Shown here: piece by piece, positions 1 to 64,000 of the stretch | Position numbering within the stretch: position 1 is the stretch's first letter | How the letters are laid out: each line of letters begins with the position of its first letter | Notes under the pieces: generated by a model | Told to the model about the DNA's origin: nothing | Database searches by the model: none | What the model saw: only the letters and a program-made list of their open reading frames with translations | Made by a program: the position numbers and the translations under genes | Origin: Candidatus Omnitrophota bacterium | Lineage (GTDB): Bacteria; Omnitrophota; Gorgyraeia; Gygaellales; Profunditerraquicolaceae | Length of the DNA: 64,000 bases | Reading direction: 5' to 3' | Assembly: GCA_028716245.1 (NCBI GenBank) | Contig: JAQUQW010000001.1 | Location: forward strand, 296,793 to 360,792

Positions 1-1
1 T

Positions 2-670
2 GAATATAATCGCGTTAATAGCGAAGGTACCCTTAATATGCTGGAGGCCTGCGCTAAAAACAGGGTTAAGCGGTTTGTCTTTGCTTCATCAAGTTCAGTC
101 TATGGAGAGGTTAACGATTATCCTGAAAAGGAAAATTTTATCCCCGGCCCTATTTCTCCTTACGCTTTAAGCAAATTAACCGGTGAGCACTATTGTAAGA
201 TATTTAGCCTATATTTTGGCCTGCCTACGATTGCCTTACGTTATTTTAATGTCTTTGGCCCGCGCCAGGGGCTGGATGATGATTACGCGGTGGTTATCCC
301 GAAGTTTATCCACTGCTTGTTAAAAAACCTGCGGCCGCCGATTTTTGGTAACGGTAAGCAGTCGCGGGATTTTACATTTGTCGAAAATGTAGTGCAAGCC
401 AATCTCAATGCCGTAAAAGCGAGCAAGGTAAAACACGGGGTTTTTAATGTTGCCGGCGGAAAAGATACCAGTATCTTGGATTTAGTCGGGGTTTTAAATA
501 AGATCCTGGGTAAAGAGATCAAGCCTTTATTTCTTCCTGTGCGCGCCGGCGATGTATTCAGGACGCTTGCCGACATAGGGGAGGCCAAAAAGAAACTCAA
601 CTATAAACCAACCGTTGATTTTAATGACGGATTAAAGGTAACCGTTGACTATTGGAAGGAAAATGCCTAA
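2..670 (+). CDS. NAD-dependent epimerase/dehydratase (nucleoside-diphosphate-sugar epimerase), C-terminal part; 5' end lies outside the window
   Basis: Reading frame is open from base 2 ([20 protein letters not shown]...). It contains the typical [20 protein letters not shown] and [14 protein letters not shown] epimerase motifs. The ORF-track entry 38..670 is only the internal Met. Confidence 0.8.
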
Positions 671-1595
671 AAAAACGGTTTTGATTACCGGCGGGGCCGG
701 ATTCATTGGATCGCATTTGATCCAAAAGTTGCTCAACTACGGTTATGCGGTAATCTGTTTGGATAATTTTATTACCGGCAGCCCGAATAATATTAAGCCG
801 TTTCTAAAGGATAAGAATTTTCGCCTGAATGTGTGTAATGTTGCCAATTATATCAATATCGCCGGTAAAATCGATTATGTTTTACATTGCGCTTCGCTGG
901 CCTCTCCCAAAGATTATTTGGATTTACCGATACAAACTTTAAAAGTCGGCTCTTTGGGCACGTATAACGCCCTGGGTCTAGCTAAAAAGAAAAAAGCCGC
1001 CTTTTTACTTTTTTCCACTTCGGAAGTCTACGGAGATCCATTTGTTCATCCGCAGAAAGAAAGTTATTGGGGAAATGTTAATCCGGTTGGTGTGCGCGGC
1101 TGCTATGATGAGTCCAAGCGTTTTGCCGAAGCAATCACGATGGCCTATCACCGCGTGCATAAAATAGACACAAAGATTGCGCGTATCTTCAACACTTATG
1201 GGCCCAGGATGCGCCATAGCGATGGAAGGGTAGTGCCTAATTTTATCGATCAGGCTTTAAAGGGAAAACCTTTAACGGTTTACGGTAAAGGGGAGCAAAC
1301 CAGAAGTTTTTGTTATATCGATGATTTGGTTGAAGGTTTATTCTGTTTAATGCGTTCAAAGGAAAACCAACCCGTAAATTTAGGCAATCCTTGCGAATTT
1401 ACGGTTATACAGCTGGCAAGGTTGGTTTTGAAATTAACTGCTTCAAAAAGCAAAATAGTCTTTAAGGACTTACCGCAAGATGACCCCCGGCAGCGCCAAC
1501 CGGATATCACCAGGGCCAGGAAATTTCTTGGCTGGAAACCGGCTGTCTCTCTGGAGGATGGCCTAAAGCGCACCATTTCCTGGTTTAAAGGGTAA
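663..1595 (+). CDS. UDP-glucuronate decarboxylase (UDP-xylose synthase)-like NAD-dependent epimerase/dehydratase
   Basis: Has the [14 protein letters not shown] Rossmann motif, YDESKRFAE catalytic YxxxK, and UXS-like FNTYGPRM and [14 protein letters not shown]. Likely start is the MPKK ATG at 663, preceded by GGAAGGA. Confidence 0.75.
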
Positions 1596-1613
1596 TTTTC
1601 AAGATCCCCTTCC

Positions 1614-1643
1614 TTGACAAGCCGCTCGAATATATGTTATACT
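1614..1643 (+). promoter_or_regulatory. sigma-70-like promoter upstream of cvpA-like gene
   Basis: TTGACA at 1614-1619, then about 18 nt, then TATACT at 1638-1643. An RBS GAGGAGG lies upstream of the ATG at 1679. Confidence 0.4.
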
Positions 1644-1678
1644 TTTTGATGAACTGAAAAATTGAGGAGGAGAGCGTA

Positions 1679-2257
1679 ATGATTAACGCAATTACACAGT
1701 TTAATTTTCTGGATGTTATAATCGTAATTATTTCACTTAGAATATGTTACGTTGCTTTTCAAATGGGTTTAGCCGTTGAGTTTTTTAAGCTTTCAGGGGT
1801 GATCCTGGCAACCTATCTCTCCTTGCATTATTATACCGGCCTTTCAGATATTATTCAGCGCCGATTTATCCCTAAAGGGATGCCTCTGGAATTTATGGAT
1901 CTTCTGGTTTTTATCATTTTAGCCGCAGGCGGATACCTGCTTTTTGTTGTTTTACGCAACTCCTTTTATCGTTTTATGAAATTGGAGGCTTCTCCTAAAA
2001 TCAGCCAATTCGGGGGGCTTACTTTGGGATTAGCGCGCCTGTTTTTTACAGTTGGGCTATTAATTTATATTTTAATGATCTCAGGCATAAAATACCTTAA
2101 TGATTCGGTAAAATATTCTTATTTAGGCAGCCGGAGCACATTAATTTCAAGCAATACCTATGGATGGCTATGGGGCAGTATTATCTCAAAGTTTTCTCCG
2201 AATGAGAAGTTTAATCCCACTGTTACCGAACTCCTGGAGAGATTCAACCGTAAATGA
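1679..2257 (+). CDS. cvpA: CvpA family membrane protein (colicin V production protein-like)
   Basis: The N-terminus has the CvpA signature (FNFLDVIIVIISLRICYVAFQMGL) and the protein has several predicted TM helices. Confidence 0.6.
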   Translation: MINAITQFNFLDVIIVIISLRICYVAFQMGLAVEFFKLSGVILATYLSLHYYTGLSDIIQRRFIPKGMPLEFMDLLVFIILAAGGYLLFVVLRNSFYRFMKLEASPKISQFGGLTLGLARLFFTVGLLIYILMISGIKYLNDSVKYSYLGSRSTLISSNTYGWLWGSIISKFSPNEKFNPTVTELLERFNRK

Positions 2258-3138
2258 AACTAATTAATTTTTATAATCAAGCGGTACATTTCGGTCGCTT
2301 GGCTGATCCGCGTAAAGATAAGTCCAAGATAAAAAACTTTGCGGATTCAGCCATTCTTTTTGGCAGGCCGGATCTGGAAGTTGAGAAGATAATGTTAGGC
2401 ATTGATATTGAAGTTGCCGATCTTCTGCTTGCTGACCATATCCGTCAAAGAGAAGGATTGGATTTGGTAGTCGCCCATCATCCGGAAGGAAAGCCTTTTG
2501 TGGATTTGCATGAGGTAATGAAGCTGCAGATTGACCTCTTGAGCCAGGCCGGGGTTGCCCGTAAAACAGCATCCAGGTTAATGGAAGAAAGGATGCTGGA
2601 AGTTGAGCGCAGGATCTTGCCGCAAAATCATACTCGCCCGGTTGATGCGGCCAGATTATTAGATATGCCTTTTATGAATGTGCACACTCCGGCGGATAAC
2701 CATGTTTACAGCTATCTAAACGCTTTTTTTAAGCGTAAGCTCAACAGTTTGTCTTTTCTTGAAGACGTAGTTAAAATATTGCTTACTATTCCAGAGTATG
2801 GGATGGCTAAAAAATTCAATACCGGGCCGCGGATAATTATTGGTAATCCCAAGAGGCGGGTTGGTAAGATCTTACTTGAGATGACCGGCGGCACGGAGGG
2901 TTCAAAAGATGTTTTTGACAAACTATATAAGGCCGGCGTCAGGACTTTAGTTTCTATGCATTTAAGCGAAGAGCATTTTAAGAAGGTCAAGGATGCCAAT
3001 CTTAATGTTGTTATCGCCGGCCACATTTCATCCGATACCTTAGGCTTGAATCTGCTTCTGGATAATATCGAAGTTTCCGCAAAACAAACTTTTCCTGTAG
3101 TGGCTTGCTCCGGTTTTACCAGAATTAAGAGAAAATAA
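2254..3138 (+). CDS. Nif3-like dinuclear metal centre protein
   Basis: VVAHHPEG metal-binding motif and a C-terminal VIAGHISSDTLG motif at the NIF3 positions. Its start overlaps the upstream stop by 4 nt. Confidence 0.6.
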   Translation: MKLINFYNQAVHFGRLADPRKDKSKIKNFADSAILFGRPDLEVEKIMLGIDIEVADLLLADHIRQREGLDLVVAHHPEGKPFVDLHEVMKLQIDLLSQAGVARKTASRLMEERMLEVERRILPQNHTRPVDAARLLDMPFMNVHTPADNHVYSYLNAFFKRKLNSLSFLEDVVKILLTIPEYGMAKKFNTGPRIIIGNPKRRVGKILLEMTGGTEGSKDVFDKLYKAGVRTLVSMHLSEEHFKKVKDANLNVVIAGHISSDTLGLNLLLDNIEVSAKQTFPVVACSGFTRIKRK

Positions 3139-3141
3139 AAA

Positions 3142-4908
3142 ATGGCTGGTCTTATTCCAGAAAATTTATTAGAAGATATCTTAAGCCGCGTGGATATCGT
3201 TGAGGTGATCTCCGGCTATATTCCGCTTAAGAAGTCTGGCCGTAATTTTAAGGCTAACTGTCCGTTTCACCATGAAAAAACAGCATCCTTTATGGTATCC
3301 GCGGAGCGCCAAATCTATCATTGTTTTGGCTGCGGTGAATCCGGTAATGCCTTTAAATTCCTTATGCGCCATGAGCGGATGGAGTTCCCTGAAGCGGTTG
3401 AGGTGCTGGCAAAAAAAACCGGGGTTATTTTACCTGAACAAAATAACCCGGCGGCGGCCAAGGCAGCCAGCTTAAGCAGCCAACTGCATAAAGTCAATGA
3501 GCTGGCAGTAAGTTTCTATGAGAATAATTTGCATGCTGCAAGTTCGGCTTCAGCATGTAATTATCTCTTAAATAGGGGCGTAAAACTCCAAACGGTAAAG
3601 GAGTTTCATTTAGGCCTGGCAACCAGCAACTGGGACAGCCTAATCAATTATTTAAGGTCAAAAAATATCGCTCTTTCGCTTCTGGAGCAGGCAGGCCTGG
3701 TCATGCCTAAAGATGCCGGGGGATTTTATGACCGTTTTCGCAACCGGATTATTTTTCCTATTTTTGATATTCGCAGCCGGGTAATCGGTTTTGGCGCCAG
3801 GGTAATGGACAATACCCTGCCTAAATATATCAATTCTCCGGAAACCCCGGTCTATACAAAAGGAAGGAATCTTTTTGGCTTGAATTTATCTAAAGATTTT
3901 ATCCGGGATGCCGATTGCGCGATAATTGTCGAAGGTTACCTGGATTTTATGATTCCTTATCAGGAAGGGGCCAAGAACATTGTAGCATCGCAGGGTACCG
4001 CCCTTACCTTAGAGCAGATCAAGTTGCTTAAGCGCTATACTCATAACGTAGTGATGATTTACGACGGGGATACGGCAGGGGAGATCGCCACCTTAAGAAG
4101 CCTGGATATCCTTATTGAAGAAGGCGTGAATGTAAAAGCAGTCCCGCTGCCAAAAGGGATGGATCCTGACTCCCTGGTGCGTAACCAAGGTATCGAAAAC
4201 TTCAAAGCCAAAGTCAATAATGCCAGCAGCTTATTTGATTATAAACTTAATGTTTTAAAGGGCCGTTATGATCTAAAGGAAGCCCACGGCAAAAGTAAGA
4301 TTGCCTCTGAAATGCTTTTGACGATTAATAAGTTTGATAATGCGATCCTGCGGGGAGAATACATTAAGAAATTAGCCGAGGAGATTAAAACTTCCGAACA
4401 TTATATTCTGGAGGAGCTGAACAAATTAAAATCGCCTGTTCTGGTGCGCCAGGCTGCTCCGGAAATTTTAGCGAAGAATAAATCCGAGATTAATCCGGCG
4501 GAAAAGCTTTTAATTAAATTCATGCTGGAGGAGAAAGAATTAATCTCAAGGATCATGCAGGAGCTTTCTCCGTCCGATTTCCAGGATTCCCGGACCGCTA
4601 AAATTGTTTCAGTAATGCATGATTTAGTCCTCCAGGGAAAAAATATCGCCCCCAGCATATTGATGAATTATTTTAGCGAAGATGACGCCAATCAGTTGGT
4701 TTGTGAAACTATGTTTATGCCCGAACTTTTAGATCAGGAAAGGGAAAAAGCCATTAATGACTGCATTGCGCGCATCAAAGTAGAAAGGCTAAAATCAAAG
4801 CGGGAACATTTACACGTGCAGATAAAAAGCGCCCAATTATTGGGGGATGAGCCGAAGTTAAACAGGCTCATTCAGGAATTTCATAATCTTATAAAGAAAG
4901 GCGACTAA
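3142..4908 (+). CDS. dnaG: DNA primase
   Basis: CHC2 zinc finger (CPFHHEKTASFMV...YHCFGCGESGN), TOPRIM region (IIVEGYLDF, DGDTAGE), and the conserved position ahead of rpoD. Confidence 0.9.
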   Translation: MAGLIPENLLEDILSRVDIVEVISGYIPLKKSGRNFKANCPFHHEKTASFMVSAERQIYHCFGCGESGNAFKFLMRHERMEFPEAVEVLAKKTGVILPEQNNPAAAKAASLSSQLHKVNELAVSFYENNLHAASSASACNYLLNRGVKLQTVKEFHLGLATSNWDSLINYLRSKNIALSLLEQAGLVMPKDAGGFYDRFRNRIIFPIFDIRSRVIGFGARVMDNTLPKYINSPETPVYTKGRNLFGLNLSKDFIRDADCAIIVEGYLDFMIPYQEGAKNIVASQGTALTLEQIKLLKRYTHNVVMIYDGDTAGEIATLRSLDILIEEGVNVKAVPLPKGMDPDSLVRNQGIENFKAKVNNASSLFDYKLNVLKGRYDLKEAHGKSKIASEMLLTINKFDNAILRGEYIKKLAEEIKTSEHYILEELNKLKSPVLVRQAAPEILAKNKSEINPAEKLLIKFMLEEKELISRIMQELSPSDFQDSRTAKIVSVMHDLVLQGKNIAPSILMNYFSEDDANQLVCETMFMPELLDQEREKAINDCIARIKVERLKSKREHLHVQIKSAQLLGDEPKLNRLIQEFHNLIKKGD

Positions 4909-4911
4909 CAC

Positions 4912-6465
4912 ATGAAGAAAAAAGAACGACCCACCAAAGATATGGAAAAATTGATTGCCTTGGGCAAACAGAAGGGTTTTCTTACTTACGATGAAGTCAA
5001 TGATCTTCTGCCCGAGGATCTTTCCAGCACCGTGGCCATCGACCATCTTTTTGAGTTGCTGGGCAATGAAGACATCCAGGTAGTTGAAGGCGAGGAGGAT
5101 GCCGGCTTGTCCGCAAGCCGGGCTGCCCAGGATAAACAAAATCTGGCTGCCAACCGGGAGGAGATTATTTGCGAACAGCTTAAGAGTGAAGAGCGTTTTA
5201 TGCCTTTAGATGATCCGGTAAAGATGTACTTGAAGCAGATGGGTTCAATTTCGCTATTGAGCCGGGAAAATGAAATCGAGCTGGCTAAAAAGATTGAGGA
5301 TGCCGAAGATAAATTCAAGCGCGCGGTCCTGGTGACTAAATTTGCCAGAAATGAGGTTTTAATTGTTGCCAATGATATCTTGGAAGACAAGATTAATATG
5401 GAAGAGGTGGTTAAAGAAGATATCCGGATAAAAAAAAGCAGCGTCCTGGGAAGGTTTAAGCGTATTTTAGCCAAAGCTAAGCAGACCCGCAGCGATAGTA
5501 ATGCGATTAATCTGATATTACAGCTTAACTTTACAACTTCCGTAATTGAAGCCGCGGTGCGTAAGCTGAGCCTTTTGATCCGGGAGCTTGATTATCTGAA
5601 GCGTTCGGGAAAAAGGAGTAATCTGCGCTGCCGCCAAATACTAAAAGAACTTGCTCAGCCCTACGGTAAAATTAAAGAGCAGATGAAGTTGATAAAATCT
5701 GCGCATCTTAAGTTTAGCCGCACGAAGAAAAAACTAGTAGAGGCAAACCTGCGCCTGGTTGTAAGTATTGCCAAAAAATATACTAATCGCGGCCTTTCCT
5801 TTTTGGATTTAATACAAGAAGGAAATATCGGATTGATGCGTGCGGTAGAGAAATTTGAATATAAACGCGGCTACAAATTTTCCACTTACGCAACCTGGTG
5901 GATCCGCCAGGCAATAACCCGTTCAATTGCCGATCAGGCGCGGACCATCAGGATACCGGTGCATATGACCGAAACGATCAATAAGATAATCCGTTTCTCA
6001 AGGGTCTTTGTCCAGAAGAACGGGCGTGAGCCCACTCCTGAGGAGATCGCCCATAAAATGCGTTTTCCGCAGGGTAAAATAAAATCCATATTAAAGATTG
6101 CGCAGGAGCCCATTTCATTACAGATGCCCATCGGGGATGAAGGGGATACGCATTTTGGGGATTTTATTCAGGATAAAAAAGCGGTTTCCCCCGCCAATGA
6201 AACCGTCCGTTCCATGCTCAAAGACGAAATGAATTCCGCTTTAAGTACCTTGACTGAAAGAGAGAAAAAAATCCTGGTTTTGCGTTTTGGTATCCAAGAC
6301 GGAGCCGCGCGCACTTTAGAAGAGGTAGGCAATGTTTTTAAGGTTACCCGCGAAAGAGTCAGGCAGATTGAGGCTAAAGCTTTAAAGAAACTCAGGCATC
6401 CGTCACGTTCGCGCAGATTGCGCACCTTTATGGATATGACATTGGCACACCAAAGGGAATATTGA
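4912..6465 (+). CDS. rpoD: RNA polymerase sigma-70 factor
   Basis: Region 2 ([28 protein letters not shown]), region 3 and region 4 ([29 protein letters not shown]). dnaG-rpoD synteny. Confidence 0.9.
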
Positions 6466-6494
6466 TTTTGGGGCTGTCCTTTTATTAATTAGAG

Positions 6495-8318
6495 ATGGAA
6501 AACCAAAAAGACAATAAAAAGGAAGAGGATAAGTCCAAAGATATCCGCGCCGAACTTGAGCTTAGGGTTAGGGTCAGGACAGCGGAATTGACCAGTTTAA
6601 ATGAAGAGCTGCGTAAAGAGATCAGCGAGCGCAAAGCAGTAGAAGCAGGGGCCGATACATTACATCAGCAGATTGGGTTTATTCTTGAGGCAACTAAGGC
6701 GGGTTTGGATATAATTGATAAAAATTATAATATTCTTTATGTAGATCCAAAACGGGCGCACCAGTATGGGGACTGGAAACAAAAAAAATGCTTTGAGTAC
6801 TTTATGGATCGCAAAAGCCCTTGCCTTGGGTGCGCTATCGATGAGGCACTCAAGACAAAAAAATCCATAGTTACTGAAAATGTACTGGCAAAAGAGGCTA
6901 ACCGGCCGATCCAGGTTACGGCAATACCTTTCCAAAATGAAAAAGGGGACTGGTTTATTGCCGAAGTAAGCGTCGATATAAGCCAGAAGAAGAAAGCTGA
7001 AGAAGAGTTGCAGCGTTACCGCAATCATTTGGAGCAGTTGGTGGAGGAACGCACGCAAGACCTTTTACAGGAGACGATCCGCTACCGGAATTCTGAATTT
7101 GAAAAAAGCAGGTTAAACCGCCAGCTGCTCAAAACTAATGAAAAATTAAAAAGCATCTCGCTTATCGACGCGCATACCGGTTTATTTAATTACCGTTACC
7201 TGCAGGATGCTATTGAAGTTGAGTTCAATCAGGCCAGGCGATACGCCCAGAATTTGGCCTTGCTTATGCTTGATGTCGATTATTTTAAATCCATAAATGA
7301 CGTATATGGGGTCGCTTTCGGGGATTTAGTTTTAAAGCAGCTGGCCGCTCAACTTAAGCGCATGGTCAGGCGTTATGATATCCTCATCCGCTATAGCGGA
7401 GAAGAATTTATCATTATCTCTCCCAGGTTAAACCGCAATACCGCCTTTAATATGGCGCAAAGGCTGCTTGAATCTCTGAATTTTATCAATTTCGGGAATA
7501 AAAAACACAGCGTTAAATTGAAATTAAGTTTTTCCGTGGTTTCTTTTCCCGAAGACAGGGTAAAGGGCGGAATAGATTTAGTCAATCTGGCCAATAGGGT
7601 GTTAAATAAGGTTAAGGAGAGCGGCGGCAACAGGGTATTTTCCGCCCTGGATATCAAAAGCCAGTTCAAGAAGGGGGTTGAAAAAATAACCAAAGCAGTG
7701 GGGGTAAAAACTTTAAAGAATACAATCAGTAAACTTAATAAGCAATCAAAACAGGGTTTGAGTGAATCCATTTTTGCTTTTGCCAAGACCCTGGAATTAA
7801 AAGACCATTACACCGGTGAGCATGTTGAAAACACGGTGCATTTTGCGACCGAGATAGCCAGGGAATTAAACTTACCTAAAGAGGATGTCGAATTGATCAA
7901 ACAGGCGGCAATGCTGCATGATTTAGGCAAGATCGGCATAAGCGAAAATATTCTGCTTAAGAAAGGCAAACTTAATAAGCGGGAGTTTAATGAGATCAAA
8001 AAACATCCGCAGATCGGCGCCGACATTATCCGGCCAATCCAGTTTTTACACGCCTTGATTCCGTTCATATTTTACCATCATGAGCGCTGGGACGGAAAAG
8101 GTTATCCCAGCGGAATAAGGGGAGAAGATATTCCTCTTGGGGCCAGGGTGATTGCGATTGCCGATGTCTATCAAGCCTTGATCAGCGACCGCCCCTATCA
8201 TAAAGCGTTTACTAAATCCGCGGCGATAGATATAATCAAAAAATCCTCGGGCACACAGTTTGATCCCCGTATCGTAAATACTTTTCTAAAGGTCTTGGGC
8301 CGGGAAAAGAAACCCTAA
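6495..8318 (+). CDS. GGDEF-domain (SGEEF variant) plus HD-GYP-domain c-di-GMP turnover protein, with N-terminal coiled-coil and a Cys-rich PAS-like sensor region
   Basis: Diguanylate-cyclase fold with RYSGEEF, followed by an HD-GYP domain (HDLGKIGI ... HHERWDGKGYP). The N-terminus has CFEYFMDRKSPCLGC. Confidence 0.8.
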   Translation: MENQKDNKKEEDKSKDIRAELELRVRVRTAELTSLNEELRKEISERKAVEAGADTLHQQIGFILEATKAGLDIIDKNYNILYVDPKRAHQYGDWKQKKCFEYFMDRKSPCLGCAIDEALKTKKSIVTENVLAKEANRPIQVTAIPFQNEKGDWFIAEVSVDISQKKKAEEELQRYRNHLEQLVEERTQDLLQETIRYRNSEFEKSRLNRQLLKTNEKLKSISLIDAHTGLFNYRYLQDAIEVEFNQARRYAQNLALLMLDVDYFKSINDVYGVAFGDLVLKQLAAQLKRMVRRYDILIRYSGEEFIIISPRLNRNTAFNMAQRLLESLNFINFGNKKHSVKLKLSFSVVSFPEDRVKGGIDLVNLANRVLNKVKESGGNRVFSALDIKSQFKKGVEKITKAVGVKTLKNTISKLNKQSKQGLSESIFAFAKTLELKDHYTGEHVENTVHFATEIARELNLPKEDVELIKQAAMLHDLGKIGISENILLKKGKLNKREFNEIKKHPQIGADIIRPIQFLHALIPFIFYHHERWDGKGYPSGIRGEDIPLGARVIAIADVYQALISDRPYHKAFTKSAAIDIIKKSSGTQFDPRIVNTFLKVLGREKKP

Positions 8319-8388
8319 CTTTTCAAACAAATTCTCTTGCCCCGATACAAATAATATGTTAAACTAAAAAAATTAAATATGTAAGTTA

Positions 8389-8462
8389 GGGCCCATAGCT
8401 CAGTCGGTTAGAGCAGTTGACTCATAATCAATTGGTCCGGGGTTCGAGTCCCTGTGGGCCCA
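8389..8462 (+). tRNA. tRNA-Met (anticodon CAU), elongator-like
   Basis: Manual fold. Acceptor stem GGGCCCA/TGGGCCC, D stem GCTC/GAGC, anticodon loop CUCAUAA, T loop GTTCGAGTC. It resembles the elongator Met tRNA. Confidence 0.85.
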
Positions 8463-8476
8463 GTATAATTTTTTAT

Positions 8477-8550
8477 GGGCGATTGGCTCAGTTGGTTAGA
8501 GCGCCACATTCACATTGTGGAAGTCAGGGGTTCGAATCCTCTATCGCCCA
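8477..8550 (+). tRNA. tRNA-Val (anticodon CAC)
   Basis: Manual fold. Acceptor stem GGGCGAT/ATCGCCC, anticodon stem CCACA/TGTGG with loop TTCACAT, T loop GTTCGAATC. Confidence 0.85.
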
Positions 8551-8581
8551 AATTTATAACCCTGAGCTTTAAGGAGTAAAA

Positions 8582-9301
8582 TTGGCAACAATTGATTTAA
8601 AAAAACAGATCATCGGTTTAGTAAAATTACAGGAATTAGACAGCGAAATTTACGCTTTAGGAAATGAAAAGGCGGCTAAACCCCAGGAGATTGCGGGGCT
8701 TTTGGCTTCTTTTGAAGCAAAAAAACAGGATTTAGCTGAACTGGAAAAAAAATCCCTGGAGATACAAAAACAACGCAAGGAAAAAGAACTGGAACTGGCA
8801 ACCAACGCCGAAGCGGTAAAAAAACTTCAAGGCCAGCTTTATTCTTTAAAAACAAATAAAGAATTTCAGGCTATGCAACAGCAGATTGCCGATAACCAAG
8901 CCGATGGGTCGGTAATCGAAGAAAAGATCCTTATTTCTTTCGAGGAATCGGATAAGATAAAAGCCAGGATTGAAGAGGAAAATTTAAAGTTAAAAAATGA
9001 AGAGAAAATTTTTTCCGAGCAGAAAAAAAAGGTAGAGGCCCGCGTAAAAGAAATAGATGAGCGTTTGAGCCAATTAGATGCCCAAAGAAAACAGGCCGTT
9101 GCGGATATTGACCCGAAGATGCTGCATGAATATGAACGGATCCTGCAGAGCCGTGATGGTTTGGCTATTGCGGCAGTTAAGGATAATTCCTGCGGTGGCT
9201 GCCACATGCTGCTGCCTCCTCAGGTAATTAATTTGATTAAAATGTATGAGCATATCATTACCTGTGAGATGTGCAACCGCATTCTTTACATTAACGAATG
9301 A
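8582..9301 (+). CDS. COG1579-type coiled-coil zinc-ribbon protein
   Basis: Long coiled coil with a C-terminal CGGCHMLLPP...CEMCNRIL zinc ribbon. TTG start with an AAGGAG RBS. Conserved neighbourhood with Nif3 and RNase H. Confidence 0.7.
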   Translation: MATIDLKKQIIGLVKLQELDSEIYALGNEKAAKPQEIAGLLASFEAKKQDLAELEKKSLEIQKQRKEKELELATNAEAVKKLQGQLYSLKTNKEFQAMQQQIADNQADGSVIEEKILISFEESDKIKARIEEENLKLKNEEKIFSEQKKKVEARVKEIDERLSQLDAQRKQAVADIDPKMLHEYERILQSRDGLAIAAVKDNSCGGCHMLLPPQVINLIKMYEHIITCEMCNRILYINE

Positions 9302-9723
9302 GCCATTTGAAAATTTACATCGACGGGGCATCGAAAGGTAATCCGGGCGAAAGCGGGGTGGGAGTTGTTATTTATCAGGATGACCGCATTATCAAAAAAA
9401 TTTCAGAATATATAGGGAGCGCTACGAATAACGCGGCTGAATATACGGCCTTAATCTATGCCCTTGAGGAGGCGTTATTATTAAAAGCCAAGAGTTTAGA
9501 GATTAACACGGACAGCCAGCTTTTGGCCAGGCAATTAAATAAGCTCTACAAGGTTAAACACGCGGGTATAAAAAATTTTTACAACCGGGTAACGCATCTT
9601 TTGACGGGTTTTGATAAAGCGCTGATTATTCATATTCCGCGGGAGCAAAATAAATTAGCGGATAAATTGGCAACCGAAGCGGTTAAAAAAAGCAGGCAGA
9701 ACGTGGCTGCCCTATTGAGATAG
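9298..9723 (+). CDS. rnhA: ribonuclease HI
   Basis: IYIDGASKGNPGESGVGVVI, TNNAAEYTALIYAL and DSQLLARQL catalytic motifs of RNase H type 1. Confidence 0.85.
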   Translation: MSHLKIYIDGASKGNPGESGVGVVIYQDDRIIKKISEYIGSATNNAAEYTALIYALEEALLLKAKSLEINTDSQLLARQLNKLYKVKHAGIKNFYNRVTHLLTGFDKALIIHIPREQNKLADKLATEAVKKSRQNVAALLR

Positions 9724-10025
9724 GGAGGAAAGTCCGGGCTCCAGAGGATAACGTAACGGGTAACCCCCGTCTCTTAACGCAAGTTAAGACGGATTCGAGC
9801 CACAGAGACGAGTAGCAGCTAAGGCTGCGAGGTGAAACGCGGCAATCTCTACGTGGAGCAAAGCAGAATAGGAGATGAGCGCTGATCCGGCGCGTTCCGT
9901 ATTTGCGGGAAATAATCTCGGGTAAGCTGCTAAAGTTCCGGGAGAAATTCCGGGATTGAGAGGAATAGCCACTAATCGATGCGCAGATTCGCATCAAGAC
10001 AGAACCCGGCTTATTCTGCCTGCTT
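9690..10025 (+). ncRNA. rnpB: RNase P RNA (bacterial type A)
   Basis: Universally conserved GGAGGAAAGTCCGGGCTCC at 9724-9742 and ACAGAACCCGGCTTA at 9999-10013. P1 helix AGCAGGCAGAA (9691-9701) pairs with TTCTGCCTGCT (10014-10024). The 5' end overlaps the last 30 nt or so of rnhA. Confidence 0.8.
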
Positions 10026-10047
10026 AATTATTAAAGAGGAGGAAGTT

Positions 10048-10803
10048 ATGTCAGGTCATTCTAAATGGAAGACAAATAAGGGGAAAAAAGGCATCGCTGA
10101 TGCTAAAAGAGGGGCAACCTTCACCAAGATTATCAAGGAGCTGGTGGTGGTGGCCAGGGACGGCGGCGGCAATCCCGATTCTAATCCCCGATTACGCGCA
10201 ATAATGCAGAAGGCCAAAGAAGCGAATATGCCTTCGGATAACGTGAAGATGGCAATTAAACGCGGAACCGGCGAGCTGCCCGGGGTAGTCTATGAGGCGG
10301 TAATGTATGAAGCTTACGGCCCGGGAGGCGTTGCGATTTTAATCGATTCGCTTACCGATAATAAAAATCGCACTACCGCCGAGCTGCGTAATCTTATGTC
10401 CAAAAGAGGCGGCAATATGGCCGGGGCAGGCGCGGTAAGCTGGATGTTTACGCAAAAAGGCTATATCTCGGTGGCTAAAGAAAAGATCAAGGAAGATGAA
10501 CTGATGAATATTGTCCTAGATGCCGGCGCCGAAGATATGAAACACGATAATAATCTCTATGAGATTTTCACTTCGATCCAGGATTTGGAAAGAGTAAAGG
10601 CGGCGCTGCAGGAAAAAGGGATCAAATGGGATGACGCGGAGTTAACCATGATTCCCTCATCCACGATTAAAGTTACCGGCAACGAAGCCAAGCAAGTGTT
10701 GGCTTTGATAGAATCGCTGGAGGAGCATGATGATGTGCAGCAGGTTTATGCTAATTTTGATATTCCGGATGAAATTTTAGATCAGGTTGCTTCTGAGCAA
10801 TGA
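10048..10803 (+). CDS. yebC: YebC/PmpR family DNA-binding transcriptional regulator
   Basis: MSGHSKWKTNKGKKGIADAKRGATFTKIIKEL is the canonical N-terminus. AAAGAGGAGG RBS. The ORF-track start at 9979 lies inside rnpB and is rejected. Confidence 0.9.
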   Translation: MSGHSKWKTNKGKKGIADAKRGATFTKIIKELVVVARDGGGNPDSNPRLRAIMQKAKEANMPSDNVKMAIKRGTGELPGVVYEAVMYEAYGPGGVAILIDSLTDNKNRTTAELRNLMSKRGGNMAGAGAVSWMFTQKGYISVAKEKIKEDELMNIVLDAGAEDMKHDNNLYEIFTSIQDLERVKAALQEKGIKWDDAELTMIPSSTIKVTGNEAKQVLALIESLEEHDDVQQVYANFDIPDEILDQVASEQ

Positions 10804-11282
10804 TCATTGTCGGTATTGACCCGGCTTTGGCGATTACCGGTTACGGTGTTATTGAGTCTAAAGGGAATTCTTTAGCTTTGATTGAGGCAGGGGTAATCCA
10901 AACTTCGGCCAAAGAGGCTGCTCCAAAAAGATTGGACCGGATATACCGCGGTGTACTTAAATTGATCAATGATGTAAAAGCTGATTGCCTGGTGCTTGAA
11001 AAAATATATTCGCATTATAAGCATCCGGCAACCGCCTGTATCCTGGGCCAGGCCAGGGGAGTTATCTGTTTGGCGGCCTCAACCAAAAGGATACCTTTTT
11101 TTGAATATGCGGCTACGCGCGTAAAAAAAGCTATAGTCGGAAAAGGCCTGGCTTCTAAGGCCCAAGTGCAGAGAATGGTTACCCATACCTTGGGGCTAAA
11201 AACTTTACCGGCTTATATGGATATTACCGATGCCTTGGCGTTGGCTATCGCGCATAGTTATATTATAAAAAGTAAATTATGA
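10800..11282 (+). CDS. ruvC: Holliday junction resolvase
   Basis: MIIVGIDPALAITGYGVIE; yebC-ruvC-ruvA synteny. Confidence 0.9.
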   Translation: MIIVGIDPALAITGYGVIESKGNSLALIEAGVIQTSAKEAAPKRLDRIYRGVLKLINDVKADCLVLEKIYSHYKHPATACILGQARGVICLAASTKRIPFFEYAATRVKKAIVGKGLASKAQVQRMVTHTLGLKTLPAYMDITDALALAIAHSYIIKSKL

Positions 11283-11905
11283 TCTCTGGAATTACCGGAA
11301 AGGTTCTGGAAAAAGGTTTAAATTATTTAGTCCTGGATTTATGCGGGCTAAGTTATGAGGTTTTTATACCCACTTGCGTTATGCAGGGGCTTGATAAATC
11401 CATGGCTTGCGATGGTAAGATCTCCCTGTTAACCTATCATTATTATCAGGTTGAGCAAGCCAAGAGTATTCCCGTATTAATCGGGTTCTTAAGCCAGGTG
11501 GAAAAGGATTTTTTTGAAATATTTATCACGGTTTCCGGTATCGGCCCGCGGGCGGCGCTAAAGGCCTTAAATAAACCCATTTCATTAATCGCTAAAGCTA
11601 TTGATGAAGGTGATTTAGTTTTTTTAAAATCCCTTCCCGGTATCGGCGAGCAAAGGGCAAAAGAAATCGTGGCTAAGCTGCAGAATAAAGTAGGTAAATT
11701 CGGCCTGATCAAAGATCACGGTATAGAAGAAAAAACCGCCTGTAAAGATATATCCGAAGAGGCTTTGGATGTTTTGTTGCAATTAGAGTATAAAAGATCA
11801 GAGGCGCAGGGCATGATTAAGAAAGTTTTAGAAATGAATTCCGGGGTCAGCACTACCGAGGAGTTGTTGAATCTAGTGTATAAGCAAAAACGGGCTGGCA
11901 GGTAA
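11279..11905 (+). CDS. ruvA: Holliday junction branch migration protein RuvA
   Basis: The N-terminal OB fold (GKV....YLVLD) and HhH motifs (GIGPRAALKAL, LPGIGEQRAKEIV). Confidence 0.85.
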   Translation: MISGITGKVLEKGLNYLVLDLCGLSYEVFIPTCVMQGLDKSMACDGKISLLTYHYYQVEQAKSIPVLIGFLSQVEKDFFEIFITVSGIGPRAALKALNKPISLIAKAIDEGDLVFLKSLPGIGEQRAKEIVAKLQNKVGKFGLIKDHGIEEKTACKDISEEALDVLLQLEYKRSEAQGMIKKVLEMNSGVSTTEELLNLVYKQKRAGR

Positions 11906-11907
11906 AG

Positions 11908-12498
11908 ATGGAAGAGAATAATTTAAAATCCGCTGTTGAAGCATTAATTTTTGCATCCGAAAGGCCCGTTACCTTAGAGCAGATAAAAAAGGTCCTGGGG
12001 ATTACGGATAATGCCAGCGTAAATAAAATTATTGAAGAATTAAGAAGCGAATACGAAACTCAAAATAGGGGTATCCGCGTAGTCGAGGTTGCCGGAGGGT
12101 TTCAGATGACCACCTGCGCTGTTTTTGCCCCCTTCTTAAAAAAACTATTTAAGAACCGTTACAGCGATAAGTTATCCCGGCAGGCTCTTGAGAGCCTGGC
12201 GATTATTGCCTATAAACAACCGTTGACCAAGGCCGAGATTGAATCTTTAAGGAACGTGAATGTCGATGGGGTGATGAAAAGCTTACTTGATAAAAATTTA
12301 ATCCGCGTTTGCGGAAGAAAAAAGATCCCCGGCAGGCCTTTTGTTTTTGGGACAACCCGGGAATTCCTGGAGCATTTCGGTTTAAAATCGCTGCAAGATT
12401 TGCCAAAGATCGAAGATTTCACGGTGATGGCGCAAAAAAAGGAAGAAGAGGCCGGTATAGAGCCGCTTAGCCAAACAGACCTGGAGGTTAAAGAATGA
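11908..12498 (+). CDS. scpB: segregation and condensation protein B
   Basis: EALIFASERPVTLEQI and winged-helix repeats typical of ScpB. Confidence 0.8.
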   Translation: MEENNLKSAVEALIFASERPVTLEQIKKVLGITDNASVNKIIEELRSEYETQNRGIRVVEVAGGFQMTTCAVFAPFLKKLFKNRYSDKLSRQALESLAIIAYKQPLTKAEIESLRNVNVDGVMKSLLDKNLIRVCGRKKIPGRPFVFGTTREFLEHFGLKSLQDLPKIEDFTVMAQKKEEEAGIEPLSQTDLEVKE

Positions 12499-13556
12499 GC
12501 CTGGATAGATTGCGTAACGAAATTGATTCGCTGGATTGTAAATTAATTAAATTATTAAATTTACGCGCCGAAGCGACCAAAAAGATCGGCAAAATCAAGA
12601 TTAATACCGGTAAAAGCATTTATACGCCGGAAAGAGAGATGGAAGTTTTACGTAAAATTATTTCTTTAAATAACGGCCCTTTAAAAAACGGGGCTCTTGA
12701 AGCCATTTACCGGGAAATTATGTCGGCGGGACTGGCTTTAGAGAAGCTTTTAAAAATTGCGTATATGGGGCCGCAGGCGTCTTTTAGTAATTTGGCCGCT
12801 TTAAAGAGATTTGGATCGCAGATGAGTTATATTGCCTGCGGAAGTATCCCGGAAGTATTTTTAGAAGTAGAAAGAGGCGCGGCAGATTACGGAGTTGTTC
12901 CGGTAGAGAATTCTATTGAGGGGGCAGTGACGCATACTTTAGATATGCTTGTGGATTCGGATCTAAAGATTTGCTCCCAGGTGATTTTGGATGTTTCACA
13001 TAATTTGCTGGCTAATTGCGCAAAAGATAAGATTCGCCGAGTTTATTCTAACCCGCAGGTTTTCGGGCAATGCCGAATCTGGCTGCAGAAAAATCTGCCC
13101 AACGCAGAGTTAGTGGATGTATCCAGCACAACCCGGGCGGCGGAAATGGCCAAGAAGGAAAAAAACAGCGCGGCTATCGCTTCGCTATTGGCTTCTAAAG
13201 TCTACGGTTTAAAAATAATCGCTTCCGGAATACAGGATTCTTTGCATAATATTACGCGTTTTTTAGTGGTTGGTAAAAATGTGGCAGCCAGGACCGGGCA
13301 TGATAAAACATCCTTGCTTTTTTCGATCAAGGACCATATCGGGGCCCTCTATGAGACGCTCCTGCCTTTTCGTAAATACGGGGTTAATCTTACCAAGATC
13401 GAATCCCGGCCGTCAAAAAAGAAAGCCTGGGAATATTATTTTTTTGTGGATATTTCCGGGCACAAAGATGACGCTAAAATACAGAAGGCGTTAAAGGAAT
13501 TGGAACATAAGTGTACTTACTTAAAAATATTGGGATCTTATCCGGTTGGAGAATAA
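12495..13556 (+). CDS. pheA: bifunctional chorismate mutase / prephenate dehydratase
   Basis: N-terminal chorismate-mutase helix (LRNEIDSLDCKLIKLLNLRAE), PDT domain (YMGPQASFS) and C-terminal ACT (FSIKDHIGALYETL). Confidence 0.85.
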   Translation: MSLDRLRNEIDSLDCKLIKLLNLRAEATKKIGKIKINTGKSIYTPEREMEVLRKIISLNNGPLKNGALEAIYREIMSAGLALEKLLKIAYMGPQASFSNLAALKRFGSQMSYIACGSIPEVFLEVERGAADYGVVPVENSIEGAVTHTLDMLVDSDLKICSQVILDVSHNLLANCAKDKIRRVYSNPQVFGQCRIWLQKNLPNAELVDVSSTTRAAEMAKKEKNSAAIASLLASKVYGLKIIASGIQDSLHNITRFLVVGKNVAARTGHDKTSLLFSIKDHIGALYETLLPFRKYGVNLTKIESRPSKKKAWEYYFFVDISGHKDDAKIQKALKELEHKCTYLKILGSYPVGE

Positions 13557-13562
13557 TTCAAA

Positions 13563-14660
13563 GTGAATAGTTTGGTTTGTAAAAGTGTTCTGAATGTTAA
13601 ACCTTATGTTCCTGGCAAGCCTATTGAGGAAACCAAAAGGCAGCTAGGGTTAAAAGAAGTAGTTAAGCTGGCTTCCAACGAAAATCCTTTCGGGCCATCG
13701 CCAAAAGCGGTCAAGGCAATGCAAAAAAGTTTATCCGGGGTTAACCGTTATCCGGATGCCCAGGGATTCTATCTAAAGAAGCGCCTGGCCAGGCACTTTG
13801 GATTAGCTGCGGAAAATTTTGTCCTGGGTAACGGTTCCGATGAAATAATCGATGTTTTGATCAAGACTTTTGTGGAAGCGGATGAAAATATCGTAACCAG
13901 CGATACAACTTTTCTTGAGTATGAGATTATCGCCCAGGTCAATAGCCGCAAGGTAAAAAAGGCGCCTTTGCGCTATTTTAAATATGATTTAGGGGCGATC
14001 CTGAAACTGGTGGATAAGAAAACCAAACTGGTTTTTATCGCCAATCCCAATAATCCTACCGGCACCTATGTTACCAAATATGAGGTTGCGGATTTCCTAA
14101 AGGCATTGCCCAAACGGGTCATTGTTGTTTTTGATGAAGCTTATGATACTTTTATTGATGTAGATGATTATCCGGAAAGTTTAAGTTACCTTAGAAGGAA
14201 AAAGAAGGTGATTATCCTCAGGACTTTTTCTAAAGCATATGGTTTAGCCGGATTACGTTTGGGATATGCGATCGCCGATCCGGAATTAGTTTCTTATATG
14301 GAGAGAGTACGCCAGCCCTTTAATGTCAATATCCTGGCCCAGGTGGCGGGACTGGCGGCAATCGCCGACCGGGATTTTTTAAAGAAAACCCGGCGGCTGA
14401 CCTTAGAAGGCAAGGATTTTATTTATCAAGCGCTAGCTAAAATGGGTTTAGGGTATGTGCCTTCAGTGGCTAATTTTATTTTAATTGACGTAGAAAAAGA
14501 CGGTCAGGAGGTATTTAAATCCATGCTTAAATTCGGGGTGATTGTCCGGGAAATGAGCCAGTACGGCCTTAAGAATTTTATTCGCCTGACTATCGGCAGC
14601 CAAAAAGAAAACCAGAGGTCAGTGCGCGTCTTAAGGAAAGTTTTAGCATCCCGCGCCTAA
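13563..14660 (+). CDS. hisC: histidinol-phosphate / aromatic aminotransferase (class II PLP)
   Basis: LASNENPFGPSP, the TFSKAYGLAGLRLGY PLP-lysine region, and a GTG start. The context suggests an aromatic-amino-acid role. Confidence 0.8.
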   Translation: MNSLVCKSVLNVKPYVPGKPIEETKRQLGLKEVVKLASNENPFGPSPKAVKAMQKSLSGVNRYPDAQGFYLKKRLARHFGLAAENFVLGNGSDEIIDVLIKTFVEADENIVTSDTTFLEYEIIAQVNSRKVKKAPLRYFKYDLGAILKLVDKKTKLVFIANPNNPTGTYVTKYEVADFLKALPKRVIVVFDEAYDTFIDVDDYPESLSYLRRKKKVIILRTFSKAYGLAGLRLGYAIADPELVSYMERVRQPFNVNILAQVAGLAAIADRDFLKKTRRLTLEGKDFIYQALAKMGLGYVPSVANFILIDVEKDGQEVFKSMLKFGVIVREMSQYGLKNFIRLTIGSQKENQRSVRVLRKVLASRA

Positions 14661-14672
14661 AGGAGAACATTA

Positions 14673-15692
14673 ATGATTATCGTCTTAAAACCTCAAGCAA
14701 CCGAAGCAGAAGTTAACCACATTATCGAAAAAGTAAAGTCTTTGGGCTTGACTCCGCATGTTTCTAAAGGTTCGGAGAGGACAATTATCGGGGTTATCGG
14801 CCCGGAGGACGTATTAAGGGTCACTCCTTTGGAAGCTTTTCCCGGGGTAGAAAATGTTATTCCGGTACTGGCGCCTTTTAGGCTGGTTTCCCGAGAGTTT
14901 AAGAAAGATGATTCGGTAATCGATCTGGGAAAAGGAGTAAAGATTGGCGGTAAAGAGATAGTGATTATGGCCGGACCCTGCACCATTGAAAATATCGACA
15001 GCCTTTTTGAGATTGCCAGGGAAGTGAAGAAAGCCGGAGCAACAGTATTGCGTGGAGGGGCTTTTAAGCCCAGGACATCTCCATATAGCTTTCAAGGTTT
15101 AGGCAAAGCAGGGCTGCAGATGCTTCGGGAAGTAGGTAATGAATTGAGCCTGGTTACGGTAAGCGAGGTAATGGATAGCCGCGATGTGGCCTTAGTTGCC
15201 GATTATGTGGATGTTTTGCAAATTGGCTGCCGGAACATGCAGAATTTCAATCTTTTAAAAGAGGTGGGAGCGACTAAAAAACCGGTAGTCTTGAAACGCG
15301 GAATGGCTTCTACAGTTAAGGATATGCTAATGTCGGCGGAGTATATTCTAAGCGCGGGGAACTTTTCGGTAATCCTTTGCGAAAGGGGAATTCGCACATT
15401 TGAAGATTCTACGCGCAATACTTTGGACATAAGCGCGGTGCCGGTTGCCAAGCAGCTTTCGCATCTGCCGATTATCGTTGACCCTTCGCATGCTGCCGGA
15501 AAATGGGGCTTGGTTCCGGCATTAGCTAGGGCTGGTATTGCCGCAGGGGCAGATGGCTTGATTATCGAAGTGCATAATCATCCCGAAGAAGCTGTTTCTG
15601 ATGGCGCGCAATCACTGGTTCCGGATAGATTTTTAAGCCTGATGGGTGAACTCAAAAGCATTGCCAATTCCATAGGAAGAAAAATTTCATGA
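14673..15692 (+). CDS. aroF: 3-deoxy-7-phosphoheptulonate (DAHP) synthase, type I-beta with N-terminal ferredoxin-like regulatory domain
   Basis: KDO8PS-like core ([27 protein letters not shown]) plus an 80-aa or so N-terminal domain, as in Thermotoga-type DAHPS. Confidence 0.8.
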
Positions 15693-16519
15693 AGATGTTT
15701 AATAAAGTAGTGATTATCGGTACCGGCTTAATCGGAGGGTCTCTGGGGCTGGATTTAAGAAAAAAGCATTTGGCTGGTCAGGTTATTGGCTTAAGCCGTA
15801 AAAAAGAAAACGCAAATTTAGCCAAAAGAAGCGGAGCGATTGATTCTGTCGGTCCATCTCTAGACGTAGTCAAGGACGCGGATCTGGTTATATTGGCTGC
15901 TCCGGTTGATGCGATTATGGATATGGCGCCTAAAATCGCCGATAAATTAAAAAAAGATTGCATAGTTATCGATGTTGGCAGCAGCAAAGAAAAAATAGTC
16001 TCCAAATTAAGCGCTCTTATCCCGAATTTTCTTGGCTGCCATCCTTTGACAGGCTCAGAGAAAAGAGGAGCCGCTAATCTTGGAGCGGGTATTTTTAGCG
16101 GTTCGGTTTGTGTTATTACCCCCACCCCTAAAACCGTCAAAAAAACATTAGAGAAAATCAAACTGCTTTGGCAAAAATTAGGATCTAGCGTGGTTATTCT
16201 TTCTGCGAAGAAACACGATCGGATTTTAGCTTCTACCAGCCACCTGCCGCATACGATAGCTTTTTCATTGATCGGCTCAGTCCCGAATCAATTCTTAAAC
16301 TTAAGTTCGGGGGGGCTAAAGGATACTACGCGAATCGCTTCTTCCGATGCCCGCCTTTGGAGCCAGATTTTCCTAAGTAACCGCGGTAATTTATTGGCCG
16401 CGCTTTCCTCCTTCCAGGTTAAACTCAACGCTTTAAAGCTTGCCTTAAAAAATAAGAATAAAAAACTTTTAACAAAAATTCTTGCATCTGCACAGAAAAA
16501 ACGAAAGAAACTAAGATGA
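15689..16519 (+). CDS. tyrA: prephenate/arogenate dehydrogenase
   Basis: [18 protein letters not shown]-binding motif and the HPLTGSE catalytic region. Confidence 0.8.
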
Positions 16520-17169
16520 TTATTGCTGTTGACGGCCCATCCGGGGCGGGAAAAAGCACGGTCGCCAGGATCTTAGCTAAGAAATTGGGATTTCTATATA
16601 TTGATACCGGAGCAATGTATCGGGCCTTAACCTTAAAAGCGTTAGAAAATAATGTGCCCATTAATGACCAGTCGCGGATTTTTAAGCTCGCCGAAGGAGC
16701 GAGGATAGGTTTACATAATAATCCCGATGGATCATTAAGTGTTATTTTAGACGGCAAAGACGTTTCTTTAGATATTCGCAGGCCCAGAATCACCCAAGTA
16801 GTTTCTGATCTGGCTAAGATTAAAGAGGTGCGCCAGGTATTGGTCAAGCTGCAGAGAGAACTTGGCCAAAAAGGGGATTGCGTTTTAGACGGCAGGGATA
16901 TTGGCACGGTAGTTTTTCCTGACGCGGCGAAGAAATTTTTTATCGATGCATCCCCGGAGGAGCGGGTAAACCGGCGCTTTAAAGAATTAAAAGGCTTAGG
17001 GCAGAATGTTTCAGAAAATGATGTTGCCAAAGATTTAGCCAATCGCGATAAGATCGATTCTACCCGCAAGGCTTCTCCATTACGTAAGGCAGAGGATGCA
17101 ATTTATATTGATACTACCAAACTTTCTATAGAGCAGGTAGTAGGTAAAATGATGGAATGTATAAGGTAA
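16516..17169 (+). CDS. cmk: cytidylate kinase
   Basis: [36 protein letters not shown]. Confidence 0.9.
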   Translation: MIIAVDGPSGAGKSTVARILAKKLGFLYIDTGAMYRALTLKALENNVPINDQSRIFKLAEGARIGLHNNPDGSLSVILDGKDVSLDIRRPRITQVVSDLAKIKEVRQVLVKLQRELGQKGDCVLDGRDIGTVVFPDAAKKFFIDASPEERVNRRFKELKGLGQNVSENDVAKDLANRDKIDSTRKASPLRKAEDAIYIDTTKLSIEQVVGKMMECIR

Positions 17170-18969
17170 ATGGATAAATCTCTCTTAAGGAATTTTTCGA
17201 TTATCGCCCATATTGATCATGGTAAATCTACTTTGGCTGACCGGATATTGGAGATAACCGGAGCGGTTGATCTGCGCCATAAAGGGGATCAACTGCTTGA
17301 TGATATGGAACTGGAAAAGGAACGAGGAATTACCATTAAAGCTTCAATGGTCAGGTTGAATTATTTTTCTAAAAAATTCAATCAAGAGTATACTCTAAAT
17401 CTTATTGATACTCCGGGGCATGTTGATTTTACTTATGAAGTATCTAAATCTTTGGCTGCCTGTGAAGGCGCTATCCTGGTGGTTGATGCCGGGCAGGGGA
17501 TTGAGGCCCAAACCGTCGGCAATTACTATCTGGCATTAGAAAATAACCTGCAGGTTATTCCGGTAATCAATAAAATTGATTTGATTTCCGCGGATATCCC
17601 TAAGGTAAAATCGCAGGTGGAAACCGTTTTAGGTTTTAAGGAGGAGGAAATTATCCTGGCATCAGCAAAGGAAGGGCGCGGTATTATTGAAATTTTAGAT
17701 AGAATTGTGGAAACGATTCCGGCTCCCGCAGGACAGGCGGATAATCCGCTTAAAGCATTAATTTTTGACTGCCGTTTTGATCCTTTTAAAGGCGTGGTAG
17801 TCTTTGTAAAAGTAATTGACGGGCAAATTTTCCCTAAAACCCAATTAAAAATGTTTAATGCCGGCAAAATTTATAAGATTGAAGAACTGGGGGTCTTTAA
17901 GGATTTAAAATATTCTGCGGTGGACTCCTTAACCTGCGGAGAGGTCGGTTATTTTACGGCTAACCTGCGTGACCCGCGAGAGGTGGTTATCGGAGACACA
18001 ATTACCGACCCTAAAAATCCCTGCGCTCAAGCTTTACCGGGTTACCGTAAAGTAAAGCCCCTGGTTTTTTGCGGAATTTATCCGGTTAATCCGGCGGATT
18101 TTCCGGAATTACGCGATGCTATGGATAAGTTAAAACTTTCCGATGCTTCTTTTGTGTTTGAGCCGGAAAATTCCCAATCATTCGGGACAGGTTTTCGCTG
18201 CGGCTTCCTGGGGCTCTTGCATATGGAGATTGTCCAGGAAAGGCTGGAGCGGGAGTATAACTTAAACCTTATCCTCACCGTGCCCAATGTAGTCTACCGC
18301 ATAAAAACAAAATCCGGAGAAGTTATCGAAGTAGATACGCCGGCCAAGCTTTGCGCTCCACAGGATATCGATGAGGCTCTTGAACCATATGCCAGTTTGC
18401 TAATGATCGTGCCGGTTGATTCTATCGAAGCGGTTTGCGATTTTAGCAAATCCCGCCGGGGAATTTTTATTTCAAATGAATATTTAGGCGAGGACCGCGT
18501 AAAGGTGGTGTTTTCTATACCTCTTTCTGAAATAATTGTCGATTTTTATGACCGGATAAAATCGATTACCCGCGGCTATGGCTCAATGGATTACGAAGTT
18601 AAAGAATATTTATCGACAAAATTAGTGAAACTGGATATACTGTTAAACGGCCAGATTTGCGACGCTTTTTCTTCCTTAATGTTTAAAGAAAAGGCCACCT
18701 CAAGGGCCCATCTTTTAGTAAGTAAATTGAAAGACCTGATTCCCCGGCAGCTGTTTGAAGTATCGATCCAGGCAGCGGTAGGAAGCCAGATTTTAGCTTC
18801 TGAGAAAATACGTTCAGTAGGCAAGCATGCCACAAGTAAGTGTTCTGGAGGGGATATTACGCGTAAGCGCAAACTCTGGGAAACCCAGAAAAAAGGCAAA
18901 AAAAGGCTAAAGCAATTCGGTAAGGTCGAGATCCCGCAAGAAGCATTTTTGGAGGTATTAAAAATATGA
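17170..18969 (+). CDS. lepA: elongation factor 4
   Basis: IRNFSIIAHIDHGKSTLADR, DTPGHVDF, and the LepA C-terminal domain. Confidence 0.95.
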   Translation: MDKSLLRNFSIIAHIDHGKSTLADRILEITGAVDLRHKGDQLLDDMELEKERGITIKASMVRLNYFSKKFNQEYTLNLIDTPGHVDFTYEVSKSLAACEGAILVVDAGQGIEAQTVGNYYLALENNLQVIPVINKIDLISADIPKVKSQVETVLGFKEEEIILASAKEGRGIIEILDRIVETIPAPAGQADNPLKALIFDCRFDPFKGVVVFVKVIDGQIFPKTQLKMFNAGKIYKIEELGVFKDLKYSAVDSLTCGEVGYFTANLRDPREVVIGDTITDPKNPCAQALPGYRKVKPLVFCGIYPVNPADFPELRDAMDKLKLSDASFVFEPENSQSFGTGFRCGFLGLLHMEIVQERLEREYNLNLILTVPNVVYRIKTKSGEVIEVDTPAKLCAPQDIDEALEPYASLLMIVPVDSIEAVCDFSKSRRGIFISNEYLGEDRVKVVFSIPLSEIIVDFYDRIKSITRGYGSMDYEVKEYLSTKLVKLDILLNGQICDAFSSLMFKEKATSRAHLLVSKLKDLIPRQLFEVSIQAAVGSQILASEKIRSVGKHATSKCSGGDITRKRKLWETQKKGKKRLKQFGKVEIPQEAFLEVLKI

Positions 18970-19541
18970 GTTTAAAAAAGAAATCGGTTTTGCGCGATTG
19001 GGTTGAATCAATTATCGTTGCCTTTATTTTGGCTATGGTGATCCGGACCTTTGTCGTCCAGGCTTTTAAGATTCCCACTGGGTCAATGCGCATGACCTTG
19101 TTGGAAGGAGACCTTATACTGGTAAATAAGTTTATTTACGGGGCAAAAGTCCCTTTTACTAGCCATCGCCTGCCCGCGGTACGCCAGCCAAAGCGGGGGG
19201 ATGTGGTTGTTTTTATTTATCCCGAAGATAAGAAAAAAGATTTTATTAAAAGACTGGTTGGCCTGCCGGGAGAAACCATTGAGATTAAAGGCGGTTCAAT
19301 TTATGTAAATGATAAACCGGCACCCGAGCCGATCTTTAATCAAATTTATTATTATAATCGGGGCGATTTTGCTTCCGAAGGCCAGAAGATCCGCGTGCCC
19401 GCTAACAGTTATTTTGTTTTAGGAGATAACTCTGTTTCTTCAAAAGACAGCCGTTATTGGGGTTTTGTGCCTAAAGACGACCTGTTGGGCCAGGCCTTGA
19501 TTGTTTACTGGCCGCCGCAGCGGATCAGGTTGATTAAATGA
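18966..19541 (+). CDS. lepB: signal peptidase I
   Basis: GSMRMTLLEGDLILVNK (Ser box), KRLVGLPGE, GDNSVSSKDSRYWGFV. Confidence 0.85.
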   Translation: MSLKKKSVLRDWVESIIVAFILAMVIRTFVVQAFKIPTGSMRMTLLEGDLILVNKFIYGAKVPFTSHRLPAVRQPKRGDVVVFIYPEDKKKDFIKRLVGLPGETIEIKGGSIYVNDKPAPEPIFNQIYYYNRGDFASEGQKIRVPANSYFVLGDNSVSSKDSRYWGFVPKDDLLGQALIVYWPPQRIRLIK

Positions 19542-20101
19542 ATATAGCCAATAAAATTTCGACATTTCGTATTTTAAGCGTGCCATTTTTTATTGCCTGC
19601 TTGCTATACTATGCGCCAGAAAGGGCCTATCTAAAAGACTTGGCCTTAGTCATATTTATCCTAGGAGTAATCTCTGACGGCTTAGACGGTTTTATCGCCA
19701 GAAAAGCCAAAATACAATCAAAGGCCGGATTGATTTTAGACCCGTTAGGGGACAAGTTTTTATTAATGAGCGCATTTATATTCCTGTCTCCGATAAGCAG
19801 ATTAGAGTTGAAGTTTCCGCTTTGGGTTAGTTTTATCGTGATTTCGCGGGACCTGATCATAATTATGGGGGCAGTGGTTATTTATATGGTCAAACAGTGT
19901 ATTGATGTTTATCCTACAAAATGGGGGAAACTTACAACTACATTCCAGATGCTTTCGGTTATTTGTATTTTATTACAATGGAGGCTGGTTGCCTTGATTT
20001 GGTGGTTGGCGGTGATTTTTACCGTTATTTCGGGGATAGATTACGTAAAGAGAGGATTTAAAATTCTATATGCTTTGGACAATCGCCGCGTTACTGCTTA
20101 G
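19538..20101 (+). CDS. pgsA: CDP-diacylglycerol--glycerol-3-phosphate 3-phosphatidyltransferase (CDP-alcohol phosphatidyltransferase family)
   Basis: DGLDGFIARK......GLILDPLGDK motif; multi-TM protein. Confidence 0.8.
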   Translation: MNIANKISTFRILSVPFFIACLLYYAPERAYLKDLALVIFILGVISDGLDGFIARKAKIQSKAGLILDPLGDKFLLMSAFIFLSPISRLELKFPLWVSFIVISRDLIIIMGAVVIYMVKQCIDVYPTKWGKLTTTFQMLSVICILLQWRLVALIWWLAVIFTVISGIDYVKRGFKILYALDNRRVTA

Positions 20102-20693
20102 TTATTTATTAGGCTCTATACCGACAGCTTATCTTTTTGGCAAGGCCCTGAAAGGGATCGATATCCGTAAAGTCGGTTCAGGTAATGTGGGAGCAACCAA
20201 TGCCTTGCGCGTTTTGGGAAAAAGGGCTGGGATTACAGTTCTGTTTCTAGATATATTAAAGGGTTTTGTCGCCATTATTTTACTGGGAGATTTTTTTGCG
20301 GATAAACCTCATTTATTGCAAGCACAGAACTTACGTATTTTCATGGGGTTATGTTGTATTTGCGGCCATAACTGGACGATATTTTTACAGTTTAAAGGAG
20401 GAAAAGGAATTGCCACTTCTTTTGGGGTATTGCTTGGCCTCTCAATGAGAGTGCCTGGATTAAACATAGTAATGGGATTAATAATTTTAACTTGGTTTCT
20501 CGTTTTTTTTAGCTTCAGAATGGTCTCGTTAGCTTCGATCATGGCAGCCTTAGCCCTGCCAATTTTCTGCCTCTTTTTCAAACAGCCGTTTTCGCTCACA
20601 TCCTTGAGCTTATTGCTTTGTATTTTCGTCATCATTCGACATTCAACAAATCTAACCAGGATATTCCAAGGTAAAGAACCCCGCCTTTATTAA
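20070..20693 (+). CDS. plsY: glycerol-3-phosphate acyltransferase PlsY
   Basis: LGSIPTAYLFGK...KVGSGNVGATNALRVLGK motifs. Overlaps the pgsA 3' end by about 30 nt. Confidence 0.85.
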   Translation: MLWTIAALLLSYLLGSIPTAYLFGKALKGIDIRKVGSGNVGATNALRVLGKRAGITVLFLDILKGFVAIILLGDFFADKPHLLQAQNLRIFMGLCCICGHNWTIFLQFKGGKGIATSFGVLLGLSMRVPGLNIVMGLIILTWFLVFFSFRMVSLASIMAALALPIFCLFFKQPFSLTSLSLLLCIFVIIRHSTNLTRIFQGKEPRLY

Positions 20694-20787
20694 AGCAAAC
20701 GCTTTCTTTTTTCGGCAAAATCGTATTGATTCGGCCGAGTTTTACCTGCATACTTTTCTTACCCATCAGCCACAGAGGGAAGCAAAT

Positions 20788-21126
20788 ATGCAGGCTCTGC
20801 TTTACAAAAACCTAACTTCTTCCGACCGCAGCCGTAAAATCATTACCAGTTCAGAGGTAACTGATAAAGAAGGCATCCACAGCGTGGTGCGCCGGCATTT
20901 TGCCTGTATGGTAAAGCAATTAGAAAACGAAAAAGCGGAAAAACAACAGCCTTATCTTTATGTCTTAAAAGAAAGGAATACCAAACAGAAGCGGGAGCAT
21001 TTCTTTTGCAAGATAAAGGGGGGCCTTCTGGCGGAAAACAAGGGAAAATTACTGCATATTGCATTCGTCCACACCTTAAGCGTTGAGCTTACCGCCTCGG
21101 AAAAATTAAGCGGACAAATCAGCTGA
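20788..21126 (+). CDS. hypothetical protein (112 aa), no recognisable domain
   Basis: An ORF with a weak GAGGGA RBS lying in an otherwise empty 475-nt gap. Not recognised. Confidence 0.3.
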   Translation: MQALLYKNLTSSDRSRKIITSSEVTDKEGIHSVVRRHFACMVKQLENEKAEKQQPYLYVLKERNTKQKREHFFCKIKGGLLAENKGKLLHIAFVHTLSVELTASEKLSGQIS

Positions 21127-21132
21127 TTTTTG

Positions 21133-21160
21133 TTGACATAAATTTCAAGTTGTATATAAT
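21133..21160 (+). promoter_or_regulatory. strong sigma-70-like promoter for the 909-aa outer-membrane protein gene
   Basis: TTGACA at 21133-21138, a 16-nt spacer, then TATAAT at 21155-21160. The ATG at 21170 is only about 10 nt downstream and has no Shine-Dalgarno sequence. Confidence 0.45.
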
Positions 21161-21169
21161 AATAGCAAT

Positions 21170-23899
21170 ATGAAAAAGCTATTATTCAAATACAGTGGCA
21201 GAGCGCTAGCAAGTTTGGCGCTTTTATCTTTATCGGCTGGTTTGGTTTTTGCCCAAAGCCAGGCGGCAGATTATCTTTGTGAATTGGGTAAAACTTTCTA
21301 TTCTTTAGGCAAGGTTGACGATGCCCTTTCCGAATTTCATAAGGCCCTTCTGGCGGATCCTGCCAATGAAACTGCCAAATTGTATATTAATAAAATTTTT
21401 AATCAAAACTTGAATTCTTCTTCTGAAAATATGGCCCCCGTAAGCGCTCCTGTCTTAGAAGCTAACAATTCAACTGAACCCAAAAAATATATGAGTAAAG
21501 AACAGGCTATGGATGAGGCGATGCTTAAGATGGAACCCAATACTGCCTCAAAAAAAGAGAGCAAAGGAATAAAGGCCGGGCCGCTTACCATAAGCGGACA
21601 GATGCAATTAAGCTTTGGCGTAACTGCCGATGATTTTATCTGGAAAAGGGCTAATTTTGATTTAAATGAAAAATCGAAAAGCTGGCGGATGAGTTCAGAG
21701 GCGGGTTTTAATAACCGGTTCAATACTTTTGATCCCCGGATCTACGATGGCTTAGCTGTTAATTTAGATACGGAAAATAAAGAAGGCTTCAATCTTCATT
21801 CCAATCTTACGGTTGACCCCTGGAGTTTTACCGGTAAGAGCAGTAAAACTACCATTACCAACGGTGGAGACCCCGCCGAAGTAGAATTATTATATTGGTC
21901 AAACACCGGGCTTGTGGTAAATCACACTGTTTACGGGGCGCTGAAAGGAACCACTCTTAATATTCCGGAGCTAAAGGTTGTTGATGAAAAAACTACCGCG
22001 ACCACGATTAATGGCTTTAATATCCCGAGCATGAAGATCCAGCGCCAGTTTCAGCCGGTGCGTGAATTATGGATGGATTACGCAAATGACCAGATAAAAT
22101 TCCGCGCTTTCCCCATGGGCCTGCAGGATCAGGCTTACAGTTCCGATGATCCTATGGGAATCAGCAATCACCATATCTGGTGGAAGGATAGCAGCTGGCT
22201 GCGTAGTTATACCCCCGGAGCGGCCCATTCCGGAAACACTCCCGTTGATTTTACCAAAGGCATTTGGGATGATTCCCTTTCATTTCTGACCAAAGATTCT
22301 ACCGGCAAATACCTTACGGCTTTAAGGGGCTTTTCTTTTAGCTTTTTACCGGATGAAAAATCTTCATTCGATACAACCTTTGCCACTCCTAAGCATCTCT
22401 GGCAGGATTACGGACAAGCGGATAACGTGATTAATGCCAGCCGTCTTAAACATTATTTCACTGATAATTTTATGGCTGGGGCAACCTTTACCAGCCGCAC
22501 GGGCTTTATCACTGAACCTAACCAGAAGCTAGACAGCCAGAATTATGTTGGCGGAGTAGATATTGGTTATGAAATGACCGAAGGATTAAAAGCACAGGCT
22601 GAAGTTTTATCCTCCCAATCTTTTTATGATATGAGTAATTCCGTTTTTAAGACACAGGCCCGCGGCAACGCCTATTATTTTTCATTTATCAGCCGTTACC
22701 CCCAGAAAAGTTTAATGGATTTAAAATACGGTTACGATGAGATAGCTTTGGATAAAGATGAAGATTACCTGCTGAAATCCAAATTTTACTTAAGCAGGAT
22801 GGACCGCGGATTTGATTCTTCTCTTTCCAGTTACCATGAAACCCGCCAGGATACCTTTTGGTCAAGGCATATTCATTTTCGTAAACCAATGGATTATTAT
22901 TCCGCAGGATTATACGATTCTACTACTAATTGGGGGGAGCTTAATTCAACACGGATTGGTGATGGCATTGATGCCGGCAGAAATACCATTGGTTTTCGCG
23001 TTGAATCATCCCTGAAAGATAAAGTCTATAACCTTTTCGACGTACGCAATGTCCATAATGTTAACGGTAAATTTATCGAGAATGTGGTGCGCGATGAAGC
23101 AACGGTAGGAGTTACGGATAAATTAAGCGCCAAAATTCTGGGTATTTACCAGAAACTTCCGCGTACCCTTGGCGGGACCGATCCGTTTATCTATGACGGC
23201 AATACCGGTAATTTTTTTCTCAATGCCGCTGTCCCCGATGGGAATAACCCGTCGATTATCACCGGATCCTTTGGCCTTAATTATGATTTCTTTGATTGGT
23301 TAAGTTTAAACGGTATTTACGAACGCACCAATGATTATTATCTGGCTTATGATGGTTTTCCGGCCAATACTTTACGCGACGATACCAATTTATTCGGTAG
23401 ATTTCATCAAAATGATAACCTTTACTCATTTAAACAGCCGTTTCTTTATAGCCAAGGCGGGTTTCCTCAAGCCCCATACGAATATTATAATGTTTTTAAG
23501 ACCGGCCTAAGAATAATGCCGATTAATAACCTGGAGCTTTACCTTGATTATACGCGTAATCAATTCGAGAGTGCCGCCCAAAACTCGGATGGGATGAACC
23601 ATGTTGGCATTGAAATGACTTATATGCCAACTAAGAAGTTCGGAATGGCTTTAAAATATACTTACTCCCGGTGGCAGGATACTGACCGGCTGGTTGCCGG
23701 CAACACTAACCCGCTTGGCCACCATAATTTCTTCGGTGAATTTAGATATCTGCCTTCCAGGGATGATGAATTTATCCTGCAATACGGAGAGGGCAATACC
23801 AGTAATTTAGGTAACTTTTCCCTTGATCCTTACGGAGGCACCTCCCTCACCATTGATACTGCGCATATCTTGCGCGCCTATTACCGCAGAAAGTTTTAA
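21170..23899 (+). CDS. large secreted outer-membrane beta-barrel candidate (909 aa) with N-terminal TPR-like helix pair
   Basis: Signal peptide (MKKLLFKYSGRALASLALLSLSAGLVFAQS), a beta-rich body with alternating hydrophobic residues, and a C-terminal YYRRKF ending in Phe (OMP targeting signature). Confidence 0.6.
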   Translation: MKKLLFKYSGRALASLALLSLSAGLVFAQSQAADYLCELGKTFYSLGKVDDALSEFHKALLADPANETAKLYINKIFNQNLNSSSENMAPVSAPVLEANNSTEPKKYMSKEQAMDEAMLKMEPNTASKKESKGIKAGPLTISGQMQLSFGVTADDFIWKRANFDLNEKSKSWRMSSEAGFNNRFNTFDPRIYDGLAVNLDTENKEGFNLHSNLTVDPWSFTGKSSKTTITNGGDPAEVELLYWSNTGLVVNHTVYGALKGTTLNIPELKVVDEKTTATTINGFNIPSMKIQRQFQPVRELWMDYANDQIKFRAFPMGLQDQAYSSDDPMGISNHHIWWKDSSWLRSYTPGAAHSGNTPVDFTKGIWDDSLSFLTKDSTGKYLTALRGFSFSFLPDEKSSFDTTFATPKHLWQDYGQADNVINASRLKHYFTDNFMAGATFTSRTGFITEPNQKLDSQNYVGGVDIGYEMTEGLKAQAEVLSSQSFYDMSNSVFKTQARGNAYYFSFISRYPQKSLMDLKYGYDEIALDKDEDYLLKSKFYLSRMDRGFDSSLSSYHETRQDTFWSRHIHFRKPMDYYSAGLYDSTTNWGELNSTRIGDGIDAGRNTIGFRVESSLKDKVYNLFDVRNVHNVNGKFIENVVRDEATVGVTDKLSAKILGIYQKLPRTLGGTDPFIYDGNTGNFFLNAAVPDGNNPSIITGSFGLNYDFFDWLSLNGIYERTNDYYLAYDGFPANTLRDDTNLFGRFHQNDNLYSFKQPFLYSQGGFPQAPYEYYNVFKTGLRIMPINNLELYLDYTRNQFESAAQNSDGMNHVGIEMTYMPTKKFGMALKYTYSRWQDTDRLVAGNTNPLGHHNFFGEFRYLPSRDDEFILQYGEGNTSNLGNFSLDPYGGTSLTIDTAHILRAYYRRKF

Positions 23900-23901
23900 A
23901 A

Positions 23902-23966
23902 CTAGGGAGCGCTTCTATTTTTCTTTCAGAACTATGTAACAAAAAAAATAGAAACGGTCCCTAGTT
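23902..23966. terminator. bidirectional intrinsic terminator hairpin between convergent genes
   Basis: CTAGGGAGCGCTTCTATTTTT at 23902-23922 is complementary, with 2 mismatches, to AAAAATAGAAACGGTCCCTAG at 23944-23964. It has T-runs on both sides. Confidence 0.6.
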
Positions 23967-23967
23967 T

Positions 23968-26900
23968 TTATTCAAGATAAATATCGATTTGCTTAATTTG
24001 GCGTGATCTTACTTTTTGGGCATAAAGCGGGCCAAGCGTTGCGGATTTTATTTCTATAGGGTGATCGTTTTCAAAAATGATTATTTTGGAAATTTTTGCC
24101 GCGTTTTTTCCAAAAGTATTTTTTCTTTTCGGATTATGGTAAGTTACCCGGATTTGGCTTAAGAAATTAAAAGCATATTTTCCATTCCTATCGAATAACC
24201 AGCCGGCCAGGTTTGGTTTAAATGTTAAATTAAGCTCTCCGTTATTATCTAAAGAAAATGGGCAGGCCCCGGCATTCATGATCAACCAGATATTCAGGAA
24301 TTCCGCGGTTGAGCCGGAGAGCCTGGCGACAAATCCGTTTCCGTGCAATTTTTTATCGGCAAACACGCTGCTTACCAGAAAAGAGGAATTTTCAAGTATG
24401 CTGCGCCCGTATCTTTGCGGGTCCTGGAAAGGGATGAGCACGTTTTTAAATTCCGCGTAAAATTCATCAATCAACCCGCCTTTAAGCAGCTCCAGGATAT
24501 ATTTATACTCCATATGCAGCCAGATGGATTCATTTTCCAGCCAACCGGGAGTGAATACCCGACATCTGCCGATTTCTTCCGGCATAGAACCAAGGTTGGA
24601 AGTCACTTTATACATTCTAAGTTTTTTATCAAAAAGCGCGCTTTTCTTGGTTGATTTATGCAAAGACAAGAGATGTTTTTTGTCTTCGGTAAGCCTTAAG
24701 GCATGCATTTGGCCTTCAAGAAAGAGAGGGACTGTTTTTTGGGTAAATTTTTTCGGTTTTATACGGTGATCATCAATCAAATCATATTCGGTAATCTCAT
24801 TAATAAAATATGAATTATAAATCCCTTGCCTGCTGTTAAAAGCTTTGCTTAATCCCAACTCAACTTTCTTTAATGCCGCGTCCACAAAACTAATAAGCTT
24901 GGCAACGGCCAAATTTACCGAAATCCCGGAAAAACCAAGGCGTATATTAGAACGGTATGTTTCTTTTAGCGCATTGCTCTTATCCCAATAAGTAAAATCA
25001 TCCTCAGAGAACAAGAGAGAGAGCCCCTCGATAAAATTAGAGATTTCATCGGCAAGTTCAATTTCATTAATCTTTGAATTTTCTAACGCCCCTTTGATCA
25101 TCTTAAGCAGGCGTTTTAGTTCAAAGGTTTCACAACTGGAGGAACCCAAAAGCGCCGGCAGCCCGTTAAGAGAATCAAACCAGTTAGGTTTATTGGCTTC
25201 CATCTCGATACCGGTACCAAAAGGGTCAAGGGAGGCCAATTTATTCGCCGCCAGGCACAGAAGTTTAGCGATAAGGGTAGTGTAATAGATTTGGCCGCTG
25301 CCGGACTGTGCCCTTAAAAGATGCGGATTATCCAAACGTTTGCGCAGTATTTCTTTTTTGGTGGCATCAAGCACAAGGGAGTGCAATTGGCGCGGCAGGC
25401 CGTTATAAAGGACGTATCTTTCGCTGCGCGGCCTGACTAATTCGGCGTTATCATAGAAGGAAAAAACTTTTCGGTGAAAGAATAATTCATTAAATCTTTC
25501 AGGGTAAATCCCCAGGTAACTGTCGATTAAGTCCAGGTTATAGGTCCAGTGGTCAGTCCAAAAGCCTTCAGCATGCTCAGCTTCCTGTGATTTTAGCGCG
25601 GAAGAGAGTATCAGATTTAGAAAATCATCATAAGAACATTTAAGTTTTATTTTATTATCTTCAATAAAGATAATTAACTCACCTGGGGTGAAGGTTTTTT
25701 TAAAAAAGGCGCTAAGTTTATCGATATCATTTTTTTCAGCCACGGCTGCCAGCAGCCTGTAAAGATCCAGGTTGTCTTTGAGCAGGAAACTTTCGCCTTT
25801 TACGATCAGGGGATTAAAACCGTCAGCCTGGATTAGATTCATGAAGAAGACAATATTTTCATCGTTTATCTCAGGATTAAACCAGGGATCATTGCGCCGG
25901 TTTTGGTTTGTATCGCGGTAATTACCGTTGCCTTGGGAAAAATAAGTCGGCTGGAGCACAAACTTATTGTAATCCCTTTCCAGGTCACCGTGTTTACGTG
26001 AATAAAGATAAAAAACCACCCCGGATTTAAAAACTTCCGGGTAGCCGCCGCGCATAATGTTATCCAGGTAAGTCTGTCCGGCGTATAAATCAAAAGCTTT
26101 AGAGCTGCTTTGAGTTAAAATATCATCTTTTAATTCCCGGATTAGTTTGGAACTTTCCTTCATTTTGGTTTCTATGTAACCGAATTTCATAATTTTTCCA
26201 ACCGAACTATTTAAAGTTTTGGTGTCGCGGACCTGGCCGATTACCGAATAAAATGTTTTTTGCTCTTTGGCCCCCAGCTCAAGGCTCATTAAAAGCAAAG
26301 CGCTGGGAGTTTTACTTTTGGTCATTTGCTGGGCAGGATATTGAAATTTATGCTTGGCCAGGAATTGGGCAGGGTAAGAGAAATCGGTTACTGCCCCAAA
26401 AACAGCTTCAGGGTCGACTATTGGCCGGATAAGTTGGGATTTGGTACCATTAAAATGAAAACCCATATAAAAATTCCCGTGCTCAATATGCACTACCTCC
26501 GGCCGGTCCGAAGGGTCAACTGCTAATTTATAAAAAGGGACATCATTATTCAGGTTATCGGTATTCATCCAGGCTTCGATAGTGCGGCCGAGTTTCTTCA
26601 GGAAAAAATTGTTCGTGCCAAAAGGGACAATCTGCGGCAGACCGTCAATAATCTCCATGGACCTGGGTTTAGGCGACGTATTTTCAATAGAAACGGTCCG
26701 GCTTAAGCCGGCGTAGGTATCATTAGGAATATTAAAATATTCTACGCGTGTTTTTATCCCTAATGTCCGGTTTTCTTCTTCCAAAATGAGTTTATCCGAA
26801 TCTATACGCATAGAGTTGGTTATCTGGTACTTTAAATTCAGGCAGCCGTTGTGAAACGGCTCGTAATAGAGAAGTTTTTTTGCGGATTTAATTTTAATGA

Positions 26901-27168
26901 AGGTGCGGAATCCTTGGGCAGAAACAAACTGCCAGGATTTATTCGCCGGAAAGAATTCTAAAATCGACTGGTCTTTATCCTTGGTGCCGAAGCTGCTGAT
27001 ACACTGGCCGCGGTTAACGTAGAAGACCCACATGGGGATCCCGTATTTTCCGGCAATCCCCGGAAAAAAGTTAGCGAAAGGTTTGGCGTAATTGTAATTT
27101 TGGATAACAAATTCGCCCTGTTTATTTAAATAATACTTTACTTTTGCTTGCTTAGATTTTATTTCCAT
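23968..27168 (-). CDS. GH94-like glycoside phosphorylase family protein (1066 aa; cellobiose / beta-1,2-glucan phosphorylase-like six-hairpin fold)
   Basis: N-terminal GH94-like beta-sandwich (FVIQNYNYAKPFANFFPGIAGKYGIPMWVFYVNRGQ), an NWFDSLNGL segment resembling the GH94 GDWNDGLN motif, and a size similar to long GH94 enzymes. Confidence 0.5.
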   Translation of the reverse strand: MEIKSKQAKVKYYLNKQGEFVIQNYNYAKPFANFFPGIAGKYGIPMWVFYVNRGQCISSFGTKDKDQSILEFFPANKSWQFVSAQGFRTFIKIKSAKKLLYYEPFHNGCLNLKYQITNSMRIDSDKLILEEENRTLGIKTRVEYFNIPNDTYAGLSRTVSIENTSPKPRSMEIIDGLPQIVPFGTNNFFLKKLGRTIEAWMNTDNLNNDVPFYKLAVDPSDRPEVVHIEHGNFYMGFHFNGTKSQLIRPIVDPEAVFGAVTDFSYPAQFLAKHKFQYPAQQMTKSKTPSALLLMSLELGAKEQKTFYSVIGQVRDTKTLNSSVGKIMKFGYIETKMKESSKLIRELKDDILTQSSSKAFDLYAGQTYLDNIMRGGYPEVFKSGVVFYLYSRKHGDLERDYNKFVLQPTYFSQGNGNYRDTNQNRRNDPWFNPEINDENIVFFMNLIQADGFNPLIVKGESFLLKDNLDLYRLLAAVAEKNDIDKLSAFFKKTFTPGELIIFIEDNKIKLKCSYDDFLNLILSSALKSQEAEHAEGFWTDHWTYNLDLIDSYLGIYPERFNELFFHRKVFSFYDNAELVRPRSERYVLYNGLPRQLHSLVLDATKKEILRKRLDNPHLLRAQSGSGQIYYTTLIAKLLCLAANKLASLDPFGTGIEMEANKPNWFDSLNGLPALLGSSSCETFELKRLLKMIKGALENSKINEIELADEISNFIEGLSLLFSEDDFTYWDKSNALKETYRSNIRLGFSGISVNLAVAKLISFVDAALKKVELGLSKAFNSRQGIYNSYFINEITEYDLIDDHRIKPKKFTQKTVPLFLEGQMHALRLTEDKKHLLSLHKSTKKSALFDKKLRMYKVTSNLGSMPEEIGRCRVFTPGWLENESIWLHMEYKYILELLKGGLIDEFYAEFKNVLIPFQDPQRYGRSILENSSFLVSSVFADKKLHGNGFVARLSGSTAEFLNIWLIMNAGACPFSLDNNGELNLTFKPNLAGWLFDRNGKYAFNFLSQIRVTYHNPKRKNTFGKNAAKISKIIIFENDHPIEIKSATLGPLYAQKVRSRQIKQIDIYLE

Positions 27169-27234
27169 TTTGGTTTAAGTTAATTAGTAGTATTTTACAC
27201 ATTTTAATGGATTTGTCAATCTCAAGATGTTAAT

Positions 27235-27272
27235 ACGACCCTATTTCCCGATTGGTTAGGAAATAGGGTCGT
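27235..27272. repeat. palindromic element (14-bp arms) in a divergent intergenic region
   Basis: ACGACCCTATTTCC ... GGAAATAGGGTCGT. It shares the AAATAGGG/CCCTATTT core with palindromes at 23902, 43681 and 44716. Confidence 0.4.
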
Positions 27273-27330
27273 TTGATGGAATCCAGGATGTTGACTTTTA
27301 ATAAAAGGGTGTTAGAATATTAAGAAATAA

Positions 27331-27420
27331 CACCCCGCGCTACCTGGCGTTTAATTGAATTGCGCCAGTATCCGCCTCGTGGCGGATTATAATGCGGGTG
27401 TGCCCTTGTGGGCAAGGAGG
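27331..27420 (+). promoter_or_regulatory. structured leader element copy A (ACCCCGCGC ... GCGGGTG family) immediately upstream of gatC
   Basis: CACCCCGCGC pairs with GCGGGTG, enclosing hairpins CTGGCG/CGCCAG and TCCGCC/GGCGGA. A terminal hairpin GTGCCC-TTGT-GGGCA abuts the SD AAGGAGG. It is homologous to the elements at 33631, 50851 and 61881. Confidence 0.4.
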
Positions 27421-27425
27421 TTCTG

Positions 27426-27713
27426 ATGCCAATAGATCAAGAAACGGTTAAACATATCGCGCATTTATCGCGTATCGAATTGCAGCCTAATGAGTTAGAA
27501 AAATTATCCGGACAGTTGGATGGCATACTGGGTTTCATCGATAAAATAAGTAATTTGAATATAGACAGGGTTAACCCTACAAGCCATATCTTACCAATCA
27601 GCAATGTGTTGCGGGAGGATACGCCCCGCGCTTCTTTATCCCCGGAAAAAGCTCTGGAAAATGCACCGAGCAAAAAAGGGAGCTTCTTTAGTGTCCCAAA
27701 GATAATCGAATAA
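27426..27713 (+). CDS. gatC: Asp-tRNA(Asn)/Glu-tRNA(Gln) amidotransferase subunit C
   Basis: [39 protein letters not shown] at 27426 with an AAGGAGG RBS. The ORF-track start at 27408 was trimmed. Confidence 0.85.
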
Positions 27714-27715
27714 TC

Positions 27716-29143
27716 ATGGAATTAAATCAGCTGACTGCCCACGAATTATTGGATAAACTCGCAAGTAAAAAGGCTACCCCGGAAGCCCTTTATGATTCTC
27801 TTTATGGCCGCATTCAAAAGACTGAAAGCCTGGTTAAGGCCTACGTCAGGGCCGAAGTTGACAGGCAGACAATTTTTAGCTCACCGGGTGCACTCAAGGG
27901 TTTGCCGATTACCATTAAGGATAATATCTGCACCGAGGGGCTAAAAACCGAATGTTGCTCAAAAATCCTCAAAGATTTTCGTCCGCCATATGATGCCACG
28001 GTTATTGCCAAATTAAAAAAATCCGGGGCCGGGATCTTTCCTCTAAAAGCGAATATGGATGAATTCGCTTTTGGTTCATCAACGGAAAATTCATTTTTCG
28101 GGCCCACGGCCAATCCCTGGAATTTAGCATCTGTGCCCGGAGGTTCTTCCGGAGGTTCAGCGGCTGCCGTGGCCAGCGATGAAGCGATCTGGGCTTTAGG
28201 CTCGGATACGGGCGGATCAATCCGCCAGCCGGCATCTTTCTGCGGTGTGGTAGGGTTAAAACCTACTTATGGCCGCGTTTCACGTTTCGGGTTAATCGCT
28301 TTTGCTTCCAGCCTTGATCAAATCGGGCCGATTACTAAAGATGTGGAAGACGCGGCAATCCTGACTAAAATTATTTCCGGTTACGATCCTAATGATTCAA
28401 CATCGGTTAATCTGGATGTTCCGGATTACACGCAAAGCCTGACTAATGATATTAAGGGTTTAAAGATCGGCATACCCAAAGAGTATTTTGTTGAAGGCAT
28501 AGACCAGGAGGTTAAAGCCGTTATCGAAGAAGCTATTAATAAACTTAAAAGCTTGGGCGCTGTTTCCAGGCCGGTTTCATTGCCGCACACAGAGTACGCG
28601 GTGCCGGTTTATTATATTGTTGCTACTGCCGAAGCCAGCTCAAACCTGGCAAGGTTTGACGGTGTCCAATACGGATACCGGGCAAAGTCGGATAATTTAA
28701 TCCAGATGTATAAGTTAACCCGCGCCCAGGGTTTTGGAGATGAGGCCAAGCGCAGGATACTTTTAGGTACATTTGTCTTGTCGCATGGATATTATGACGC
28801 CTATTATTTACGGGCTTTAAAAGTGCGGACATTGATCAAGCAGGATTTTGACCGGGCCTTTAGCGATTTCGACTGTATCGTTGCTCCGGTATCTCCGACT
28901 GCGGCTTTTAAAATCGGCGAAAGAACAGAGGATCCCCTAAAAATGTATCTTTCTGATATCTATACCATATCAGTAAACCTGGCCGGAATTCCGGCAATAT
29001 CTGTTCCCTGCGGGTTTACCAAAAAAGGCTTACCCGTAGGCCTGCAGATTATGGCCAAGCCATTTGATGAAGAGATGCTTTTCAGGGTAGCACATGCTTT
29101 TGAACAGAACACGCAATGGCATAAACTTAAACCAAAATTATGA
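27716..29143 (+). CDS. gatA: Glu-tRNA(Gln) amidotransferase subunit A (amidase signature)
   Basis: Amidase signature [12 protein letters not shown]...[12 protein letters not shown]; gatCAB order. Confidence 0.9.
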
Positions 29144-30573
29144 ACTACCAGACAGTCATCGGTTTAGAAGTCCACCTGCAATTAAAAACTAAAACCAAAG
29201 CGTTCTGCGGTTGCGCCATTGATTTTGGAAAAGCCCCTAATTCCGGCACTTGTCCGGTATGCCTGGGATTCCCCGGATCGCTTCCGGTTTATAATAAGGA
29301 GGCGTTAAATTCGGCAATCAAAGTGGCTTTGGCTTTTAATTGCCAGATACAGGAACACACGAAATTTGACCGCAAAAATTATTTTTATCCGGATTTACCG
29401 AAGAACTACCAGATTTCGCAATTCGACTTGCCTTTATCGCGCAACGGCCAGCTGATTATTTTCGACCAGGATCATCAGCCCAAGCGTATCGGCATTACCA
29501 GGATACATTTAGAGGAGGATGCCGGCAAGCTTATCCACGAAGCGGATTCCAGCCTGGTAGATTTTAACCGCACCGGAATCCCCCTGCTTGAAATTGTCAG
29601 TGAACCGGATTTAAACAGCCCCCAGGAAGCTTTTGATTATTTGAGCAGTTTAAAAAGCATCCTTGAATACCTGGATGTATCTGATTGCGATATGGAAAAG
29701 GGCTCTTTGCGCTGCGATGCCAATATATCTTTGCGGCCGCAAGGCGCCAAGGAATTAGGGGTCAAAACGGAATTAAAAAACATGAACTCTTTTAAAGGGG
29801 TTAAGGATGCTTTAACTTTTGAAGTCAAGCGTCAGACGGAATTGCTACAATCAGGGCAAAGTTGGCAGCAGGAAACCCGGCTTTGGGACGCGCAGAAAGG
29901 ACTGACCGTATCTATGCGCAGCAAAGAAGGGGCAAAAGATTACCGGTATTTTCCTGATCCGGACCTGGCAGTTTTTATCATCGATGCGCCGATGATTTCC
30001 CGAATAAAAGCCGGACTGCCGGAATTGCCTCAGGAAAAAATGCGGCGGTTTATGCAGGAGTATGCGTTATCCGAATATGACGCTAAAATTTTAACTTCTT
30101 CCAAGAAATTCGCCGACTACGCAGAAGAGTGCATGAAGATTTTCCCGGATAAAGACAAAAAGCCGATTGCGAATTGGTTGATTGGCCCGTTTACATCTGT
30201 TATATCCAATCTTGCCGATCAAGCCAAACAAGAATACATCCAATCAAAAAATCTTGTCGAATTGGTTGAACTGGTTGAAAAAAAACAAATTATTTCTAAT
30301 CTTACCGGTAAAATTGTTTTAGAAGAGATGTTCGCAACCGGGAACACGGCAAGGGCAATAATAACCGAAAAAAACCTGGCGCAGATTTCAGATACAGGCA
30401 GTCTTGAGATAATTGTGCAGGAAGTCATTAATGAAAACCCTAAGTCGGTGAGTGATTACAGCGCGGGAAAAACAAACGCGCTGATGTTCTTAGTCGGACA
30501 GGTGATGAAAAAGAGTGCCGGTAAGGCTAATCCTAAGGTGGTCACAGATCTGATAAAGAGGAGGCTGTCTTGA
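29140..30573 (+). CDS. gatB: Asp-tRNA(Asn)/Glu-tRNA(Gln) amidotransferase subunit B
   Basis: [15 protein letters not shown], the [12 protein letters not shown] zinc site, and the C-terminal YqeY-like tail. Confidence 0.9.
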
Positions 30574-31853
30574 TGCATAAAAAAATATTCATTGGGTTTT
30601 TATTTATTGTTCTTGTGCTTATCGGTACCAGGATCTCTTTTTCCGACAACAAGAATAAAAATAACGATGCGCTGTACAAACAGGTGGAACTATTTTCCGA
30701 TACCCTGGCAATTATCCAAAAGGAATATGTTGATGATACAAAACCCAAAGATTTGATTTATGGTTCATTAAAAGGCATGCTTTCTTCCCTTGATCCGCAC
30801 AGCCAATTTATGGATCCGGATACTTACAATGAATTAAAGGTGGATACCGAAGGAAAATTCGGCGGTCTGGGCATTGAAATTACCATCAAAGACGGTTTGC
30901 TCACCATAATTACCCCGATTGAAGATACCCCTGCCTGGAAAGCGGGAATAAAAGCTGGCGACCATATTGTAAAGATCAATGATGCCTTGACCCGCGAGAT
31001 GACCCTTACCGACGCGGTTAAGAAGATGCGCGGTGCGCCCGGAGAAACAGTTAATCTTACGATATTGCGGGATTCCGAAAATAAACTCCTGGATTTTAAA
31101 ATTACCAGGGCAGTCATTAAAATTGAAGATATAAAATATGCGCGTATTTTGGAGGATGGGATCGGTTATATCCGTTTGATTGAATTCCGCGAAAATACCT
31201 TGCAGGAATTCAATAATGCTTTAAGTTCTCTTGTCAAACAGGGAATGCAGGGTTTAATAATAGACTTGCGTAATAATCCCGGAGGGCTTCTGGATGTCGC
31301 GGTGAAAATCACCGGCCGGTTCATCGCACCCAATAAAATGATTGTTAATACCAAAGGCAGGCATAAAGAGCAGAATCTGGAGTTTTATTCTGACGCCAAA
31401 AACGCGCTTTTAGATTTACCTATGGTGATCCTGATTAATGGAGGCTCAGCTTCCGGCAGCGAAATTATGGCCGGGGCCCTTCAGGATTATAAACGCGCCA
31501 TAATTATCGGAACTAAATCTTTTGGCAAGGGCTCGGTTCAGACCGTTATACCTCTGGGGGATGGTTCAGCCTTACGCCTGACTACCAGCCACTATTTTAC
31601 GCCATCCGGTAAGATTATTAATGGTAAAGGGGTTACTCCGGATATTCTGGTGGAAGAGAATAAAGAGCCGGATCTTCTTAAAGACCAGGATGCAAAAGTT
31701 AAGAAACCAAATGAACTATTTAATGAGATTGAAAGTAAACAGCCTAAAAATAAGCCGATAGGAGAGGTTTTTAATTATAAGGATGATCTCCAGTTGATTC
31801 GCGCTCTGAATACCTTAAAAGCCATAGTAATTTATAAACAGTCAAAGTTGTAA
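30570..31853 (+). CDS. ctpA: carboxyl-terminal processing protease (S41 family) with PDZ domain
   Basis: PDZ (GGLGIEITIKDGLLTIITPIEDTPAWKAGIKAGDHIVKIND), the S41 catalytic region (LRNNPGGLLD ... SASGSEIMAGAL...GTKSFGKGSVQ), and a signal peptide. Confidence 0.85.
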   Translation: MMHKKIFIGFLFIVLVLIGTRISFSDNKNKNNDALYKQVELFSDTLAIIQKEYVDDTKPKDLIYGSLKGMLSSLDPHSQFMDPDTYNELKVDTEGKFGGLGIEITIKDGLLTIITPIEDTPAWKAGIKAGDHIVKINDALTREMTLTDAVKKMRGAPGETVNLTILRDSENKLLDFKITRAVIKIEDIKYARILEDGIGYIRLIEFRENTLQEFNNALSSLVKQGMQGLIIDLRNNPGGLLDVAVKITGRFIAPNKMIVNTKGRHKEQNLEFYSDAKNALLDLPMVILINGGSASGSEIMAGALQDYKRAIIIGTKSFGKGSVQTVIPLGDGSALRLTTSHYFTPSGKIINGKGVTPDILVEENKEPDLLKDQDAKVKKPNELFNEIESKQPKNKPIGEVFNYKDDLQLIRALNTLKAIVIYKQSKL

Positions 31854-31868
31854 AAGTATCTGTAAATA

Positions 31869-32645
31869 TTGCGGTCAATGAAAAATAAGCCTCTGATTGT
31901 TATCGCGGTAATTTTAGTTTTACTTTTATTCATTGCCCTTATTCTGACACCGATTTATAAAAAAGTGCCGGGCAAGAAAGTCTTTGCAAAGGCAAGAATC
32001 GCCATCGTAATTGATGATTGGGGTTATCATTTGGATAATCTGGCAATCATCAAAAAAATAAAGGTGCCTTTGACCTGCGCGATTTTACCGAACTTAAAAA
32101 ATTCAAGCCTTGTCGCCCAAAAATTGAATGGTTTTGGTTTTGAAATAATCCTCCACCTGCCAATGGAGCCTAAAGAAAAAATCAGGTTGGAAAGCAATAC
32201 CATCACCTCCGTTATGGATGCCGGCCAGATTCATGATATCCTGGATAAAGATTTAGCCTCGGTTATCTTTGCCAAAGGAATTTCTAACCACATGGGATCA
32301 CGGATTACCGAGGATAGAAAGATCAGCGCAATAGTAATGGCCGAAGTAAAAAAACGTAAGCTATATTTCCTGGATAGTTTTGTAACCGCTAAATCCGTCT
32401 GCCGGGAAATTTCCGCAAAGATAAAAGTAAGATTCGCCAGAAGAGATGTATTTCTGGATAATCAGGATGATCCGGTATATATAAGAGACCAGTTGATGAA
32501 ATTAATGAACCTGGCCAGAAGGCAAAAAACTGTAATTGCTATCGGCCATGATCGTAAAAACACTTTAACGGTATTAAATGAAATGCTTCCAACAATGAAA
32601 AAAGAAGGCTATAAATTTGTTTTTGTTTCGGAGATAGCTAGATGA
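31869..32645 (+). CDS. divergent polysaccharide deacetylase family protein (YibQ-like)
   Basis: N-terminal TM helix, then IAIVIDDWGY...LTCAILP...ILHLPMEP, typical of the YibQ/DUF610 family. Confidence 0.65.
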   Translation: MRSMKNKPLIVIAVILVLLLFIALILTPIYKKVPGKKVFAKARIAIVIDDWGYHLDNLAIIKKIKVPLTCAILPNLKNSSLVAQKLNGFGFEIILHLPMEPKEKIRLESNTITSVMDAGQIHDILDKDLASVIFAKGISNHMGSRITEDRKISAIVMAEVKKRKLYFLDSFVTAKSVCREISAKIKVRFARRDVFLDNQDDPVYIRDQLMKLMNLARRQKTVIAIGHDRKNTLTVLNEMLPTMKKEGYKFVFVSEIAR

Positions 32646-33625
32646 TTGTCTTAGGGGTTGAGAGTTCTTGCGATGAGACCGGGGTTGCCGTAGTCAGGGA
32701 CGGGAAGAAAATCCTGTCTAACGTAGTTGCCAGCAGCCTCAAGATACACAGTAAACACGGTGGAGTAGTTCCGGAGATTGCCTCGCGTATGCAGCTGGAA
32801 AGCATCGCCGGAGTTTTCTCTGAAGCAATTAAGATCGCCAAGATAAGACCGGAGCAAATAGATTTGATATCCGTAACCGCCGGCCCCGGATTGCCGGGAT
32901 CACTGCTGGTGGGGATTTCTTTTGCTAAAGCATTGGCATTAAGTTTGGACAGGCCGATACTGGGCATTAATCACATCCATAGCCATGTTTATGCCAATCT
33001 GCTTTGTCATCATAATATCAAAACGCCCTGCGTAGCTTTAGTTGTTTCCGGCGGCCACACAACTCTTTTTTATATAGAAGATTTCAGTAAAATTAAAATC
33101 TTGGGGCAAACTTGCGATGATGCCTGCGGCGAAGCTTTTGATAAAGTGGCAAAAATTATGGGAATGGGTTATCCCGGAGGCCCGCTGATTGAAAAATTAG
33201 CCAAGGGCGCAGATGGCCGTAAAATTAAGTTTGCCTGCTGCGGGACGGACAATGAGCTGGATTTTAGTTTTAGCGGCATAAAAACCGCGGTCTTATATTA
33301 TTTAAAGGATAAAAAAGCAGGAAAAAAAATAAAAAAGGATCTGGCTGCTTCTTTCCAGGAAAGCGCAGTCAATGCTTTGATCAGAAAATCGCTCCTTGCC
33401 TGCAAACGTAAAGGTGTTAAAAATCTTTTAATTGGCGGAGGCGTAGTTGCCAACAGTTGTTTGCGTCAAAAATTCGCGCAGAGCTCTAAAAAAAACGGGA
33501 TTAATTGTTTTTTTCCAAGCATCAATTTATGCCTGGATAATGCGGCTATGGTTGCCGGCCTAGCGGATTATCTCTATAAACAAGGTTTGAGAAGCAGTCT
33601 TAACCTGAATATGGAATTTAACTAA
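32642..33625 (+). CDS. tsaD: tRNA N6-adenosine threonylcarbamoyltransferase
   Basis: MIVLGVESSCDETGVAVV, the HSH metal-binding region (INHIHSHVYA), and GGGVVANSCLR. Confidence 0.9.
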   Translation: MIVLGVESSCDETGVAVVRDGKKILSNVVASSLKIHSKHGGVVPEIASRMQLESIAGVFSEAIKIAKIRPEQIDLISVTAGPGLPGSLLVGISFAKALALSLDRPILGINHIHSHVYANLLCHHNIKTPCVALVVSGGHTTLFYIEDFSKIKILGQTCDDACGEAFDKVAKIMGMGYPGGPLIEKLAKGADGRKIKFACCGTDNELDFSFSGIKTAVLYYLKDKKAGKKIKKDLAASFQESAVNALIRKSLLACKRKGVKNLLIGGGVVANSCLRQKFAQSSKKNGINCFFPSINLCLDNAAMVAGLADYLYKQGLRSSLNLNMEFN

Positions 33626-33630
33626 CTAAT

Positions 33631-33727
33631 ACCCCGCGCTAAAGACACCCGACGCTAAGAGGTATTGTGTAGGTGTGCGCTAAGTAGCGCAAATTGCGCG
33701 GGTGTGCGCTTTCTGCGCAAGGAGGAG
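33631..33727 (+). promoter_or_regulatory. structured leader element copy B (longest copy, with internal duplication) upstream of the mgtC-bactofilin operon
   Basis: ACCCCGCGC ... GGTATTGTGTAGGTGTGCGCTAAGTAGCGC ... GCGCGGGTG, then hairpin TGCGC-TTTCT-GCGCA, then AAGGAGG. The 3' module co-varies with copy A. Confidence 0.4.
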
Positions 33728-33730
33728 AAA

Positions 33731-34177
33731 ATGCCTACTGATTTAGAAATGGTTACGCGTTTATTATTGACTTTAACCTTAAGCGGATTAATTGGCCTTG
33801 AGCGGCAGGTCCACCGCAGGGATGCCGGCTTGCGCACGCATATACTGGTAGCTTTAGGTTCATGTCTTATAATGTTGACATCTATATATGTTTTTGATAT
33901 ATATAAAGACAGTGCTTCGCTGGATCCGGCCCGTATTGCCGCCGGGGTAATCACCGGTATTGGATTTCTGGGCGCTGGCGCCATAATCCGTGAACCTGAA
34001 CGGATCCGGGGGCTGACTACCGCTGCCAGTTTATGGGTAGTTGCCGGCATTGGTTTAGCGGTAGGAATCGGTTTTAATAAAGTAGCAATCTATACCACAA
34101 TTTTGGTATTAATCGTTTTGCATTTCTTGCGTTACGTGGAAGGATCGCTCACCAAGGAGGATAAACATGGCATTTAA
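33731..34177 (+). CDS. MgtC/SapB family membrane protein (N-terminal MgtC domain only)
   Basis: LIGLERQVHRRDAGLRTHILVALGSCLIML...AAGVITGIGFLGAGAI. ATG at 33731 with an AAGGAGG RBS. The ORF-track start at 33665 lies inside the leader element and is rejected. Confidence 0.7.
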   Translation: MPTDLEMVTRLLLTLTLSGLIGLERQVHRRDAGLRTHILVALGSCLIMLTSIYVFDIYKDSASLDPARIAAGVITGIGFLGAGAIIREPERIRGLTTAASLWVVAGIGLAVGIGFNKVAIYTTILVLIVLHFLRYVEGSLTKEDKHGI

Positions 34178-34670
34178 AAAGAAACTGGAGGAAAAAACTC
34201 TGGATGTGGACGCGGCAATGCAGGGGACTTTAAGCTTCAAAGATCCGGTTAATCTGCGTATTAATGGAAAATTCGAAGGAAATCTGGATACCCGCGGCAA
34301 CCTTACGGTCGGACCTACCGCCATAATTAATGCCGATATTATCGGGGATAATATTATTATCGGAGGCAAGGTTAAAGGTAAAATTACCGCCCGCGAACGG
34401 CTGACTCTCTTGCCGCAAGCCGTAGTTGAGGGCCATATTTATCCGGCAAAACTTAATGTTGCCGAAGGCGCTATTCTTGAAGGCCAATGTTCGATGCTCC
34501 ATGATTTTCTTAACTCCGAGCAGCTGGCAAAATACCTGGAAGTAGAATTAAGCTCGATCATGGAGTGGGCTAATTCGGGAAAGGTCCCGGCGAATAAAGA
34601 GAATGATGATTGGAAATTCGAACGTAAAGCCATAGACAGCTGGGTGGCTGCGGGTAAAATAGGAAAATAA
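34167..34670 (+). CDS. bactofilin (polymer-forming beta-helix protein) fused to a C-terminal excisionase/MerR-type HTH domain
   Basis: Bactofilin repeat pattern NLRINGKFEGNLDTRGNLTVGPTAIINADIIGDNIIIGGKVKGKITARERLTLLPQAVVEGHIYPAKLNVAEGAILEGQCSM, followed by SEQLAKYLEVELSSIMEWANSGKVPANKENDDWKFERKAIDSWV (HTH_17-like). Overlaps mgtC by 11 nt. Confidence 0.75.
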   Translation: MAFKKKLEEKTLDVDAAMQGTLSFKDPVNLRINGKFEGNLDTRGNLTVGPTAIINADIIGDNIIIGGKVKGKITARERLTLLPQAVVEGHIYPAKLNVAEGAILEGQCSMLHDFLNSEQLAKYLEVELSSIMEWANSGKVPANKENDDWKFERKAIDSWVAAGKIGK

Positions 34671-34683
34671 ACTTACGATAAAA

Positions 34684-34995
34684 ATGAGCGAAGAAAAAAT
34701 GCTGACAGTCAGGGATGTCTCGATTATACTGGGCATATCGGAGAAGGATGTTTTAGATCTAACTGAAAACGGAACGATTCCCGGTTATAAAATAGGAGGC
34801 GTATACTTAAGGTTTAAAAAAGAACAGGTTGAGCAGTATAAAAAAACCCAGCATCACCTGCACCCAAACGCGCTCAAACAGGAATCCGCAGGTTTTGGCA
34901 GCAAGATTTCCGATTTTTTCTATTTCCACGATTTCTATATCCTGGCCGCAATTCTTATAATCCTTTTAGGATATCTTGTTTACCGGGGCCTATAG
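34684..34995 (+). CDS. membrane-anchored excisionase-type HTH DNA-binding protein
   Basis: MLTVRDVSIILGISEKDVLDLTENGTIPGYKIGGVYLRFKKEQVEQY is an HTH_17 domain, followed by a C-terminal TM helix (FFYFHDFYILAAILIILLGYLVY). Confidence 0.6.
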   Translation: MSEEKMLTVRDVSIILGISEKDVLDLTENGTIPGYKIGGVYLRFKKEQVEQYKKTQHHLHPNALKQESAGFGSKISDFFYFHDFYILAAILIILLGYLVYRGL

Positions 34996-35000
34996 TTTAA

Positions 35001-35672
35001 ATGTCTGTGAAAAAAGGTTTTTGCGATTTAGGGTTTGCCAAGTTTGACATCGATAGAATAAAACGTAAAGGGTTTGCCGAAGTTATTTATTGTCCGGGTA
35101 AGGACCGGGCGCACTTAAAAGAAATTGCCAAAAAAATAACTAAGTCCAAACAAGACCTGTTGTTAACCAAGCTGGACAAAGCCACGTTTTCTTTTTTAAA
35201 GAAAGTTATTCCCGCGTTAAAATATAACCCTCTGGCAAAAATCGGCTATCTCTTAGCAAAACCTAAAATCCTCTCTAGAGGTTCGATTTTAGTGGTTTCC
35301 GCGGGCACCAGCGACATTCCTATAGCTGAAGAAGCGGCGCAAACCTTGGAAATTATGGGTAATCGCGTTGAAAGATTATACGATGTCGGCGTAGCCGGCG
35401 TACACCGCCTGATGGATAATATTGAGAAATTAAAACTAGCTCAGGTAATCATTGTTGTGGCGGGAATGGAAGGGGCTTTACCAAGTTTAGTCAGCGGGTT
35501 GGTCAAGGCGCCGATTATCGCGGTTCCGACCAGCTGCGGCTATGGCTCCAGTTTTTCCGGTCTGGCCGCGCTGCTGACGATGTTAAACGGATGCTCGCCG
35601 GGGGTCACAGTGGTAAATATAGATAACGGGTTCGGGGCGGGTTATTTTGCCAGTTTGATCAACAGGGGATAA
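35001..35672 (+). CDS. larB: LarB-like PurE-fold protein (nickel-pincer cofactor biosynthesis carboxylase family)
   Basis: PurE-like core (ILVVSAGTSDIPIAEEAAQTLEIMGNRVERLYDVGVAGVHRL...VIIVVAGMEGALPSLVSGLVKAPIIAVPTS) with an N-terminal extension of about 85 aa, as in LarB. Confidence 0.6.
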   Translation: MSVKKGFCDLGFAKFDIDRIKRKGFAEVIYCPGKDRAHLKEIAKKITKSKQDLLLTKLDKATFSFLKKVIPALKYNPLAKIGYLLAKPKILSRGSILVVSAGTSDIPIAEEAAQTLEIMGNRVERLYDVGVAGVHRLMDNIEKLKLAQVIIVVAGMEGALPSLVSGLVKAPIIAVPTSCGYGSSFSGLAALLTMLNGCSPGVTVVNIDNGFGAGYFASLINRG

Positions 35673-35674
35673 TC

Positions 35675-37006
35675 ATGGCGTTATCGGGTTTAGATATTTA
35701 TAAGTTATTACCTAAAACAAACTGCCGCCAGTGCGGATTTGCTACTTGCCTGGCTTTTGCCATGCAGCTGGCTAAAAAAGCGGTCACAATTGAAAAATGC
35801 CCTTTTATTTCGCCGGAAGCTAAAATGATTTTAGAGGCGCAAGCCCAGCCTCCGATTAAACCAATTATTTTAGGCAATAAGGAATCAAATTTTGAGGTCG
35901 GCAATGAAACAGTAATGTTCAGGCATGAAGAAAAATTCCGTAATCCGGCAGGAATCGGTTTTATTATCGAAGATAATCTAAGTGAGGCGGAAATAAAAGC
36001 CAGGCTTAAAGAAATCAATCAGTTAAAATTTGAACGGGTAGGCCAGCTGCTGGAAGTTAATCTGTTGGCTTTAAAACAAAATAAGGACGCTAAAAGTTTT
36101 CTTGAGGCGACTAAATTGTTCCTGGACAATACTCCTTTACCGCTAATGTTGATGAGCGGCGACTTAGCAGCTTTAAGGCAGGCAGCGGAAATCGCCAAAG
36201 ACCGTAAACCCCTGCTTTATTGCGCCACCAAGGATAATTTCGCCCAAATTGGAGCGATTGCCAAAGAGTTTGGGCTGCCGCTGGTAGCAACCGCGCAGAA
36301 TTTTGATAATCTCTCTGAACTTACCAAAGAACTTAACGCCTTAGGGGTACATAACCTGATTTTAGATACCGGGAAGAAATCCGTGACTGATAAAATCTGG
36401 GACTTAACGCAATTACGCCGCCAGGCGCTTAAAAAATCCAACCGGACATTGGGATATCCTGCTTTGGCGATCGTCGATAAAACCGATCCTTACGAAGAAG
36501 CTGTCGAGGCAACCGCTTATATCGCTAAATACGCCGGGATTGTTTTGATCAAAGGCACCGCGGCCTGGGAAATCATCTCTATTTTGACCTTAAGGCAGAA
36601 TATTTATACCGACCCGCAGAAACCCCTGCAGATCGAATCCAAGCTTTATCCGATAGGGCAAGTCAATCCGGATTCCCCGGTTTTAATCACGACTAACTTT
36701 TCCTTAAGCTATTTTACTGTTTTAGGAGAAGTGGAGGCCAGCAAAATACCGGCTTATATTTTAAGCGTGGATACTCAAGGCATGTCTGTGCTTACCGCCT
36801 GGGCCGCAGAAAAATTCAACGCCGAATGTATCACTAAATCCCTGGCTGACCATGGCGTTAAAAACGCGATCAAACACAAGAATTTGATTATCCCAGGGTA
36901 TGTGGCGATAATCAGCGGCGACCTTGCGGACAAGTCGGGTTTTGAAATAATCGTCGGCCCTAAAGAAGCGGCGGGGATCCCTGCGTTTCTAAAAAACCTA
37001 AACTGA
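35675..37006 (+). CDS. acsC: corrinoid iron-sulfur protein large subunit (acetyl-CoA decarbonylase/synthase gamma subunit)
   Basis: N-terminal 4Fe-4S motif LPKTNCRQCGFATCLAFAMQLAKK...KCP, a TIM-barrel pterin-binding-like middle domain, and a size of about 443 aa typical of AcsC/CdhE. Confidence 0.8.
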   Translation: MALSGLDIYKLLPKTNCRQCGFATCLAFAMQLAKKAVTIEKCPFISPEAKMILEAQAQPPIKPIILGNKESNFEVGNETVMFRHEEKFRNPAGIGFIIEDNLSEAEIKARLKEINQLKFERVGQLLEVNLLALKQNKDAKSFLEATKLFLDNTPLPLMLMSGDLAALRQAAEIAKDRKPLLYCATKDNFAQIGAIAKEFGLPLVATAQNFDNLSELTKELNALGVHNLILDTGKKSVTDKIWDLTQLRRQALKKSNRTLGYPALAIVDKTDPYEEAVEATAYIAKYAGIVLIKGTAAWEIISILTLRQNIYTDPQKPLQIESKLYPIGQVNPDSPVLITTNFSLSYFTVLGEVEASKIPAYILSVDTQGMSVLTAWAAEKFNAECITKSLADHGVKNAIKHKNLIIPGYVAIISGDLADKSGFEIIVGPKEAAGIPAFLKNLN

Positions 37007-38931
37007 TGCAAAAATTCAAAGTTACATTCTTACCGGATAATAAAACTGTTTCTGTCGATAAAGACTCAACCGTACTTTCGGCGGCAATCTCGGCAGGAGT
37101 CTATATCAATTCTACCTGCGGCGGAGATGGGATTTGCGGAAGGTGCAAAGTTGTCGTAAAAGGACAGGTTACCAGCCAGCCCAATGGGATAATTACTCCC
37201 GAGGAACGCAAGAATAATATCTATTTAGCCTGCCTGACAAATGTCCATGGAGACTTAGAGGTCCAGGTTCCCGATAGTTCACGGCTTAATTTTGATAAGC
37301 TTACTCCTGAAGAATTAGAGGAGCGTTTAAACGGGTTTTATTCAAAAGCAGAAGAGATCTCTCCGGTAAAAGCAAAATTTGAAGACCGGGTTTTTAAGCA
37401 TTCTCCATTTGCCACAAAATTATATCTTGAACTGCCTAAACCGACGATTAATGACAGTATCAGCGATCTGGAAAGGCTATACCGGGCCCTGAGGAATTTT
37501 GAAGAATTTCCCGTAATCCAGGCCGGCTTATTTAATATCCGCCAGCTGGGTGAATTATTGCGCGATTATGAATGGAAAGTTACCGTAACGCTGGGTAAAC
37601 GCAATAATACGGTTGAGATCGTGCTCATTGAGCCCGGCGATACAACGCAGAAGAACTTCGGGCTTTGTTTTGATATCGGCACAACTACAATTTCCGGCCA
37701 ACTGGTAAATCTAAATTCAAAAAAAATCCTGGGAACAAAAGCCGCTTATAATCAACAGGCGGCTTTCGGCAGCGATGTAATTACGCGCATAATTCACGCG
37801 GCAAAAAGCGATGGCTTGGAACAGTTGCATAATGCCGTTTGCGACACAATAAACCAGATTATCAAAGACCTGGTTTTAGAACACAAGGTGGATTTAAACA
37901 CGGTTAACTGCATTGTCTGCTCGGGGAACACTACAATGATACATCTGCTTTTAAATATGGATCCTTCCCATATCCACAGGGAACCGTATGTTCCGACGGC
38001 AAACTTCCTGCCGGTAGTGCGGGCCGCAGAAGCCGGAATAAATATTAACCCCAGAGGCCTGCTGGCTTGCGTTTCGGGGGTCTCTAGTTTCGTCGGCGGG
38101 GATACTACCGCCGGAGTTCTATCCAGCGGGTTATACCAAAAAGAAAAACCCTGCATATTAATTGATATTGGCACAAACGGGGAAATTGTTTTAGGTAATC
38201 AAGAATTCCTGGTTGCCTGCGCGGCATCCGCCGGCCCGGCTTTTGAAGGCAGCGGGGTCACCAGCGGGATGCGGGCAAGCAGCGGGGCGATCCAAAAAGT
38301 GCGCATCGATAGAAAAGATTTTAATGTTAAATATTCCGTGATCCAGGATAAAAAACCCAAGGGGATTTGCGGCTCGGGTTATATCGACCTGCTCAGTGAA
38401 ATGCTAGAGGCAAGGATAATTGATAAGAGCGGAAAAATCAAAGCCCAAAACCATCGGCGTATCCGCCAAACCGATCTTGGTTATGAATTTGTGGTTTGTT
38501 TTAAAGAAGAAACCGCTGCCGGCTCGGATATTGTGATTAACGAAGCCGACATTGAAAACCTTAAACGCTCTAAAGGAGCGATATATTCAGCCACCTCGAT
38601 TTTAGTTAAACATTTGGGTTTGGAATTTGCGGCAATCCATAAGTTTTATATTGCCGGAGGGTTTGGAACCTACCTGGACATTGAAAAAGCAATCAGGATA
38701 GGGTTATTACCGGATTTGGAACGCGCAAAGTTTGTTTTTATCGGGAACAGTTCCCTGGCAGGGGCAAGAGAGATACTTTTATCAAGCCAAGCGATGGAGA
38801 TGGGGGATAATCTTGCCTCGAAAATCACTTATTTTGAATTATCGGTTGAACCCGGATATATGGAGGAGTATAGCCAGGCTTTATTCTTTCCGCATACGGA
38901 TTTAACCAAATTCCCAACGGTGAAATTTTAA
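37006..38931 (+). CDS. corrinoid activation/regeneration protein (RACo; 2Fe-2S ferredoxin + ASKHA ATPase)
   Basis: N-terminal plant-type 2Fe-2S domain (CGGDGICGRCKV ... ACLT) followed by an ASKHA/DUF4445 ATPase domain (DIGTTTISGQLV, IDIGTNGEIV). About 640 aa, as in RACo. Confidence 0.75.
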   Translation: MQKFKVTFLPDNKTVSVDKDSTVLSAAISAGVYINSTCGGDGICGRCKVVVKGQVTSQPNGIITPEERKNNIYLACLTNVHGDLEVQVPDSSRLNFDKLTPEELEERLNGFYSKAEEISPVKAKFEDRVFKHSPFATKLYLELPKPTINDSISDLERLYRALRNFEEFPVIQAGLFNIRQLGELLRDYEWKVTVTLGKRNNTVEIVLIEPGDTTQKNFGLCFDIGTTTISGQLVNLNSKKILGTKAAYNQQAAFGSDVITRIIHAAKSDGLEQLHNAVCDTINQIIKDLVLEHKVDLNTVNCIVCSGNTTMIHLLLNMDPSHIHREPYVPTANFLPVVRAAEAGININPRGLLACVSGVSSFVGGDTTAGVLSSGLYQKEKPCILIDIGTNGEIVLGNQEFLVACAASAGPAFEGSGVTSGMRASSGAIQKVRIDRKDFNVKYSVIQDKKPKGICGSGYIDLLSEMLEARIIDKSGKIKAQNHRRIRQTDLGYEFVVCFKEETAAGSDIVINEADIENLKRSKGAIYSATSILVKHLGLEFAAIHKFYIAGGFGTYLDIEKAIRIGLLPDLERAKFVFIGNSSLAGAREILLSSQAMEMGDNLASKITYFELSVEPGYMEEYSQALFFPHTDLTKFPTVKF

Positions 38932-39684
38932 ATGGGTAAAATCATCGCGCTAGCCGGAAAAGGCGGGACCGGAAAAACCACGCTGAGCGCTTTAATTATC
39001 CGTTTGATTAAAGAAAAAAAATTGGGTTCGGTTTTAGCTATTGATGCTGACCCGAATAGTAATTTAGGGGAGGCGCTGGGGGTAAAATCCGAGGAGAGCA
39101 TCGGTAAAATACTTGATCTTATATGCACTGACCCGGATAAAGTTCCAACCGGTATGACCAAGGAGCGTTTTATTCAGCATCAAGTGCAATCGGCAATCCA
39201 GGAAGAGCAAGGTTTTGACATCTTAAGCATGGGTAAGCCGGAAGGCCCGGGTTGTTATTGTTACGTCAATAATGTCCTGCGCGGAGTAATCACCAAGCTG
39301 ATTCATGACTACGATTACATCGTAATCGATAATGAGGCCGGGTTAGAGCATTTGTCCCGGCGCACCACTCGCTTTGCCGACATACTCATTGTTGTTTCAG
39401 ATGCCTCCAGCGTCGGCTTAAAGTCGGCCAAAAGAATCATCGACTTAGTAAAGCAGCTGAAATTTGAAGTAAAAAAAAGTTTTCTTTTGATTAACCGTTT
39501 TAACAAAAACATCGATAATGAAAAAATCAAGGCAACCGGCCTGAATTATTTAGGCAATCTGCCCAATGATCTGGAAATCGAAAATTTAAGCCTTGAAGGA
39601 AAATCAATTTTTGAATTGAAATCAAACGCGCCGGTATTTAAGGCGCTTAATTTACTGGGAGAGCAAATATGGGAACGCAATTAG
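38932..39684 (+). CDS. cooC: CooC/AcsF-type nickel-insertion accessory ATPase (MinD/ParA superfamily)
   Basis: Deviant Walker A GKGGTGKTT and the CooC-like CxC motif region (GPGCYCYVNN). Confidence 0.75.
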   Translation: MGKIIALAGKGGTGKTTLSALIIRLIKEKKLGSVLAIDADPNSNLGEALGVKSEESIGKILDLICTDPDKVPTGMTKERFIQHQVQSAIQEEQGFDILSMGKPEGPGCYCYVNNVLRGVITKLIHDYDYIVIDNEAGLEHLSRRTTRFADILIVVSDASSVGLKSAKRIIDLVKQLKFEVKKSFLLINRFNKNIDNEKIKATGLNYLGNLPNDLEIENLSLEGKSIFELKSNAPVFKALNLLGEQIWERN

Positions 39685-40604
39685 TGCTCGAGAAATGGCC
39701 GGGAATTATCTCCACCGTAATCATCGGGGCCACCAAAGATGAAGGAGGTTCCCGGGCAAATACCGTAAAGATCGGCGGACAAAACAGTTTGCCTTTGTTA
39801 TTTAAAGAAGGGGATCTTCCCAATAAACCCAAAATCGCTTTTGAAATCTGGGACATTGCCCCGCAAGACTGGCAGGAGGAGTTAATTTCTGCCTACGGAA
39901 AAGCGGTAAATGATCCTTTTGCCTGGGCGGAAAAATGCGTCAATGAGTTTAAAGCGGAAATACTCTGCCTAAAATTGCAGGGAACGCATCCTGATTGCGG
40001 CAACAAAACTCCTCAGGAGTCAGCTAAATTCGTCTCGGCTTTATTAAATAAGGTCAAACTCCCTTTAATAATTATCGGAAGCGGCGACGATACCAAGGAT
40101 AACCTGGTTATGCCTGTAGTTTCAGAAGCGGCTAAGAAAGAACGCTGTTTGATTGGCTGCGCGGCACAGGATAATTATAAAACCTTAGTTGCCAGCGGAT
40201 TAGCCGACGGCCACAGCATTATTGCCGAAAGCCCCATCGATATCAATATTGCCAAACAATTGAATATATTGATTTCCGATATGGGATTAAGCTTAGAGCG
40301 CATCGTGATTAATCCGACTATCGGAGCATTGGGCTATGGCCTTGAATATGCCTACTCGATTATGGAACGGGCAAGATTGGCCGCTCTATCCGGCGATAAA
40401 ACCCTAGCTTCACCGTTTATTTGTTTTGTGGGGCAGGAGGCCTGGAGGACTAAAGAAGCCAAAGTCAGCCTGGAACAGGGAATTATGTGGGAGACAATTA
40501 CTGCCACCAGCCTCATTCAATCGGGAGCGGATCTTTTGGTTATGCGCCACCCCAAAGCAGTGCAGAAAGTGCACAATTTCATTGAAACATTATATCGAGG
40601 ATAA
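39669..40604 (+). CDS. acsD: corrinoid iron-sulfur protein small subunit (acetyl-CoA decarbonylase/synthase delta subunit)
   Basis: TIM-barrel AcsD-like sequence of about 311 aa, positioned between cooC and acsE as in acs operons. Confidence 0.7.
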   Translation: MGTQLVLEKWPGIISTVIIGATKDEGGSRANTVKIGGQNSLPLLFKEGDLPNKPKIAFEIWDIAPQDWQEELISAYGKAVNDPFAWAEKCVNEFKAEILCLKLQGTHPDCGNKTPQESAKFVSALLNKVKLPLIIIGSGDDTKDNLVMPVVSEAAKKERCLIGCAAQDNYKTLVASGLADGHSIIAESPIDINIAKQLNILISDMGLSLERIVINPTIGALGYGLEYAYSIMERARLAALSGDKTLASPFICFVGQEAWRTKEAKVSLEQGIMWETITATSLIQSGADLLVMRHPKAVQKVHNFIETLYRG

Positions 40605-40606
40605 GT

Positions 40607-41404
40607 ATGCTTGTTATTGGTGAACTGATTAATGGGATGTATCCGGAAATTGCTCTGGCAATTAAAGAGCGCGATAAGAAAATAGTGCAAAAATACGCGC
40701 TCCAACAGGTTGACTGCGGCGCCGATGCCCTCGATGTCAACTGCGGTCCGGCTTCGGCTAAACCATTATTGGATATGCCCTGGCTGGTTGAAATAATTCA
40801 AGAGGTAACCGATAAACCGCTGAGCCTTGATTCCAGTAAGCCTGAGGCCATTAAAGAAGGCTTAAAAGCCGCCAGGAATAAAACAATTATCAATTCTACC
40901 ACAGCGGATCCGGAAAAGCTGGACATTCTTGTTCCTTTAGCCAAACAGTATAATTCCAAATTAATCGGGATCACTATCAACTTAAAAGGAATCCCCCAAA
41001 ACAAAGACCAGCGCGTGGAATTAGCGGCAATAATCGTCGCCTATTGCCAAGAAAATGAATTCCCCATCGAAGATCTTTATTTAGACCCGATACTGTTGCC
41101 GATTAATGTCGCTCAGGGGCAAATGATTGATATTTTAGAATCTATCCGCGAATTCAAGATAATCTCCGAGCCAAGCCCCAAGACCATTCTGGGCTTAAGC
41201 AATGTTTCCCAGGGCACGCACACTCATAATACACATAGCCTGATCAACCGCACATTTTTAACAATGGCAGTTGCGTATGGCTTGGATTCTGCTATACTTA
41301 ATCCTGAAGATAAAGAGCTGATGGACAGCTTGATTACCGCAGAGCTTATTTTGAATAAAAATATTTACTGTAATTCGTATCTAGAGGCTTACAGAAAAAA
41401 GTGA
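40607..41404 (+). CDS. acsE: methyltetrahydrofolate:corrinoid iron-sulfur protein methyltransferase (pterin-binding, DHPS-like)
   Basis: Pterin-binding barrel (IGELINGM...DCGADALDVNCGP...LSLDSSKPEA...INSTT) of about 265 aa. Confidence 0.75.
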   Translation: MLVIGELINGMYPEIALAIKERDKKIVQKYALQQVDCGADALDVNCGPASAKPLLDMPWLVEIIQEVTDKPLSLDSSKPEAIKEGLKAARNKTIINSTTADPEKLDILVPLAKQYNSKLIGITINLKGIPQNKDQRVELAAIIVAYCQENEFPIEDLYLDPILLPINVAQGQMIDILESIREFKIISEPSPKTILGLSNVSQGTHTHNTHSLINRTFLTMAVAYGLDSAILNPEDKELMDSLITAELILNKNIYCNSYLEAYRKK

Positions 41405-41411
41405 TAGATTT

Positions 41412-41488
41412 GGCGGAGTAGCTCAGCCTGATAGAGCACGCGGCTCATACCCGCTTGGTCGGTGGTTTAAATCCACTCTCCGCCACCA
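41412..41488 (+). tRNA. tRNA with CAU anticodon (tRNA-Ile2/lysidine-type or Met); CCA encoded
   Basis: Manual fold. Fully paired acceptor stem GGCGGAG/CTCCGCC, anticodon loop CUCAUAC, T arm GGTGGTTTAAATCCACT. The body resembles E. coli ileX more than metT, and tilS lies 2.3 kb downstream. Confidence 0.8.
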
Positions 41489-41696
41489 TTTTTTAGCGAT
41501 TGTGTTTTGAAGTAAATCTCAGCAGTAAAATTAAATACCTAACTGTGTCACACTATCTATCAACATAAACTCTCTCGTTTGGCCTGTGGTTAGGACCCAA
41601 TAGGGAAGGAACCATAAAAAATCAATATAAATTAACTTATAACTTTTTGCAGTACAATAAGTTATAATCCTCAAAAAAGATAAATTCACCCCCCAC

Positions 41697-41725
41697 TTGA
41701 AAAGCCCTCCAGGATATGTTATATT
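41697..41725 (+). promoter_or_regulatory. sigma-70-like promoter upstream of lytic transglycosylase gene
   Basis: TTGAAA at 41697-41702, a 17-nt spacer, then TATATT at 41720-41725. Confidence 0.4.
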
Positions 41726-41783
41726 CCTTTTAATGTGCTTTTACACTCAGCAATACAAAATAAATAGCGCAAGGAGAGCGTGT

Positions 41784-42347
41784 ATGCAAAAAACCCTATT
41801 ATTGTCGCAAATTACTAAACACTTTATAAAAGTGTCTAAGTTAGTTTTGCTGATACTGCCTATTTTCTTTGTCTCTATCTTTATTTACCAGCTGTCTTTT
41901 GCCTTTATAGATTACAAGGCAATACTGCCGGCTGCGCCTGGATATGCGACCATCGAGGTTACGCCGGAATTGCTCGAAGCTCTTATTCAGGTAGAAAGCT
42001 CAAATAACCCCAGCGCATACAACCACTACACCAAAGCCAGGGGGCTTACCCAGATTACGCCGATTGCCTGGAGAGAATTGCGTAAACATTACGGCTCTAA
42101 ATACGCTAATCTTAACTTTTGGGAGGATATGTGTAAATCGCAGGTAGCCAGAGAAGCCGGAACAGACTATCTTTACCACCTGCAGAAGATTTTAAAAGCA
42201 AAACGCATTCCGGTAACCCTGGATAATTTACTTGCCGCTTATGTCTGGGGGCCCAACAACCTGGAAAAAAACGGCATACATAACGCCCCCCGTGTAGTCA
42301 AAAATTACGTATCGAAGGTTAAAAAATTGGCCCAAGCCAGCGATTAA
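41784..42347 (+). CDS. lytic transglycosylase (SLT/GH23 domain) with N-terminal membrane anchor
   Basis: EALIQVESSNNPSAYNHYTKARGLTQITPIAW (catalytic Glu and the ES..GLMQ motif). ATG at 41784 with an AAGGAGAG RBS. Confidence 0.65.
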   Translation: MQKTLLLSQITKHFIKVSKLVLLILPIFFVSIFIYQLSFAFIDYKAILPAAPGYATIEVTPELLEALIQVESSNNPSAYNHYTKARGLTQITPIAWRELRKHYGSKYANLNFWEDMCKSQVAREAGTDYLYHLQKILKAKRIPVTLDNLLAAYVWGPNNLEKNGIHNAPRVVKNYVSKVKKLAQASD

Positions 42348-42359
42348 ACCGGCTGAATC

Positions 42360-43640
42360 TTAACTACTACTTGAGATTTCTTTGGCGAGTTTTTCAATAA
42401 TCAGTGAAGTAAGAATAAATACACCTGCCTCAGTGAAGACCGTAGCTAATGCTGCCCCCACGTAAGAGAATTGATGTATAAGTATGAATATCAGCGGCAA
42501 ACCGATAAGCGCGGCGGCAACATGAATCTTAGCGTATAAATCCTGTTTACCGCAGACAAGCAAAAACTGTACCTTAAAGTTATTCGCGCCGACAAAAAAT
42601 ACCGCAGCCAACAGCAATCTTAAAGCAAGCACTACTTCTTTATAAGCAACCCCGCAGGTAATCTGGATAATCCAGGGAGCGATAAAATAGGCAATCGGCA
42701 GGCTGACTACAAAGCCTAAGGTTATGCCGTCCTGGATCCGAAACATTATCGCTACCGCCCGCTGTTTATTTTTCGCGAACACATTGCTGATCCTGGGGAA
42801 TACCGCCCGGGTAAATGAATCCATGGGGAAGGTCTGGATAATATTGGCGATCCTTTCGGCAATAGAATAGTATCCGGTAATCACGTTATTGGTAAGTAAC
42901 CCCACCGCAAAAACCCGGGTAGTCGTATAGGCGTTAACCGCCAGGATAGAAATAAAAATATCCCAGCCGGTTTTAAGTTCTTGTTTTATATGAACATATT
43001 TCAGGAAAACAAATTCCAGGCGGAATTTCCTAAAAGCGATATAGAGGCCAAGAATTCCGCTGATTATGGATAGCAGAGAGTTTAATAACGGCACCAAAAG
43101 GAAATCACCGGGGCCCTTTATAAAAACAAAAATACAAATTGCGTATACTATACCGCTGATCACGTTAACTGTGGCAATATAGCTCATTTTTTCTTTGCCC
43201 TGAAAAAACCAGACTGGAAATAAAGTGCTGCCGATTACGGCGCCGAAGCTTAAAGTATAAACCAACCAATCATTCCTGAATCTAGGCACAAAATAGAGGA
43301 TCGCGCAGAGGATTATAAAGCTCAATCCCGCGAATATCAGTTTTACGGTCATTACCGATGAAAATACCTTGCTGGTCTTTTCCTTATGTTCTCCGATAAG
43401 CGCGATTGTTTTAGTCGCTGAAAGGCTGAAACCGTAGTCGGTTAAAATCAGGAAATATTGCACCAGGCTCTGGGCAAAAGCGATCAGGCCGAATTTTTCC
43501 ATTCCAATTACCCGGATAAGATAGGGAAGGACGACTAAAGGAAGGATATAGCTGATACCTTGAAGGGTGGTCAGGGAAATGAAATTTCCCAGGACGATTT
43601 TTCTTTCTTTATGTGTTACGATTTTTTTACGCACCATCAT
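42360..43640 (-). CDS. Wzx-like polysaccharide/oligosaccharide flippase (MOP superfamily)
   Basis: 12 or more TM helices, with a Wzx-type N-terminus KKIVTHKERKIVLGNFISLTTLQGISYILPLVVLPYLIRVIGMEKFG. The start is set at the MMV codons (43640) rather than the ORF-track start at 43673, which abuts the palindrome. Confidence 0.6.
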   Translation of the reverse strand: MMVRKKIVTHKERKIVLGNFISLTTLQGISYILPLVVLPYLIRVIGMEKFGLIAFAQSLVQYFLILTDYGFSLSATKTIALIGEHKEKTSKVFSSVMTVKLIFAGLSFIILCAILYFVPRFRNDWLVYTLSFGAVIGSTLFPVWFFQGKEKMSYIATVNVISGIVYAICIFVFIKGPGDFLLVPLLNSLLSIISGILGLYIAFRKFRLEFVFLKYVHIKQELKTGWDIFISILAVNAYTTTRVFAVGLLTNNVITGYYSIAERIANIIQTFPMDSFTRAVFPRISNVFAKNKQRAVAIMFRIQDGITLGFVVSLPIAYFIAPWIIQITCGVAYKEVVLALRLLLAAVFFVGANNFKVQFLLVCGKQDLYAKIHVAAALIGLPLIFILIHQFSYVGAALATVFTEAGVFILTSLIIEKLAKEISSSS

Positions 43641-43680
43641 CCATAATTTACACTTTAAGATCCATAAAGTCAATATTTTT

Positions 43681-43728
43681 AATAGGGACAGCGACCATTT
43701 TTTTAAAAAAAATGGTCGCTGTCCCTAT
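43681..43728. repeat. perfect 24-bp-arm palindrome in the divergent spacer between the flippase gene and tilS
   Basis: AATAGGGACAGCGACCATTTTTTT | AAAAAAATGGTCGCTGTCCCTATT, with no loop. It fills most of the divergent intergenic space. Core shared with the other palindromes. Confidence 0.5.
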
Positions 43729-43750
43729 TTTCTATGGTAAAATAAGTTTT

Positions 43751-44710
43751 ATGAATAAATTCAAGGAAACAATCAAAAAATACAACCTGATCCAAAAAGG
43801 CGATAAAATCCTGGTTGGAGTTTCCGGCGGGCCGGATTCACTGACCCTGCTTTTGCAACTCTTTAACCTAAAATCAAAATTGGGATTGGCTTTACATATT
43901 GCCCATCTTGATCACGGCTTACGGAAAAATTCCGGCGCGGATGCTCTTTTTGTAAAGAAATGGGCTAAGCGGCTCAATATCCCCATGAGCATAAAACAAA
44001 TTGACCCCAAGCTCCTTAAGGAAAAAGGCTCTCTTGAGGAGCTTTGCCGAAACGCAAGGTTAGATTTTTTTATTAAAACCGCAAAGAAAATCAAAGTAAA
44101 CAAGGTTGCTTTGGGGCATAACCTTGATGACCAGGCCGAAACAGTCTTAATGCGCCTGTTGCGGGGAACAGGTTTATCCGGATTAAGCGGAATATCTTTA
44201 CAGCGGAAAATCAATGGGGTCACTTTTATCCGTCCGCTTTTGGAAACTTCCCGTTATGAAATTAATAAATATCTAAAACGCAGGGGAATAAAACCGCGCA
44301 TCGATTCAACGAATAAGGAAGAGGTATTCTTGCGTAATAAGATCCGCCACAATTTAATTCCCTTATTAAAAAGTAAGTACAATCAAAATATCGTTAGCGT
44401 CTTGGCAAATCTGGCGGAAAGTGTTTCTTATGATTATGAATACCTTGATCAGGCCGCCCGGCGCAGCCTAAAAGGTAATACCAGCCATCTCAATATTAAG
44501 AAAATCCTTAAATTGCACCCGGCAATTTTACGCCTTAAAATCAGGCAGAGTATCGGCTATCTTCAGGGGAATACGCGCCGGATAGGATTTGTGCACATCA
44601 AAGAAATAGAGGATTTACTAAATAGCCGGCCAAAAGGATCAATTGTCGATTTGCCTAAAGGAATCTCGGTACAAAAAACCCGCGCTTACCTGCGATTTTA
44701 TAAGCGTTAG
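43751..44710 (+). CDS. tilS: tRNA(Ile)-lysidine synthetase
   Basis: PP-loop VGVSGGPDSLTLL; tilS-ftsH synteny. The ATG at 43751 is the first one after the palindrome. Confidence 0.85.
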   Translation: MNKFKETIKKYNLIQKGDKILVGVSGGPDSLTLLLQLFNLKSKLGLALHIAHLDHGLRKNSGADALFVKKWAKRLNIPMSIKQIDPKLLKEKGSLEELCRNARLDFFIKTAKKIKVNKVALGHNLDDQAETVLMRLLRGTGLSGLSGISLQRKINGVTFIRPLLETSRYEINKYLKRRGIKPRIDSTNKEEVFLRNKIRHNLIPLLKSKYNQNIVSVLANLAESVSYDYEYLDQAARRSLKGNTSHLNIKKILKLHPAILRLKIRQSIGYLQGNTRRIGFVHIKEIEDLLNSRPKGSIVDLPKGISVQKTRAYLRFYKR

Positions 44711-44715
44711 AATCA

Positions 44716-44765
44716 GGGACCGTTTCTAGTTTTTTGGGGAAAAATAGAAACGTTCCCTAGTTTTT
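44716..44765 (+). terminator. intrinsic terminator after tilS (repeat-family hairpin)
   Basis: GGGACCGTTTCTA at 44716-44728 pairs with TAGAAACGTTCCC at 44745-44757, followed by TAGTTTTT. The right arm is nearly identical to the right arm at 23944-23966. Confidence 0.55.
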
Positions 44766-44767
44766 CC

Positions 44768-44796
44768 TTGATTTTACCTCCTTTAACCGCTATAAT
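44768..44796 (+). promoter_or_regulatory. sigma-70-like promoter for ftsH
   Basis: TTGATT at 44768-44773, a 17-nt spacer, then TATAAT at 44791-44796. Confidence 0.4.
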
Positions 44797-44833
44797 AAAA
44801 AATCTATTAACCATTTAACCTTGGAGAATTAAG

Positions 44834-46690
44834 ATGCCCCCGCAAAATAAACCTAAATCTAATAAGAACAATAAGTTTAAACGCTTCCCTTTTGGCTGGT
44901 TGCTGGCTTTTTTCCTGTTCATCATCCTGATGAACTTTTTCAGCAATATTCCGATTACCGGCGTCCCCAAAGAAATCACCTACAGTCAGTTTTATAAAAT
45001 TTTAAAGGATAATCCTGACCGCATAAAACATCTCGTTAAAACCGAAACCATTTTACAGGGCGATTACGCGGATAACTCAAAATTCTTTCTGAATATCCCG
45101 GAGAATGACCCGGAATTACTCGGCCTGATGCGGCAAAATTTAAAAAATTTTGAAGTTAAGCCGGCGCGCACATTCTGGGTTACTTTACTTTTCAATTTAG
45201 GGCCGATACTATTACTTATTTTCTTCTGGTGGATGATGGCCGCCCGGGGAGAACAATTGGGCAGTAAAATTATGACTTTTGGAAAAGTTAGATCTAAAAT
45301 CCAAAGTAATAATGAGAAGGCTACTTTTGATGATGTTGCCGGAGTTGATGAAGCAAAAGAAGAACTAAAAGAAGTAATTGAATTCCTTAAAGATCCTAAG
45401 AAATTCCAAAAGCTGGGAGGCAAGATTCCAAAAGGGGTACTTTTGGTCGGGCCTCCGGGATGCGGAAAAACATTGATTGCCCGGGCAGTTGCCGGTGAAG
45501 CCAATGTGCCTTTTTTCAGTATATCCGGCTCTGATTTTGTCGAGATGTTCGTGGGAGTAGGGGCAAGCCGGGTAAGGGATTTATTCGACCAGGGCCGTAA
45601 AGCCGGGATCGTTTCCGGTAAAGGGGCGATAATCTTTATCGATGAAATTGACGCGGTTGGCCGCTTGCGTTTTTCCGGAATCGGCGGAGGCAATGATGAA
45701 CGCGAACAAACCCTTAACCAGTTACTGGTTGAAATGGATGGCTTTGACAGCCAGCAGGGTTTGATCCTGATTGCCGCGACTAACCGTCCGGATACATTGG
45801 ACCCGGCGCTTTTGCGTCCGGGAAGATTTGACCGGACAATTATCGTCAACCTTCCGGATATAAAAGGGCGCGAAGAAATACTCAAAGTGCATACCCGTAA
45901 GATCAAACTGGCTCCTTCAGTTAATTTAAAATCCGTGGCCAGCCAGACTCCGGGTTTCTCCGGCGCGGATTTGGCCAATCTCTGCAATGAGGCGGCGCTG
46001 GTGGCTGCGCGTAATAATAAAGAAGCGGTGGAAGAAATCGACCTGGATAAATCCGTCGAAAGAGTGTTGATGGGGCCGGAGAAAAAGAGCCATATTATGT
46101 CTAAGAAGGAAAAGGAGATAACTTCTTTCCATGAATCCGGGCACGCTTTGCTTTCTTTGCTGCTGCCCGAAGTTAATCCTTTAAAGAAGGTCTCGATAAT
46201 CCCTAGAGGCTTGGCCGGAGGATATACTTTTACACCTCCGTTAGAAGACCGGCATTATTGGACCAAGGCGGAATTAATCGCCGAGATTACGATGATGCTT
46301 GGGGGCAGGGCTTCGGAAGAGTTAAACCTAAACGGGGTCACTACCGGCGCGCAGAACGATCTGGAGGTGGCCACAGCTATGGCCAGGCGAATGGTTACGC
46401 AATTTGGAATGTCGGAAAAGCTGGGAAATTTAACCTTAGGTAAAAGAGAAGGGCTGGTATTTTTGGGCCGCGATATTATGGAGGAGAGGAACTACAGCGA
46501 ACAAACCGCCCATATCATTGACGAAGAGGTAAAAAAAATAATTGATGATGCTTATGGAAAAGCAATCGAGCTATTAAAAAATAATCTGGATAAGCTTAAG
46601 CTTCTGGCAAGTAACCTTTTAGAGAAAGAAGTTTTAGGGGCAGAGGATGTAAAAAAATTACTGGGGATTGAAAAAAGCGACTTAGTTTAA
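44834..46690 (+). CDS. ftsH: ATP-dependent zinc metalloprotease FtsH
   Basis: Two N-terminal TM helices, AAA+ ([19 protein letters not shown]), and the zinc-binding HESGHAL. Confidence 0.95.
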
Positions 46691-46692
46691 AA

Positions 46693-47901
46693 ATGCGTAT
46701 TTTCCGGTTTACCGACCAAAACGAAGTAAGGAAGTCTATGCAGAATATCGGAGTTGATCCGTATGGTATCAAGATCATGCTGCCCAAGGCTCTTGCCTTT
46801 ACAATTCGCTTAAATGCCATAAACAATGTTACGGCTAATATCCTTAAGCAGGAGATGCTTTCTTTGGGAGGGGATGCGGCGGTTGCCAGAGGGTCGCTTA
46901 CCGGAAAAACTAAAAAAACCGATATTCTTCTTTTCGGCCAGCTCCGGCAGCTTAAATCCCTGGCGGATAAATTAAAATTCCAGCCTTTTGGCCTGCGTAA
47001 ACTTGGAGTTGAGCTGGATGAAAATATTGAAAATTACACCCGGGATAATTTTATTTTAGGATTAAGAGAACACACTTTGAATCTTAGCCAAAAAACCCAG
47101 ATTATGGGCATTATTAACTTAACTCCGGATTCATTTAGCGGGGATGGTTTATATAAGGCAAACCGCAAAGAACATCTCAAGCTGGTTTTAGAAAAAGCGC
47201 AAAAAATGTCCGCTGATGGGGCAGATATAATTGACCTTGGAGGACAATCCAGCCGTCCGGGCGCAAAAGCAATCAGCACTAAAGAAGAACTGCTGCGTAC
47301 TGCGCCCGCGGTAAAGCTATTGGCAAAAAAAATTACTACTCCTATTTCTATCGATACTACCAAGCCGGAGGTTGCCGAGGCTGCCTTAGAAGCCGGGGCG
47401 CAGATAATTAATGATATCTCGGGATTAAGAAATAAGCGCATGATTAAAGTAGCCGCCAAATATAAGGCTGCTGTAGTGATTATGCATATGCTTGGGTTAC
47501 CGGTAAATATGCAGAAAAAAATCGCCTACCATTCCTTAATTGATGACATTACCGCCTATTTAAAAACCGCGATTGAGTCTGCCTGCTCCGGTGGAATAAA
47601 TCCGGATAAAATCATTATCGATCCAGGGCTGGGATTTGGGAAAACCAAAGAACATAATCTTGCAATAATGCGGCATCTGGCGGATTTTAAAGTCTTAGGA
47701 AAACCTATCCTGATCGGGCCATCCCGAAAATCTTTTATCGGTAAAGTCTTAGGCACTGACGTTAAAAAAAGGACCGCCGGTTCACTGGCCGCCTCGGTAA
47801 TGGCAGCTCTAAACGGAGCAAATATACTCCGCGTGCATGATGTTAAAGAAACAAACCAATCCTTAAAAATTGTCGAGGCGATAAAAAATGCTGACGCATA
47901 A
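46693..47901 (+). CDS. folP: dihydropteroate synthase with about 120-aa N-terminal extension
   Basis: The C-terminal 280 aa carry IMGIINLTPDSFSGDG, DIGGQSSRPG and GPSRKSFIG. The N-terminal 120 aa are an unrecognised extra domain. Confidence 0.85.
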   Translation: MRIFRFTDQNEVRKSMQNIGVDPYGIKIMLPKALAFTIRLNAINNVTANILKQEMLSLGGDAAVARGSLTGKTKKTDILLFGQLRQLKSLADKLKFQPFGLRKLGVELDENIENYTRDNFILGLREHTLNLSQKTQIMGIINLTPDSFSGDGLYKANRKEHLKLVLEKAQKMSADGADIIDLGGQSSRPGAKAISTKEELLRTAPAVKLLAKKITTPISIDTTKPEVAEAALEAGAQIINDISGLRNKRMIKVAAKYKAAVVIMHMLGLPVNMQKKIAYHSLIDDITAYLKTAIESACSGGINPDKIIIDPGLGFGKTKEHNLAIMRHLADFKVLGKPILIGPSRKSFIGKVLGTDVKKRTAGSLAASVMAALNGANILRVHDVKETNQSLKIVEAIKNADA

Positions 47902-48646
47902 CCTGATTTTATACTGGAAACCGGTAGTTGAAATTTTAATCCTGTGGTTCTTTATTTACCACATCCTGCTTTTTTTCGTAGGGACACGGGCAATACAAGC
48001 TTTACGGGGAATAATCATACTGTTACTTGCTTTCTTAATTTTCCAAAAATTTGATTTTTTCGTATTAAATAGGTTATTCAAAGAACTCTTTGGCATATCG
48101 GTGATTGCGATCTTAATTATTTTTCATCCTGAGATCCGGCAAGGTTTAGCCTCCATAGGCAAAGGGCAGGTTTTCAAAACCAACCAGAAAGATGAGGGCA
48201 TCGACTTTATTATCAGCCAAATTACGCAGGCCTGTGAAAATTTAGCGCAAAATAAACTCGGCGCTCTGATTGCTATTGAAAAAAACGACTCCTTATCGGC
48301 ATATATCCAAAGCGGCGAGATCATCGACTCGCGCATTTGCGCCGATTTAATCGAAGCGATCTTTACCCCGAATAACCCGCTTCACGACGGCGCAATGATC
48401 ATCCAAAAAAGAAGGATCGCCGCCGCCGGATGTTTTTTCCCCCTTACGGCAAACCAGCAACTAAGCCGGATTTTTGGGACACGCCACCGCGCGGCCTTAG
48501 GTTTAAGCGAAGAGAATGACGCGGTATTAATTATTGTCTCCGAAGAAAGGCACGACATATCCATAATTTTCCGCAAGAAATTTTATAAGGATTTGGGCGG
48601 AAAACAACTGGAAGCAAAAATAAAGGAGTTGCTTTTAAATGAATAA
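47888..48646 (+). CDS. cdaA: diadenylate cyclase CdaA (DAC domain) with three N-terminal TM helices
   Basis: NPLHDGAMII and GTRHRAALG DAC motifs. Confidence 0.85.
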   Translation: MLTHNLILYWKPVVEILILWFFIYHILLFFVGTRAIQALRGIIILLLAFLIFQKFDFFVLNRLFKELFGISVIAILIIFHPEIRQGLASIGKGQVFKTNQKDEGIDFIISQITQACENLAQNKLGALIAIEKNDSLSAYIQSGEIIDSRICADLIEAIFTPNNPLHDGAMIIQKRRIAAAGCFFPLTANQQLSRIFGTRHRAALGLSEENDAVLIIVSEERHDISIIFRKKFYKDLGGKQLEAKIKELLLNE

Positions 48647-48761
48647 AACAGGTATTTTTTCCCGCATAGCCTCATTCTTTATCACCCACCCCTGGTTAAA
48701 ACTTATCTCCTTGCTGCTGGCGGTTATTGTCTGGTTTTACGTAAAAGGGGAGAAGATTTAA
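48639..48761 (+). pseudogene. 40-codon ORF resembling only the N-terminal TM segment of CdaR/YbbR (truncated cdaR remnant or mini-protein)
   Basis: MNKTGIFSRIASFFITHPWLKLISLLLAVIVWFYVKGEKI overlaps the cdaA stop (ATGA arrangement). Its N-terminus has the CdaR pattern, but no YbbR domains follow. Confidence 0.35.
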
Positions 48762-48769
48762 AGTCAAAT

Positions 48770-49483
48770 ATGCCTAAATTGGGAGTAAACATTGATCATG
48801 TAGCTACTCTTCGCCAGGCGCGCAGGGGAATCTTTCCGGATCCCGTATACGCGGCATTTTTATGCGAAGAAGCCGGCGCCGATAGTATCGTGGCGCATTT
48901 AAGGGAAGACCGCAGGCACATTCAGGATGAGGATATCCGCCTTCTGCGTAAAAAAATCAGGACTAAACTTAATCTGGAGATGTCCATTGCTCCGCAGATT
49001 CTAAAGATTGCCTGTAAAATTAAGCCCTACCAGGCTACTCTGGTACCCGAGAATAGAAAAGAACTGACTACTGAAGGCGGGCTGGACGTGATCGGCAACC
49101 TTAAAAAAATTACCTCTGCTTTAAAAAAATTGAAAAACTGCGGGATTCGGGTAAGTTTATTTATTGACCCGGATAAAGATCAGGTTGATGCGGCAAAAAA
49201 ATCCGGGGCCAAGATTATTGAATTGCATACAGGCGGCTATGCCGATGCAAAAAAAATAAAGCGGAAAAGAAAACTGCTTAATCAGATAAAAAATACTGTT
49301 AAATACGCAAAAGCCAAAGGCCTGATAGTTAATGCCGGCCATGGCCTGGATTACGCCAACGTCACAAATATTGCTAAAATTAAAGGAATAGAGGAGCTTA
49401 ATATTGGCTATTCGCTTATCTGCAAGGGGTTATACGTTGGTTTATTTAAAGCGGTTAAAGAGATGCGGAGGTTGATAAAGTAA
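48770..49483 (+). CDS. pdxJ: pyridoxine 5'-phosphate synthase
   Basis: LGVNIDHVATLRQARR and HLREDRRHI motifs. Confidence 0.9.
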   Translation: MPKLGVNIDHVATLRQARRGIFPDPVYAAFLCEEAGADSIVAHLREDRRHIQDEDIRLLRKKIRTKLNLEMSIAPQILKIACKIKPYQATLVPENRKELTTEGGLDVIGNLKKITSALKKLKNCGIRVSLFIDPDKDQVDAAKKSGAKIIELHTGGYADAKKIKRKRKLLNQIKNTVKYAKAKGLIVNAGHGLDYANVTNIAKIKGIEELNIGYSLICKGLYVGLFKAVKEMRRLIK

Positions 49484-49839
49484 TGTTTATCGGCACCGGC
49501 GTAGATATTACCGAGGTCCGGCGGATCCGCCAGGCGATTGAAAAATGGGGAAATGATTTTTTGCGCCGTGTTTTCACGGAAAGCGAGATTGAAAACGCCA
49601 AAACCAAAACTTCTTTCTATCAGCATTTAGCTGGAAGATTCGCGGCCAAAGAAGCAATTTTTAAAGCAGCGGGGGACAAAAAAATATCCTGGCAGGATAT
49701 ACAAATATTGAATAACCGTGAAGGTAAACCGGTCTGCCAGTTTTTAAATGGCCGGGGAAAGAATATTGCCGTGCATATTTCTATTTCACATGTTAAAACC
49801 TATGCGGTTGCCAACGCGGTTATTACGAAGAAAAGCTGA
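49483..49839 (+). CDS. acpS: holo-[acyl-carrier-protein] synthase
   Basis: IGTGVDITEVRRI...FAAKEAIFKA. Confidence 0.85.
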   Translation: MFIGTGVDITEVRRIRQAIEKWGNDFLRRVFTESEIENAKTKTSFYQHLAGRFAAKEAIFKAAGDKKISWQDIQILNNREGKPVCQFLNGRGKNIAVHISISHVKTYAVANAVITKKS

Positions 49840-50656
49840 TTCCCATAAAGTCAGCTATGGGCATATCTTGATTTTGGCCGGCTCAAGCAGGTTTTCCGGA
49901 GCCGGTTTGCTTTGCGCGGAATCAGCTTTACGTTCCGGAGCAGGATTAGTAACATTAGCTATACCCAAAAGTATTAACCTGGCGTTAATTAAAAATAAGG
50001 CAAATGAAATTATGACCTTACCATTACCGGAAACTAAAGAAGGAACATTGAGCCTTAAAGCTTTTACGAAGATAATTTCTTTTCTTAAAAACGCCGATGT
50101 GTTGATCATCGGCCCTGGGCTTGGAAAGAACGCGTCGACTTACGCGCTAATCAGAAAAATTATCAGAAAAACTAAACTGCCCATGGTCCTGGATGCTGAT
50201 GCGCTCAACGCTCTCAATAATCACTTAGAGATACTTAAAACCCACAAAGACAGCCTTATTTTGACACCGCACGAGAGAGAGATGTCTTTGCTCTTTGGGA
50301 TAGATCTTGATTTTATAAAGAAAAACAGGAAATTGGTTGCCAAAAAGTATTCAAAACATTATAATAATATAATTATCCTTAAAGGGCACAATAGCATTGT
50401 AAGTAACGGCAGCGGTCAGTGTTATATAAACAGGACCGGTAATCCCGGAATGGCAACTGCCGGAAGCGGGGACGTATTAAGCGGCATAGTTGGCGCATTC
50501 CTGGCTCAAGGCTTGGATGCGTTTAAGGCGGCAAAATTTGCAACTTATATTCACGGCTTAGCCGGTGACTTGGCAGCAAAAGATAAAACGCAAATGGGAT
50601 TAATTGCCTCGGATATTATCATTAGGATTCCGGATGCGATTAAAAGATGCAGTTAG
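49790..50656 (+). CDS. nnr: ADP-dependent NAD(P)H-hydrate dehydratase (YjeF C-terminal domain family)
   Basis: RKADSHKVSYGHILILAGS...GAGLLCAESALRSGAGLV...GSGDVLSG. The start is uncertain: 49748, 49790 or 49802. It overlaps the acpS 3' end. Confidence 0.7.
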   Translation: MLKPMRLPTRLLRRKADSHKVSYGHILILAGSSRFSGAGLLCAESALRSGAGLVTLAIPKSINLALIKNKANEIMTLPLPETKEGTLSLKAFTKIISFLKNADVLIIGPGLGKNASTYALIRKIIRKTKLPMVLDADALNALNNHLEILKTHKDSLILTPHEREMSLLFGIDLDFIKKNRKLVAKKYSKHYNNIIILKGHNSIVSNGSGQCYINRTGNPGMATAGSGDVLSGIVGAFLAQGLDAFKAAKFATYIHGLAGDLAAKDKTQMGLIASDIIIRIPDAIKRCS

Positions 50657-50657
50657 T

Positions 50658-50730
50658 GCCGGCGTAGCTCAGTTGGCAGAGCGGCTGTTTTGTAAACAGC
50701 GGGTCGGGGGTTCAATTCCTCTCGCCGGCT
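50658..50730 (+). tRNA. tRNA-Thr (anticodon UGU)
   Basis: Manual fold. Acceptor stem GCCGGCG/CGCCGGC, anticodon stem GCTGT/ACAGC with loop TTTGTAA. Confidence 0.85.
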
Positions 50731-50746
50731 TTTGATAAATAAAATC

Positions 50747-50833
50747 GGGCAGGTACCCAAGTTGGTCAAAGGGGACAGACTGTAAATCTGTTGCACTTGT
50801 GCTTCAGAGGTTCGAATCCTCTCCTGCCCACCA
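50747..50833 (+). tRNA. tRNA-Tyr (anticodon GUA), long variable arm, CCA encoded
   Basis: Acceptor stem GGGCAGG/CCTGCCC, anticodon loop CTGTAAA, and a long extra arm. Confidence 0.85.
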
Positions 50834-50850
50834 TTTTAATACTTTCGCAG

Positions 50851-50900
50851 CACCCGGCGCTAATAGGTATTGCGTCGGTGCGCGCTAGGTAGCGCGGGAG
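50851..50900 (+). promoter_or_regulatory. structured leader element copy C, inserted between tRNA-Tyr and tRNA-Gly; its 3' end merges with the tRNA-Gly acceptor stem
   Basis: CACCCGGCGCTAATAGGTATTGCGTCGGTGCGCGCTAGGTAGCGCGGGAG is about 85% identical to the central part of copy B (33631-33690). The terminal GCGGGAG is the first 7 nt of tRNA-Gly. Confidence 0.4.
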
Positions 50901-50964
50901 TAGTTCAGTGGTAGAACAATAGCCTTCCAAGCTATATATGGGGGTTCGATTCCCCTCTCCCGCT
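50894..50964 (+). tRNA. tRNA-Gly (anticodon UCC)
   Basis: Acceptor stem GCGGGAG/CTCCCGC, anticodon stem ATAGC/GCTAT with loop CTTCCAA, discriminator U. Confidence 0.85.
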
Positions 50965-50979
50965 AAAAAACCATCTATT

Positions 50980-52428
50980 ATGGATAGTGCTATAAAAGAG
51001 GTTCTGCCTAAATTAATTGAAGATGCCGACGTAATAGTGCTTTATTTAGACAACCAAGAAAATATTCTTCTCTGTAATAAAAAAGTCCGGGAATTAACCG
51101 GCCTCAAAGATACTGATATTATAGGCAAAAACTGGCTTAAGGTATTATTCAGGCATTCAGATAATAACATTAAGAGAGCTATGTTTAAAGCAGTAATGGA
51201 TGATTCTCTAACTTATAAAAGGCCAAAAGATTTTGAATGCCACATTTTAGATAATTCCGGTAAAAATCGCCTCATCTCCTGGAGTATTAACCCAATCTTG
51301 GACAAAGACAATAAAGTTGAAGCAAGCACGCTCTTTGGACAGGATATTACGGAAATAAAAGGAAGAGGGGCTGCGATAAAAAATATCGATGACTCCTTAA
51401 AAAATATCTTCTCCAGCATAAAAGAATATGCTTTATATGTGATTAATCTTGACGGGAAAATAACTTATGTCGGGATGGGATGCCTTGCCATGCTGGGTTG
51501 GGATAAGAAAGATATTATCTTTAAACATGCCAACATCCTGCATAATATTGAAGGAGAACTGCCTAATTTGGATTTCATCCTAAAACAGGTACGCTTATTG
51601 GGTAAGTACGAAACAGAAACTGAACTGGTTACTAAGGATGAAAAAATTATTCCGGTTATATTGACCGTCAACCAGTTTTTGGACCCTTCAGGTAAGCTTT
51701 CAGGCTTTATTTTTATCGCTAAGGACATGACCGAAAGAAAAAAACTGGAATACCAAATCTTCCAGGCTGAAAAGCTGGCGGCCCTGGGGCAGCTCTCCGC
51801 AGGGATGGCCCATGAGATCAATAACCCTCTTTTTGTTATTTCCGGCAGGTTGGAAATGCTCAAACAGGAAGAAGTCAATCAAAAGGTTAAAGATGCCCTT
51901 AGCTTAATCGGTTCTCAAACCGACCGTATCCGTAATCTCGTTGACAGGATCCTGAGGTTTTCCCGTAAATCAACCACAACTTTGGAACCAATTGACATCA
52001 ATGAGGCTATTGAAGCTGTCCTACCCTGGGTCCAATATAATAAATTGCCAAGCGCTGAAGTTGTCCTTGAGAAATCTTTTACAAAAAATATGCCTAAAAT
52101 CAAAGGAGACCTCCATCAGCTGCAAGAAGTTTTTCTGAATCTCCTGATTAACGCTTATCAATCAATGCCTAACGGAGGAAAAATTAAAATTATTACCAGT
52201 AAATTCGATGACCATTATGCCCAAATCCAGATTATCGATTCAGGGGTGGGAATCCCAGCGCATCATCTCAAAAATATTTTCATGCCTTTTTTTACAACCA
52301 AAAAAGAAGGCTTAGGCTTAGGGTTATCCATTTGCCATAATATTATTAAAAACCATAACGGTTCAATTGAGTTAACGAGTAAAATTAATCAAGGGGCGTC
52401 TTTTACCATTAAACTGCCTTTTATTTAA
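50980..52428 (+). CDS. PAS-domain sensor histidine kinase
   Basis: Two PAS-like regions, the HisKA H-box (GMAHEINNPLFVISGRLEML), and HATPase_c (DSGVGIP...GLGLGLSICHNII). The ATG at 50980 was chosen because the ORF-track start lies inside tRNA-Gly. Confidence 0.8.
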   Translation: MDSAIKEVLPKLIEDADVIVLYLDNQENILLCNKKVRELTGLKDTDIIGKNWLKVLFRHSDNNIKRAMFKAVMDDSLTYKRPKDFECHILDNSGKNRLISWSINPILDKDNKVEASTLFGQDITEIKGRGAAIKNIDDSLKNIFSSIKEYALYVINLDGKITYVGMGCLAMLGWDKKDIIFKHANILHNIEGELPNLDFILKQVRLLGKYETETELVTKDEKIIPVILTVNQFLDPSGKLSGFIFIAKDMTERKKLEYQIFQAEKLAALGQLSAGMAHEINNPLFVISGRLEMLKQEEVNQKVKDALSLIGSQTDRIRNLVDRILRFSRKSTTTLEPIDINEAIEAVLPWVQYNKLPSAEVVLEKSFTKNMPKIKGDLHQLQEVFLNLLINAYQSMPNGGKIKIITSKFDDHYAQIQIIDSGVGIPAHHLKNIFMPFFTTKKEGLGLGLSICHNIIKNHNGSIELTSKINQGASFTIKLPFI

Positions 52429-52440
52429 AAGGAGGTTGGC

Positions 52441-52827
52441 ATGCTCTATAAAATCCTGGTGGTTGATGACGAAGCACCGGTAAGAGAACTATTTGTAGAT
52501 TTATTTAAAAAAGAGGATTGCCAATCTGTCGCCTGCGCAACCGGAGAAGAAGCTTTGGAAATACTTAAAAAAGAAACTTTCGATGTCGTGTTGCTGGATA
52601 TCAAGCTTCCCGGGATGAGCGGCCTGGAGGTACTTAAAAATATCAGGGAGACTCATGTGGACCTTCCGGTGGTTATGATCACGGGGTTTGGGTTCGATGA
52701 GGAGCTGATCGCTAAAACCAAACAATTTGGCTGTGCCGGATATATCGGTAAGAATATGCCTGTGTCCCAAATTATAGTTACTTTCAAACAATTCGTTAAA
52801 ACCGCCAAAGAAAAAGGCTGCCTCTAA
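52441..52827 (+). CDS. single-domain response regulator (CheY-like receiver)
   Basis: ILVVDDE...VLLDIKLPGMSGLEVL has the receiver Asp and no output domain. Confidence 0.8.
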   Translation: MLYKILVVDDEAPVRELFVDLFKKEDCQSVACATGEEALEILKKETFDVVLLDIKLPGMSGLEVLKNIRETHVDLPVVMITGFGFDEELIAKTKQFGCAGYIGKNMPVSQIIVTFKQFVKTAKEKGCL

Positions 52828-53573
52828 TGGGTGAAGAATTCTTAAAACTGGTTTCCATAGATGCCTTTGACCTGGATGATGCCTGGTTTCAATGCCTATC
52901 AGCAATATTGGATAAGGGCCATGTTTATACCATTACCCGCGGAAGCTATGAAGGACAGAAGCGCCTGGAGTTTGATTTTATTTCAGTGCGGGTGCGCAAA
53001 CCCGCGCATCAGATCATTCCGATAATCCCTGAAGGCATGAATATTCCGGCTCCTACCGACATGGATTATATCCAAGGTTATTTAAGCTACCTGCTTACCG
53101 GGGCAAAAACCGAAACCGAAGATTATACTTATGGAGAAAGGTTAGTTGACCCTAAAGTCAAGATTAAACAAAACCGGGATGGCCAAGAATTGATCTTTGA
53201 GATGCCTTTAAATGTAAACCAGATTGAAGAAGTTATCAAGATGTATAAAGAAAAAGGGCATGGTACAAATCAGGCGGTTATGGAGATCGGCATGCCATCG
53301 GATATAAAATTGGCGGACCCGCCGTGTTTGAGGCTCATTGATACGCGGATACGTTACGGTAAACTGCATTTCATACTTTATTTTCGTTCCTGGGATCTCT
53401 GGGGTGGATTTCCATCTAACCTGGGAGGCCTGCAACTGGTAAAACAATATATGGCCGAAGAGATCGGGGTTGGTGATGGAGAAATTATTGCCGTAAGCAA
53501 AGGCCTGCATCTCTATGATTATGTATGGGATTTAGCCAAGTTAAGGACAAACAAAACCAAAGATTTAAAATAA
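52827..53573 (+). CDS. thymidylate synthase-like protein, short archaeal/methanogen-type ThyA fold
   Basis: PPCLRLIDTRIRYGKLHFILYFRSWDLWGGFPSNLGGLQLVKQYMAEEIG...KGLHLYDY parallels the ThyA core (Cys nucleophile, YQRSxD-like, HIY-like). About 248 aa. Confidence 0.5.
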   Translation: MGEEFLKLVSIDAFDLDDAWFQCLSAILDKGHVYTITRGSYEGQKRLEFDFISVRVRKPAHQIIPIIPEGMNIPAPTDMDYIQGYLSYLLTGAKTETEDYTYGERLVDPKVKIKQNRDGQELIFEMPLNVNQIEEVIKMYKEKGHGTNQAVMEIGMPSDIKLADPPCLRLIDTRIRYGKLHFILYFRSWDLWGGFPSNLGGLQLVKQYMAEEIGVGDGEIIAVSKGLHLYDYVWDLAKLRTNKTKDLK

Positions 53574-54572
53574 ATGATGAATAAATTACGCATTGGGATA
53601 TTAGGCGACGGAGGATGGGGAACAACACTGGCAATCTTACTTTCTAATAAGGGGTATCCGGTTACTCTTTGGAGCGCTTTTGAAAATTACGCCAAAGAGA
53701 TGGCTAAAACCAGGCTTAATCCTAAATTTTTACCGGGAATAAAGATCCCGCAAGAAATTAATATTACCGGAGACATCAAATCAGCGGTTAGCGATAAGGA
53801 GATTATTGTACTGGCAATCCCTTCACAATATAGCCAGTCGGTATTAAAAAAGGCCAAGCCCTGCTTTTCTAAAAAATCTATTTTTTTAAGCGTGACCAAG
53901 GGGATTGAAATCGGTTCACTAAAAAGAATCTCGGAAGTAATTTACGCAGAACTCGGGCAGGTCAAGCTGGCGGTGTTAAGCGGCCCGACTATCGCCCAGG
54001 AGGTAGCCAAAGGAATCCCGACTACCGCGGTAGTAGCTTGCGCTAATAAAAAAATACGCAAAACAATTCAGTCGGTATTTAGCAGTGAAAAATTCAGGGT
54101 ATATACCAACCCGGACCTGGTTGGTGTGGAGTTGGGCGGCAGCTTAAAAAACGTAATTGCGATCGCCTGCGGAGTTTCCGACGGATTAGGATTTGGGACA
54201 AACACCAAAGCGGCGATCCTTACCCGGGGGCTTGCCGAGATGTCCCGGCTGGGCGAGGCGATGGGGGCAAAATTAAAGACTTTTAGCGGAATTAGTGGGT
54301 TAGGGGACCTAGTTACCACCTGCATAAGCCGCCAGAGCCGCAATCGGATGGTCGGAGAACTGATCGGGCAAGGTAAAAGCTTAAAAGAAATTTACCGGCA
54401 TATGCAAATGGTTGCCGAAGGAGTACCTACGGCAAAATCCGCTTACGCGTTAAGCAAAAAATACAAGATCGATATGCCGATCACCAAAGAAGTGTATCGG
54501 CTGCTTTATATGCATAAATCTCCTCGCAAAGCGGTAAAAGATTTAATGACGAGGAAAAACAAAGAAGAATAA
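53574..54572 (+). CDS. gpsA: NAD(P)H-dependent glycerol-3-phosphate dehydrogenase
   Basis: IGILGDGGWGTTLA, NPDLVGVELGGSLKNVIAIA. Confidence 0.9.
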   Translation: MMNKLRIGILGDGGWGTTLAILLSNKGYPVTLWSAFENYAKEMAKTRLNPKFLPGIKIPQEINITGDIKSAVSDKEIIVLAIPSQYSQSVLKKAKPCFSKKSIFLSVTKGIEIGSLKRISEVIYAELGQVKLAVLSGPTIAQEVAKGIPTTAVVACANKKIRKTIQSVFSSEKFRVYTNPDLVGVELGGSLKNVIAIACGVSDGLGFGTNTKAAILTRGLAEMSRLGEAMGAKLKTFSGISGLGDLVTTCISRQSRNRMVGELIGQGKSLKEIYRHMQMVAEGVPTAKSAYALSKKYKIDMPITKEVYRLLYMHKSPRKAVKDLMTRKNKEE

Positions 54573-54584
54573 ATTACGGCAATA

Positions 54585-54661
54585 CGGGGCGTGGCTCAGC
54601 TTGGTAGAGCGCTTGAATGGGGTTCAAGAGGTCACAGGTTCAAGTCCTGTCGCCCCGACCA
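54585..54661 (+). tRNA. tRNA-Pro (anticodon GGG), CCA encoded
   Basis: C1-G72 acceptor stem (CGGGGCG/CGCCCCG), anticodon stem CTTGA/TCAAG with loop ATGGGGT. Confidence 0.8.
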
Positions 54662-54695
54662 AATTTAATATTGTAATTTAAAGAAATAAATTTTA

Positions 54696-56048
54696 ATGAA
54701 CAAAAAAATCATAACCTTAATCCTGATTACGGGTACAATTCTTGTTACTGGGCTCTCTCTTCGGGCATCGGCAAAAGAATCCACTAAAAATGAAGCTCAG
54801 AAAAGGCTTTCCCGGGTTAAGGTCGCCTCGCTTTATGAAAATATAACCGATGGGGTTGCCATTAGCAGAAGCATAGACGATACGGTTGGCATTCTCAAAG
54901 ATACAAAAACCGATTTAATATTCCGCGGATTTTGGAAATGGACACCGGTTGTTGATTCTCCGGACAATATCCCTGCGGAGTTACTTAAGCTGTCCGGGGA
55001 TAAAAATCTTAACCCAAAGCAGATTTCTGAAAATCTTAGAAGAAACGGTCATTATTACCAAGAGCTAAAAAGATGGATTTCCGCGATAAAGAATAAACTG
55101 CCTGACATTATCTTTGTTGGAGCAATTCCAGCGCAGACCCTCGGTAGAATCGAATACAATCCGGTTACGGGTAAAGTCTATCCTATGGAAGAGACCTGGA
55201 GGATGGCGCTTAACCCTGCCAAATGGGAAATAGAACAAAATGGTAAACTGGTAACCAAAGAGCAGTTCCAGGAATGGTTTTATGGTGTCCATCCCTACGG
55301 GGGAAAAGCAGAATCTGGCTATGATTGGCGCAAAGCGCCGGCGTTTTTTCCCGATATAACCAATCCCGATTTTCAGGGGCTGCTTTTAAGTTGGGCAAAA
55401 AAACAAATAGACTGCGGCGCGGATGCCATTTGGGTTGACATGCTTTATTACCAGGCCTCCCGCCTTGCCCAAATCGCAAGAGACCTGAACCATCCTTCAG
55501 TAAAAGAATCTGTTTATGCCGCTTCAAAAATCGTGGATGAAATCCATAATTACGGAAAGTCCAGGGGAAAATACATCTACGTAGGAAGCTGGCCCGGACC
55601 TTTTGTTTTAGCGGAATTTAAAGGTCGCAAATTTCCTTATCCTCTGCCTGATCTGGATTTTATCACCATATCCCCATTGAACAAGGAGGTTACGGACAAA
55701 AAACTGGATAATGCAAGATGGGAAAAAGGGATTTCCATCATCAGAAAGAAATTTGGCGATATTCCAATTTTTGCCTTTATAGACTGGGCATTTGATGAAT
55801 CACAAACGGTAATTTTCTCTCAAAAATTAAGCAAAGAGGAGCAAAGGGAAACACTAAAGACATTTGATGAGTCCTTTGCAAAAATGGGGGTGAATTTTAT
55901 TTATCCTATTCATGGCGGCTATATGGGCAGGGGAAAAATTACCACCAATCTTGCCTGGGATAAATACAGGATTTACGATGCCTTAGCTCCGGAATTTGAT
56001 ACCTATGCGACAATAAAGGAACTTGCCCAAAAGAAAACAGAAAAATAA
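54696..56048 (+). CDS. secreted hypothetical protein (450 aa), possible glycoside-hydrolase-like fold
   Basis: Signal peptide MNKKIITLILITGTILVTGLSLRASA. No recognised motifs. No SD upstream. Confidence 0.5.
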   Translation: MNKKIITLILITGTILVTGLSLRASAKESTKNEAQKRLSRVKVASLYENITDGVAISRSIDDTVGILKDTKTDLIFRGFWKWTPVVDSPDNIPAELLKLSGDKNLNPKQISENLRRNGHYYQELKRWISAIKNKLPDIIFVGAIPAQTLGRIEYNPVTGKVYPMEETWRMALNPAKWEIEQNGKLVTKEQFQEWFYGVHPYGGKAESGYDWRKAPAFFPDITNPDFQGLLLSWAKKQIDCGADAIWVDMLYYQASRLAQIARDLNHPSVKESVYAASKIVDEIHNYGKSRGKYIYVGSWPGPFVLAEFKGRKFPYPLPDLDFITISPLNKEVTDKKLDNARWEKGISIIRKKFGDIPIFAFIDWAFDESQTVIFSQKLSKEEQRETLKTFDESFAKMGVNFIYPIHGGYMGRGKITTNLAWDKYRIYDALAPEFDTYATIKELAQKKTEK

Positions 56049-56088
56049 AAAATGGCGGGCTTCTAACTAAAAACATAAGGGAGGACAT

Positions 56089-56448
56089 ATGACAAAGAAA
56101 TATGAAGGCGCGGAAAGAAGAAAATTTCCGCGGGTAGAGGGAAGGTTCATTGTTTCATATAGGATCATCCCGACTAATGATAACGCCGATATAACCCAAA
56201 CTAAGAACTTAAGCCTGGGCGGAATGCTCCTGACCACCAATTGCCAGTTTCCGGTCGGAACAAACCTGGCCCTTGAAATCCGCCTGCCTTTTGATCCGGA
56301 CCCGATTATGATTATCGCCAATGTCCTGGAGTCAAAAGAGATAACCAAGAATATAATCTATGATACCCGGCTGGTTTTTTTGGCAGTGGATGAAAAACAC
56401 CGTAAAGTAATCGCCGAAACCGTCGGCTATTATCTTAAGAAAGGGTAA
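56089..56448 (+). CDS. PilZ-domain c-di-GMP-binding protein
   Basis: RRKFPR (RxxxR) and NLSLGG (D/NxSxGG) c-di-GMP-binding motifs. AGGGAGG RBS. Confidence 0.7.
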   Translation: MTKKYEGAERRKFPRVEGRFIVSYRIIPTNDNADITQTKNLSLGGMLLTTNCQFPVGTNLALEIRLPFDPDPIMIIANVLESKEITKNIIYDTRLVFLAVDEKHRKVIAETVGYYLKKG

Positions 56449-56451
56449 TTT

Positions 56452-57747
56452 ATGAAGAAAATTAATCTTGGCCTGATTGGTTTCGGCAATATCGGCTGCG
56501 GAGTCGTAAAAATCCTGCAGCAAAGAAGATTATTTTTAACTCAAAAAATAGGGGTTGAAATCGTAATTAAAAAAATATGCGATAAGGATATTGCCAGAAA
56601 AAGAGATGTCCGGGTAGATAAAAATTTACTTACCCGTGATGCCAATGAAATAATCAATGATCCCCAGATTGATATCGTAGTCGAATTAATGGGCGGAATC
56701 AACCCGGCAAAAGAATTTATTCTGGCGGCTTTAAAAAAGGGCAAACATATAGTAACCGCCAATAAAGCCCTGCTTGCCGAGTGCGGAAACGAGTTGTTCA
56801 GGGAAGCTGCCGAACGGGGGAAAAATATTTATTTTGAGGCTTCCGTAGGCGCGGGAATCCCCATTATAAAATCAATAAAGGAAGGGCTGGTAGCTAATAA
56901 ATTCAGCTGCATTTTTGGTATTGTCAACGGCACGTCTAATTATGTGCTGACGCAGATGTCTAAAGAAGGCTGTTCTTTTGCCAACGCCATTGGCGCGGCT
57001 AAAGCTAAAGGTTTTGCCGAAAAGGATCCTACCCTGGATATTGAAGGGATTGACTCGGCGCATAAACTGGTATTACTTACTTATCTGGCCTATGGCAGGA
57101 TTGTCAGCGTAAAAGATATTTTTATCGAAGGAATCTCCCAGGTCTCCGCTGCCGATATCGCTTACGCCAAAGAGTTGGGGTACGCGATAAAATTATTGGC
57201 GATTGCTAAAAAGAAGGTTGATGAATTGGAAGTGCGGGTGCATCCGACTTTTTTACCGGTAAACCATTTACTTTCATCTGTGGACGGAGTTTTTAACGCC
57301 ATTTATGTTTCCAGTGACCTGGCAGGAAACCTTATGTTTTATGGGCCCGGAGCAGGGCAATTGCCCGCGGCTTCGGCGGTTGTCTCGGATATCGTTGATC
57401 TTACCCAGGATATCAAAGCGGGCCTGTTCCGGCCGACTTTAAATTCCATTGAAGACAACTCGATTAAAAGCTTGCGTAAGATAGATGAATTTGAAAATAA
57501 ATATTATATCCGCATTGCGGCTGTAGATAAACCGGGGGTATTGGCTAAGGTATCGGGGATCCTGGCAAAATTTGGCATCAGTATCGCTTCAGTAACTCAA
57601 AAAGAAAAATTAAGGGCTCAGGTTGTACCGGTAGTCATGGTTACGCATGAAGTAAAAGAAAAAAATCTGCGTAACGCTTTAAAGATGATCGATCAATTAA
57701 AGGATATCAAAGAAAAATCCATTGCCATAAGAATTGAGGACGTTTAA
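56452..57747 (+). CDS. hom: homoserine dehydrogenase with C-terminal ACT domain
   Basis: [16 protein letters not shown](P)-binding motif, the catalytic region, and C-terminal ACT ([28 protein letters not shown]). Confidence 0.9.
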
Positions 57748-58828
57748 AGTGTGTGAACAAGGCTATAAAGGGATAATCCAAAAGTACAAACGTTTCTTAC
57801 CGGTCAATGACCAGACACCGGTAATTACGCTAAACGAAGGGAATACTCCCTTAATTTATGCCGGTTATTTAAGTAAATTGGCCGGTGATAATATTGAAGT
57901 TTACTTAAAATACGAAGGGCTTAATCCTACCGGTTCATTCAAAGACAGGGGGATGACCCTGGCCATATCCAAGGCCTGCCAGGAGAAGGCTAGCGCGGTT
58001 ATGTGCGCTTCCACCGGAAATACATCCGCATCCGCGGCTGCCTATGCGGCACGGGCAGGAATAAAATGCATTGTACTTATTCCCAGCGGTGCGATTGCGC
58101 TGGGAAAACTTAGCCAAGCGTTAATTCATGGGGCAAAAGTCCTGGCGATTAAAGGTAATTTTGATGCGGCGCTGGATCTGGTAAAAGAAATTACTAAAAA
58201 ATACCCCATCGTATTGGTAAACTCTTTGAACCCTTACCGCATCGAAGGGCAAAAAACCGCCAGCTTTGAAATATGCGACTATTTAGGCGATGCGCCGGAT
58301 TTCCAAATCATGCCGGTAGGAAATGCGGGTAATATTACTGCCTACTGGAAAGGATACAAAGAATATAAAACACAAAACTTAAGCAAAAAGCTTCCGGTTA
58401 TGCTAGGCTTCCAGGCAGAAGGAGCCGCGCCCATTGTCAGAGGCAAACCAATCAAGAATCCGCAGACTATTGCTACTGCCATTCGTATCGGAAACCCGGC
58501 AAGCTGGAAAAGCGCGGTCGAGGCGCGTGATGAATCCGCGGGGTTAATTGACCTGGTTTCGGATGCCCAAATTCTTGAGGCTTATAGAATACTGGCTGAA
58601 AAAGAAGGGGTATTCGCTGAACCGGCTTCGGCAGCTTCGGTCGCCGGGCTTTTAAAATTAATCAATAACGGATATTTTAAAAAAACCGGCCTGAATAATA
58701 AATACCGGATCGTCTGCGTATTAACCGGGCACGGCTTAAAAGACCCTGAGCGGGCGATTAAAACAATTAAGCATCCGAAGGTTATCCGGGCGGATTTAAA
58801 AACAATAATTAAAGAAATTGGCTACTAA
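57734..58828 (+). CDS. thrC: threonine synthase
   Basis: PLP-lysine motif [11 protein letters not shown] and the GNAGN glycine loop. Follows hom. Confidence 0.85.
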
Positions 58829-59450
58829 AAAGATTCTTATTACTGCCGGGCCTAGCTGGGTGGCCATTGACAAAATCAGGGTAATCAGCAATATTGCTTC
58901 CGGTGAAACCGGATTTATCCTGGCAGAAAAATTTAAAAAACTTGGAGCCAAAGTTACTTTGTTATTGGGGCCGGGTTACTTTTGCGGGTCTCAAACCGGA
59001 ATAAAAATAATCCGTTTTAAGTATTTTTCGCAGCTGGCGCGACTTTTGAAAAACGAATTAAAAAAAGGAAAATACGCCGCAGTTATCCATGCGGCGGCAG
59101 TTGCGGATTATACGCCCAAAAAGGTAATCCGGCATAAAGTGAGTTCGCATCGGGCTAACTGGAGGATTGATCTGGTCCCAACTAAAAAACTGATTAATGA
59201 CTTGAAAAATTACGGAAAAGGATTATTTACCGTGGGTTTTAAGTTTGAACCGGATAAAGATGATGCCGGGCTTATTGAAAAAGGCAAAAAATTGCTTAAA
59301 CAGGCAAGGCTGGATCTAGTAGTTGCCAATTCCAATAAAAATGCGGTTTACCGCGCTTTTATACTTGATAGTAGAAATAAATACGGCCCTTTCCCAAGTA
59401 AAATAAAAATGGCTGCTTATTTATCCAGGCTGGTGGAGAAAAAAATATGA
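58818..59450 (+). CDS. coaB: stand-alone phosphopantothenate--cysteine ligase (CoaB-domain) homologue
   Basis: [47 protein letters not shown] and AAAVADY align with the Dfp C-terminal CoaB domain. Confidence 0.7.
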
Positions 59451-60661
59451 CAAAATTCATTGTACTGGTTGGAGACGGAATGGCGGATTATCCTATACAG
59501 GAGCTGGGAATGCGCACGCCTTTAGAGGCAGCGCGCATTCCCAATATGGACTTTATTGCCAAGAACGGATGCCTCGGTCAGGCCAAAACTATCCCGGATA
59601 AAATGACCCCGGCATCAGATGTAGCTAATCTTTCGATATTGGGATATGACCCCAAAAAATACTATACGGGAAGAGGGCCGCTGGAAGCGGCAAACCTGGG
59701 CATTGAATTAGAAGAAGATGATGTTGCTTTCCGCTGCAATTTGATTACGGCAACCGGCGATACCCTGCTTGATTACAGCGCCGGGCATATCAAATCGACG
59801 GAAGCTGAAAAATTGATTAAATTTCTCGATCAAAAAATAGGAACCAATAAAATGCGTTTTTATCCCGGAATAAGTTACCGCCATCTCCTTTTAGCCAAAG
59901 GCGCGGCCCAATTAAAACTCCATAATTTAAAATGCCTGCCCCCGCATGATATTGCCGGCCAAAGTATCAGCAAAAACCTGCCCAAAGGCGATAACGCGGA
60001 TTTAATCATTAAACTGATGCAGGATTCCCGGGAGCTTCTGGATAACCATGAAATTAATCATGTGCGCCTGGACTTAAAAGAGAACCCGGCAAATATGATC
60101 TGGCTCTGGGGGCAGGGCAGAAAGCCGGATATGCCTAAATTTATGGATAAATTCGGCCTATCCGGAAGCGTGATTTCAGCGGTAGACCTGATTAAAGGTT
60201 TAGGGCGCATCCTGGGCTTAGAGGTAATCAATGTCCCGGGAGCAACCGGTTATTATGATACCGATTATCTGGCTAAAGCAAAAGCGGCGATTAAATCCCT
60301 GAAGAAAAACGATTTTATTTTTGTGCATGTGGAGGCCCCTGATGAAGCCGGGCATAACGGTGATCTACGGGAAAAACTTACCGCGATTGAGAGGTTTGAC
60401 CAATTAGTGGTCGGCCCTCTTTTAGAATATTGTAAAACCAAGGATGATTTCCGGATAATGGTCTTACCGGACCACGCTACTCCGGTTGCCCTAAAAACGC
60501 ACACTGCCGAAATTATTCCCTTTGCGATTTACGGCAAAGATATACCCGCAAAGGATTTTCTTAATTACAGCGAAAAAGAAGCGCAGAAATCCGAATTATA
60601 TTTTGAAAATGGATATCAACTTATGGAATATTTTATTCAAGGGAGAATAAGCAATGCATAA
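59447..60661 (+). CDS. cofactor-independent phosphoglycerate mutase (archaeal ApgM-type) family protein; by context the probable non-canonical homoserine kinase ThrB2
   Basis: Alkaline-phosphatase-superfamily ApgM motifs (FIVLVGDGMADYP ... HVEAPDEAGHNGD ... VLPDHATP). Embedded between thrC and lysC, with no canonical thrB present. Confidence 0.75.
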   Translation: MTKFIVLVGDGMADYPIQELGMRTPLEAARIPNMDFIAKNGCLGQAKTIPDKMTPASDVANLSILGYDPKKYYTGRGPLEAANLGIELEEDDVAFRCNLITATGDTLLDYSAGHIKSTEAEKLIKFLDQKIGTNKMRFYPGISYRHLLLAKGAAQLKLHNLKCLPPHDIAGQSISKNLPKGDNADLIIKLMQDSRELLDNHEINHVRLDLKENPANMIWLWGQGRKPDMPKFMDKFGLSGSVISAVDLIKGLGRILGLEVINVPGATGYYDTDYLAKAKAAIKSLKKNDFIFVHVEAPDEAGHNGDLREKLTAIERFDQLVVGPLLEYCKTKDDFRIMVLPDHATPVALKTHTAEIIPFAIYGKDIPAKDFLNYSEKEAQKSELYFENGYQLMEYFIQGRISNA

Positions 60662-61874
60662 GGGTTTAGTTGTTCAGAAATACGGCGGATCATCGGTTGC
60701 CAACGTCCAACGCATTCAAAAAGTCGCCCAAAGGGTGGTCGGTTACAGCAAAAAAGGTTATCAACTGGTAATTGTTGTTTCAGCCTTGGGAGATACTACC
60801 GATGAATTAATTGCATTGGCGGATAAAATCAATCCCAATCCTTCGCAGCGGGAAATGGATATGTTGTTATCAACCGGAGAGCAGATCTCTGTGGCTCTTC
60901 TAGCCATGGCAATTCATAAATTAGGAGCCCGGGCGATTTCGTTTACCGGTTCGCAAGTCGGGATCATTACCGACACCAGCCACACCCAGGCCAGGATTAT
61001 CAAAATAAACGGGAATAAAATTAAAGAAGAGCTAAGAAAAGGCAATATCGTTATTGTCGCCGGTTTCCAGGGGGTAACTTTAAATCAAGATATTACTACT
61101 TTGGGCAGGGGAGGATCGGATTTAACTGCCGTAGCCCTGGCTAAAGAACTCAAAGCCGATTCTTGCGAAATTTACACGGATGTCGAAGGAATTTATACTA
61201 CCGATCCGCGGATTGAACCCCGGGCTAGAAAAATAAAAGAGATTACTTATGATGAGATGCTGGAAATGGCCTCACTCGGGGCCCAGGTAATGCAGGCGCG
61301 GTCCATCGAAGTAGCAAAAAAATTTGATGTGCCCTTGCATGTGCGTTCATCATTTAGCGATAAAAGCGGAACGATGATCATTAAGGAGGTAAAAAAGATG
61401 GAAGATGTGGTGGTCAACGGCGTAACTCTAAATAAAAATGAGGCAAAAATCACTCTTTGCGGGGTTCTGGATAAGCCGGGGGTTGCGGTAAAATTATTCA
61501 AGAACCTGGCAGACGCGGGGGTAAGCGTCGATATGATCGTCCAAAATGTAAGCCATACCCGCTCAACGGATATATCATTTACGATTGCCAAATCCGAAAG
61601 CGCCAAAGCCGCTAAAATCACTAAAATGGTAGCCAGGAAAATCAGAGCAGGAGAGGTCCTGCTGGATGAAGATATTGCCCAGGTTTCTATCGTCGGAGTA
61701 GGTATGAAATCGCACCGTGGTGTCGCGGCTAAAATGTTCGGGATACTGGCAGATAATAAAATTAACATTGAGATGATCTCTACTTCCGACATCAGCATAT
61801 CCTGTATTATCAAAAAAAAGAACGCCGAGATAGCGGTAAGAAAATTACATCAGGAGTTCGGGTTAAATAAATAG
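60654..61874 (+). CDS. lysC: aspartate kinase with two ACT domains
   Basis: VVQKYGGSSV, the TTLGRGGSD region, and C-terminal tandem ACT domains. Confidence 0.9.
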   Translation: MHKGLVVQKYGGSSVANVQRIQKVAQRVVGYSKKGYQLVIVVSALGDTTDELIALADKINPNPSQREMDMLLSTGEQISVALLAMAIHKLGARAISFTGSQVGIITDTSHTQARIIKINGNKIKEELRKGNIVIVAGFQGVTLNQDITTLGRGGSDLTAVALAKELKADSCEIYTDVEGIYTTDPRIEPRARKIKEITYDEMLEMASLGAQVMQARSIEVAKKFDVPLHVRSSFSDKSGTMIIKEVKKMEDVVVNGVTLNKNEAKITLCGVLDKPGVAVKLFKNLADAGVSVDMIVQNVSHTRSTDISFTIAKSESAKAAKITKMVARKIRAGEVLLDEDIAQVSIVGVGMKSHRGVAAKMFGILADNKINIEMISTSDISISCIIKKKNAEIAVRKLHQEFGLNK

Positions 61875-61880
61875 GTAAGG

Positions 61881-61930
61881 CACCCCGCGCTTAGCGGAAT
61901 TGTGCGGGTGTTGTCTCCGTAGACAAGGGG
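61881..61930 (+). promoter_or_regulatory. structured leader element copy D (minimal unit) immediately upstream of cimA/leuA-like gene
   Basis: CACCCCGCGC-TTAGCGGAATTGTG-CGGGTG, then hairpin TTGTCT-CCGT-AGACAA, then GGGG and the ATG at 61936. The 3' hairpin co-varies with copies A and B. Confidence 0.4.
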
Positions 61931-61935
61931 TAACC

Positions 61936-63498
61936 ATGCTTAAGGTAAAATTATACGATACCACGCTTCGTGACGGCTCACAGGCCGAAGGAATATCTTA
62001 TTCGGTAATGGATAAGGTCCGGATTGCCGAAGAACTGGATAAATTCGGTATTCATTTCATTGAAGGAGGCTGGCCCGGTTCAAACCCCAAAGACCGGGAA
62101 TTCTTTGAAAAGATAAGCAAGGCCAAACTTAAAAATTCCAAGATTGCCGCTTTTAGCATGACCCGCAGGCCAAATATCAAAGCTTCGCAGGATAGCAACA
62201 TCGGTGCCCTTTTAAAATCAGAAGCCCAAGTAATTACTATCGTCGGTAAAACCTGGGATTTTCATGTGGTTGAAGTTTTAAAAACTACGCTGGATGAAAA
62301 CTTGGAGATGATCAAAGATACCATCAGCTTTTTGATTAAAAAGGGTTTTGTCGTTTTTTATGACGCGGAGCATTTTTTCGACGCTTACCAGGCAAACAAA
62401 GATTACGCTTTAAAAACCTTGATTGCCGCCCAAGACGCAGGGGCTTCTGCCATCTGCCTTTGCGATACTAACGGCGGTTCCTTGCCAAACCAGATAACAA
62501 CTACAATCAGTGAAATCAAGCATAGGATTAAAGTTGATTTGGGTATCCACTGCCATAATGACGCCGGCGTTGCCATTGCCAATTCTTTAGCGGCCATCGA
62601 AGCCGGAGCAACCATCGTTCAAGGAACGATAAACGGCTACGGAGAACGCTGCGGAAATGCCGATCTGATCCCGATCATCGCGAATTTAAAGCTTAAACTA
62701 AAAAATAACTGCATTCCTGACCTGCAGCTAAAACAATTAACCCGCCTTTCGCATTTTGTCAGCGAAATCAGTAATATGCGCGTAAAAAATGAACAGCCTT
62801 TTGTCGGGGATTCAGCCTTCGCGCATAAAGGCGGGATGCATATTAACGCCATAATGAAAAATCCCTTAACTTATGAACATATCGACCCGTCCTTGGTCGG
62901 AAACCACCGCAGGATCCTGGTTTCCGAACTGGGCGGCAAAACCGGTATTTTGTTAAGGGCAAAAGATTTGAATTATGATTTAAGCAAAGGGGACCCGCAA
63001 ACCAAAAAAATCCTGGAATTAGTCCAAGACTTAGAGCATAAAGGATTCCAGTTTGAGGCTGCCGAAGCGTCCTTCCAGATATTGATGCAGAAGCATTTGA
63101 AAAAATTTAAGGGTTTCTTTGAACTTGAAGGATTTAAAGTAGTCATTGAAAAACGCCAAGATAAAAAGATCACATCGGAAGCGATTATAAAATTAAAGGT
63201 CAACGGAATCAAGGAACACACTGCTGCCGAAGGCGATGGCCCGGTAAACGCATTAGACAATGCCCTGCGCAAAGCGCTTAAAGACTTTTATCCGGCTTTG
63301 GCCAAAATGCACTTATCCGATTTTAAGGTGCGCGTTTTGGATGAAAAGGCCGGCACCGCGGCAAAAGTGCGGGTTTTAATCCAATCGCAGGATGAAAAAG
63401 ACACCTGGAACACCATCGGTGTCCATGAAAACATAATTGAAGCCAGCTGGCAGGCCTTAGTCGACAGCGTTGAATATAAACTTTTAAAAGATCAATAA
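61936..63498 (+). CDS. cimA: LeuA-family alpha-ketoacid C-acetyltransferase, most likely (R)-citramalate synthase
   Basis: [23 protein letters not shown]-like barrel and [12 protein letters not shown], with a C-terminal LeuA-dimer regulatory domain. Its length (about 520 aa) and its place in the Thr/Ile neighbourhood favour CimA over LeuA. ATG at 61936. Confidence 0.75.
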
Positions 63499-64000
63499 TG
63501 GCCGAAGCGCTCTCCAAGCAATATAATCCTAAAGAAACCGAGGATAAGTGGTATAAAATCTGGGAGGAGAATAATCTTTTCAGCGCCAAAGTTTCCCCGG
63601 ATAAATCACCCTACTGCGTAGTTATCCCGCCGCCCAATGTCACCGGTATCCTGCATATGGGCCACGCCCTGAATAACAGCATCCAGGACATTTTAATCCG
63701 TTATAAAAGAATGAAAGGATTTGAGGCTTTATGGATGCCGGGTACCGACCATGCCGGAATCGCCACGCAAAACGTAGTGGAAAAAGCCCTGGCAAAAGAA
63801 GGATTGAAGCGTCAGGATCTAGGCAGGGAAAAATTCATTGAACGGGTCTGGCAATGGAAAGAACAATACGGCTCAACCATAATTCATCAATTAAAAAAAC
63901 TGGGCTGCTCATGCGACTGGAAACGGCTGCGTTTCACTATGGATCAGGATTATTCGGCGGCAGTCACCGAAGTTTTTGTCAGACTCTATAATAAAAAATT
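63498..64000 (+). CDS. valS: valyl-tRNA synthetase, N-terminal fragment (continues beyond window)
   Basis: [48 protein letters not shown] (HIGH motif, class I). No stop before the window end. Confidence 0.85.

Follow-up and report, generated by a model that had tools for sequence, protein, structure and literature searches.

A bactofilin fused to a winged helix-turn-helix domain and its tail-anchored partner: a conserved gene pair of Omnitrophota that may tether DNA to the membrane

What might a bacterial cytoskeletal protein do with a DNA-binding-type domain at its end? A preliminary description of a stretch of Omnitrophota DNA had reported a bactofilin that continues into a helix-turn-helix (HTH), followed by a gene for a membrane-anchored HTH paralog and preceded by an mgtC-family gene and a leader motif, and had proposed for the two HTH proteins a DNA-anchoring or segregation-like role. 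Coordinates throughout are positions in the window, which is the entire 64-kb stretch of the Omnitrophota contig that was analysed; the phylum is known here from metagenome-assembled genomes only. The features with which we are concerned are as follows.

33731 to 34177, plus strand: MgtC-domain-only membrane protein (148 aa, Pfam MgtC), a facultative third member
34167 to 34670, plus strand: bacHTH, a bactofilin with a C-terminal HTH_17 winged helix (167 aa, Pfam)
34167 to 34196, plus strand: candidate membrane-targeting tail MAFKKKLEEK of BacHTH, aa 1-10, resembling the consensus MFSKKKK
34197 to 34496, plus strand: bactofilin beta-helix core of BacHTH, aa 11-110 (Pfam, PDB profile matches)
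34506 to 34652, plus strand: MerR/excisionase-type winged helix-turn-helix of BacHTH, aa 114-162 (Pfam HTH_17)
34684 to 34995, plus strand: hthTM, a tail-anchored protein with an N-terminal HTH_17 domain (103 aa, Pfam)
34699 to 34851, plus strand: winged helix of HthTM, aa 6-56 (Pfam, AlphaFold2, Foldseek)
34906 to 34986, plus strand: aromatic juxtamembrane motif DFFYFhDFYI and C-terminal transmembrane helix of HthTM, aa 75-101 (alignment of 78 orthologues, hydropathy)

The reading frame of bacHTH begins 6 nt downstream of a strong Shine-Dalgarno sequence (AAGGAGG), and its product is a bactofilin joined to an HTH_17 winged helix. The profile check proposed in the preliminary description gave both domains above their Pfam cutoffs, with residues 12-108 assigned to the bactofilin family (PF04519/DUF583; 84.9 bits, cutoff 27.9, E 4.9e-24) and the C-terminal residues 114-162 to HTH_17 (PF12728; 31.5 bits, cutoff 27, E 2.2e-7). 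AlphaFold2 and Foldseek bear out the same architecture. The predicted structure, with a mean pLDDT of 86 that exceeds 90 across the beta-helix core, consists of a beta-helix at residues 11-105 followed by a helix-helix-hairpin-helix unit at residues 117-161; the winged helix thus lies C-terminal to the beta-helix, and no coiled coil is predicted. The beta-helix half superimposes on Caulobacter crescentus BacA (2n3d, TM 0.84, rmsd 2.2 Å) and on 6rib (TM 0.77), and in PDB profile searches the core matches BacA (2n3d, E 1.4e-14) and TtBac (6ria, E 3.9e-14). The winged-helix half fits BldC, RdfS and RacA with an rmsd of 1.2-2.3 Å (1.4-1.5 Å for BldC), and its family profile retrieves BldC (6amk, E 3.5e-3) and RacA (5i41, E 3.6e-3); single-sequence PDB searches with either HTH of the gene pair returned no matches, BldC and RacA being reached by the family profile only.

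Two further elements of the bactofilin half bear on how the protein might assemble. A phenylalanine in the family-consensus stretch "egavfeG" aligns with a phenylalanine in BacA and TtBac, where by our own residue count we take it to be the polymerisation residue F130 of BacA and F105 of TtBac; in the window the position is L104, also hydrophobic. Residues 1-8 are disordered in the model (pLDDT <50), and the N-terminal tail MAFKKKLEEK to which they belong has a median identity of 90% across 79 orthologues, the tails of divergent fusion members being basic but variable. Given that the global membrane-targeting consensus of bactofilins is MFSKKKK (PMC12448750), this stretch is a candidate membrane-targeting tail, and BacHTH may bind the membrane through it.

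In the product of the neighbouring gene, a variable basic linker joins an HTH_17 domain to a transmembrane helix at the C-terminus, and divergent partners share this layout. Residues 6-56 match HTH_17 with 37.4 bits (cutoff 27, E 3e-9), and the protein also scores 35.7 bits (cutoff 28.8) against the NCBIfam model "excise". AlphaFold2 predicts helices at residues 9-16, 20-28 and 46-59 around a hairpin at 34-45, and a C-terminal helix over residues 71-101, within which the hydropathy maximum falls (residues 81-99, mean Kyte-Doolittle 2.14 in 19-aa windows). The winged helix superimposes on Pukovnik Xis, BldC and RacA with an rmsd of 1.3-2.1 Å and has a median identity of 74.5% among 76 orthologues; conservation is 80% in the juxtamembrane aromatic motif as against 23% in the preceding linker. 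To call this protein a paralog of the fused domain overstates the case, since BLASTP of one HTH against the other gives no alignment. The two are related at the profile level only, with an hhalign probability of 97.6% (E 3.6e-12) at 13% identity.

We asked how widely the fusion occurs and whether it might be an artefact. BacHTH is present in at least 131 species-level genomes at 74-98% identity, and every carrier with a phylum-level label belongs to Omnitrophota or PVC. Both domains are kept in about 20 clusters at 50% identity, and at 90% identity each of the 120 best clusters has both Pfam domains and a length of 167-169 aa; in the best 80 of the at least 131 loci the protein is near full length (162-167 of 167 residues), with the one exception of L068, where the contig has a sequence gap. 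A frameshift that runs two genes together, one for a bactofilin and one for an HTH protein, which the preliminary description had named as a concern, can be set aside as having a negligible chance of being correct: the same architecture and length recur in hundreds of independent NCBI, JGI, ENA and Logan assemblies, and divergent members stay fused through linkers of variable length with both domains kept. The fusion is under strong purifying selection. Within its neighbourhood BacHTH is the best conserved protein (74-98% identity), compared with 50-91% for TsaD and 46-90% for HthTM; its length is fixed at 167 aa, and it appears to be core, not accessory.

The genes bacHTH and hthTM lie side by side in all 80 related loci, separated by a median of 9.5 nt, and also in six divergent lineages, and the pair is kept in seven of nine unrelated gene contexts, so the membrane-anchored HTH partner of the preliminary description is a conserved companion of the fusion. 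Searches with HthTM gave 636 protein clusters of homologues, and among the best 120 every organism-assigned one is from Omnitrophota. No further bactofilin or HTH_17 gene lies within the 64-kb window. In the window the flanks are S41 peptidase, Polysacc_deac_2, TsaD, LarB and CdhD/RACo, and the order S41 peptidase-Polysacc_deac_2-TsaD through to LarB-CFeSP is common to 80 species genomes. These observations are best explained if the two proteins form one module that is conserved in Omnitrophota and their PVC relatives and specific to them. No paper describing the pair was found in the literature searched, in agreement with the earlier remark that it was not recognised as a described system, and the papers retrieved describe no fusion of a DNA-binding-type domain to a bactofilin.

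The same synteny decides against a part in mobile elements or defence, in which the HTH_17 domains would belong to an excisionase (a recombination directionality factor) or to a MADS-type defence component. JGI labels both proteins "excisionase family DNA binding protein", and there are weak matches to MAD1 of MADS (37.7 and 33.7 bits; PADLOC mad1, E 2.5e-4 to 6e-4), but the MAD1 scores fall well short of the 80 bits that NF047737 requires, no integrase or methylase lies nearby, and conserved chromosomal synteny in 80 species genomes effectively rules out such a role, which we consider extremely improbable. Excisionases such as Xis and RdfS are linked to an integrase in a mobile element, whereas BacHTH has no recombinase nearby.

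We propose that the pair probably links a membrane-bound scaffold either to DNA or to a membrane partner, and that the first of these is the better reading, to which we give a probability of about 0.4. Through its beta-helix BacHTH would polymerise at the membrane, as a filament or a sheet, and would be held there by its lysine-rich N-terminal tail and the tail-anchored HthTM. Along such a polymer, winged helices of the BldC/RacA kind would be displayed at regular intervals, and this array, with the cytoplasmic winged helix of HthTM, may bind DNA with high avidity, though probably with little sequence specificity, so that part of the nucleoid would be tethered to the membrane. The three elements known from DNA-membrane tethers are all present, with a targeting-like tail, a polymerisation domain and a MerR-type winged helix in one protein and, in the other, a minimal winged helix, basic linker and transmembrane anchor. 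Among proteins of solved structure, both winged helices come closest to architectural proteins that bind DNA, namely BldC, RacA and the excisionases RdfS, Pukovnik Xis and Tn916 Xis. On DNA, BldC assembles cooperatively into head-to-tail multimers, and for RdfS the papers describe oligomers as well as superhelical polymers; a polymer scaffold would favour DNA binding in this mode. A precedent may be seen in a 24%-identical fusion relative that adjoins genes for the actin-like Volactin and a ParA-family ATPase. The segregation-like role once suggested has no direct support; the pair has no ParA/ParB-type gene with it except in the very distant relative L084, and neither a DNA target, par genes nor evidence of an origin-proximal position was found in the window. 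In L084 there is also a protein with the precomputed label "MamF_MmsF", and the window has a weak MamR match (E 0.11). A magnetosome link was rejected, as the L084 protein is a DUF4870 match below cutoff and the MamK match reaches 21 bits against a cutoff of 400; no papers tying bactofilins to magnetosome gene clusters were found in the literature searched.

Whether the winged helices bind DNA was examined residue by residue in 93 BacHTH fusion sequences and 77 partners aligned to BldC and RacA. Arg-30 of BldC, Arg-19 of RacA and Arg-18 of RicO are equivalent; the first two contact DNA bases, and mutation of the RacA or RicO residue abolishes DNA binding. The equivalent in BacHTH is Glu-133, and the position is Glu or Asp in 85 of the 93 sequences and Arg or Lys in three, whereas in HthTM it is Asp, Glu, Asn or Ser in 76 of 77 and never basic; as a rule, then, neither family carries the basic DNA-reading residue of the recognition helix. 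The positions of the BldC contact residues Lys-26, Thr-29, Lys-33, His-46 and Arg-47 are not conserved in BacHTH either, and the winged helix of the fusion has a net negative charge (median -2, compared with +5 for BldC and 0 for RacA). On the other side, the wing residue equivalent to Arg-48 of BldC is basic in 83 of 93 BacHTH sequences and in all 77 partners. Trp-31 of BldC, which makes a phosphate contact and is part of the oligomer interface, corresponds to Trp-134, a tryptophan in 92 of 93 fusion sequences, and the interface surface positions Phe-21, Val-23 and Trp-31 of BldC (Leu-124, Val-126 and Trp-134) are the best conserved. Because the base-reading arginine is mostly acidic in one family and never basic in the other, DNA binding by either winged helix is plausible at most.

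These residues are compatible with a different arrangement in which no DNA takes part and the winged helices dimerise together or one docks on the beta-helix. HthTM would then simply give the bactofilin polymer its receptor or client in the membrane, much as PbpC does for BacA with its cytoplasmic tail, and the proteins organised by the scaffold would be those of the envelope or membrane, MgtC for example. The acidic residue in place of the key arginine in both families, the net-acidic fused domain and the conservation of the head-to-tail interface all fit this arrangement. Protein-binding MerR-like folds do exist, those of CbpM and the TniQ N-terminal domains serving protein contacts, and CbpM (3ucs) is among our fold matches. 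Direct binding of an HTH protein to bactofilins is known from Bacillus subtilis, where BacR contacts BacE and BacF at an interface predicted to lie near its HTH, and where bactofilin and DNA binding compete. Membrane clients are typically recruited by bactofilins, and the pair is flanked in several contexts by envelope genes (S41 peptidase, Polysacc_deac_2, SPOR and PDZ/TPR proteins). Nonetheless, both domains exceed the HTH_17 threshold and have DNA-bound proteins as their closest structures, the wing Arg/Lys and the basic residues that follow it are conserved, and the winged helix of RacA, also uncharged overall, binds DNA, while contact between BacHTH and HthTM is a proposal. We regard a purely protein-binding function as the main rival reading, possible though less probable than the tether. 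The proposed tether is weakened by the acidic base-reading position, the net-acidic fused domain and the loss of the other BldC contacts. The DNA anchoring of the preliminary description does gain an independent parallel in the known chromosome anchors.

The nearest functional parallels of a DNA-membrane tether are RacA of B. subtilis, RicO of Staphylococcus aureus and RocS of Streptococcus pneumoniae, which anchor the chromosome to the membrane by combining a small MerR-type winged helix with self-association and membrane attachment, the last provided by DivIVA for RacA and by an amphipathic helix for RicO and RocS. The DNA-binding domain of RacA is among the best profile and fold matches of both BacHTH and HthTM. 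These proteins, however, have an N-terminal winged helix and self-associate through a coiled coil, whereas BacHTH has its winged helix at the C-terminus and would self-associate through a beta-helix instead. The Omnitrophota unit also includes a second, transmembrane-anchored winged-helix protein, and the arginine essential in the Firmicutes family (RacA R19, RicO R18) is acidic in BacHTH. The arrangement that defines the RacA/RicO/RocS family, an N-terminal winged helix followed by a coiled coil, is not that of BacHTH, and the resemblance would be one of function only.

In fold, the closest proteins are BldC, Xis and RdfS (rmsd 1.2-1.8 Å over about 50 residues), and the helix-2 pattern D-x-x-x-V-x-x-W-A-x-x-G-K is similar, as for example in P0132 (DPKTLNQWAQKGK) beside BldC (DPKTVTRWAKAGK). 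These are free-standing proteins of about 55-70 aa that form head-to-tail multimers on DNA, whereas the BacHTH domain is fused to a 110-aa bactofilin. The NCBIfam HTH_BldC model gives 12.3 bits (cutoff 77), the free-standing form of ~68 aa that marks the BldC family is lacking, and Arg-30, Lys-26, His-46 and Arg-47 of BldC are not conserved. BacR (YhbD) is likewise an HTH protein genetically linked to bactofilins and recruited by them to the membrane, where DNA and bactofilin compete for it, but it is a separate soluble DUF4004 protein without a transmembrane helix; here the bactofilin carries one HTH as part of its own chain, and the other HTH protein is tail-anchored. In Myxococcus xanthus the BacNOP scaffold positions DNA-bound complexes through an indirect link, the adaptor PadC and ParB on parS with ParA, and the BacHTH locus has no ParB-like domain or par genes. 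Canonical bactofilins, such as C. crescentus BacA with PbpC and the Thermus thermophilus protein, share the beta-helix core (TM 0.77-0.84), a targeting-like N-terminal tail and a bitopic membrane partner with the BacHTH unit, but end in a short disordered tail where BacHTH has its folded winged helix. N-terminal transmembrane helices occur in about 3% of bactofilins.

To our knowledge, bactofilins have been seen as passive scaffolds whose short disordered tails recruit clients, and the only link between a bactofilin and the chromosome that we know of is the indirect one through PadC and ParB in Myxococcus. A DNA-binding-type head on a bactofilin, kept in more than 130 species and conserved more tightly than TsaD, would extend the range of the family. 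It would also add weight to a link between bactofilins and MerR-like HTH proteins that has come up before, with BacR in Bacillus. More tentatively, BacHTH and HthTM could be an unrecognised class of nucleoid-membrane tether in which the polymer itself carries the DNA-binding heads. If so, it would be the first bacterial cytoskeletal polymer to have a DNA-binding domain built in and, for the uncultured phylum Omnitrophota, a core device for organising the chromosome; the pair would also give a testable handle on how these cells are organised. Even with its winged helices as mere protein adaptors, the module would be a new way to anchor a bactofilin at the membrane.

The MgtC protein scores 139.7 bits against PF02308 (cutoff 31.4, E 7.8e-41), yet against the full-length NCBIfam MgtC equivalogs it reaches 147 bits (cutoff 214) and 101 bits (cutoff 255), with matches confined to model positions 4-141 of 215; MgtC of the Salmonella/Escherichia coli type has 215-231 aa with a C-terminal soluble domain, compared with 148 aa here. 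The gene overlaps the start of bacHTH by 11 nt in the window, and an overlap of exactly this length recurs in 40 of 73 related loci (any overlap, 44 of 73). It is directly upstream of the pair in the divergent L087 and L089 as well, with differing flanks, and is absent from L043, L044, L052, L081, L085, L090 and L091. Counted by gene neighbourhood it is directly upstream in three of nine, so the operon with mgtC holds in the window and in some lineages only.

The leader motif, which the preliminary description had placed at the head of the unit, does not belong to it because the element (33626 to 33730) is missing from nearly every related locus, the exceptions being L001, which has a 32-nt fragment of it, and L020, where a copy stands in another intergenic region. 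This bears on whether BacHTH, HthTM or both might control their own operon or neighbours, with bactofilin assembly or membrane sequestration switching access to an operator. BacR, a MerR-like HTH regulator from a bactofilin operon, is kept at the membrane by bactofilins and moves to the nucleoid when cell-wall stress releases it, BldC is a transcription factor, and membrane-tethered HTH regulators are a known type. Three observations make such gating improbable, alongside the loss of the base-reading arginine. BacHTH is conserved above the housekeeping TsaD, which suits a structural polymer better. The flanking genes vary between lineages while the pair stays, and there is therefore no constant target operon. 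With the leader not conserved and a gap between TsaD and MgtC of ~19 nt in most relatives (median 19 nt), no conserved operator region is left. A scan for promoters and terminators around the unit gave sites no more often than expected by chance. The leader element itself, which has no Rfam match and a fold z-score of only -2.2, is a lineage-specific repeat, with a partial copy at 50851 to 50895 directly 5' of a tRNA.

Three closely spaced genes on the + strand occupy window positions 33731-34995. An 11-nt overlap joins the mgtC stop to the start of bacHTH, whose ATG follows a strong AAGGAGG.

Genes of the unit and its flanks (window coordinates, strand)
33731-34177, +: mgtC; 148 aa, MgtC membrane domain and nothing else (Pfam, 139.7 bits)
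34167-34670, +: bacHTH, encoding the fusion protein BacHTH; 167 aa, Pfam Bactofilin at aa 12-108 (E 4.9e-24)
bacHTH aa 114-162, +: winged helix; Pfam HTH_17, 31.5 bits against a gathering score of 27
34684-34995, +: hthTM, encoding the partner HthTM; 103 aa, HTH_17 at aa 6-56 (37.4 bits), hydrophobic C-terminus
Upstream flank: S41 (CtpB-like) peptidase, Polysacc_deac_2 protein, TsaD
Downstream flank: LarB (NCBIfam, 286 bits), corrinoid Fe-S protein subunit (CdhD family), RACo

No further bactofilin or HTH_17 genes were found within the window. The larB gene (35001-35672; nickel-pincer cofactor biosynthesis) lies ∼4 nt after hthTM in most relatives and is directly followed by the genes for the acetyl-CoA-pathway corrinoid protein and RACo. 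Rfam also places a bacterial class A RNase P RNA at 9692-10027, a tRNA gene pair at 8389-8550 and a four-tRNA cluster at 50658-50964, ordinary housekeeping RNAs that confirm the chromosomal setting of the window.

The bactofilin-HTH fusion proposed in the preliminary description is borne out by the Pfam HMM search, which sets the domain boundaries at residues 12-108 and 114-162, and the sequencing frameshift raised there as a possible refutation is excluded by the conserved two-domain architecture in relatives. A search of 5.8 billion proteins gave 1,894 matches to BacHTH, and each of the best 120 is 167-169 aa long with both Pfam domains; all entries among these 120 with a source-assigned organism are Omnitrophota. 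Scanning one genome per species, we found a BacHTH relative in 131 genomes, the best 80 loci having 74-98% identity to the window protein over 162-167 of its 167 residues. The exception in coverage is L068, in which a run of N (translated X; ∼6435-6545) extends from the end of bacHTH into the start of hthTM; the apparent merged ORF was rejected as a natural fusion and is an assembly gap in a MAG contig. Across 1.84 billion representatives at 50% identity, an exhaustive HMMER search returned 9,117 bactofilin-like proteins, only ∼20 of these clusters aligning over both the bactofilin and HTH_17 domains (161-192 aa, 24-56% identity to the query, linkers of 5-25 residues), and those of their members that come with a named source organism are labelled Omnitrophota or "PVC group bacterium." The labels "uncultured Planctomycetales," "Candidatus Pacebacteria" and "Candidatus Margulisiibacteriota" on contigs with an Omnitrophota-type syntenic block (L008, L011, L014, L026, L028, L029, L033, L046, L048-L050, L062 and L074) are probably placeholder or mis-binned taxonomy.

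In the 80 best related loci the order Polysacc_deac_2-TsaD-MgtC-BacHTH-HthTM-LarB-CFeSP is near-invariant, and the spacing between genes of the unit is operon-like, with medians of 19 nt (TsaD to MgtC), 9.5 nt (BacHTH to HthTM) and 4 nt (HthTM to LarB); at the MgtC/BacHTH junction the exact 11-nt overlap recurs in 40/73 loci and an overlap of any form in 44/73. BacHTH is the most conserved protein of the neighbourhood, its 74-98% identity to the window protein comparing with 50-91% for TsaD, 55-94% for LarB and 46-90% for HthTM. Median identity within BacHTH is 90% for the N-terminal decapeptide, 84% for the β-helix and 79% for the winged helix, and within HthTM 74.5% for the winged helix, 23% for the linker and 80% for the juxtamembrane motif. 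It is unusual for a lineage-specific protein to exceed the universal tRNA-modification enzyme TsaD in conservation, as BacHTH does in L001-L080. Because the genomes of these loci are mutually related, divergent members in other contexts were also examined.

Gene order at eight divergent loci (identity relative to window BacHTH)
L081 (49%): TsaD-BacHTH-HthTM-SNase-TilS
L087 (53%): TsaD-MgtC-BacHTH-HthTM-PolA-CoaE-Rho
L089 (49%): BatD-TPR-MgtC-BacHTH-HthTM-PDZ
L090 (47%): BacHTH-HthTM-GreA-ACPS
L091 (44%): DnaE-response regulator/kinase-BacHTH-HthTM-chorismate-binding enzyme
L085 (35%): SPOR-TPR/PDZ-BacHTH-HthTM
L092 (46%): HTH partner absent
L084 (24%): HTH partner absent

Counting the window's own clade once gives nine contexts, of which seven keep the BacHTH-HthTM pair, the conserved core. 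MgtC often joins the pair as an optional third member: in 3/9 contexts, with differing flanks, it lies immediately upstream. The link to MgtC drawn in the preliminary description was overstated; LarB and the genes upstream are neighbours through descent only. The membrane-anchored HTH protein described beside the fusion stands, and all partners are built alike, with a winged helix, a basic but variable linker, then DFFYFNDFYI, an aromatic juxtamembrane motif, and finally a transmembrane helix that ends ≤5 residues from the C-terminus. This layout makes HthTM a predicted tail-anchored protein whose winged helix lies in the cytoplasm. The S41 C-terminal processing peptidase-Polysacc_deac_2-TsaD trio (window 30570-32645) is kept in relatives at 49-53% identity (L081/L087), and in L085 the pair comes after SPOR and PDZ/TPR genes; this recurrent cell-envelope neighbourhood might hint at an envelope-related role. 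In L092 (642-6399) the partnerless fusion is preceded by a STAS-domain protein, with a phage-type integrase ∼3 kb upstream, and followed by a protein of 234 aa that has a transmembrane helix at its N-terminus and a long, charged, coiled-coil-like stretch.

The element at 33626-33730, presented earlier as a leader motif preceding the unit, was rejected as a part of it. This 105-nt GC-rich spacer upstream of mgtC contains short hairpins (e.g. TGCGCTA-AG-TAGCGCA), matches no family in an Rfam scan and folds little better than shuffled sequence does (z -2.2). It is essentially missing from relatives, with 32 nt left in the 98%-identical L001, and copies lie in other spacers: a partial one (45 nt, 87% identity) directly 5' of a tRNA gene at window 50851-50895, and another between larB and CFeSP in L020 (5651-5682). 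The element behaves as a small, dispersed intergenic repeat would, and not as a leader.

An AlphaFold2 model of BacHTH from a 25-sequence alignment (mean pLDDT 86) has a disordered N-terminal tail (aa 1-8), a β-helix (aa 11-105) and a winged HTH (helices 117-124 and 128-137, hairpin 143-152, helix 153-161). Foldseek against the PDB matched the first half to Caulobacter crescentus BacA (TM 0.84, rmsd 2.2 Å) and the Thermus bactofilin, and the second half to BldC (rmsd 1.4-1.5 Å over 49 residues), with further matches to RdfS excisionase, RacA, Pukovnik Xis, NmlR and CbpM; at the sequence level BldC (E 3.5e-3) and RacA (E 3.6e-3) are recovered with the family profile. The family-consensus Phe of "egavfeG," at whose column window BacHTH has L104, aligns with a Phe in both BacA and the Thermus thermophilus protein (TtBac), which we take, by our own residue count, to be the polymerization residue (BacA F130, TtBac F105). 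The conserved N-terminus MAFKKK is similar to the global bactofilin membrane-targeting consensus MFSKKKK (PMC12448750). The HthTM model (pLDDT 68.5) comprises a winged helix (aa 6-59) similar to Pukovnik Xis, BldC and RacA, a disordered linker and a single long helix (aa 71-101). Pfam domains and models agree with the architecture first described for the pair. The two HTH domains, previously called paralogs of the same kind, gave no match to each other by BLASTP but aligned in hhalign with 97.6% probability at 13% identity; they are homologous at the profile level only, and not recent duplicates.

Automatic annotation names the fusion a "polymer-forming cytoskeletal protein" (NCBI) or an "excisionase family DNA binding protein" (JGI). 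Since it joins a genuine bactofilin to a genuine HTH_17 fold, BacHTH is not a new kind of protein; what is new is the covalent joining of the two folds in a protein that is itself accompanied by a conserved, tail-anchored winged-helix partner, a variant with no characterized member. A full-text literature search found no paper on bactofilin-HTH or bactofilin-excisionase fusions, in keeping with the view that this is not a described system, and none on bactofilins in Omnitrophota.

The DNA anchoring first proposed is plausible, the nearest relatives of the winged helix being architectural DNA binders: BldC forms head-to-tail multimers on DNA (PMC5859096), and oligomers and superhelical polymers are described in the RdfS papers. 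The BldC W31 position is Trp in 92/93 fusions, the R48-equivalent wing residue is basic in 83/93 fusions and 77/77 partners, and the R153 position is basic in 91/93 fusions. Against this, the essential arginine that makes specific base contacts (R30 in BldC, PMC5859096; R19 in RacA), and whose loss in RacA R19A or RicO R18A abolishes DNA binding (bioRxiv 10.64898/2026.03.06.710092), is Glu/Asp in 85/93 BacHTH sequences and Asp/Glu/Asn/Ser in 76/77 partners. BldC K26, T29, K33, H46 and R47 are likewise unconserved, and the median net charge of the fused winged helix is -2, versus +5 for BldC and 0 for RacA. With the base-reading arginine replaced and the fused domain acidic, any DNA binding would be non-canonical, probably showing low specificity and depending on polymer avidity.

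The best-supported reading, to which we give a probability of about 0.42, is a DNA-membrane tether: BacHTH would form a membrane-attached bactofilin polymer displaying arrays of winged helices, which together with tail-anchored HthTM would hold DNA at the membrane. In RacA-DivIVA, RicO and RocS a winged helix of the MerR type is combined with a domain for self-association and an element for binding the membrane (bioRxiv 10.64898/2026.03.06.710092), and BacHTH would follow the same three-part logic with a bactofilin instead of a coiled coil. The main rival, somewhat less probable, is that the two winged helices now serve for protein-protein contacts and HthTM is a mere membrane receptor of the polymer. 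It is supported by MerR-like folds such as CbpM, which bind proteins, and by the HTH protein BacR of Bacillus subtilis, to which bactofilins bind, at a predicted interface near its HTH, in competition with DNA (PMC13649987). A BacR-like regulatory switch is more improbable still and fits less well because flanking genes change between lineages and no operator region is conserved. Excisionase and defence readings of the two proteins were rejected. Some circumstantial support for the tether is offered by L084, where the 24%-identical relative adjoins genes for an actin-like Volactin (Pfam E 2e-91) and a ParA-family ATPase. This locus (JGI 3300009777, Ga0105164_10002154, 1290-6567) holds the most divergent bactofilin-HTH_17 relative in a gene cluster that also encodes four family-less proteins; its Volactin-family homologue is bacterial, its ParA-family ATPase has a glycogen-binding CBM48/AMPK1_CBM domain fused at the C-terminus, and the cluster may consist of cargo-positioning genes.

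What the first reader, a model, noticed from the sequence alone, without database searches (positions are those of the whole stretch)
35001..41404. Orphan corrinoid Fe-S protein module (acsC-RACo-cooC-acsD-acsE) without CODH/ACS catalytic genes, preceded by larB
Five consecutive genes encode the corrinoid iron-sulfur protein large subunit, its reductive activator RACo (2Fe-2S plus ASKHA ATPase), a CooC-type Ni-insertion ATPase, the CFeSP small subunit, and the methyl-H4folate:CFeSP methyltransferase AcsE.

In Wood-Ljungdahl operons these sit next to acsA/acsB (CODH and acetyl-CoA synthase). Here the cluster is bounded upstream by larB and the HTH genes and downstream by a tRNA, so acsA and acsB are not adjacent.

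Either they lie elsewhere, as a split operon, or this is a stand-alone methyl-transfer and corrinoid-repair module feeding a different acceptor.

CooC, a maturation factor for the Ni centres of CODH/ACS, sits beside a LarB-like gene from the Ni-pincer cofactor pathway. The juxtaposition is curious and may hint at shared Ni handling.
Basis: partly seen in the sequence, partly recalled or inferred. Interest (0 to 1): 0.6.

Follow-up and report, generated by a model that had tools for sequence, protein, structure and literature searches.

The report
Half of a split Wood-Ljungdahl operon
The five genes are real and intact, but they are not orphaned: they are the usual second half of a Wood-Ljungdahl (acetyl-CoA pathway) gene cluster in an uncultured Omnitrophota bacterium, the acetyl-CoA synthase gene sits about 260 genes away on the same contig, and the larB neighbour is explained by conserved gene order.

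Summary
On the + strand, 35001-41404 encodes LarB, AcsC, RACo/AcsV, a CooC-family ATPase, AcsD and AcsE, followed by tRNA-Met. No acsA or acsB lies in the 64-kb window.

The "orphan" reading fails. The window matches a Candidatus Omnitrophota MAG (proteins MDD5476937-42, contig 649,478 bp). That same contig encodes an 854-aa AcsB (MDD5477199.1) with all A-cluster cysteines, about 260 genes away.

On a related 590-kb contig, acsB lies in fchA-folD-metF-acsB, about 230 kb from a copy of this module. More distant Omnitrophota carry one contiguous cluster, metF-(cooC-acsA-cooF-oxidoreductase)-acsB-acsC-RACo-cooC-acsD-acsE. The window lineage therefore shows a derived split.

In 31 close relatives no acsA lies upstream of acsB. 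AcsB also carries a decayed piece of the lost oxidoreductase gene. This fits the CODH-less Wood-Ljungdahl pathway published for Omnitrophota in 2023. CODH status of this genome was not tested directly.

The "CooC" is the positional equivalent of the ACS-specific paralogue (AcsF).

larB belongs to a roughly 10-gene housekeeping block conserved across the clade. One relative carries the acs module inside a trp operon without larB. Nothing supports shared nickel handling.

The finding is ordinary and of low interest.

The parts
35001..35672 (+). larB (pyridinium-3,5-biscarboxylic acid mononucleotide synthase). It is the upstream neighbour, 2 nt from acsC. I treat it as a synteny neighbour and not as part of the module.
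   Evidence: NCBIfam LarB equivalog scores 286 bits against a cutoff of 175. It scores 228 bits against 7MJ0, with the active-site Cys aligned. It is NCBI MDD5476937.1. larB lies upstream of acsC in 34 of 37 related loci, always as part of the conserved gatA..HTH block.
35675..37006 (+). acsC, the large (gamma) subunit of the corrinoid iron-sulfur protein
   Evidence: NF003195 scores 556 bits against a cutoff of 306. C17-X2-C20-X4-C25-X16-C42 is present. It scores 454 bits over its full length against C. hydrogenoformans CFeSP 2H9A. It is 100% identical to MDD5476938.1.
37006..38931 (+). RACo/AcsV, the ATP-dependent reductive activator of the corrinoid protein (2Fe-2S domain plus ASKHA ATPase)
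   Evidence: Pfam Fer2, RACo_linker, Raco_middle and RACo_C_ter all hit. It scores 530 bits against 3ZYY over residues 1-639. NCBIfam AcsV scores 665 bits, below the exception cutoff of 800.
38932..39684 (+). CooC-family Ni-insertion ATPase at the AcsF position, the paralogue linked to ACS rather than CODH
   Evidence: GKGGTGKT and PGCYC are present. The best PDB hit is CooC1, 3KJE, at E = 4.6e-21 with the CxC motif aligned. Paralogues at the same position in other loci are 41-75% identical, while the acsA-adjacent paralogues are 29-36% identical. The gene order equals that of Moorella, acsC-ferredoxin/orf7-'cas'-acsD-acsE (PMC8671834).
39669..40604 (+). acsD, the small (delta) subunit of the corrinoid iron-sulfur protein
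   Evidence: NF003376 scores 392 bits against a cutoff of 280. It scores 306 bits against Moorella CFeSP small subunit 4DJD_D.
40607..41404 (+). acsE, the methyl-H4folate:CFeSP methyltransferase
   Evidence: NF005719 scores 295 bits against a cutoff of 259. It scores 263 bits against 2YCI and 249 bits against 1F6Y.
41412..41488 (+). tRNA-Met (CAT), the conserved downstream boundary of the module
   Evidence: ARAGORN and Rfam both find it. It is present after acsE in 10 of 10 syntenic relatives checked and absent from L114.

Best explanation
This is the methyl-handling half of the Wood-Ljungdahl acs gene cluster of an uncultured Omnitrophota bacterium. By AcsB similarity it belongs to class Velamenicoccia and is probably close to the family Profunditerraquicolaceae.

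The proposed mechanism is inferred from homology to the characterised Moorella and Carboxydothermus proteins.
- AcsE moves the methyl group between methyl-H4folate and the cobalt of the AcsC/AcsD corrinoid iron-sulfur protein.
- RACo uses ATP and its 2Fe-2S cluster to re-reduce corrinoid that has oxidised to Co(II).
- The CooC-family ATPase at the AcsF position loads nickel into acetyl-CoA synthase.
- The methylated corrinoid protein exchanges its methyl group with AcsB, which makes or cleaves acetyl-CoA.

AcsB is encoded about 260 genes away on the same contig. In relatives it lies in the cluster fchA-folD-metF-acsB.

The two-locus layout is a derived split of an ancestral contiguous cluster, metF-(cooC-acsA-cooF-oxidoreductase)-acsB-acsC-RACo-cooC-acsD-acsE, which more distant Omnitrophota still have.

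In the window's lineage the CODH genes were deleted from between metF and acsB. The pathway is therefore probably the CODH-less form already described for Omnitrophota. It would either use external CO or run in the acetyl-CoA-cleaving direction.

larB is a bystander. The module sits between larB and tRNA-Met inside a long array of unrelated housekeeping genes.
For: - **Identity of the five proteins.** All are full length, with strong matches to characterised Wood-Ljungdahl proteins and with their cofactor motifs present.
- **AcsB in the same genome.** P0516 (854 aa, NCBI) has a single contig of 649,478 bp, the same as P0001, which is the window's AcsC. The accessions are MDD5477199.1 for AcsB and MDD5476937-42 for the window's genes. 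Cys506, 509, 518, 528, 595, Gly596 and Cys597 are all present.
- **Both loci on one contig in a relative.** On ERZ27297473 k141_931320 (589,957 bp), fchA-folD-metF-acsB lies at 131-154 kb (L004) and the syntenic larB-acsC..acsE lies at 364-385 kb (L005).
- **Derived split.** Among 80 genome loci found with AcsB, those with at least 63% identity have acsA upstream in 0 of 31, metF upstream in 29 of 31, and acsC downstream in 0 of 36. Those below 63% have acsA in 16 of 24 and acsC directly downstream in 5 of 27. Among 80 metagenome loci found with AcsC, those below 58% identity have acsB directly upstream in 22 of 28, and those at or above 58% in 0 of 37.
- **Deletion scar.** The N-terminal 125 aa of P0516 align (E = 7e-6) with the NAD-binding part of the oxidoreductase encoded between cooF and acsB in L052. 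The glycine-rich motif is lost.
- **Literature.** Omnitrophota Velamenicoccia and Gorgyraia have a Wood-Ljungdahl pathway. Twenty-four species, including some Profunditerraquicolaceae, lack AcsA and CooS/F (PMC10066038). L012, with AcsB about 80% identical, is Amyimicrobium silvilacustre of that family.
- **larB as bystander.** The whole array gatA-gatB-ctp-deacetylase-tsaD-mgtC-bactofilin-HTH-larB is conserved wherever larB precedes acsC. L114 carries the module inside a trp operon without larB.
Against: - The rest of this genome could not be read, so cooS or acsA at a third locus is not excluded. The published family-level data are mixed.
- fhs, fdh, larA, larC and larE were not examined.
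- The fchA-folD-metF context of acsB was seen in relatives (AcsB up to 83% identical over the full length), not in this genome. This genome is not among the species representatives searched.
- The AcsF assignment rests on position and paralogue similarity. No tree with experimentally characterised AcsF was built.
- larB and acsC are only 2 nt apart and are probably co-transcribed, so a regulatory link cannot be formally excluded.
- There are no expression or biochemical data.
Confidence: 0.85

Rival explanations
1. The pathway is a complete, conventional Wood-Ljungdahl pathway. The module works with AcsB as described, but a CODH (cooS or acsA) is encoded at a third locus, so the organism can reduce CO2 to CO and is an ordinary acetogen or CO2 fixer.
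For: Seymour et al. list Profunditerraquicolaceae among the families with the CooS-containing 'most complete' pathway as well as among those lacking it. Only about 40 kb per related genome was inspected here. Monofunctional cooS genes are often unlinked to acs genes.
Against: None of 31 close relatives has acsA within 4.5-10 kb upstream of acsB, where more distant relatives have it. The AcsB N-terminus carries a decayed fragment of the gene that used to follow cooS-cooF. The acsA-linked CooC paralogue is also missing from these loci.
Confidence: 0.3
2. The module is a stand-alone methyl-transfer and corrinoid-repair unit that feeds an acceptor other than acetyl-CoA synthase.
For: No acsA or acsB lies within 64 kb. 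In L114 the five genes move as a cassette.
Against: A canonical AcsB with intact A-cluster ligands is on the same contig. The module includes a CooC/AcsF-type nickel insertase, whose only known clients are CODH and ACS. The same five genes in the same order directly follow acsB in more distant relatives. No alternative corrinoid methyltransferase is present in the window.
Confidence: 0.04
3. larB is functionally coupled to the module. For example, a nickel-pincer-type cofactor or shared nickel trafficking could serve ACS/CFeSP maturation.
For: larB is 2 nt upstream of acsC. The adjacency holds in 34 of 37 loci with AcsC identity down to 59%, and in one locus at 47%. LarB is a true orthologue with its catalytic Cys.
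Against: The adjacency is never separable from a roughly 10-gene housekeeping synteny block. L114 and all contiguous acs clusters lack larB. No larC, larE or larA lies nearby. Full-text searches combining LarB with CFeSP or Wood-Ljungdahl terms returned no papers. ACS and CFeSP from Moorella and Carboxydothermus are structurally defined without any such cofactor (my own knowledge of those structures).
Confidence: 0.03

Closest known systems
acs gene cluster of Moorella thermoacetica and Carboxydothermus hydrogenoformans (cooC-acsA-acsB-acsC-orf7/RACo-acsF-acsD-acsE)
   Same: The five genes are the same and in the same order, acsC-RACo-CooC/AcsF-acsD-acsE (PMC8671834). The matches to the solved proteins are full length: 2H9A and 4DJD (CFeSP), 3ZYY (RACo), 2YCI and 1F6Y (MeTr), and 3KJE (CooC1). 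The AcsC Fe-S motif and the CooC CxC motif are present.
   Different: Here the cluster is cut between acsB and acsC. acsB lies about 260 genes away, next to the folate-branch genes. acsA and its CooC are not next to acsB in close relatives. AcsB has an extra N-terminal remnant domain of about 125 aa.
Partial Wood-Ljungdahl pathway of Omnitrophota, Velamenicoccus archaeovorus type (Seymour et al. 2023, PMC10066038)
   Same: The phylum is the same and probably the class. An AcsB-E set is present, and AcsA/CooS/F is absent at the expected place. UBA6210 (Velamenicoccus sp., L084) shows fchA-folD-metF-acsB without acsA.
   Different: That paper reports presence or absence by orthologue tables, not gene order. 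The split into two loci, the conserved larB...tRNA-Met insertion site and the oxidoreductase remnant on AcsB are not mentioned in the parts I read. CODH absence was not verified for this genome.
Incomplete Wood-Ljungdahl pathway of Dehalococcoides mccartyi (Zhuang et al. 2014, as cited in PMC6113397)
   Same: ACS plus CFeSP occur without a CO dehydrogenase. This shows experimentally that such a set can work in the cleavage direction, taking acetyl-CoA to a methyl group plus CO.
   Different: The phylum differs. By my recollection D. mccartyi also lacks methylene-H4folate reductase, whereas relatives of this organism have metF, folD and fchA next to acsB. The direction of flux here is unknown.

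Membership tests
Bacterial CFeSP (AcsC/AcsD) of the Wood-Ljungdahl pathway | The large subunit has an N-terminal [4Fe-4S] motif CX2CX4CX16C and a full-length CdhD-type TIM-barrel plus corrinoid domain. | tested here: met
   C17, C20, C25 and C42 are present. NF003195 scores 556 bits against a cutoff of 306. It scores 454 bits against 2H9A over residues 1-441.
Bacterial CFeSP (AcsC/AcsD) of the Wood-Ljungdahl pathway | The small subunit AcsD is encoded alongside. | tested here: met
   NF003376 scores 392 bits against a cutoff of 280. It scores 306 bits against 4DJD_D.
Bacterial CFeSP (AcsC/AcsD) of the Wood-Ljungdahl pathway | A partner acetyl-CoA synthase (AcsB) with intact A-cluster ligands is present in the same genome. 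| tested here: met
   P0516 = MDD5477199.1 is on the same 649,478-bp contig. All Cys ligands and the Cys-Gly-Cys motif are present.
Bacterial CFeSP (AcsC/AcsD) of the Wood-Ljungdahl pathway | The protein binds a corrinoid and transfers methyl groups to ACS. | not testable with these tools
   This needs biochemistry.
Complete CODH/ACS system | A Ni-CODH (AcsA or CooS) is present in the genome. | tested here: inconclusive
   It is absent from the window. It is absent upstream of acsB in 31 of 31 close relatives and present in 16 of 24 distant ones.
RACo / AcsV reductive activase | N-terminal 2Fe-2S ferredoxin domain, linker, middle domain and C-terminal ASKHA ATPase domain. | tested here: met
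   All four Pfam RACo domains plus Fer2 score above their cutoffs. It scores 530 bits against 3ZYY over its full length. The Cys pattern C38/C44/C47/C76 is present. The NCBIfam AcsV 'exception' model scores 665 bits, below its cutoff of 800.
CooC/AcsF Ni-insertion ATPases | Deviant Walker A (GKGGxGKT) and a Cys-X-Cys metal-binding motif. | tested here: met
   GKGGTGKT is at residues 9-16 and the CYC motif lies within PEGPGCYCYVNN. Both align with CooC1, 3KJE.
CooC/AcsF Ni-insertion ATPases | Assignment to the ACS-specific (AcsF) clade rather than the CODH-specific (CooC) clade. | tested here: inconclusive
   Position (between RACo and acsD) and paralogue identity favour AcsF: 41-75% identity to same-position genes against 29-36% to acsA-adjacent genes. 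No tree with characterised AcsF was built, and no NCBIfam model reached its cutoff.
MeTr (AcsE) | A pterin-binding TIM barrel of the methyl-H4folate:CFeSP methyltransferase type. | tested here: met
   NF005719 scores 295 bits against a cutoff of 259. It scores 263 bits against 2YCI and 249 bits against 1F6Y, compared with 96 bits against MetH.
Nickel-pincer (NPN) cofactor pathway | A LarB orthologue with the catalytic cysteine. | tested here: met
   NF033503 scores 286 bits against a cutoff of 175. It aligns to 7MJ0 over its full length, including the Cys of LNSCASG, which is LNGCSPG here.
Nickel-pincer (NPN) cofactor pathway | LarC and LarE (and a LarA-type user enzyme) are present. | not tested
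   None is in the 64-kb window.

The most novel reading that the evidence does not exclude
The lineage has truly lost every CO dehydrogenase but keeps an intact ACS, CFeSP, RACo, AcsF and MeTr together with the folate branch. On that reading these ultra-small, possibly host-dependent bacteria would do one of two things. They could make acetyl-CoA from formate plus CO obtained from neighbours or hosts such as acetoclastic methanogens. Or they could run the system backwards to draw C1 units from acetyl-CoA while releasing CO, as Dehalococcoides does. The two-locus architecture and the oxidoreductase remnant fused to AcsB would then mark a specific evolutionary transition from autotrophic to CO-dependent metabolism.
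Probability: 0.35. Interest if true: 0.4.

Novelty: new member of a known kind. Interest (0 to 1): 0.15.

Why it matters
It matters little beyond correct annotation. The result shows that the 'orphan' appearance is an effect of window size. It also corrects three weak NCBI names: RACo is named 'ASKHA domain-containing protein', the AcsF/CooC ATPase 'AAA family ATPase', and AcsE 'dihydropteroate synthase'.

The comparative by-products have modest value for people who study Omnitrophota metabolism or the evolution of CODH-less acetyl-CoA pathways:
- an ancestral contiguous cluster that split between acsB and acsC;
- cooS-cooF-oxidoreductase deleted, leaving a fused remnant on AcsB;
- a five-gene cassette that can relocate;
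- a separate AcsB subclade that has lost its nickel-binding Cys-Gly-Cys.

The larB neighbour gives no lead on new users of the nickel-pincer cofactor.

Tried and rejected
- **Exact look-ups of window proteins.** Looking up the window's AcsC, RACo and AcsB on indexed contigs failed, because this assembly is not indexed for positions. I could not walk along the contig. I used contig length and consecutive NCBI accessions instead.
- **Search with Moorella AcsB.** It returned only Firmicutes. Omnitrophota AcsB was reached through the 50%-representative search and cluster names.
- **P0260 as a possible AcsB of this genome.** P0260 lacks the Cys-Gly-Cys motif, which briefly suggested a degenerate ACS in this genome. 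That was rejected, because the genome's own AcsB (P0516) is canonical.
- **This genome in the species-representative collection.** The genome is not there; the best full-length AcsB match is 83%. Its acsB neighbourhood is therefore inferred from relatives.
- **Per-genome KO tables in Seymour et al.** The supplements held as text did not contain acsA or cooS calls per genome.
- **Literature on LarB.** Searches linking LarB to CFeSP or the Wood-Ljungdahl pathway found nothing. A 2026 Omnitrophota preprint has nothing on the Wood-Ljungdahl pathway.
- **Promoter and terminator scan of 27-44 kb.** It gave no more sites than shuffled sequence.
- **Rfam.** It found no riboswitch near the module.

Full report
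**What is there**

The stretch 35001-41404 holds six tightly packed + strand ORFs. Gaps or overlaps between them are -16 to +2 nt.

- LarB, 35001-35672. The NCBIfam equivalog scores 286 bits against a cutoff of 175. It scores 228 bits against the L. plantarum LarB structure 7MJ0, with the catalytic Cys aligned.
- AcsC, 35675-37006. It scores 556 bits against a cutoff of 306, carries the motif C17-X2-C20-X4-C25-X16-C42, and scores 454 bits against 2H9A.
- RACo/AcsV, 37006-38931. Fer2 and all three RACo-specific Pfam domains hit, and it scores 530 bits over its full length against 3ZYY.
- A CooC-family ATPase, 38932-39684. It has GKGGTGKT and a CYC motif, and its best solved relative is CooC1, 3KJE.
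- AcsD, 39669-40604.
- AcsE, 40607-41404.

tRNA-Met follows 8 nt later.

I scanned every ORF of at least 100 aa that I took as a gene in the 64-kb window. The others are housekeeping genes, among them dnaG, rpoD, lepA, aromatic amino-acid genes, gatAB, ctp, tsaD, ftsH, folP and thr/leu genes. There is no acsA, acsB, cooS, fhs, folD, metF, larA, larC or larE. tblastn with Moorella AcsB gives nothing better than E = 0.5. I wrote the Moorella AcsB sequence from memory and checked it against PDB 1OAO chain C, where it scores 1696 bits over residues 1-729.

**Whose genome**

The window's AcsC is 100% identical to an NCBI protein from a 'Candidatus Omnitrophica bacterium' MAG on a 649,478-bp contig. 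Exact look-ups give MDD5476937.1 to MDD5476942.1 for the six genes.

**Is it orphaned? No**

I obtained an Omnitrophota AcsB in three steps: a Moorella AcsB search, then the 50%-representative library, then cluster names. I used that protein as the query for a further search.

One hit, P0516 (854 aa, NCBI, Omnitrophica), has a single contig of 649,478 bp and the accession MDD5477199.1. It lies on the same contig, 261 accession numbers after AcsC. P0516 has all the A-cluster ligands: Cys506, 509, 518, 528 and the Cys595-Gly596-Cys597 motif in Moorella numbering.

A related contig was readable at both places. On ERZ27297473 k141_931320 (589,957 bp), the cluster fchA-folD-metF-acsB lies at 131-154 kb. 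A fully syntenic copy of larB-acsC-RACo-cooC-acsD-acsE lies at 364-385 kb.

**How the layout arose**

A scan of species-representative genomes with P0516 gave 80 loci, nearly all Omnitrophota. A metagenome scan with the window's AcsC gave another 80. I annotated both sets by local tblastn.

Genome loci found with AcsB, grouped by identity to the AcsB of the related contig (L004):

| AcsB identity | acsA upstream | metF upstream | acsC downstream |
|---|---|---|---|
| 63% or more | 0 of 31 | 29 of 31 | 0 of 36 |
| below 63% | 16 of 24 | 22 of 24 | 5 of 27 |

The acsA counts use loci with at least 4.5 kb upstream. The acsC counts use loci with at least 2 kb downstream. Locus L081 (fen_1320) is an example of a contiguous cluster: metF-acsB-acsC-RACo-cooC-acsD-acsE.

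Metagenome loci found with AcsC, counting those with at least 900 bp upstream:

| AcsC identity to the window | acsB directly upstream | larB upstream |
|---|---|---|
| below 58% | 22 of 28 | 1 of 28 |
| 58% or more | 0 of 37 | 34 of 37 |

In L052 the full upstream order is metF, cooS (635 aa), cooF-like ferredoxin, FAD/NAD oxidoreductase (421 aa), acsB, TPR.

The extra 125 N-terminal residues of the window genome's AcsB align with residues 112-233 of that oxidoreductase (E = 7e-6). The dinucleotide-binding glycine motif is lost. Other Omnitrophota have the whole oxidoreductase fused to AcsB, giving 1029-aa proteins that carry PF07992.

The simplest history has two steps. An ancestral contiguous cluster was cut between acsB and acsC. 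Then cooS-cooF and most of the oxidoreductase gene were deleted, which left a scar on AcsB.

**Relation to the literature**

Seymour et al. 2023 (PMC10066038) describe Wood-Ljungdahl genes in Omnitrophota classes Velamenicoccia and Gorgyraia. [quoted passage not shown] They report 19 species that do have CooS.

Of the loci with AcsB about 80% identical to this genome's, L012 is one whose genome appears in that study. It is their Amyimicrobium silvilacustre, of Velamenicoccia, Gygaellales, Profunditerraquicolaceae. UBA6233, from the same family, and UBA6210, a Velamenicoccus species, also appear among the loci.

The CODH-less state is thus plausible and already published. Dehalococcoides mccartyi is the experimental precedent for ACS plus CFeSP working without CODH, in the cleavage direction with CO release (Zhuang et al. 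2014, as cited in PMC6113397).

**The 'CooC'**

Loci that have acsA carry a second CooC-family gene next to it, with the motif GGxGCxCPEN. It is only 29-36% identical to the window protein. The gene between RACo and acsD is 41-75% identical to the window protein and shares its EGPxCYC motif.

The order acsC, ferredoxin/orf7, second CooC/AcsF isoform, acsD, acsE is the canonical Moorella order (PMC8671834). The window gene is therefore the positional equivalent of AcsF, the ACS-linked paralogue. It is retained in a lineage that has ACS but apparently no CODH at that locus. I did not build a tree with characterised AcsF.

**larB**

The adjacency is conserved. Wherever larB precedes acsC, however, the whole upstream array is conserved too: gatA-gatB-ctp-polysaccharide deacetylase-tsaD-mgtC-bactofilin/HTH-HTH-larB. 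This holds even in L142, where AcsC is only 47% identical. The downstream tRNA-Met is conserved as well. Often psyn, tilS, ftsH and folP follow it.

In L114 the same five-gene module sits inside a trp operon, in the order trpG-D-C-F, PsbP-like, the module, trpB-A. There is no larB and no tRNA-Met. None of the contiguous clusters has larB.

No larC, larE or larA lies in the window. Full-text searches linking LarB to CFeSP or the Wood-Ljungdahl pathway found no papers. The adjacency is explained by the place where the module landed in a compact, highly syntenic genome. Nothing points to shared nickel handling.

**Other checks**

- Promoter-like and terminator-like sites in 27-44 kb are no more frequent than in shuffled sequence.
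- Rfam shows no riboswitch near the module.

**Verdict**

The 'split operon' branch is right. The 'stand-alone module' branch and the nickel-link idea are not supported.

The feature is an ordinary, intact member of a well-known system in a phylum where the system has already been reported. Its novelty is limited to gene-order details. I score interest at 0.15.

The main open point is whether this genome has any CODH. One hmmsearch on the public assembly would settle that.

Noticed in passing
Not in the window: proteins P0260, P0438 and P0439 (e.g. NCBI MDD3987422.1), Omnitrophota AcsB of 715-717 aa: A subclade of Omnitrophota AcsB keeps the four [4Fe-4S] cysteines of the A-cluster. It has Ser/Gly-Gly-Tyr in place of the nickel-binding Cys595-Gly596-Cys597, and LSxLLRTG in place of LAGxxGGG (alignment A1). 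P0254 has Cys-Ser-Tyr at the same place. These could be acetyl-CoA synthase homologues without a Ni-Ni site. The window genome's own AcsB is canonical.
   Followed up: partly
Not in the window: P0516 (AcsB of the same contig), residues 1-125. Compare L052 8743-10008.: AcsB of this lineage carries an N-terminal extension. The extension is a decayed fragment of the FAD/NAD oxidoreductase gene that lies between cooF and acsB in distant relatives (E = 7e-6, glycine motif lost). Other Omnitrophota have the whole oxidoreductase fused to AcsB, giving 1029-aa proteins with PF07992.
   Followed up: partly
L114 10001-15919 (JGI contig Ga0074199_1000214): The same five-gene acsC-RACo-cooC-acsD-acsE module is inserted in a tryptophan operon, between trpF plus a PsbP-like gene and trpB-trpA. 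There is no larB or tRNA-Met. The module therefore relocates as a cassette.
   Followed up: partly
window 34167-34670 and 34684-34995: A bactofilin domain is fused to a C-terminal HTH_17 (excisionase-like) domain. It is followed by a second small HTH_17 protein with a hydrophobic C-terminal tail. Both are conserved upstream of larB in all syntenic relatives. Their function is unknown.
   Followed up: no
window 21170-23899 (+), 23968-27168 (-), 54696-56048 (+): These are large ORFs of 909, 1066 and 450 aa. The first and third have no Pfam or NCBIfam family. The 1066-aa protein has only a weak N-terminal match to a GH149 beta-1,3-glucan phosphorylase, and it is conserved next to gatC in relatives.
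   Followed up: no
window 9692-10027 (+): A bacterial RNase P RNA, class A, scores 167 bits. It overlaps the 5' end of the mechanically called YebC ORF at 9979-10803, so that ORF's true start is probably further downstream.
   Followed up: no
window 37006-38931, 38932-39684, 40607-41404: The NCBI product names for three of the module's genes are uninformative or misleading: 'ASKHA domain-containing protein' for RACo, 'AAA family ATPase' for the CooC/AcsF ATPase, and 'dihydropteroate synthase' for AcsE.
   Followed up: yes

Follow-up and report, generated by a model that had tools for sequence, protein, structure and literature searches.

The 64-kb stretch of Omnitrophota DNA analysed here (the window) carries a cluster of tRNA genes on its + strand. 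ARAGORN and Rfam both identify tRNA-Thr(UGU) (50658-50730; 65.7 bits with the Rfam tRNA model), tRNA-Tyr(GUA) (50747-50833), which is devoid of intron in the window, and tRNA-Gly(UCC) (50894-50964), whose 5' end reads GCGGGAG. The gene order Thr-Tyr-Gly given in an earlier note on this DNA is borne out by these searches. In arrangements of the thrU-tyrU-glyT-thrT-tufB type, thrT and tuf come next; both are absent after the Thr-Tyr-Gly tRNAs at this locus. As the same note had observed, a histidine kinase gene is found instead, whose PAS, HisKA and HATPase_c domains are recognised by Pfam (50980-52428, +) and which probably starts, judging from the sequence, at the ATG at 50980. Its presence behind tRNA-Gly in place of thrT/tuf is kept in relatives. 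The NnrD and CimA proteins encoded in the window are 70-93% and 75-96% identical, respectively, to proteins of Candidatus Omnitrophota/Omnitrophica MAGs. Related loci and genomes are designated below by L numbers. In L001, L004, L007 and L008, some 215 nt are inserted into the anticodon loop of the orthologous tRNA-Tyr; the insertion of L001 is a confirmed group I intron. In L007 and L008, an ORF separates tRNA-Thr from tRNA-Tyr and gave no significant Pfam match that would support a homing endonuclease.

The spacer between tRNA-Tyr and tRNA-Gly is 60 nt long and includes GCACCCGGCGCTAATAGGTATTGCGTCGGTGCGCGCTAGGTAGC. Its unique 5' part, TTTTAATACTTTCGCAG (50834-50850, +), is common to the orthologous spacers of L004 and L002 in alignment. 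Neither ARAGORN nor Rfam (E<=10) finds a tRNA or tRNA-like fold in 50834-50893, the interval 50640-51000 giving the three tRNAs alone. What follows the unique part is a copy, named C here, of a repeat made of two hairpins, P1 and P2. The 5' strand of P1, CACCCGGCGC (50851-50860, +), has its third C bulged and was delineated by folding, hairpin scan and covariance model. It is followed by the loop TAATAGGTATT (50861-50871, +), which fits the pattern T-W-A-n-n-n-G-G/T-W-A-T-T of the unit alignment, and by the 3' strand GCGTCGGTG (50872-50880, +), delineated by folding and unit alignment. The two strands form eight Watson-Crick pairs and one G.U pair. P2, C-GCGCT-AGGT-AGCGC-G (50881-50896, +), has an NNGT-type loop and starts directly after P1, as in most units of the family. 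Its last 3 nt are nucleotides 1-3 of tRNA-Gly; if the closing C-G pair is left aside, the P2 3' strand shares 2 nt with the tRNA.

The earlier note had reported a copy of a leader repeat between the Tyr and Gly tRNAs, and this copy is real: the covariance model matches 50849-50881 with 44.5 bits (E=1e-11), and 50850-50895 is identical at 39 of 46 positions to 33645-33690, the inner module of the copy found in the mgtC leader. The loop type of copy C recurs in L029, L049 and L068, and its P2 sequence recurs after canonical P1 stems in L011 and L116. The fusion of the repeat to the 5' end of tRNA-Gly, as described previously, stands as an abutment and not in its extent; the overlap concerns only 2-3 nt of P2, and the alignment on which the longer fusion was based was mis-registered. 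In particular, GCGGGAG had been taken to occupy the place of the GCGGGTG of the other copies. The true counterpart of GCGGGTG in copy C is GCGTCGGTG (50872-50880), since GCGGGTG is the 3' strand of P1 and has its own 5' partner box, CACCCCGC. Folding joins the 5' box CACCCCGCGC to GCGCGGGTG as its 3' partner. The tRNA gene occupies the place behind P2 where a Shine-Dalgarno (SD) sequence usually stands, and copy C is followed by no SD and start codon. In the predicted fold of the precursor, P1 and an intact cloverleaf are both retained, the acceptor stem prevailing over the 3-bp P2 overlap.

The three other copies mentioned in the earlier note all exist in the window; they lie in the leaders of gatC, mgtC and cimA, on the + strand and in intergenic position. 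Copy A, in the gatC 5' UTR (27331-27420, the motif itself being 27331-27414), is a long form whose outer P1 (27331-40 and 27394-400) encloses an inner unit (27341-70) with its inner P2 (27371-86); the outer P2 (27401-14), an SD (27414-20) and the ATG (27426) follow. A promoter-like site lies upstream, at 27291-27318. Copy B, between tsaD and the MgtC-family gene mgtC (33630-33725, motif 33630-33719), is built in the same way, with an outer P1 (33630-39 and 33696-704), an inner unit (33646-75), an inner P2 (33676-91), then P2 (33705-19), SD (33719-25) and ATG (33731). In both, a second unit with its own P2 is therefore nested within the loop of the outer P1. Copy D, between lysC and the citramalate/isopropylmalate synthase gene cimA (61881-61930, motif 61881-61926), is a short form, that is a bare unit: P1 (61881-910) with an 11-nt loop, P2 (61911-26), then SD (61925-30) and ATG (61936). 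The covariance model gives four strong matches in the 64-kb window, one per copy: 49.5 bits for D, 44.5 for C, 41.6 for the inner unit of B and 40.6 for that of A.

These copies belong to a large family of units of 45 nt and 55-67% G+C. P1 is a stem of 9 bp in which CA(C)CnnnCGC pairs with GCGnnnGGUG, with one bulged C, and its loop of 11-12 nt is conserved (UWAnnnGGWAUU, or T-W-A-n-n-(n)-G-G/T-W-A-T-T as DNA). P2 is a hairpin of 5-6 bp. Strict scanning for hairpins yielded 186 units over 0.9 Mb of related DNA, and 13 in reversed-sequence controls. The covariance model is based on an alignment of 48 distinct units, whose seeds were picked for pairing, so that the percentage of paired positions is high by construction and the variety of the stems is not. 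The CA..C and G.UG base pairs are invariant in this alignment, and six of the nine P1 pairs vary on both sides (55 cells), a degree of compensatory change reached by 0 of 500 shuffles. The loop nucleotides are conserved even in units that were not constrained by the search pattern. Of 138 units, 119 have a P2 of 5 bp or more that begins 0-1 nt past P1, versus 6.5% of random positions; 52 distinct stem sequences are represented, and the loops mostly end in GT. Furthermore, the orthologous leaders of the S8, SSB and glutamine synthetase genes retain a unit with compensatory changes. Single stem mismatches are more often G.U (15) than A.C (8), which hints weakly at selection acting on the transcript.

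Omnitrophota metagenomes contain the P1-P2 unit in great number. Scanned with the exact pattern, metagenome contigs gave at least 120 stretches, and the matches listed comprise 101 short forms (29-31 nt) and 31 long or nested ones. Over 576 kb of metagenome loci, the covariance model gives 143 matches at E<=1e-3; these loci were picked by the exact canonical pattern, which makes the conservation of the P1 sequence there partly a matter of construction. Rfam 15 has no match at gathering score for the unit in the window, and none at E<=10 for copies B and D. In the same way, a text search of the literature with unit sequences and for Omnitrophota/Omnitrophica RNA motifs gave no match, and the family is apparently undescribed.

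The placement of the units is highly regular. Their orientation is always that of the downstream gene, and of 118 unit clusters, 90 precede an ORF on their own strand, with its SD and start codon. From P1 to the beginning of the SD the distance is 13-15 nt, the SD coming right after P2 with a gap of 0-2 nt; for the inner units of long forms the distance from P1 is 40-44 nt. On the other side, the stop codon of the upstream gene is found at 0-30 nt in 51 of 91 clusters, and within the P1 loop itself in 9 of 76 cases. This spacing to the SD, together with the nearby stop codons, indicates that the unit is mostly intercistronic and anchored by its 3' side. Both strands of L068 carry units, the + strand in front of rsfS and argS and the - strand in front of rpmB, so that orientation follows the gene. 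The genes that follow units are unrelated housekeeping genes (among them EF-Tu, PGK, S8, L6, L16, SSB, ACP, ClpP, IlvC, NusA), and the DnaK leader also carries one. Some clusters have no SD behind them, such as those of L034; their position at the end of the preceding gene, upstream of rRNA promoters, led to the rejection of these units as rRNA-leader elements.

At three independent tRNA genes, a unit stands exactly 13 nt before the tRNA; these units are those of tRNA-Gly in the window, of tRNA-Pro(GGG) in L002 and of tRNA-Pro(CGG) in L076, and in all three P2 extends 2-3 nt into the tRNA. In copy C, the T of the P2 linker is changed to C, whereby P2 closes on nucleotide 3 of the tRNA. This change and the recurring 13-nt spacing could mean that P2 has a role in the handling of the pre-tRNA.

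Several functional readings of the unit were tried and rejected. Sigma-70-like sites occur at a variable distance, 12-26 nt upstream, which excludes a promoter within the unit or at a fixed distance from it; the location of most units directly behind a stop codon also counts against a promoter. No T-tract follows the unit and no terminator is predicted in the spacer. Canonical P1 stems are not limited to the SD-proximal position, canonical units being found as inner units too. A CsrA-type leader with two sites, one being a GGA in the P1 loop and the other a GGA in the SD, was considered as well: 62 of 78 SD-proximal loops have GGA, and many others, including copy C, have GGU or none. The hundreds of housekeeping leaders concerned make a specific regulon of this kind implausible.

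The comparison of ten orthologous Tyr-Gly spacers sheds light on the history of copy C. The heptamer GCGGGAG at the start of tRNA-Gly is invariant in nine of the ten loci, including loci free of the element such as L006, where the spacer has only 14 nt. L008 and L134 have a second type of tRNA-Gly, which starts with GCGGGTG (acceptor GCGGGTG...CACCCGC). The spacer of L004 has the flanks of the window and a 47-nt unit with its P2 nested in the loop; GCGCGGGTG as the outer 3' box, another P2 and GCGGGAG come after it, in this order. Since L004 has both, with P2 between them, the 3' box of P1 and the tRNA heptamer are separate entities. With its outer P1 mispaired, this copy is degenerate. In L002, about 125 nt of nested units occupy the same loop, and a fossil junction, GCGCTAGGTAGC|GCGGGA..CTCCCGC, corresponds to a collapsed tRNA-Gly, a working tRNA-Gly being located downstream. 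The closest relatives by NnrD, L139 and L001, retain remnants alone (...ACTAGGTAGC|GCGGGAG and ...CGTCGAGGATAGC|GCGGGAG, respectively), and the spacers of L005, L006, L007, L008 and L133 have no unit. The homologous copies of L004 and L002 show the same junction between P2 and tRNA as the window. Taken together, the ten spacers indicate an old copy, an ancestral P2/tRNA junction and a tRNA end whose source is not the element.

The family as a whole appears to be mobile. The part of the window from 50 to 64 kb and seven syntenic loci, identified through homologues of CimA, were scanned with the covariance model. Occupancy varies among these eight genomes, although their CimA proteins are 87-95% identical, and does so in the pilZ, lysC, cimA, groES and groEL leaders. 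The pilZ leader has a unit in L130 and L134. The lysC leader has one in L131, a decayed one in L133 and a long form in L134, L130 and L008 having half-units. The cimA leader has one in the window, one in L134 with the same flanks and a nested unit of 48 nt, and a decayed one in L133. The groES leader has a unit in L135 and the groES-groEL spacer has one in L131. L132 and L136 have no unit in about 21 kb according to the covariance-model scan. Copy D of the window, at cimA, and the L130 copy, at pilZ, are identical at 43 of 44 positions, variable loop and P2 included; the window has no unit at pilZ and L130 has none at cimA. Outside these syntenic loci, the unit in the LemA leader of L002 has no orthologous gene in the window or in the other relatives with which it could be compared.

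Empty and filled sites can be compared at cimA. The empty sites read ...ATAAGGGGTAAC.. in L136 and ...TAAGGGGTAAT.. in L131, and the filled site reads ...GTAAGG[44 nt]AAGGGGTAAC.., with AAGG on both sides of the insert. Copy D and its L134 counterpart further provide a filled/empty pair for a nested insertion. A clean AAGG repeat is seen at the cimA site only; nested sites are devoid of duplication, and 5' flanks over the family show no more than purine richness. The idea that an SD-like motif in the left flank represents a target-site duplication was rejected, such 4-mers occurring in the 16 nt upstream of P1 in 25 of 73 cases versus 22 of 73 further upstream. The half-units of L130 and L008 (CACCCCGCGCTTATAAGGAG..) are what a deletion between the AAGG of the loop and that of the SD would be expected to leave. 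Units also form arrays, both tandem and nested, with up to four levels of nesting and about 350 nt. These sequences indicate a family that turns over fast by copy-paste and deletion, with insertion into loops, tandem arrays and decay. The occupancy, the nesting and the half-unit signatures argue for a copy-paste, deletion-prone element rather than for a gene-specific regulator. A viral origin was rejected, 0 matches being found in 2.9 million viral contigs. A crude, uninformative scan for the HUH...Y (HUH-Y1) motif in all ORFs of 1.06 Mb of genome fragments returned none. The earlier note had considered that the element might use tRNA-like ends for mobility. The mobility of the family is upheld by these comparisons and the tRNA-like ends are not, since ARAGORN and Rfam detect no such fold and the copies are mainly in mRNA leaders.

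The best explanation of the whole is that 50851-50896 is an intact copy of a mobile 45-nt two-hairpin repeat of which tRNA-Gly is not the source, and we consider it probable. The unit would be transcribed with its host operon, here as part of the 5' leader of tRNA-Gly, would fold by itself and would be discarded when RNase P cuts before G50894. At the tRNA locus, copy C is probably a tolerated passenger. The favoured route of spread would be an oriented process at the DNA level, with a preference for purine-rich GG/AAGG in single-stranded or loop DNA, the preferred targets being SD sequences and the unit's own loop. Such a process alone would explain the co-orientation, the adjacency to the SD and the self-nesting. 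Candidate agents would be an enzyme recognising hairpins on single-stranded DNA or a template switching induced by hairpins. Copies may survive only where their fold leaves the ribosome-binding site (RBS) or the tRNA usable. Beside its mobility, the unit may provide some benefit at the RNA level (insulation of the RBS, protection of the 5' end, recognition by a factor). In its most specific version, put forward tentatively and on the doubtful side, the unit would be a new type of miniature mobile element that seeks single-stranded, purine-rich GG/AAGG, inserts in the orientation of transcription and has been co-opted throughout Omnitrophota as a portable and self-folding 5'-UTR or intercistronic module, read by a dedicated factor through the loop and the bulged C. 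The targets would then include SD sequences, G-rich 5' ends of tRNAs and the element's own hairpin loop.

The strict co-orientation, the conserved loop, the covarying P2 and the presence in essential or highly expressed leaders fit a function at the RNA level equally well. The unit could be primarily a cis-acting RNA module, in which P1 and P2 form a nuclease-resistant insulating cap at the edge of the RBS or of the tRNA 5' end, mobility being secondary. A lineage-specific RNA-binding protein or RNase could read such a module through the loop and the bulged C. The module and the mobile repeat are compatible and not mutually exclusive explanations. Besides the constant co-orientation with the gene and the location of P2 within 0-2 nt of the SD, the usual intercistronic position close to an upstream stop codon, the conservation of the loop beyond what the search pattern imposes and the covariation of P2 all speak for it. 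The same is true for the compensated units of the S8, SSB and glutamine synthetase leaders, for those of the EF-Tu, ribosomal protein and DnaK leaders, and for the excess of G.U over A.C mismatches. Furthermore, copy A starts about 6 nt from the predicted transcription start, as a 5' stabiliser would. However, orthologous leaders differ in occupancy at about 90% protein identity, two of the syntenic loci having no unit in 21 kb. Decayed copies, half-units and nesting four levels deep are unexpected of an optimised regulator; in L034, units close an operon and no SD comes behind them, and at the tRNA locus L004 has a degenerate copy and L001 and L139 have lost theirs. A functional RNA module is, on balance, a real possibility and not a probable one.

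A dedicated signal at which RNase P, E or III cuts tRNAs and cistrons apart would account for the intercistronic position, for the 13-nt spacing to the first nucleotide that is fixed in three tRNA genes and for the coincidence of the P2 end with the boundary of a functional RNA. Helices of 9 bp and 5-6 bp are, however, shorter than usual RNase III substrates, and the P1 3' strand has its partner upstream, a topology that does not suit an RNase P minihelix. The unit is absent from most orthologous tRNA spacers, which are presumably processed normally, and about 80% of the family members stand before SD sites of mRNAs, not before tRNAs. Since every tRNA spacer gets processed, the idea of a processing spacer is also trivially true. 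A dedicated processing signal is unlikely.

The earlier note had also suggested a tRNA 5' end, here that of tRNA-Gly, as template or recombination partner of the element; a derivation from a tRNA would be a more general form of this. Some resemblance exists: TAGCGCGGGAGT (50890-50901) shares 10 of its 12 nt with the canonical TTGCGCGGGTGT, the acceptor stem of the alternative tRNA-Gly allele found in L008 and L134 equals the basal 7 bp of the canonical P1, and the P2/tRNA junction shows GC microhomology. This microhomology does not exceed 2 nt. GCGGGAG, shared by nine of the ten loci, and the GCGGGTG box are not homologous. A P1 3' strand of its own exists in copy C, and L004 has both boxes side by side. 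GCGGGAG is also found in orthologues that never show the element (L006, L005, L133), and tRNA-Leu(GAG) too begins with GCGCGGGTG, which indicates that such G-rich 5' ends are common. A derivation of P2 from a tRNA D-arm was rejected, the similarity being no better than that of shuffled P2: it is equalled or exceeded by 1.4% of the shuffles, and by other tRNAs. Most copies, moreover, are hosted by mRNA leaders. A tRNA origin is very unlikely, and the resemblance of copy C to the 5' end of tRNA-Gly is best regarded as coincidental.

Chance similarity between GC-rich tRNA flanks is refuted, and a palindromic operator for a dimeric transcription factor, which the near-perfect inverted repeat of P1 might evoke, can be practically dismissed with it: the covariance match has E=1e-11, 186 units stand against 13 in controls, compensatory stem changes surround a conserved loop, and nested or tandem arrays with hundreds of copies before unrelated genes do not fit an operator. 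Relatives that share the spacer but lack similarity to the other copies would, according to the earlier note, have pointed to chance; those with the same spacer, L004 and L002, carry even more canonical copies than the window.

Among the known repeats, the mobile repeat comes nearest to MIRU by its distribution and to Neisseria REP2 and Borrelia IR by its architecture, as far as published descriptions allow the comparison. MIRUs are intercistronic, co-oriented operon elements of 40-100 bp that are transcribed with their operon, have filled and empty sites and occur in tandem copies (PMC3184786). Their filled sites show tetranucleotide direct repeats, the counterpart of which would be the AAGG at cimA, and their ends overlap neighbouring ORFs, as the unit does where the upstream stop codon lies in the P1 loop (9 of 76) (PMC3184786). 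They differ in being defined by small ORFs that couple the flanking genes and not by a two-hairpin fold (PMC3184786). No ORF spans the P1-P2 unit, which is intercistronic and co-oriented; a MIRU is recognised by a small ORF overlapping the flanking genes. MIRUs have about 40-50 copies and belong to another phylum; self-nesting and SD-abutting placement are not described for them, and the unit is set apart by description on these points (PMC3184786). Neisseria REP2 and Borrelia IR resemble the unit in having no terminal inverted repeats and two internal stem-loops predicted for the RNA, and in being located directly upstream of ORFs with the RBS on their 3' side (PMC3184786). However, a promoter, an RBS and an ATG are part of REP2, which marks a set of 14 co-regulated genes (PMC3184786). 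The unit of 45 nt has no promoter, lies inside operons, is nested or in tandem, and precedes unrelated housekeeping genes and tRNAs.

Two other kinds are more distant. Like the unit, REPs and BIMEs are short, GC-rich, imperfect palindromes that are extragenic and abundant, show compensatory changes, build composite arrays and are a source of polymorphism (PMC2817692). However, REPs have a GT(A/G)G head, alternate in orientation within BIMEs and flank rayt as an inverted pair (PMC2817692). The unit starts with RR-CACC and ends with GGTG-T, with no GTAG/GTGG head; its copies are all direct and follow the strand of the gene, in tandem or nested arrays, none of which is alternating or inverted. 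No RAYT was seen for it in the crude motif scan of the ORFs of 1.06 Mb of fragments. Bacterial MITEs such as Correia/NEMIS, ERIC and RUP are likewise non-autonomous and co-transcribed, with stem-loops and filled and empty sites (PMC2229807), and they can change the expression of neighbouring genes (PMC2229807). However, they measure about 100-200 bp, are A+T-rich and have terminal inverted repeats, TA termini and target-site duplications (PMC2229807). The unit is of 45 nt and G+C-rich, has no TA ends and no consistent duplication, and its P2 lies outside the inverted repeats of P1. By this comparison, it can be filed among the small structured interspersed intergenic repeats, of which this phylum has had no described example.

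The family would be the first small interspersed repeat family described for the uncultivated phylum Omnitrophota. REP, MITE, MIRU and REP2 elements are known mainly from cultivated Proteobacteria, Firmicutes and Actinobacteria. Its combination of features is unusual: a length of 45 nt, strict co-orientation with genes and a junction with the RBS of housekeeping genes, including cistrons of ribosomal-protein operons, to which are added the four levels of self-nesting and the movement between leaders on the time scale of species divergence. The family offers a natural experiment on the structures that are tolerated in a bacterial translation-initiation region, and its units are natural markers for strain typing. 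A cognate enzyme, should there be one, may provide a new hairpin-guided tool for DNA or RNA. The unit also breaks assemblies, the contigs of two relatives stopping within the tRNA cluster, and it can mislead gene callers, as ORFs run through its arrays.

The tRNA-Gly gene of the Thr-Tyr-Gly tRNA cluster has been replaced or duplicated at several related loci from metagenomes. For example, locus L008 carries at 11903-12034 a truncated pseudo-tRNA of the GCGGGAG type followed by a tRNA-Gly(UCC) of the GCGGGTG type. At locus L002, a fossil of a collapsed tRNA-Gly acceptor stem (GCGGGATACTCCCGC) lies at 9675-9690, and locus L134, which is syntenic with the window, holds a tRNA-Gly allele of the GCGGGTG type at 1-58. 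The start of another tRNA gene, tRNA-Leu GAG (position 4246 of locus L011), is GCGCGGGTGG, identical to the full 9-nt 3' strand of P1, the first hairpin of the P1-P2 repeat unit. Acceptor 5' strands that are rich in G and match the box of this unit are therefore not rare.

In loci L001 (10987-11267), L004, L007 and L008, the anticodon loop of the neighbouring tRNA-Tyr(GUA) gene is interrupted at the same position by an insert of some 215 nt. The insert of L001 is a group I intron (Rfam Intron_gpI, 90.7 bits); the tRNA-Tyr of the window is without an intron. The tRNA-Tyr genes interrupted in this way escape ARAGORN. Between tRNA-Thr and the intron-bearing tRNA-Tyr, L008 (10990-11664) and L007 (about 9735-10340) also have an ORF of about 200 aa with a IAGIMLYWAEGT motif. 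That it encodes a homing endonuclease is only a guess, since comparison of this ORF with Pfam gave nothing significant.

A candidate promoter for the tRNA operon is a strong sigma-70-like site (TTGCCA-17-TATAAT, 11/12 matches) at 50337-50365 of the window, within the 3' part of nnrD; tRNA-Thr lies about 290 nt downstream of it. In two close relatives, whose NnrD proteins are 93% (L137) and 89% (L138) identical, the contig ends fall inside tRNA-Thr or tRNA-Tyr, which suggests that the cluster of tRNAs and repeats breaks metagenome assemblies.

Besides complete units, decayed half-units occur upstream of lysC (CACCCCGCGCTTATAAGGAG..ATG) in L130 (8387-8400) and L008 (20690-20703). The P1 loop is SD-like, and in these half-units the Shine-Dalgarno role is now filled by its left part, UAAGGAG. 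Locus L068 carries arrays of 250-350 nt, in which units are nested up to 4 deep and also repeated in tandem, at 660-1030, 1409-1660 and 5290-5600 (- strand), in front of rsfS, argS and rpmB. When ORFs are called mechanically, one runs straight across the argS array.

The window also contains a second repeat family, made of long AT-flanked palindromes with the core AGGGA(C/G)CG(T/C)TTCTATTTTT (23898-23968, 43681-43729 and 44715-44765). They lie at the ends of genes and in the gaps of convergent gene pairs, and have the appearance of shared bidirectional intrinsic terminators. Elsewhere in the window, a bacterial class A RNase P RNA gene (9692-10027, 166.7 bits) overlaps two predicted ORFs (9298-9723 and 9979-10803). 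Within the syntenic block, one relative (L135, 291-3621) has an insertion of mobile genes between gpsA and pilZ, encoding a serine recombinase, a DDE transposase and an HTH/NTP-transferase/HepT toxin-antitoxin pair.
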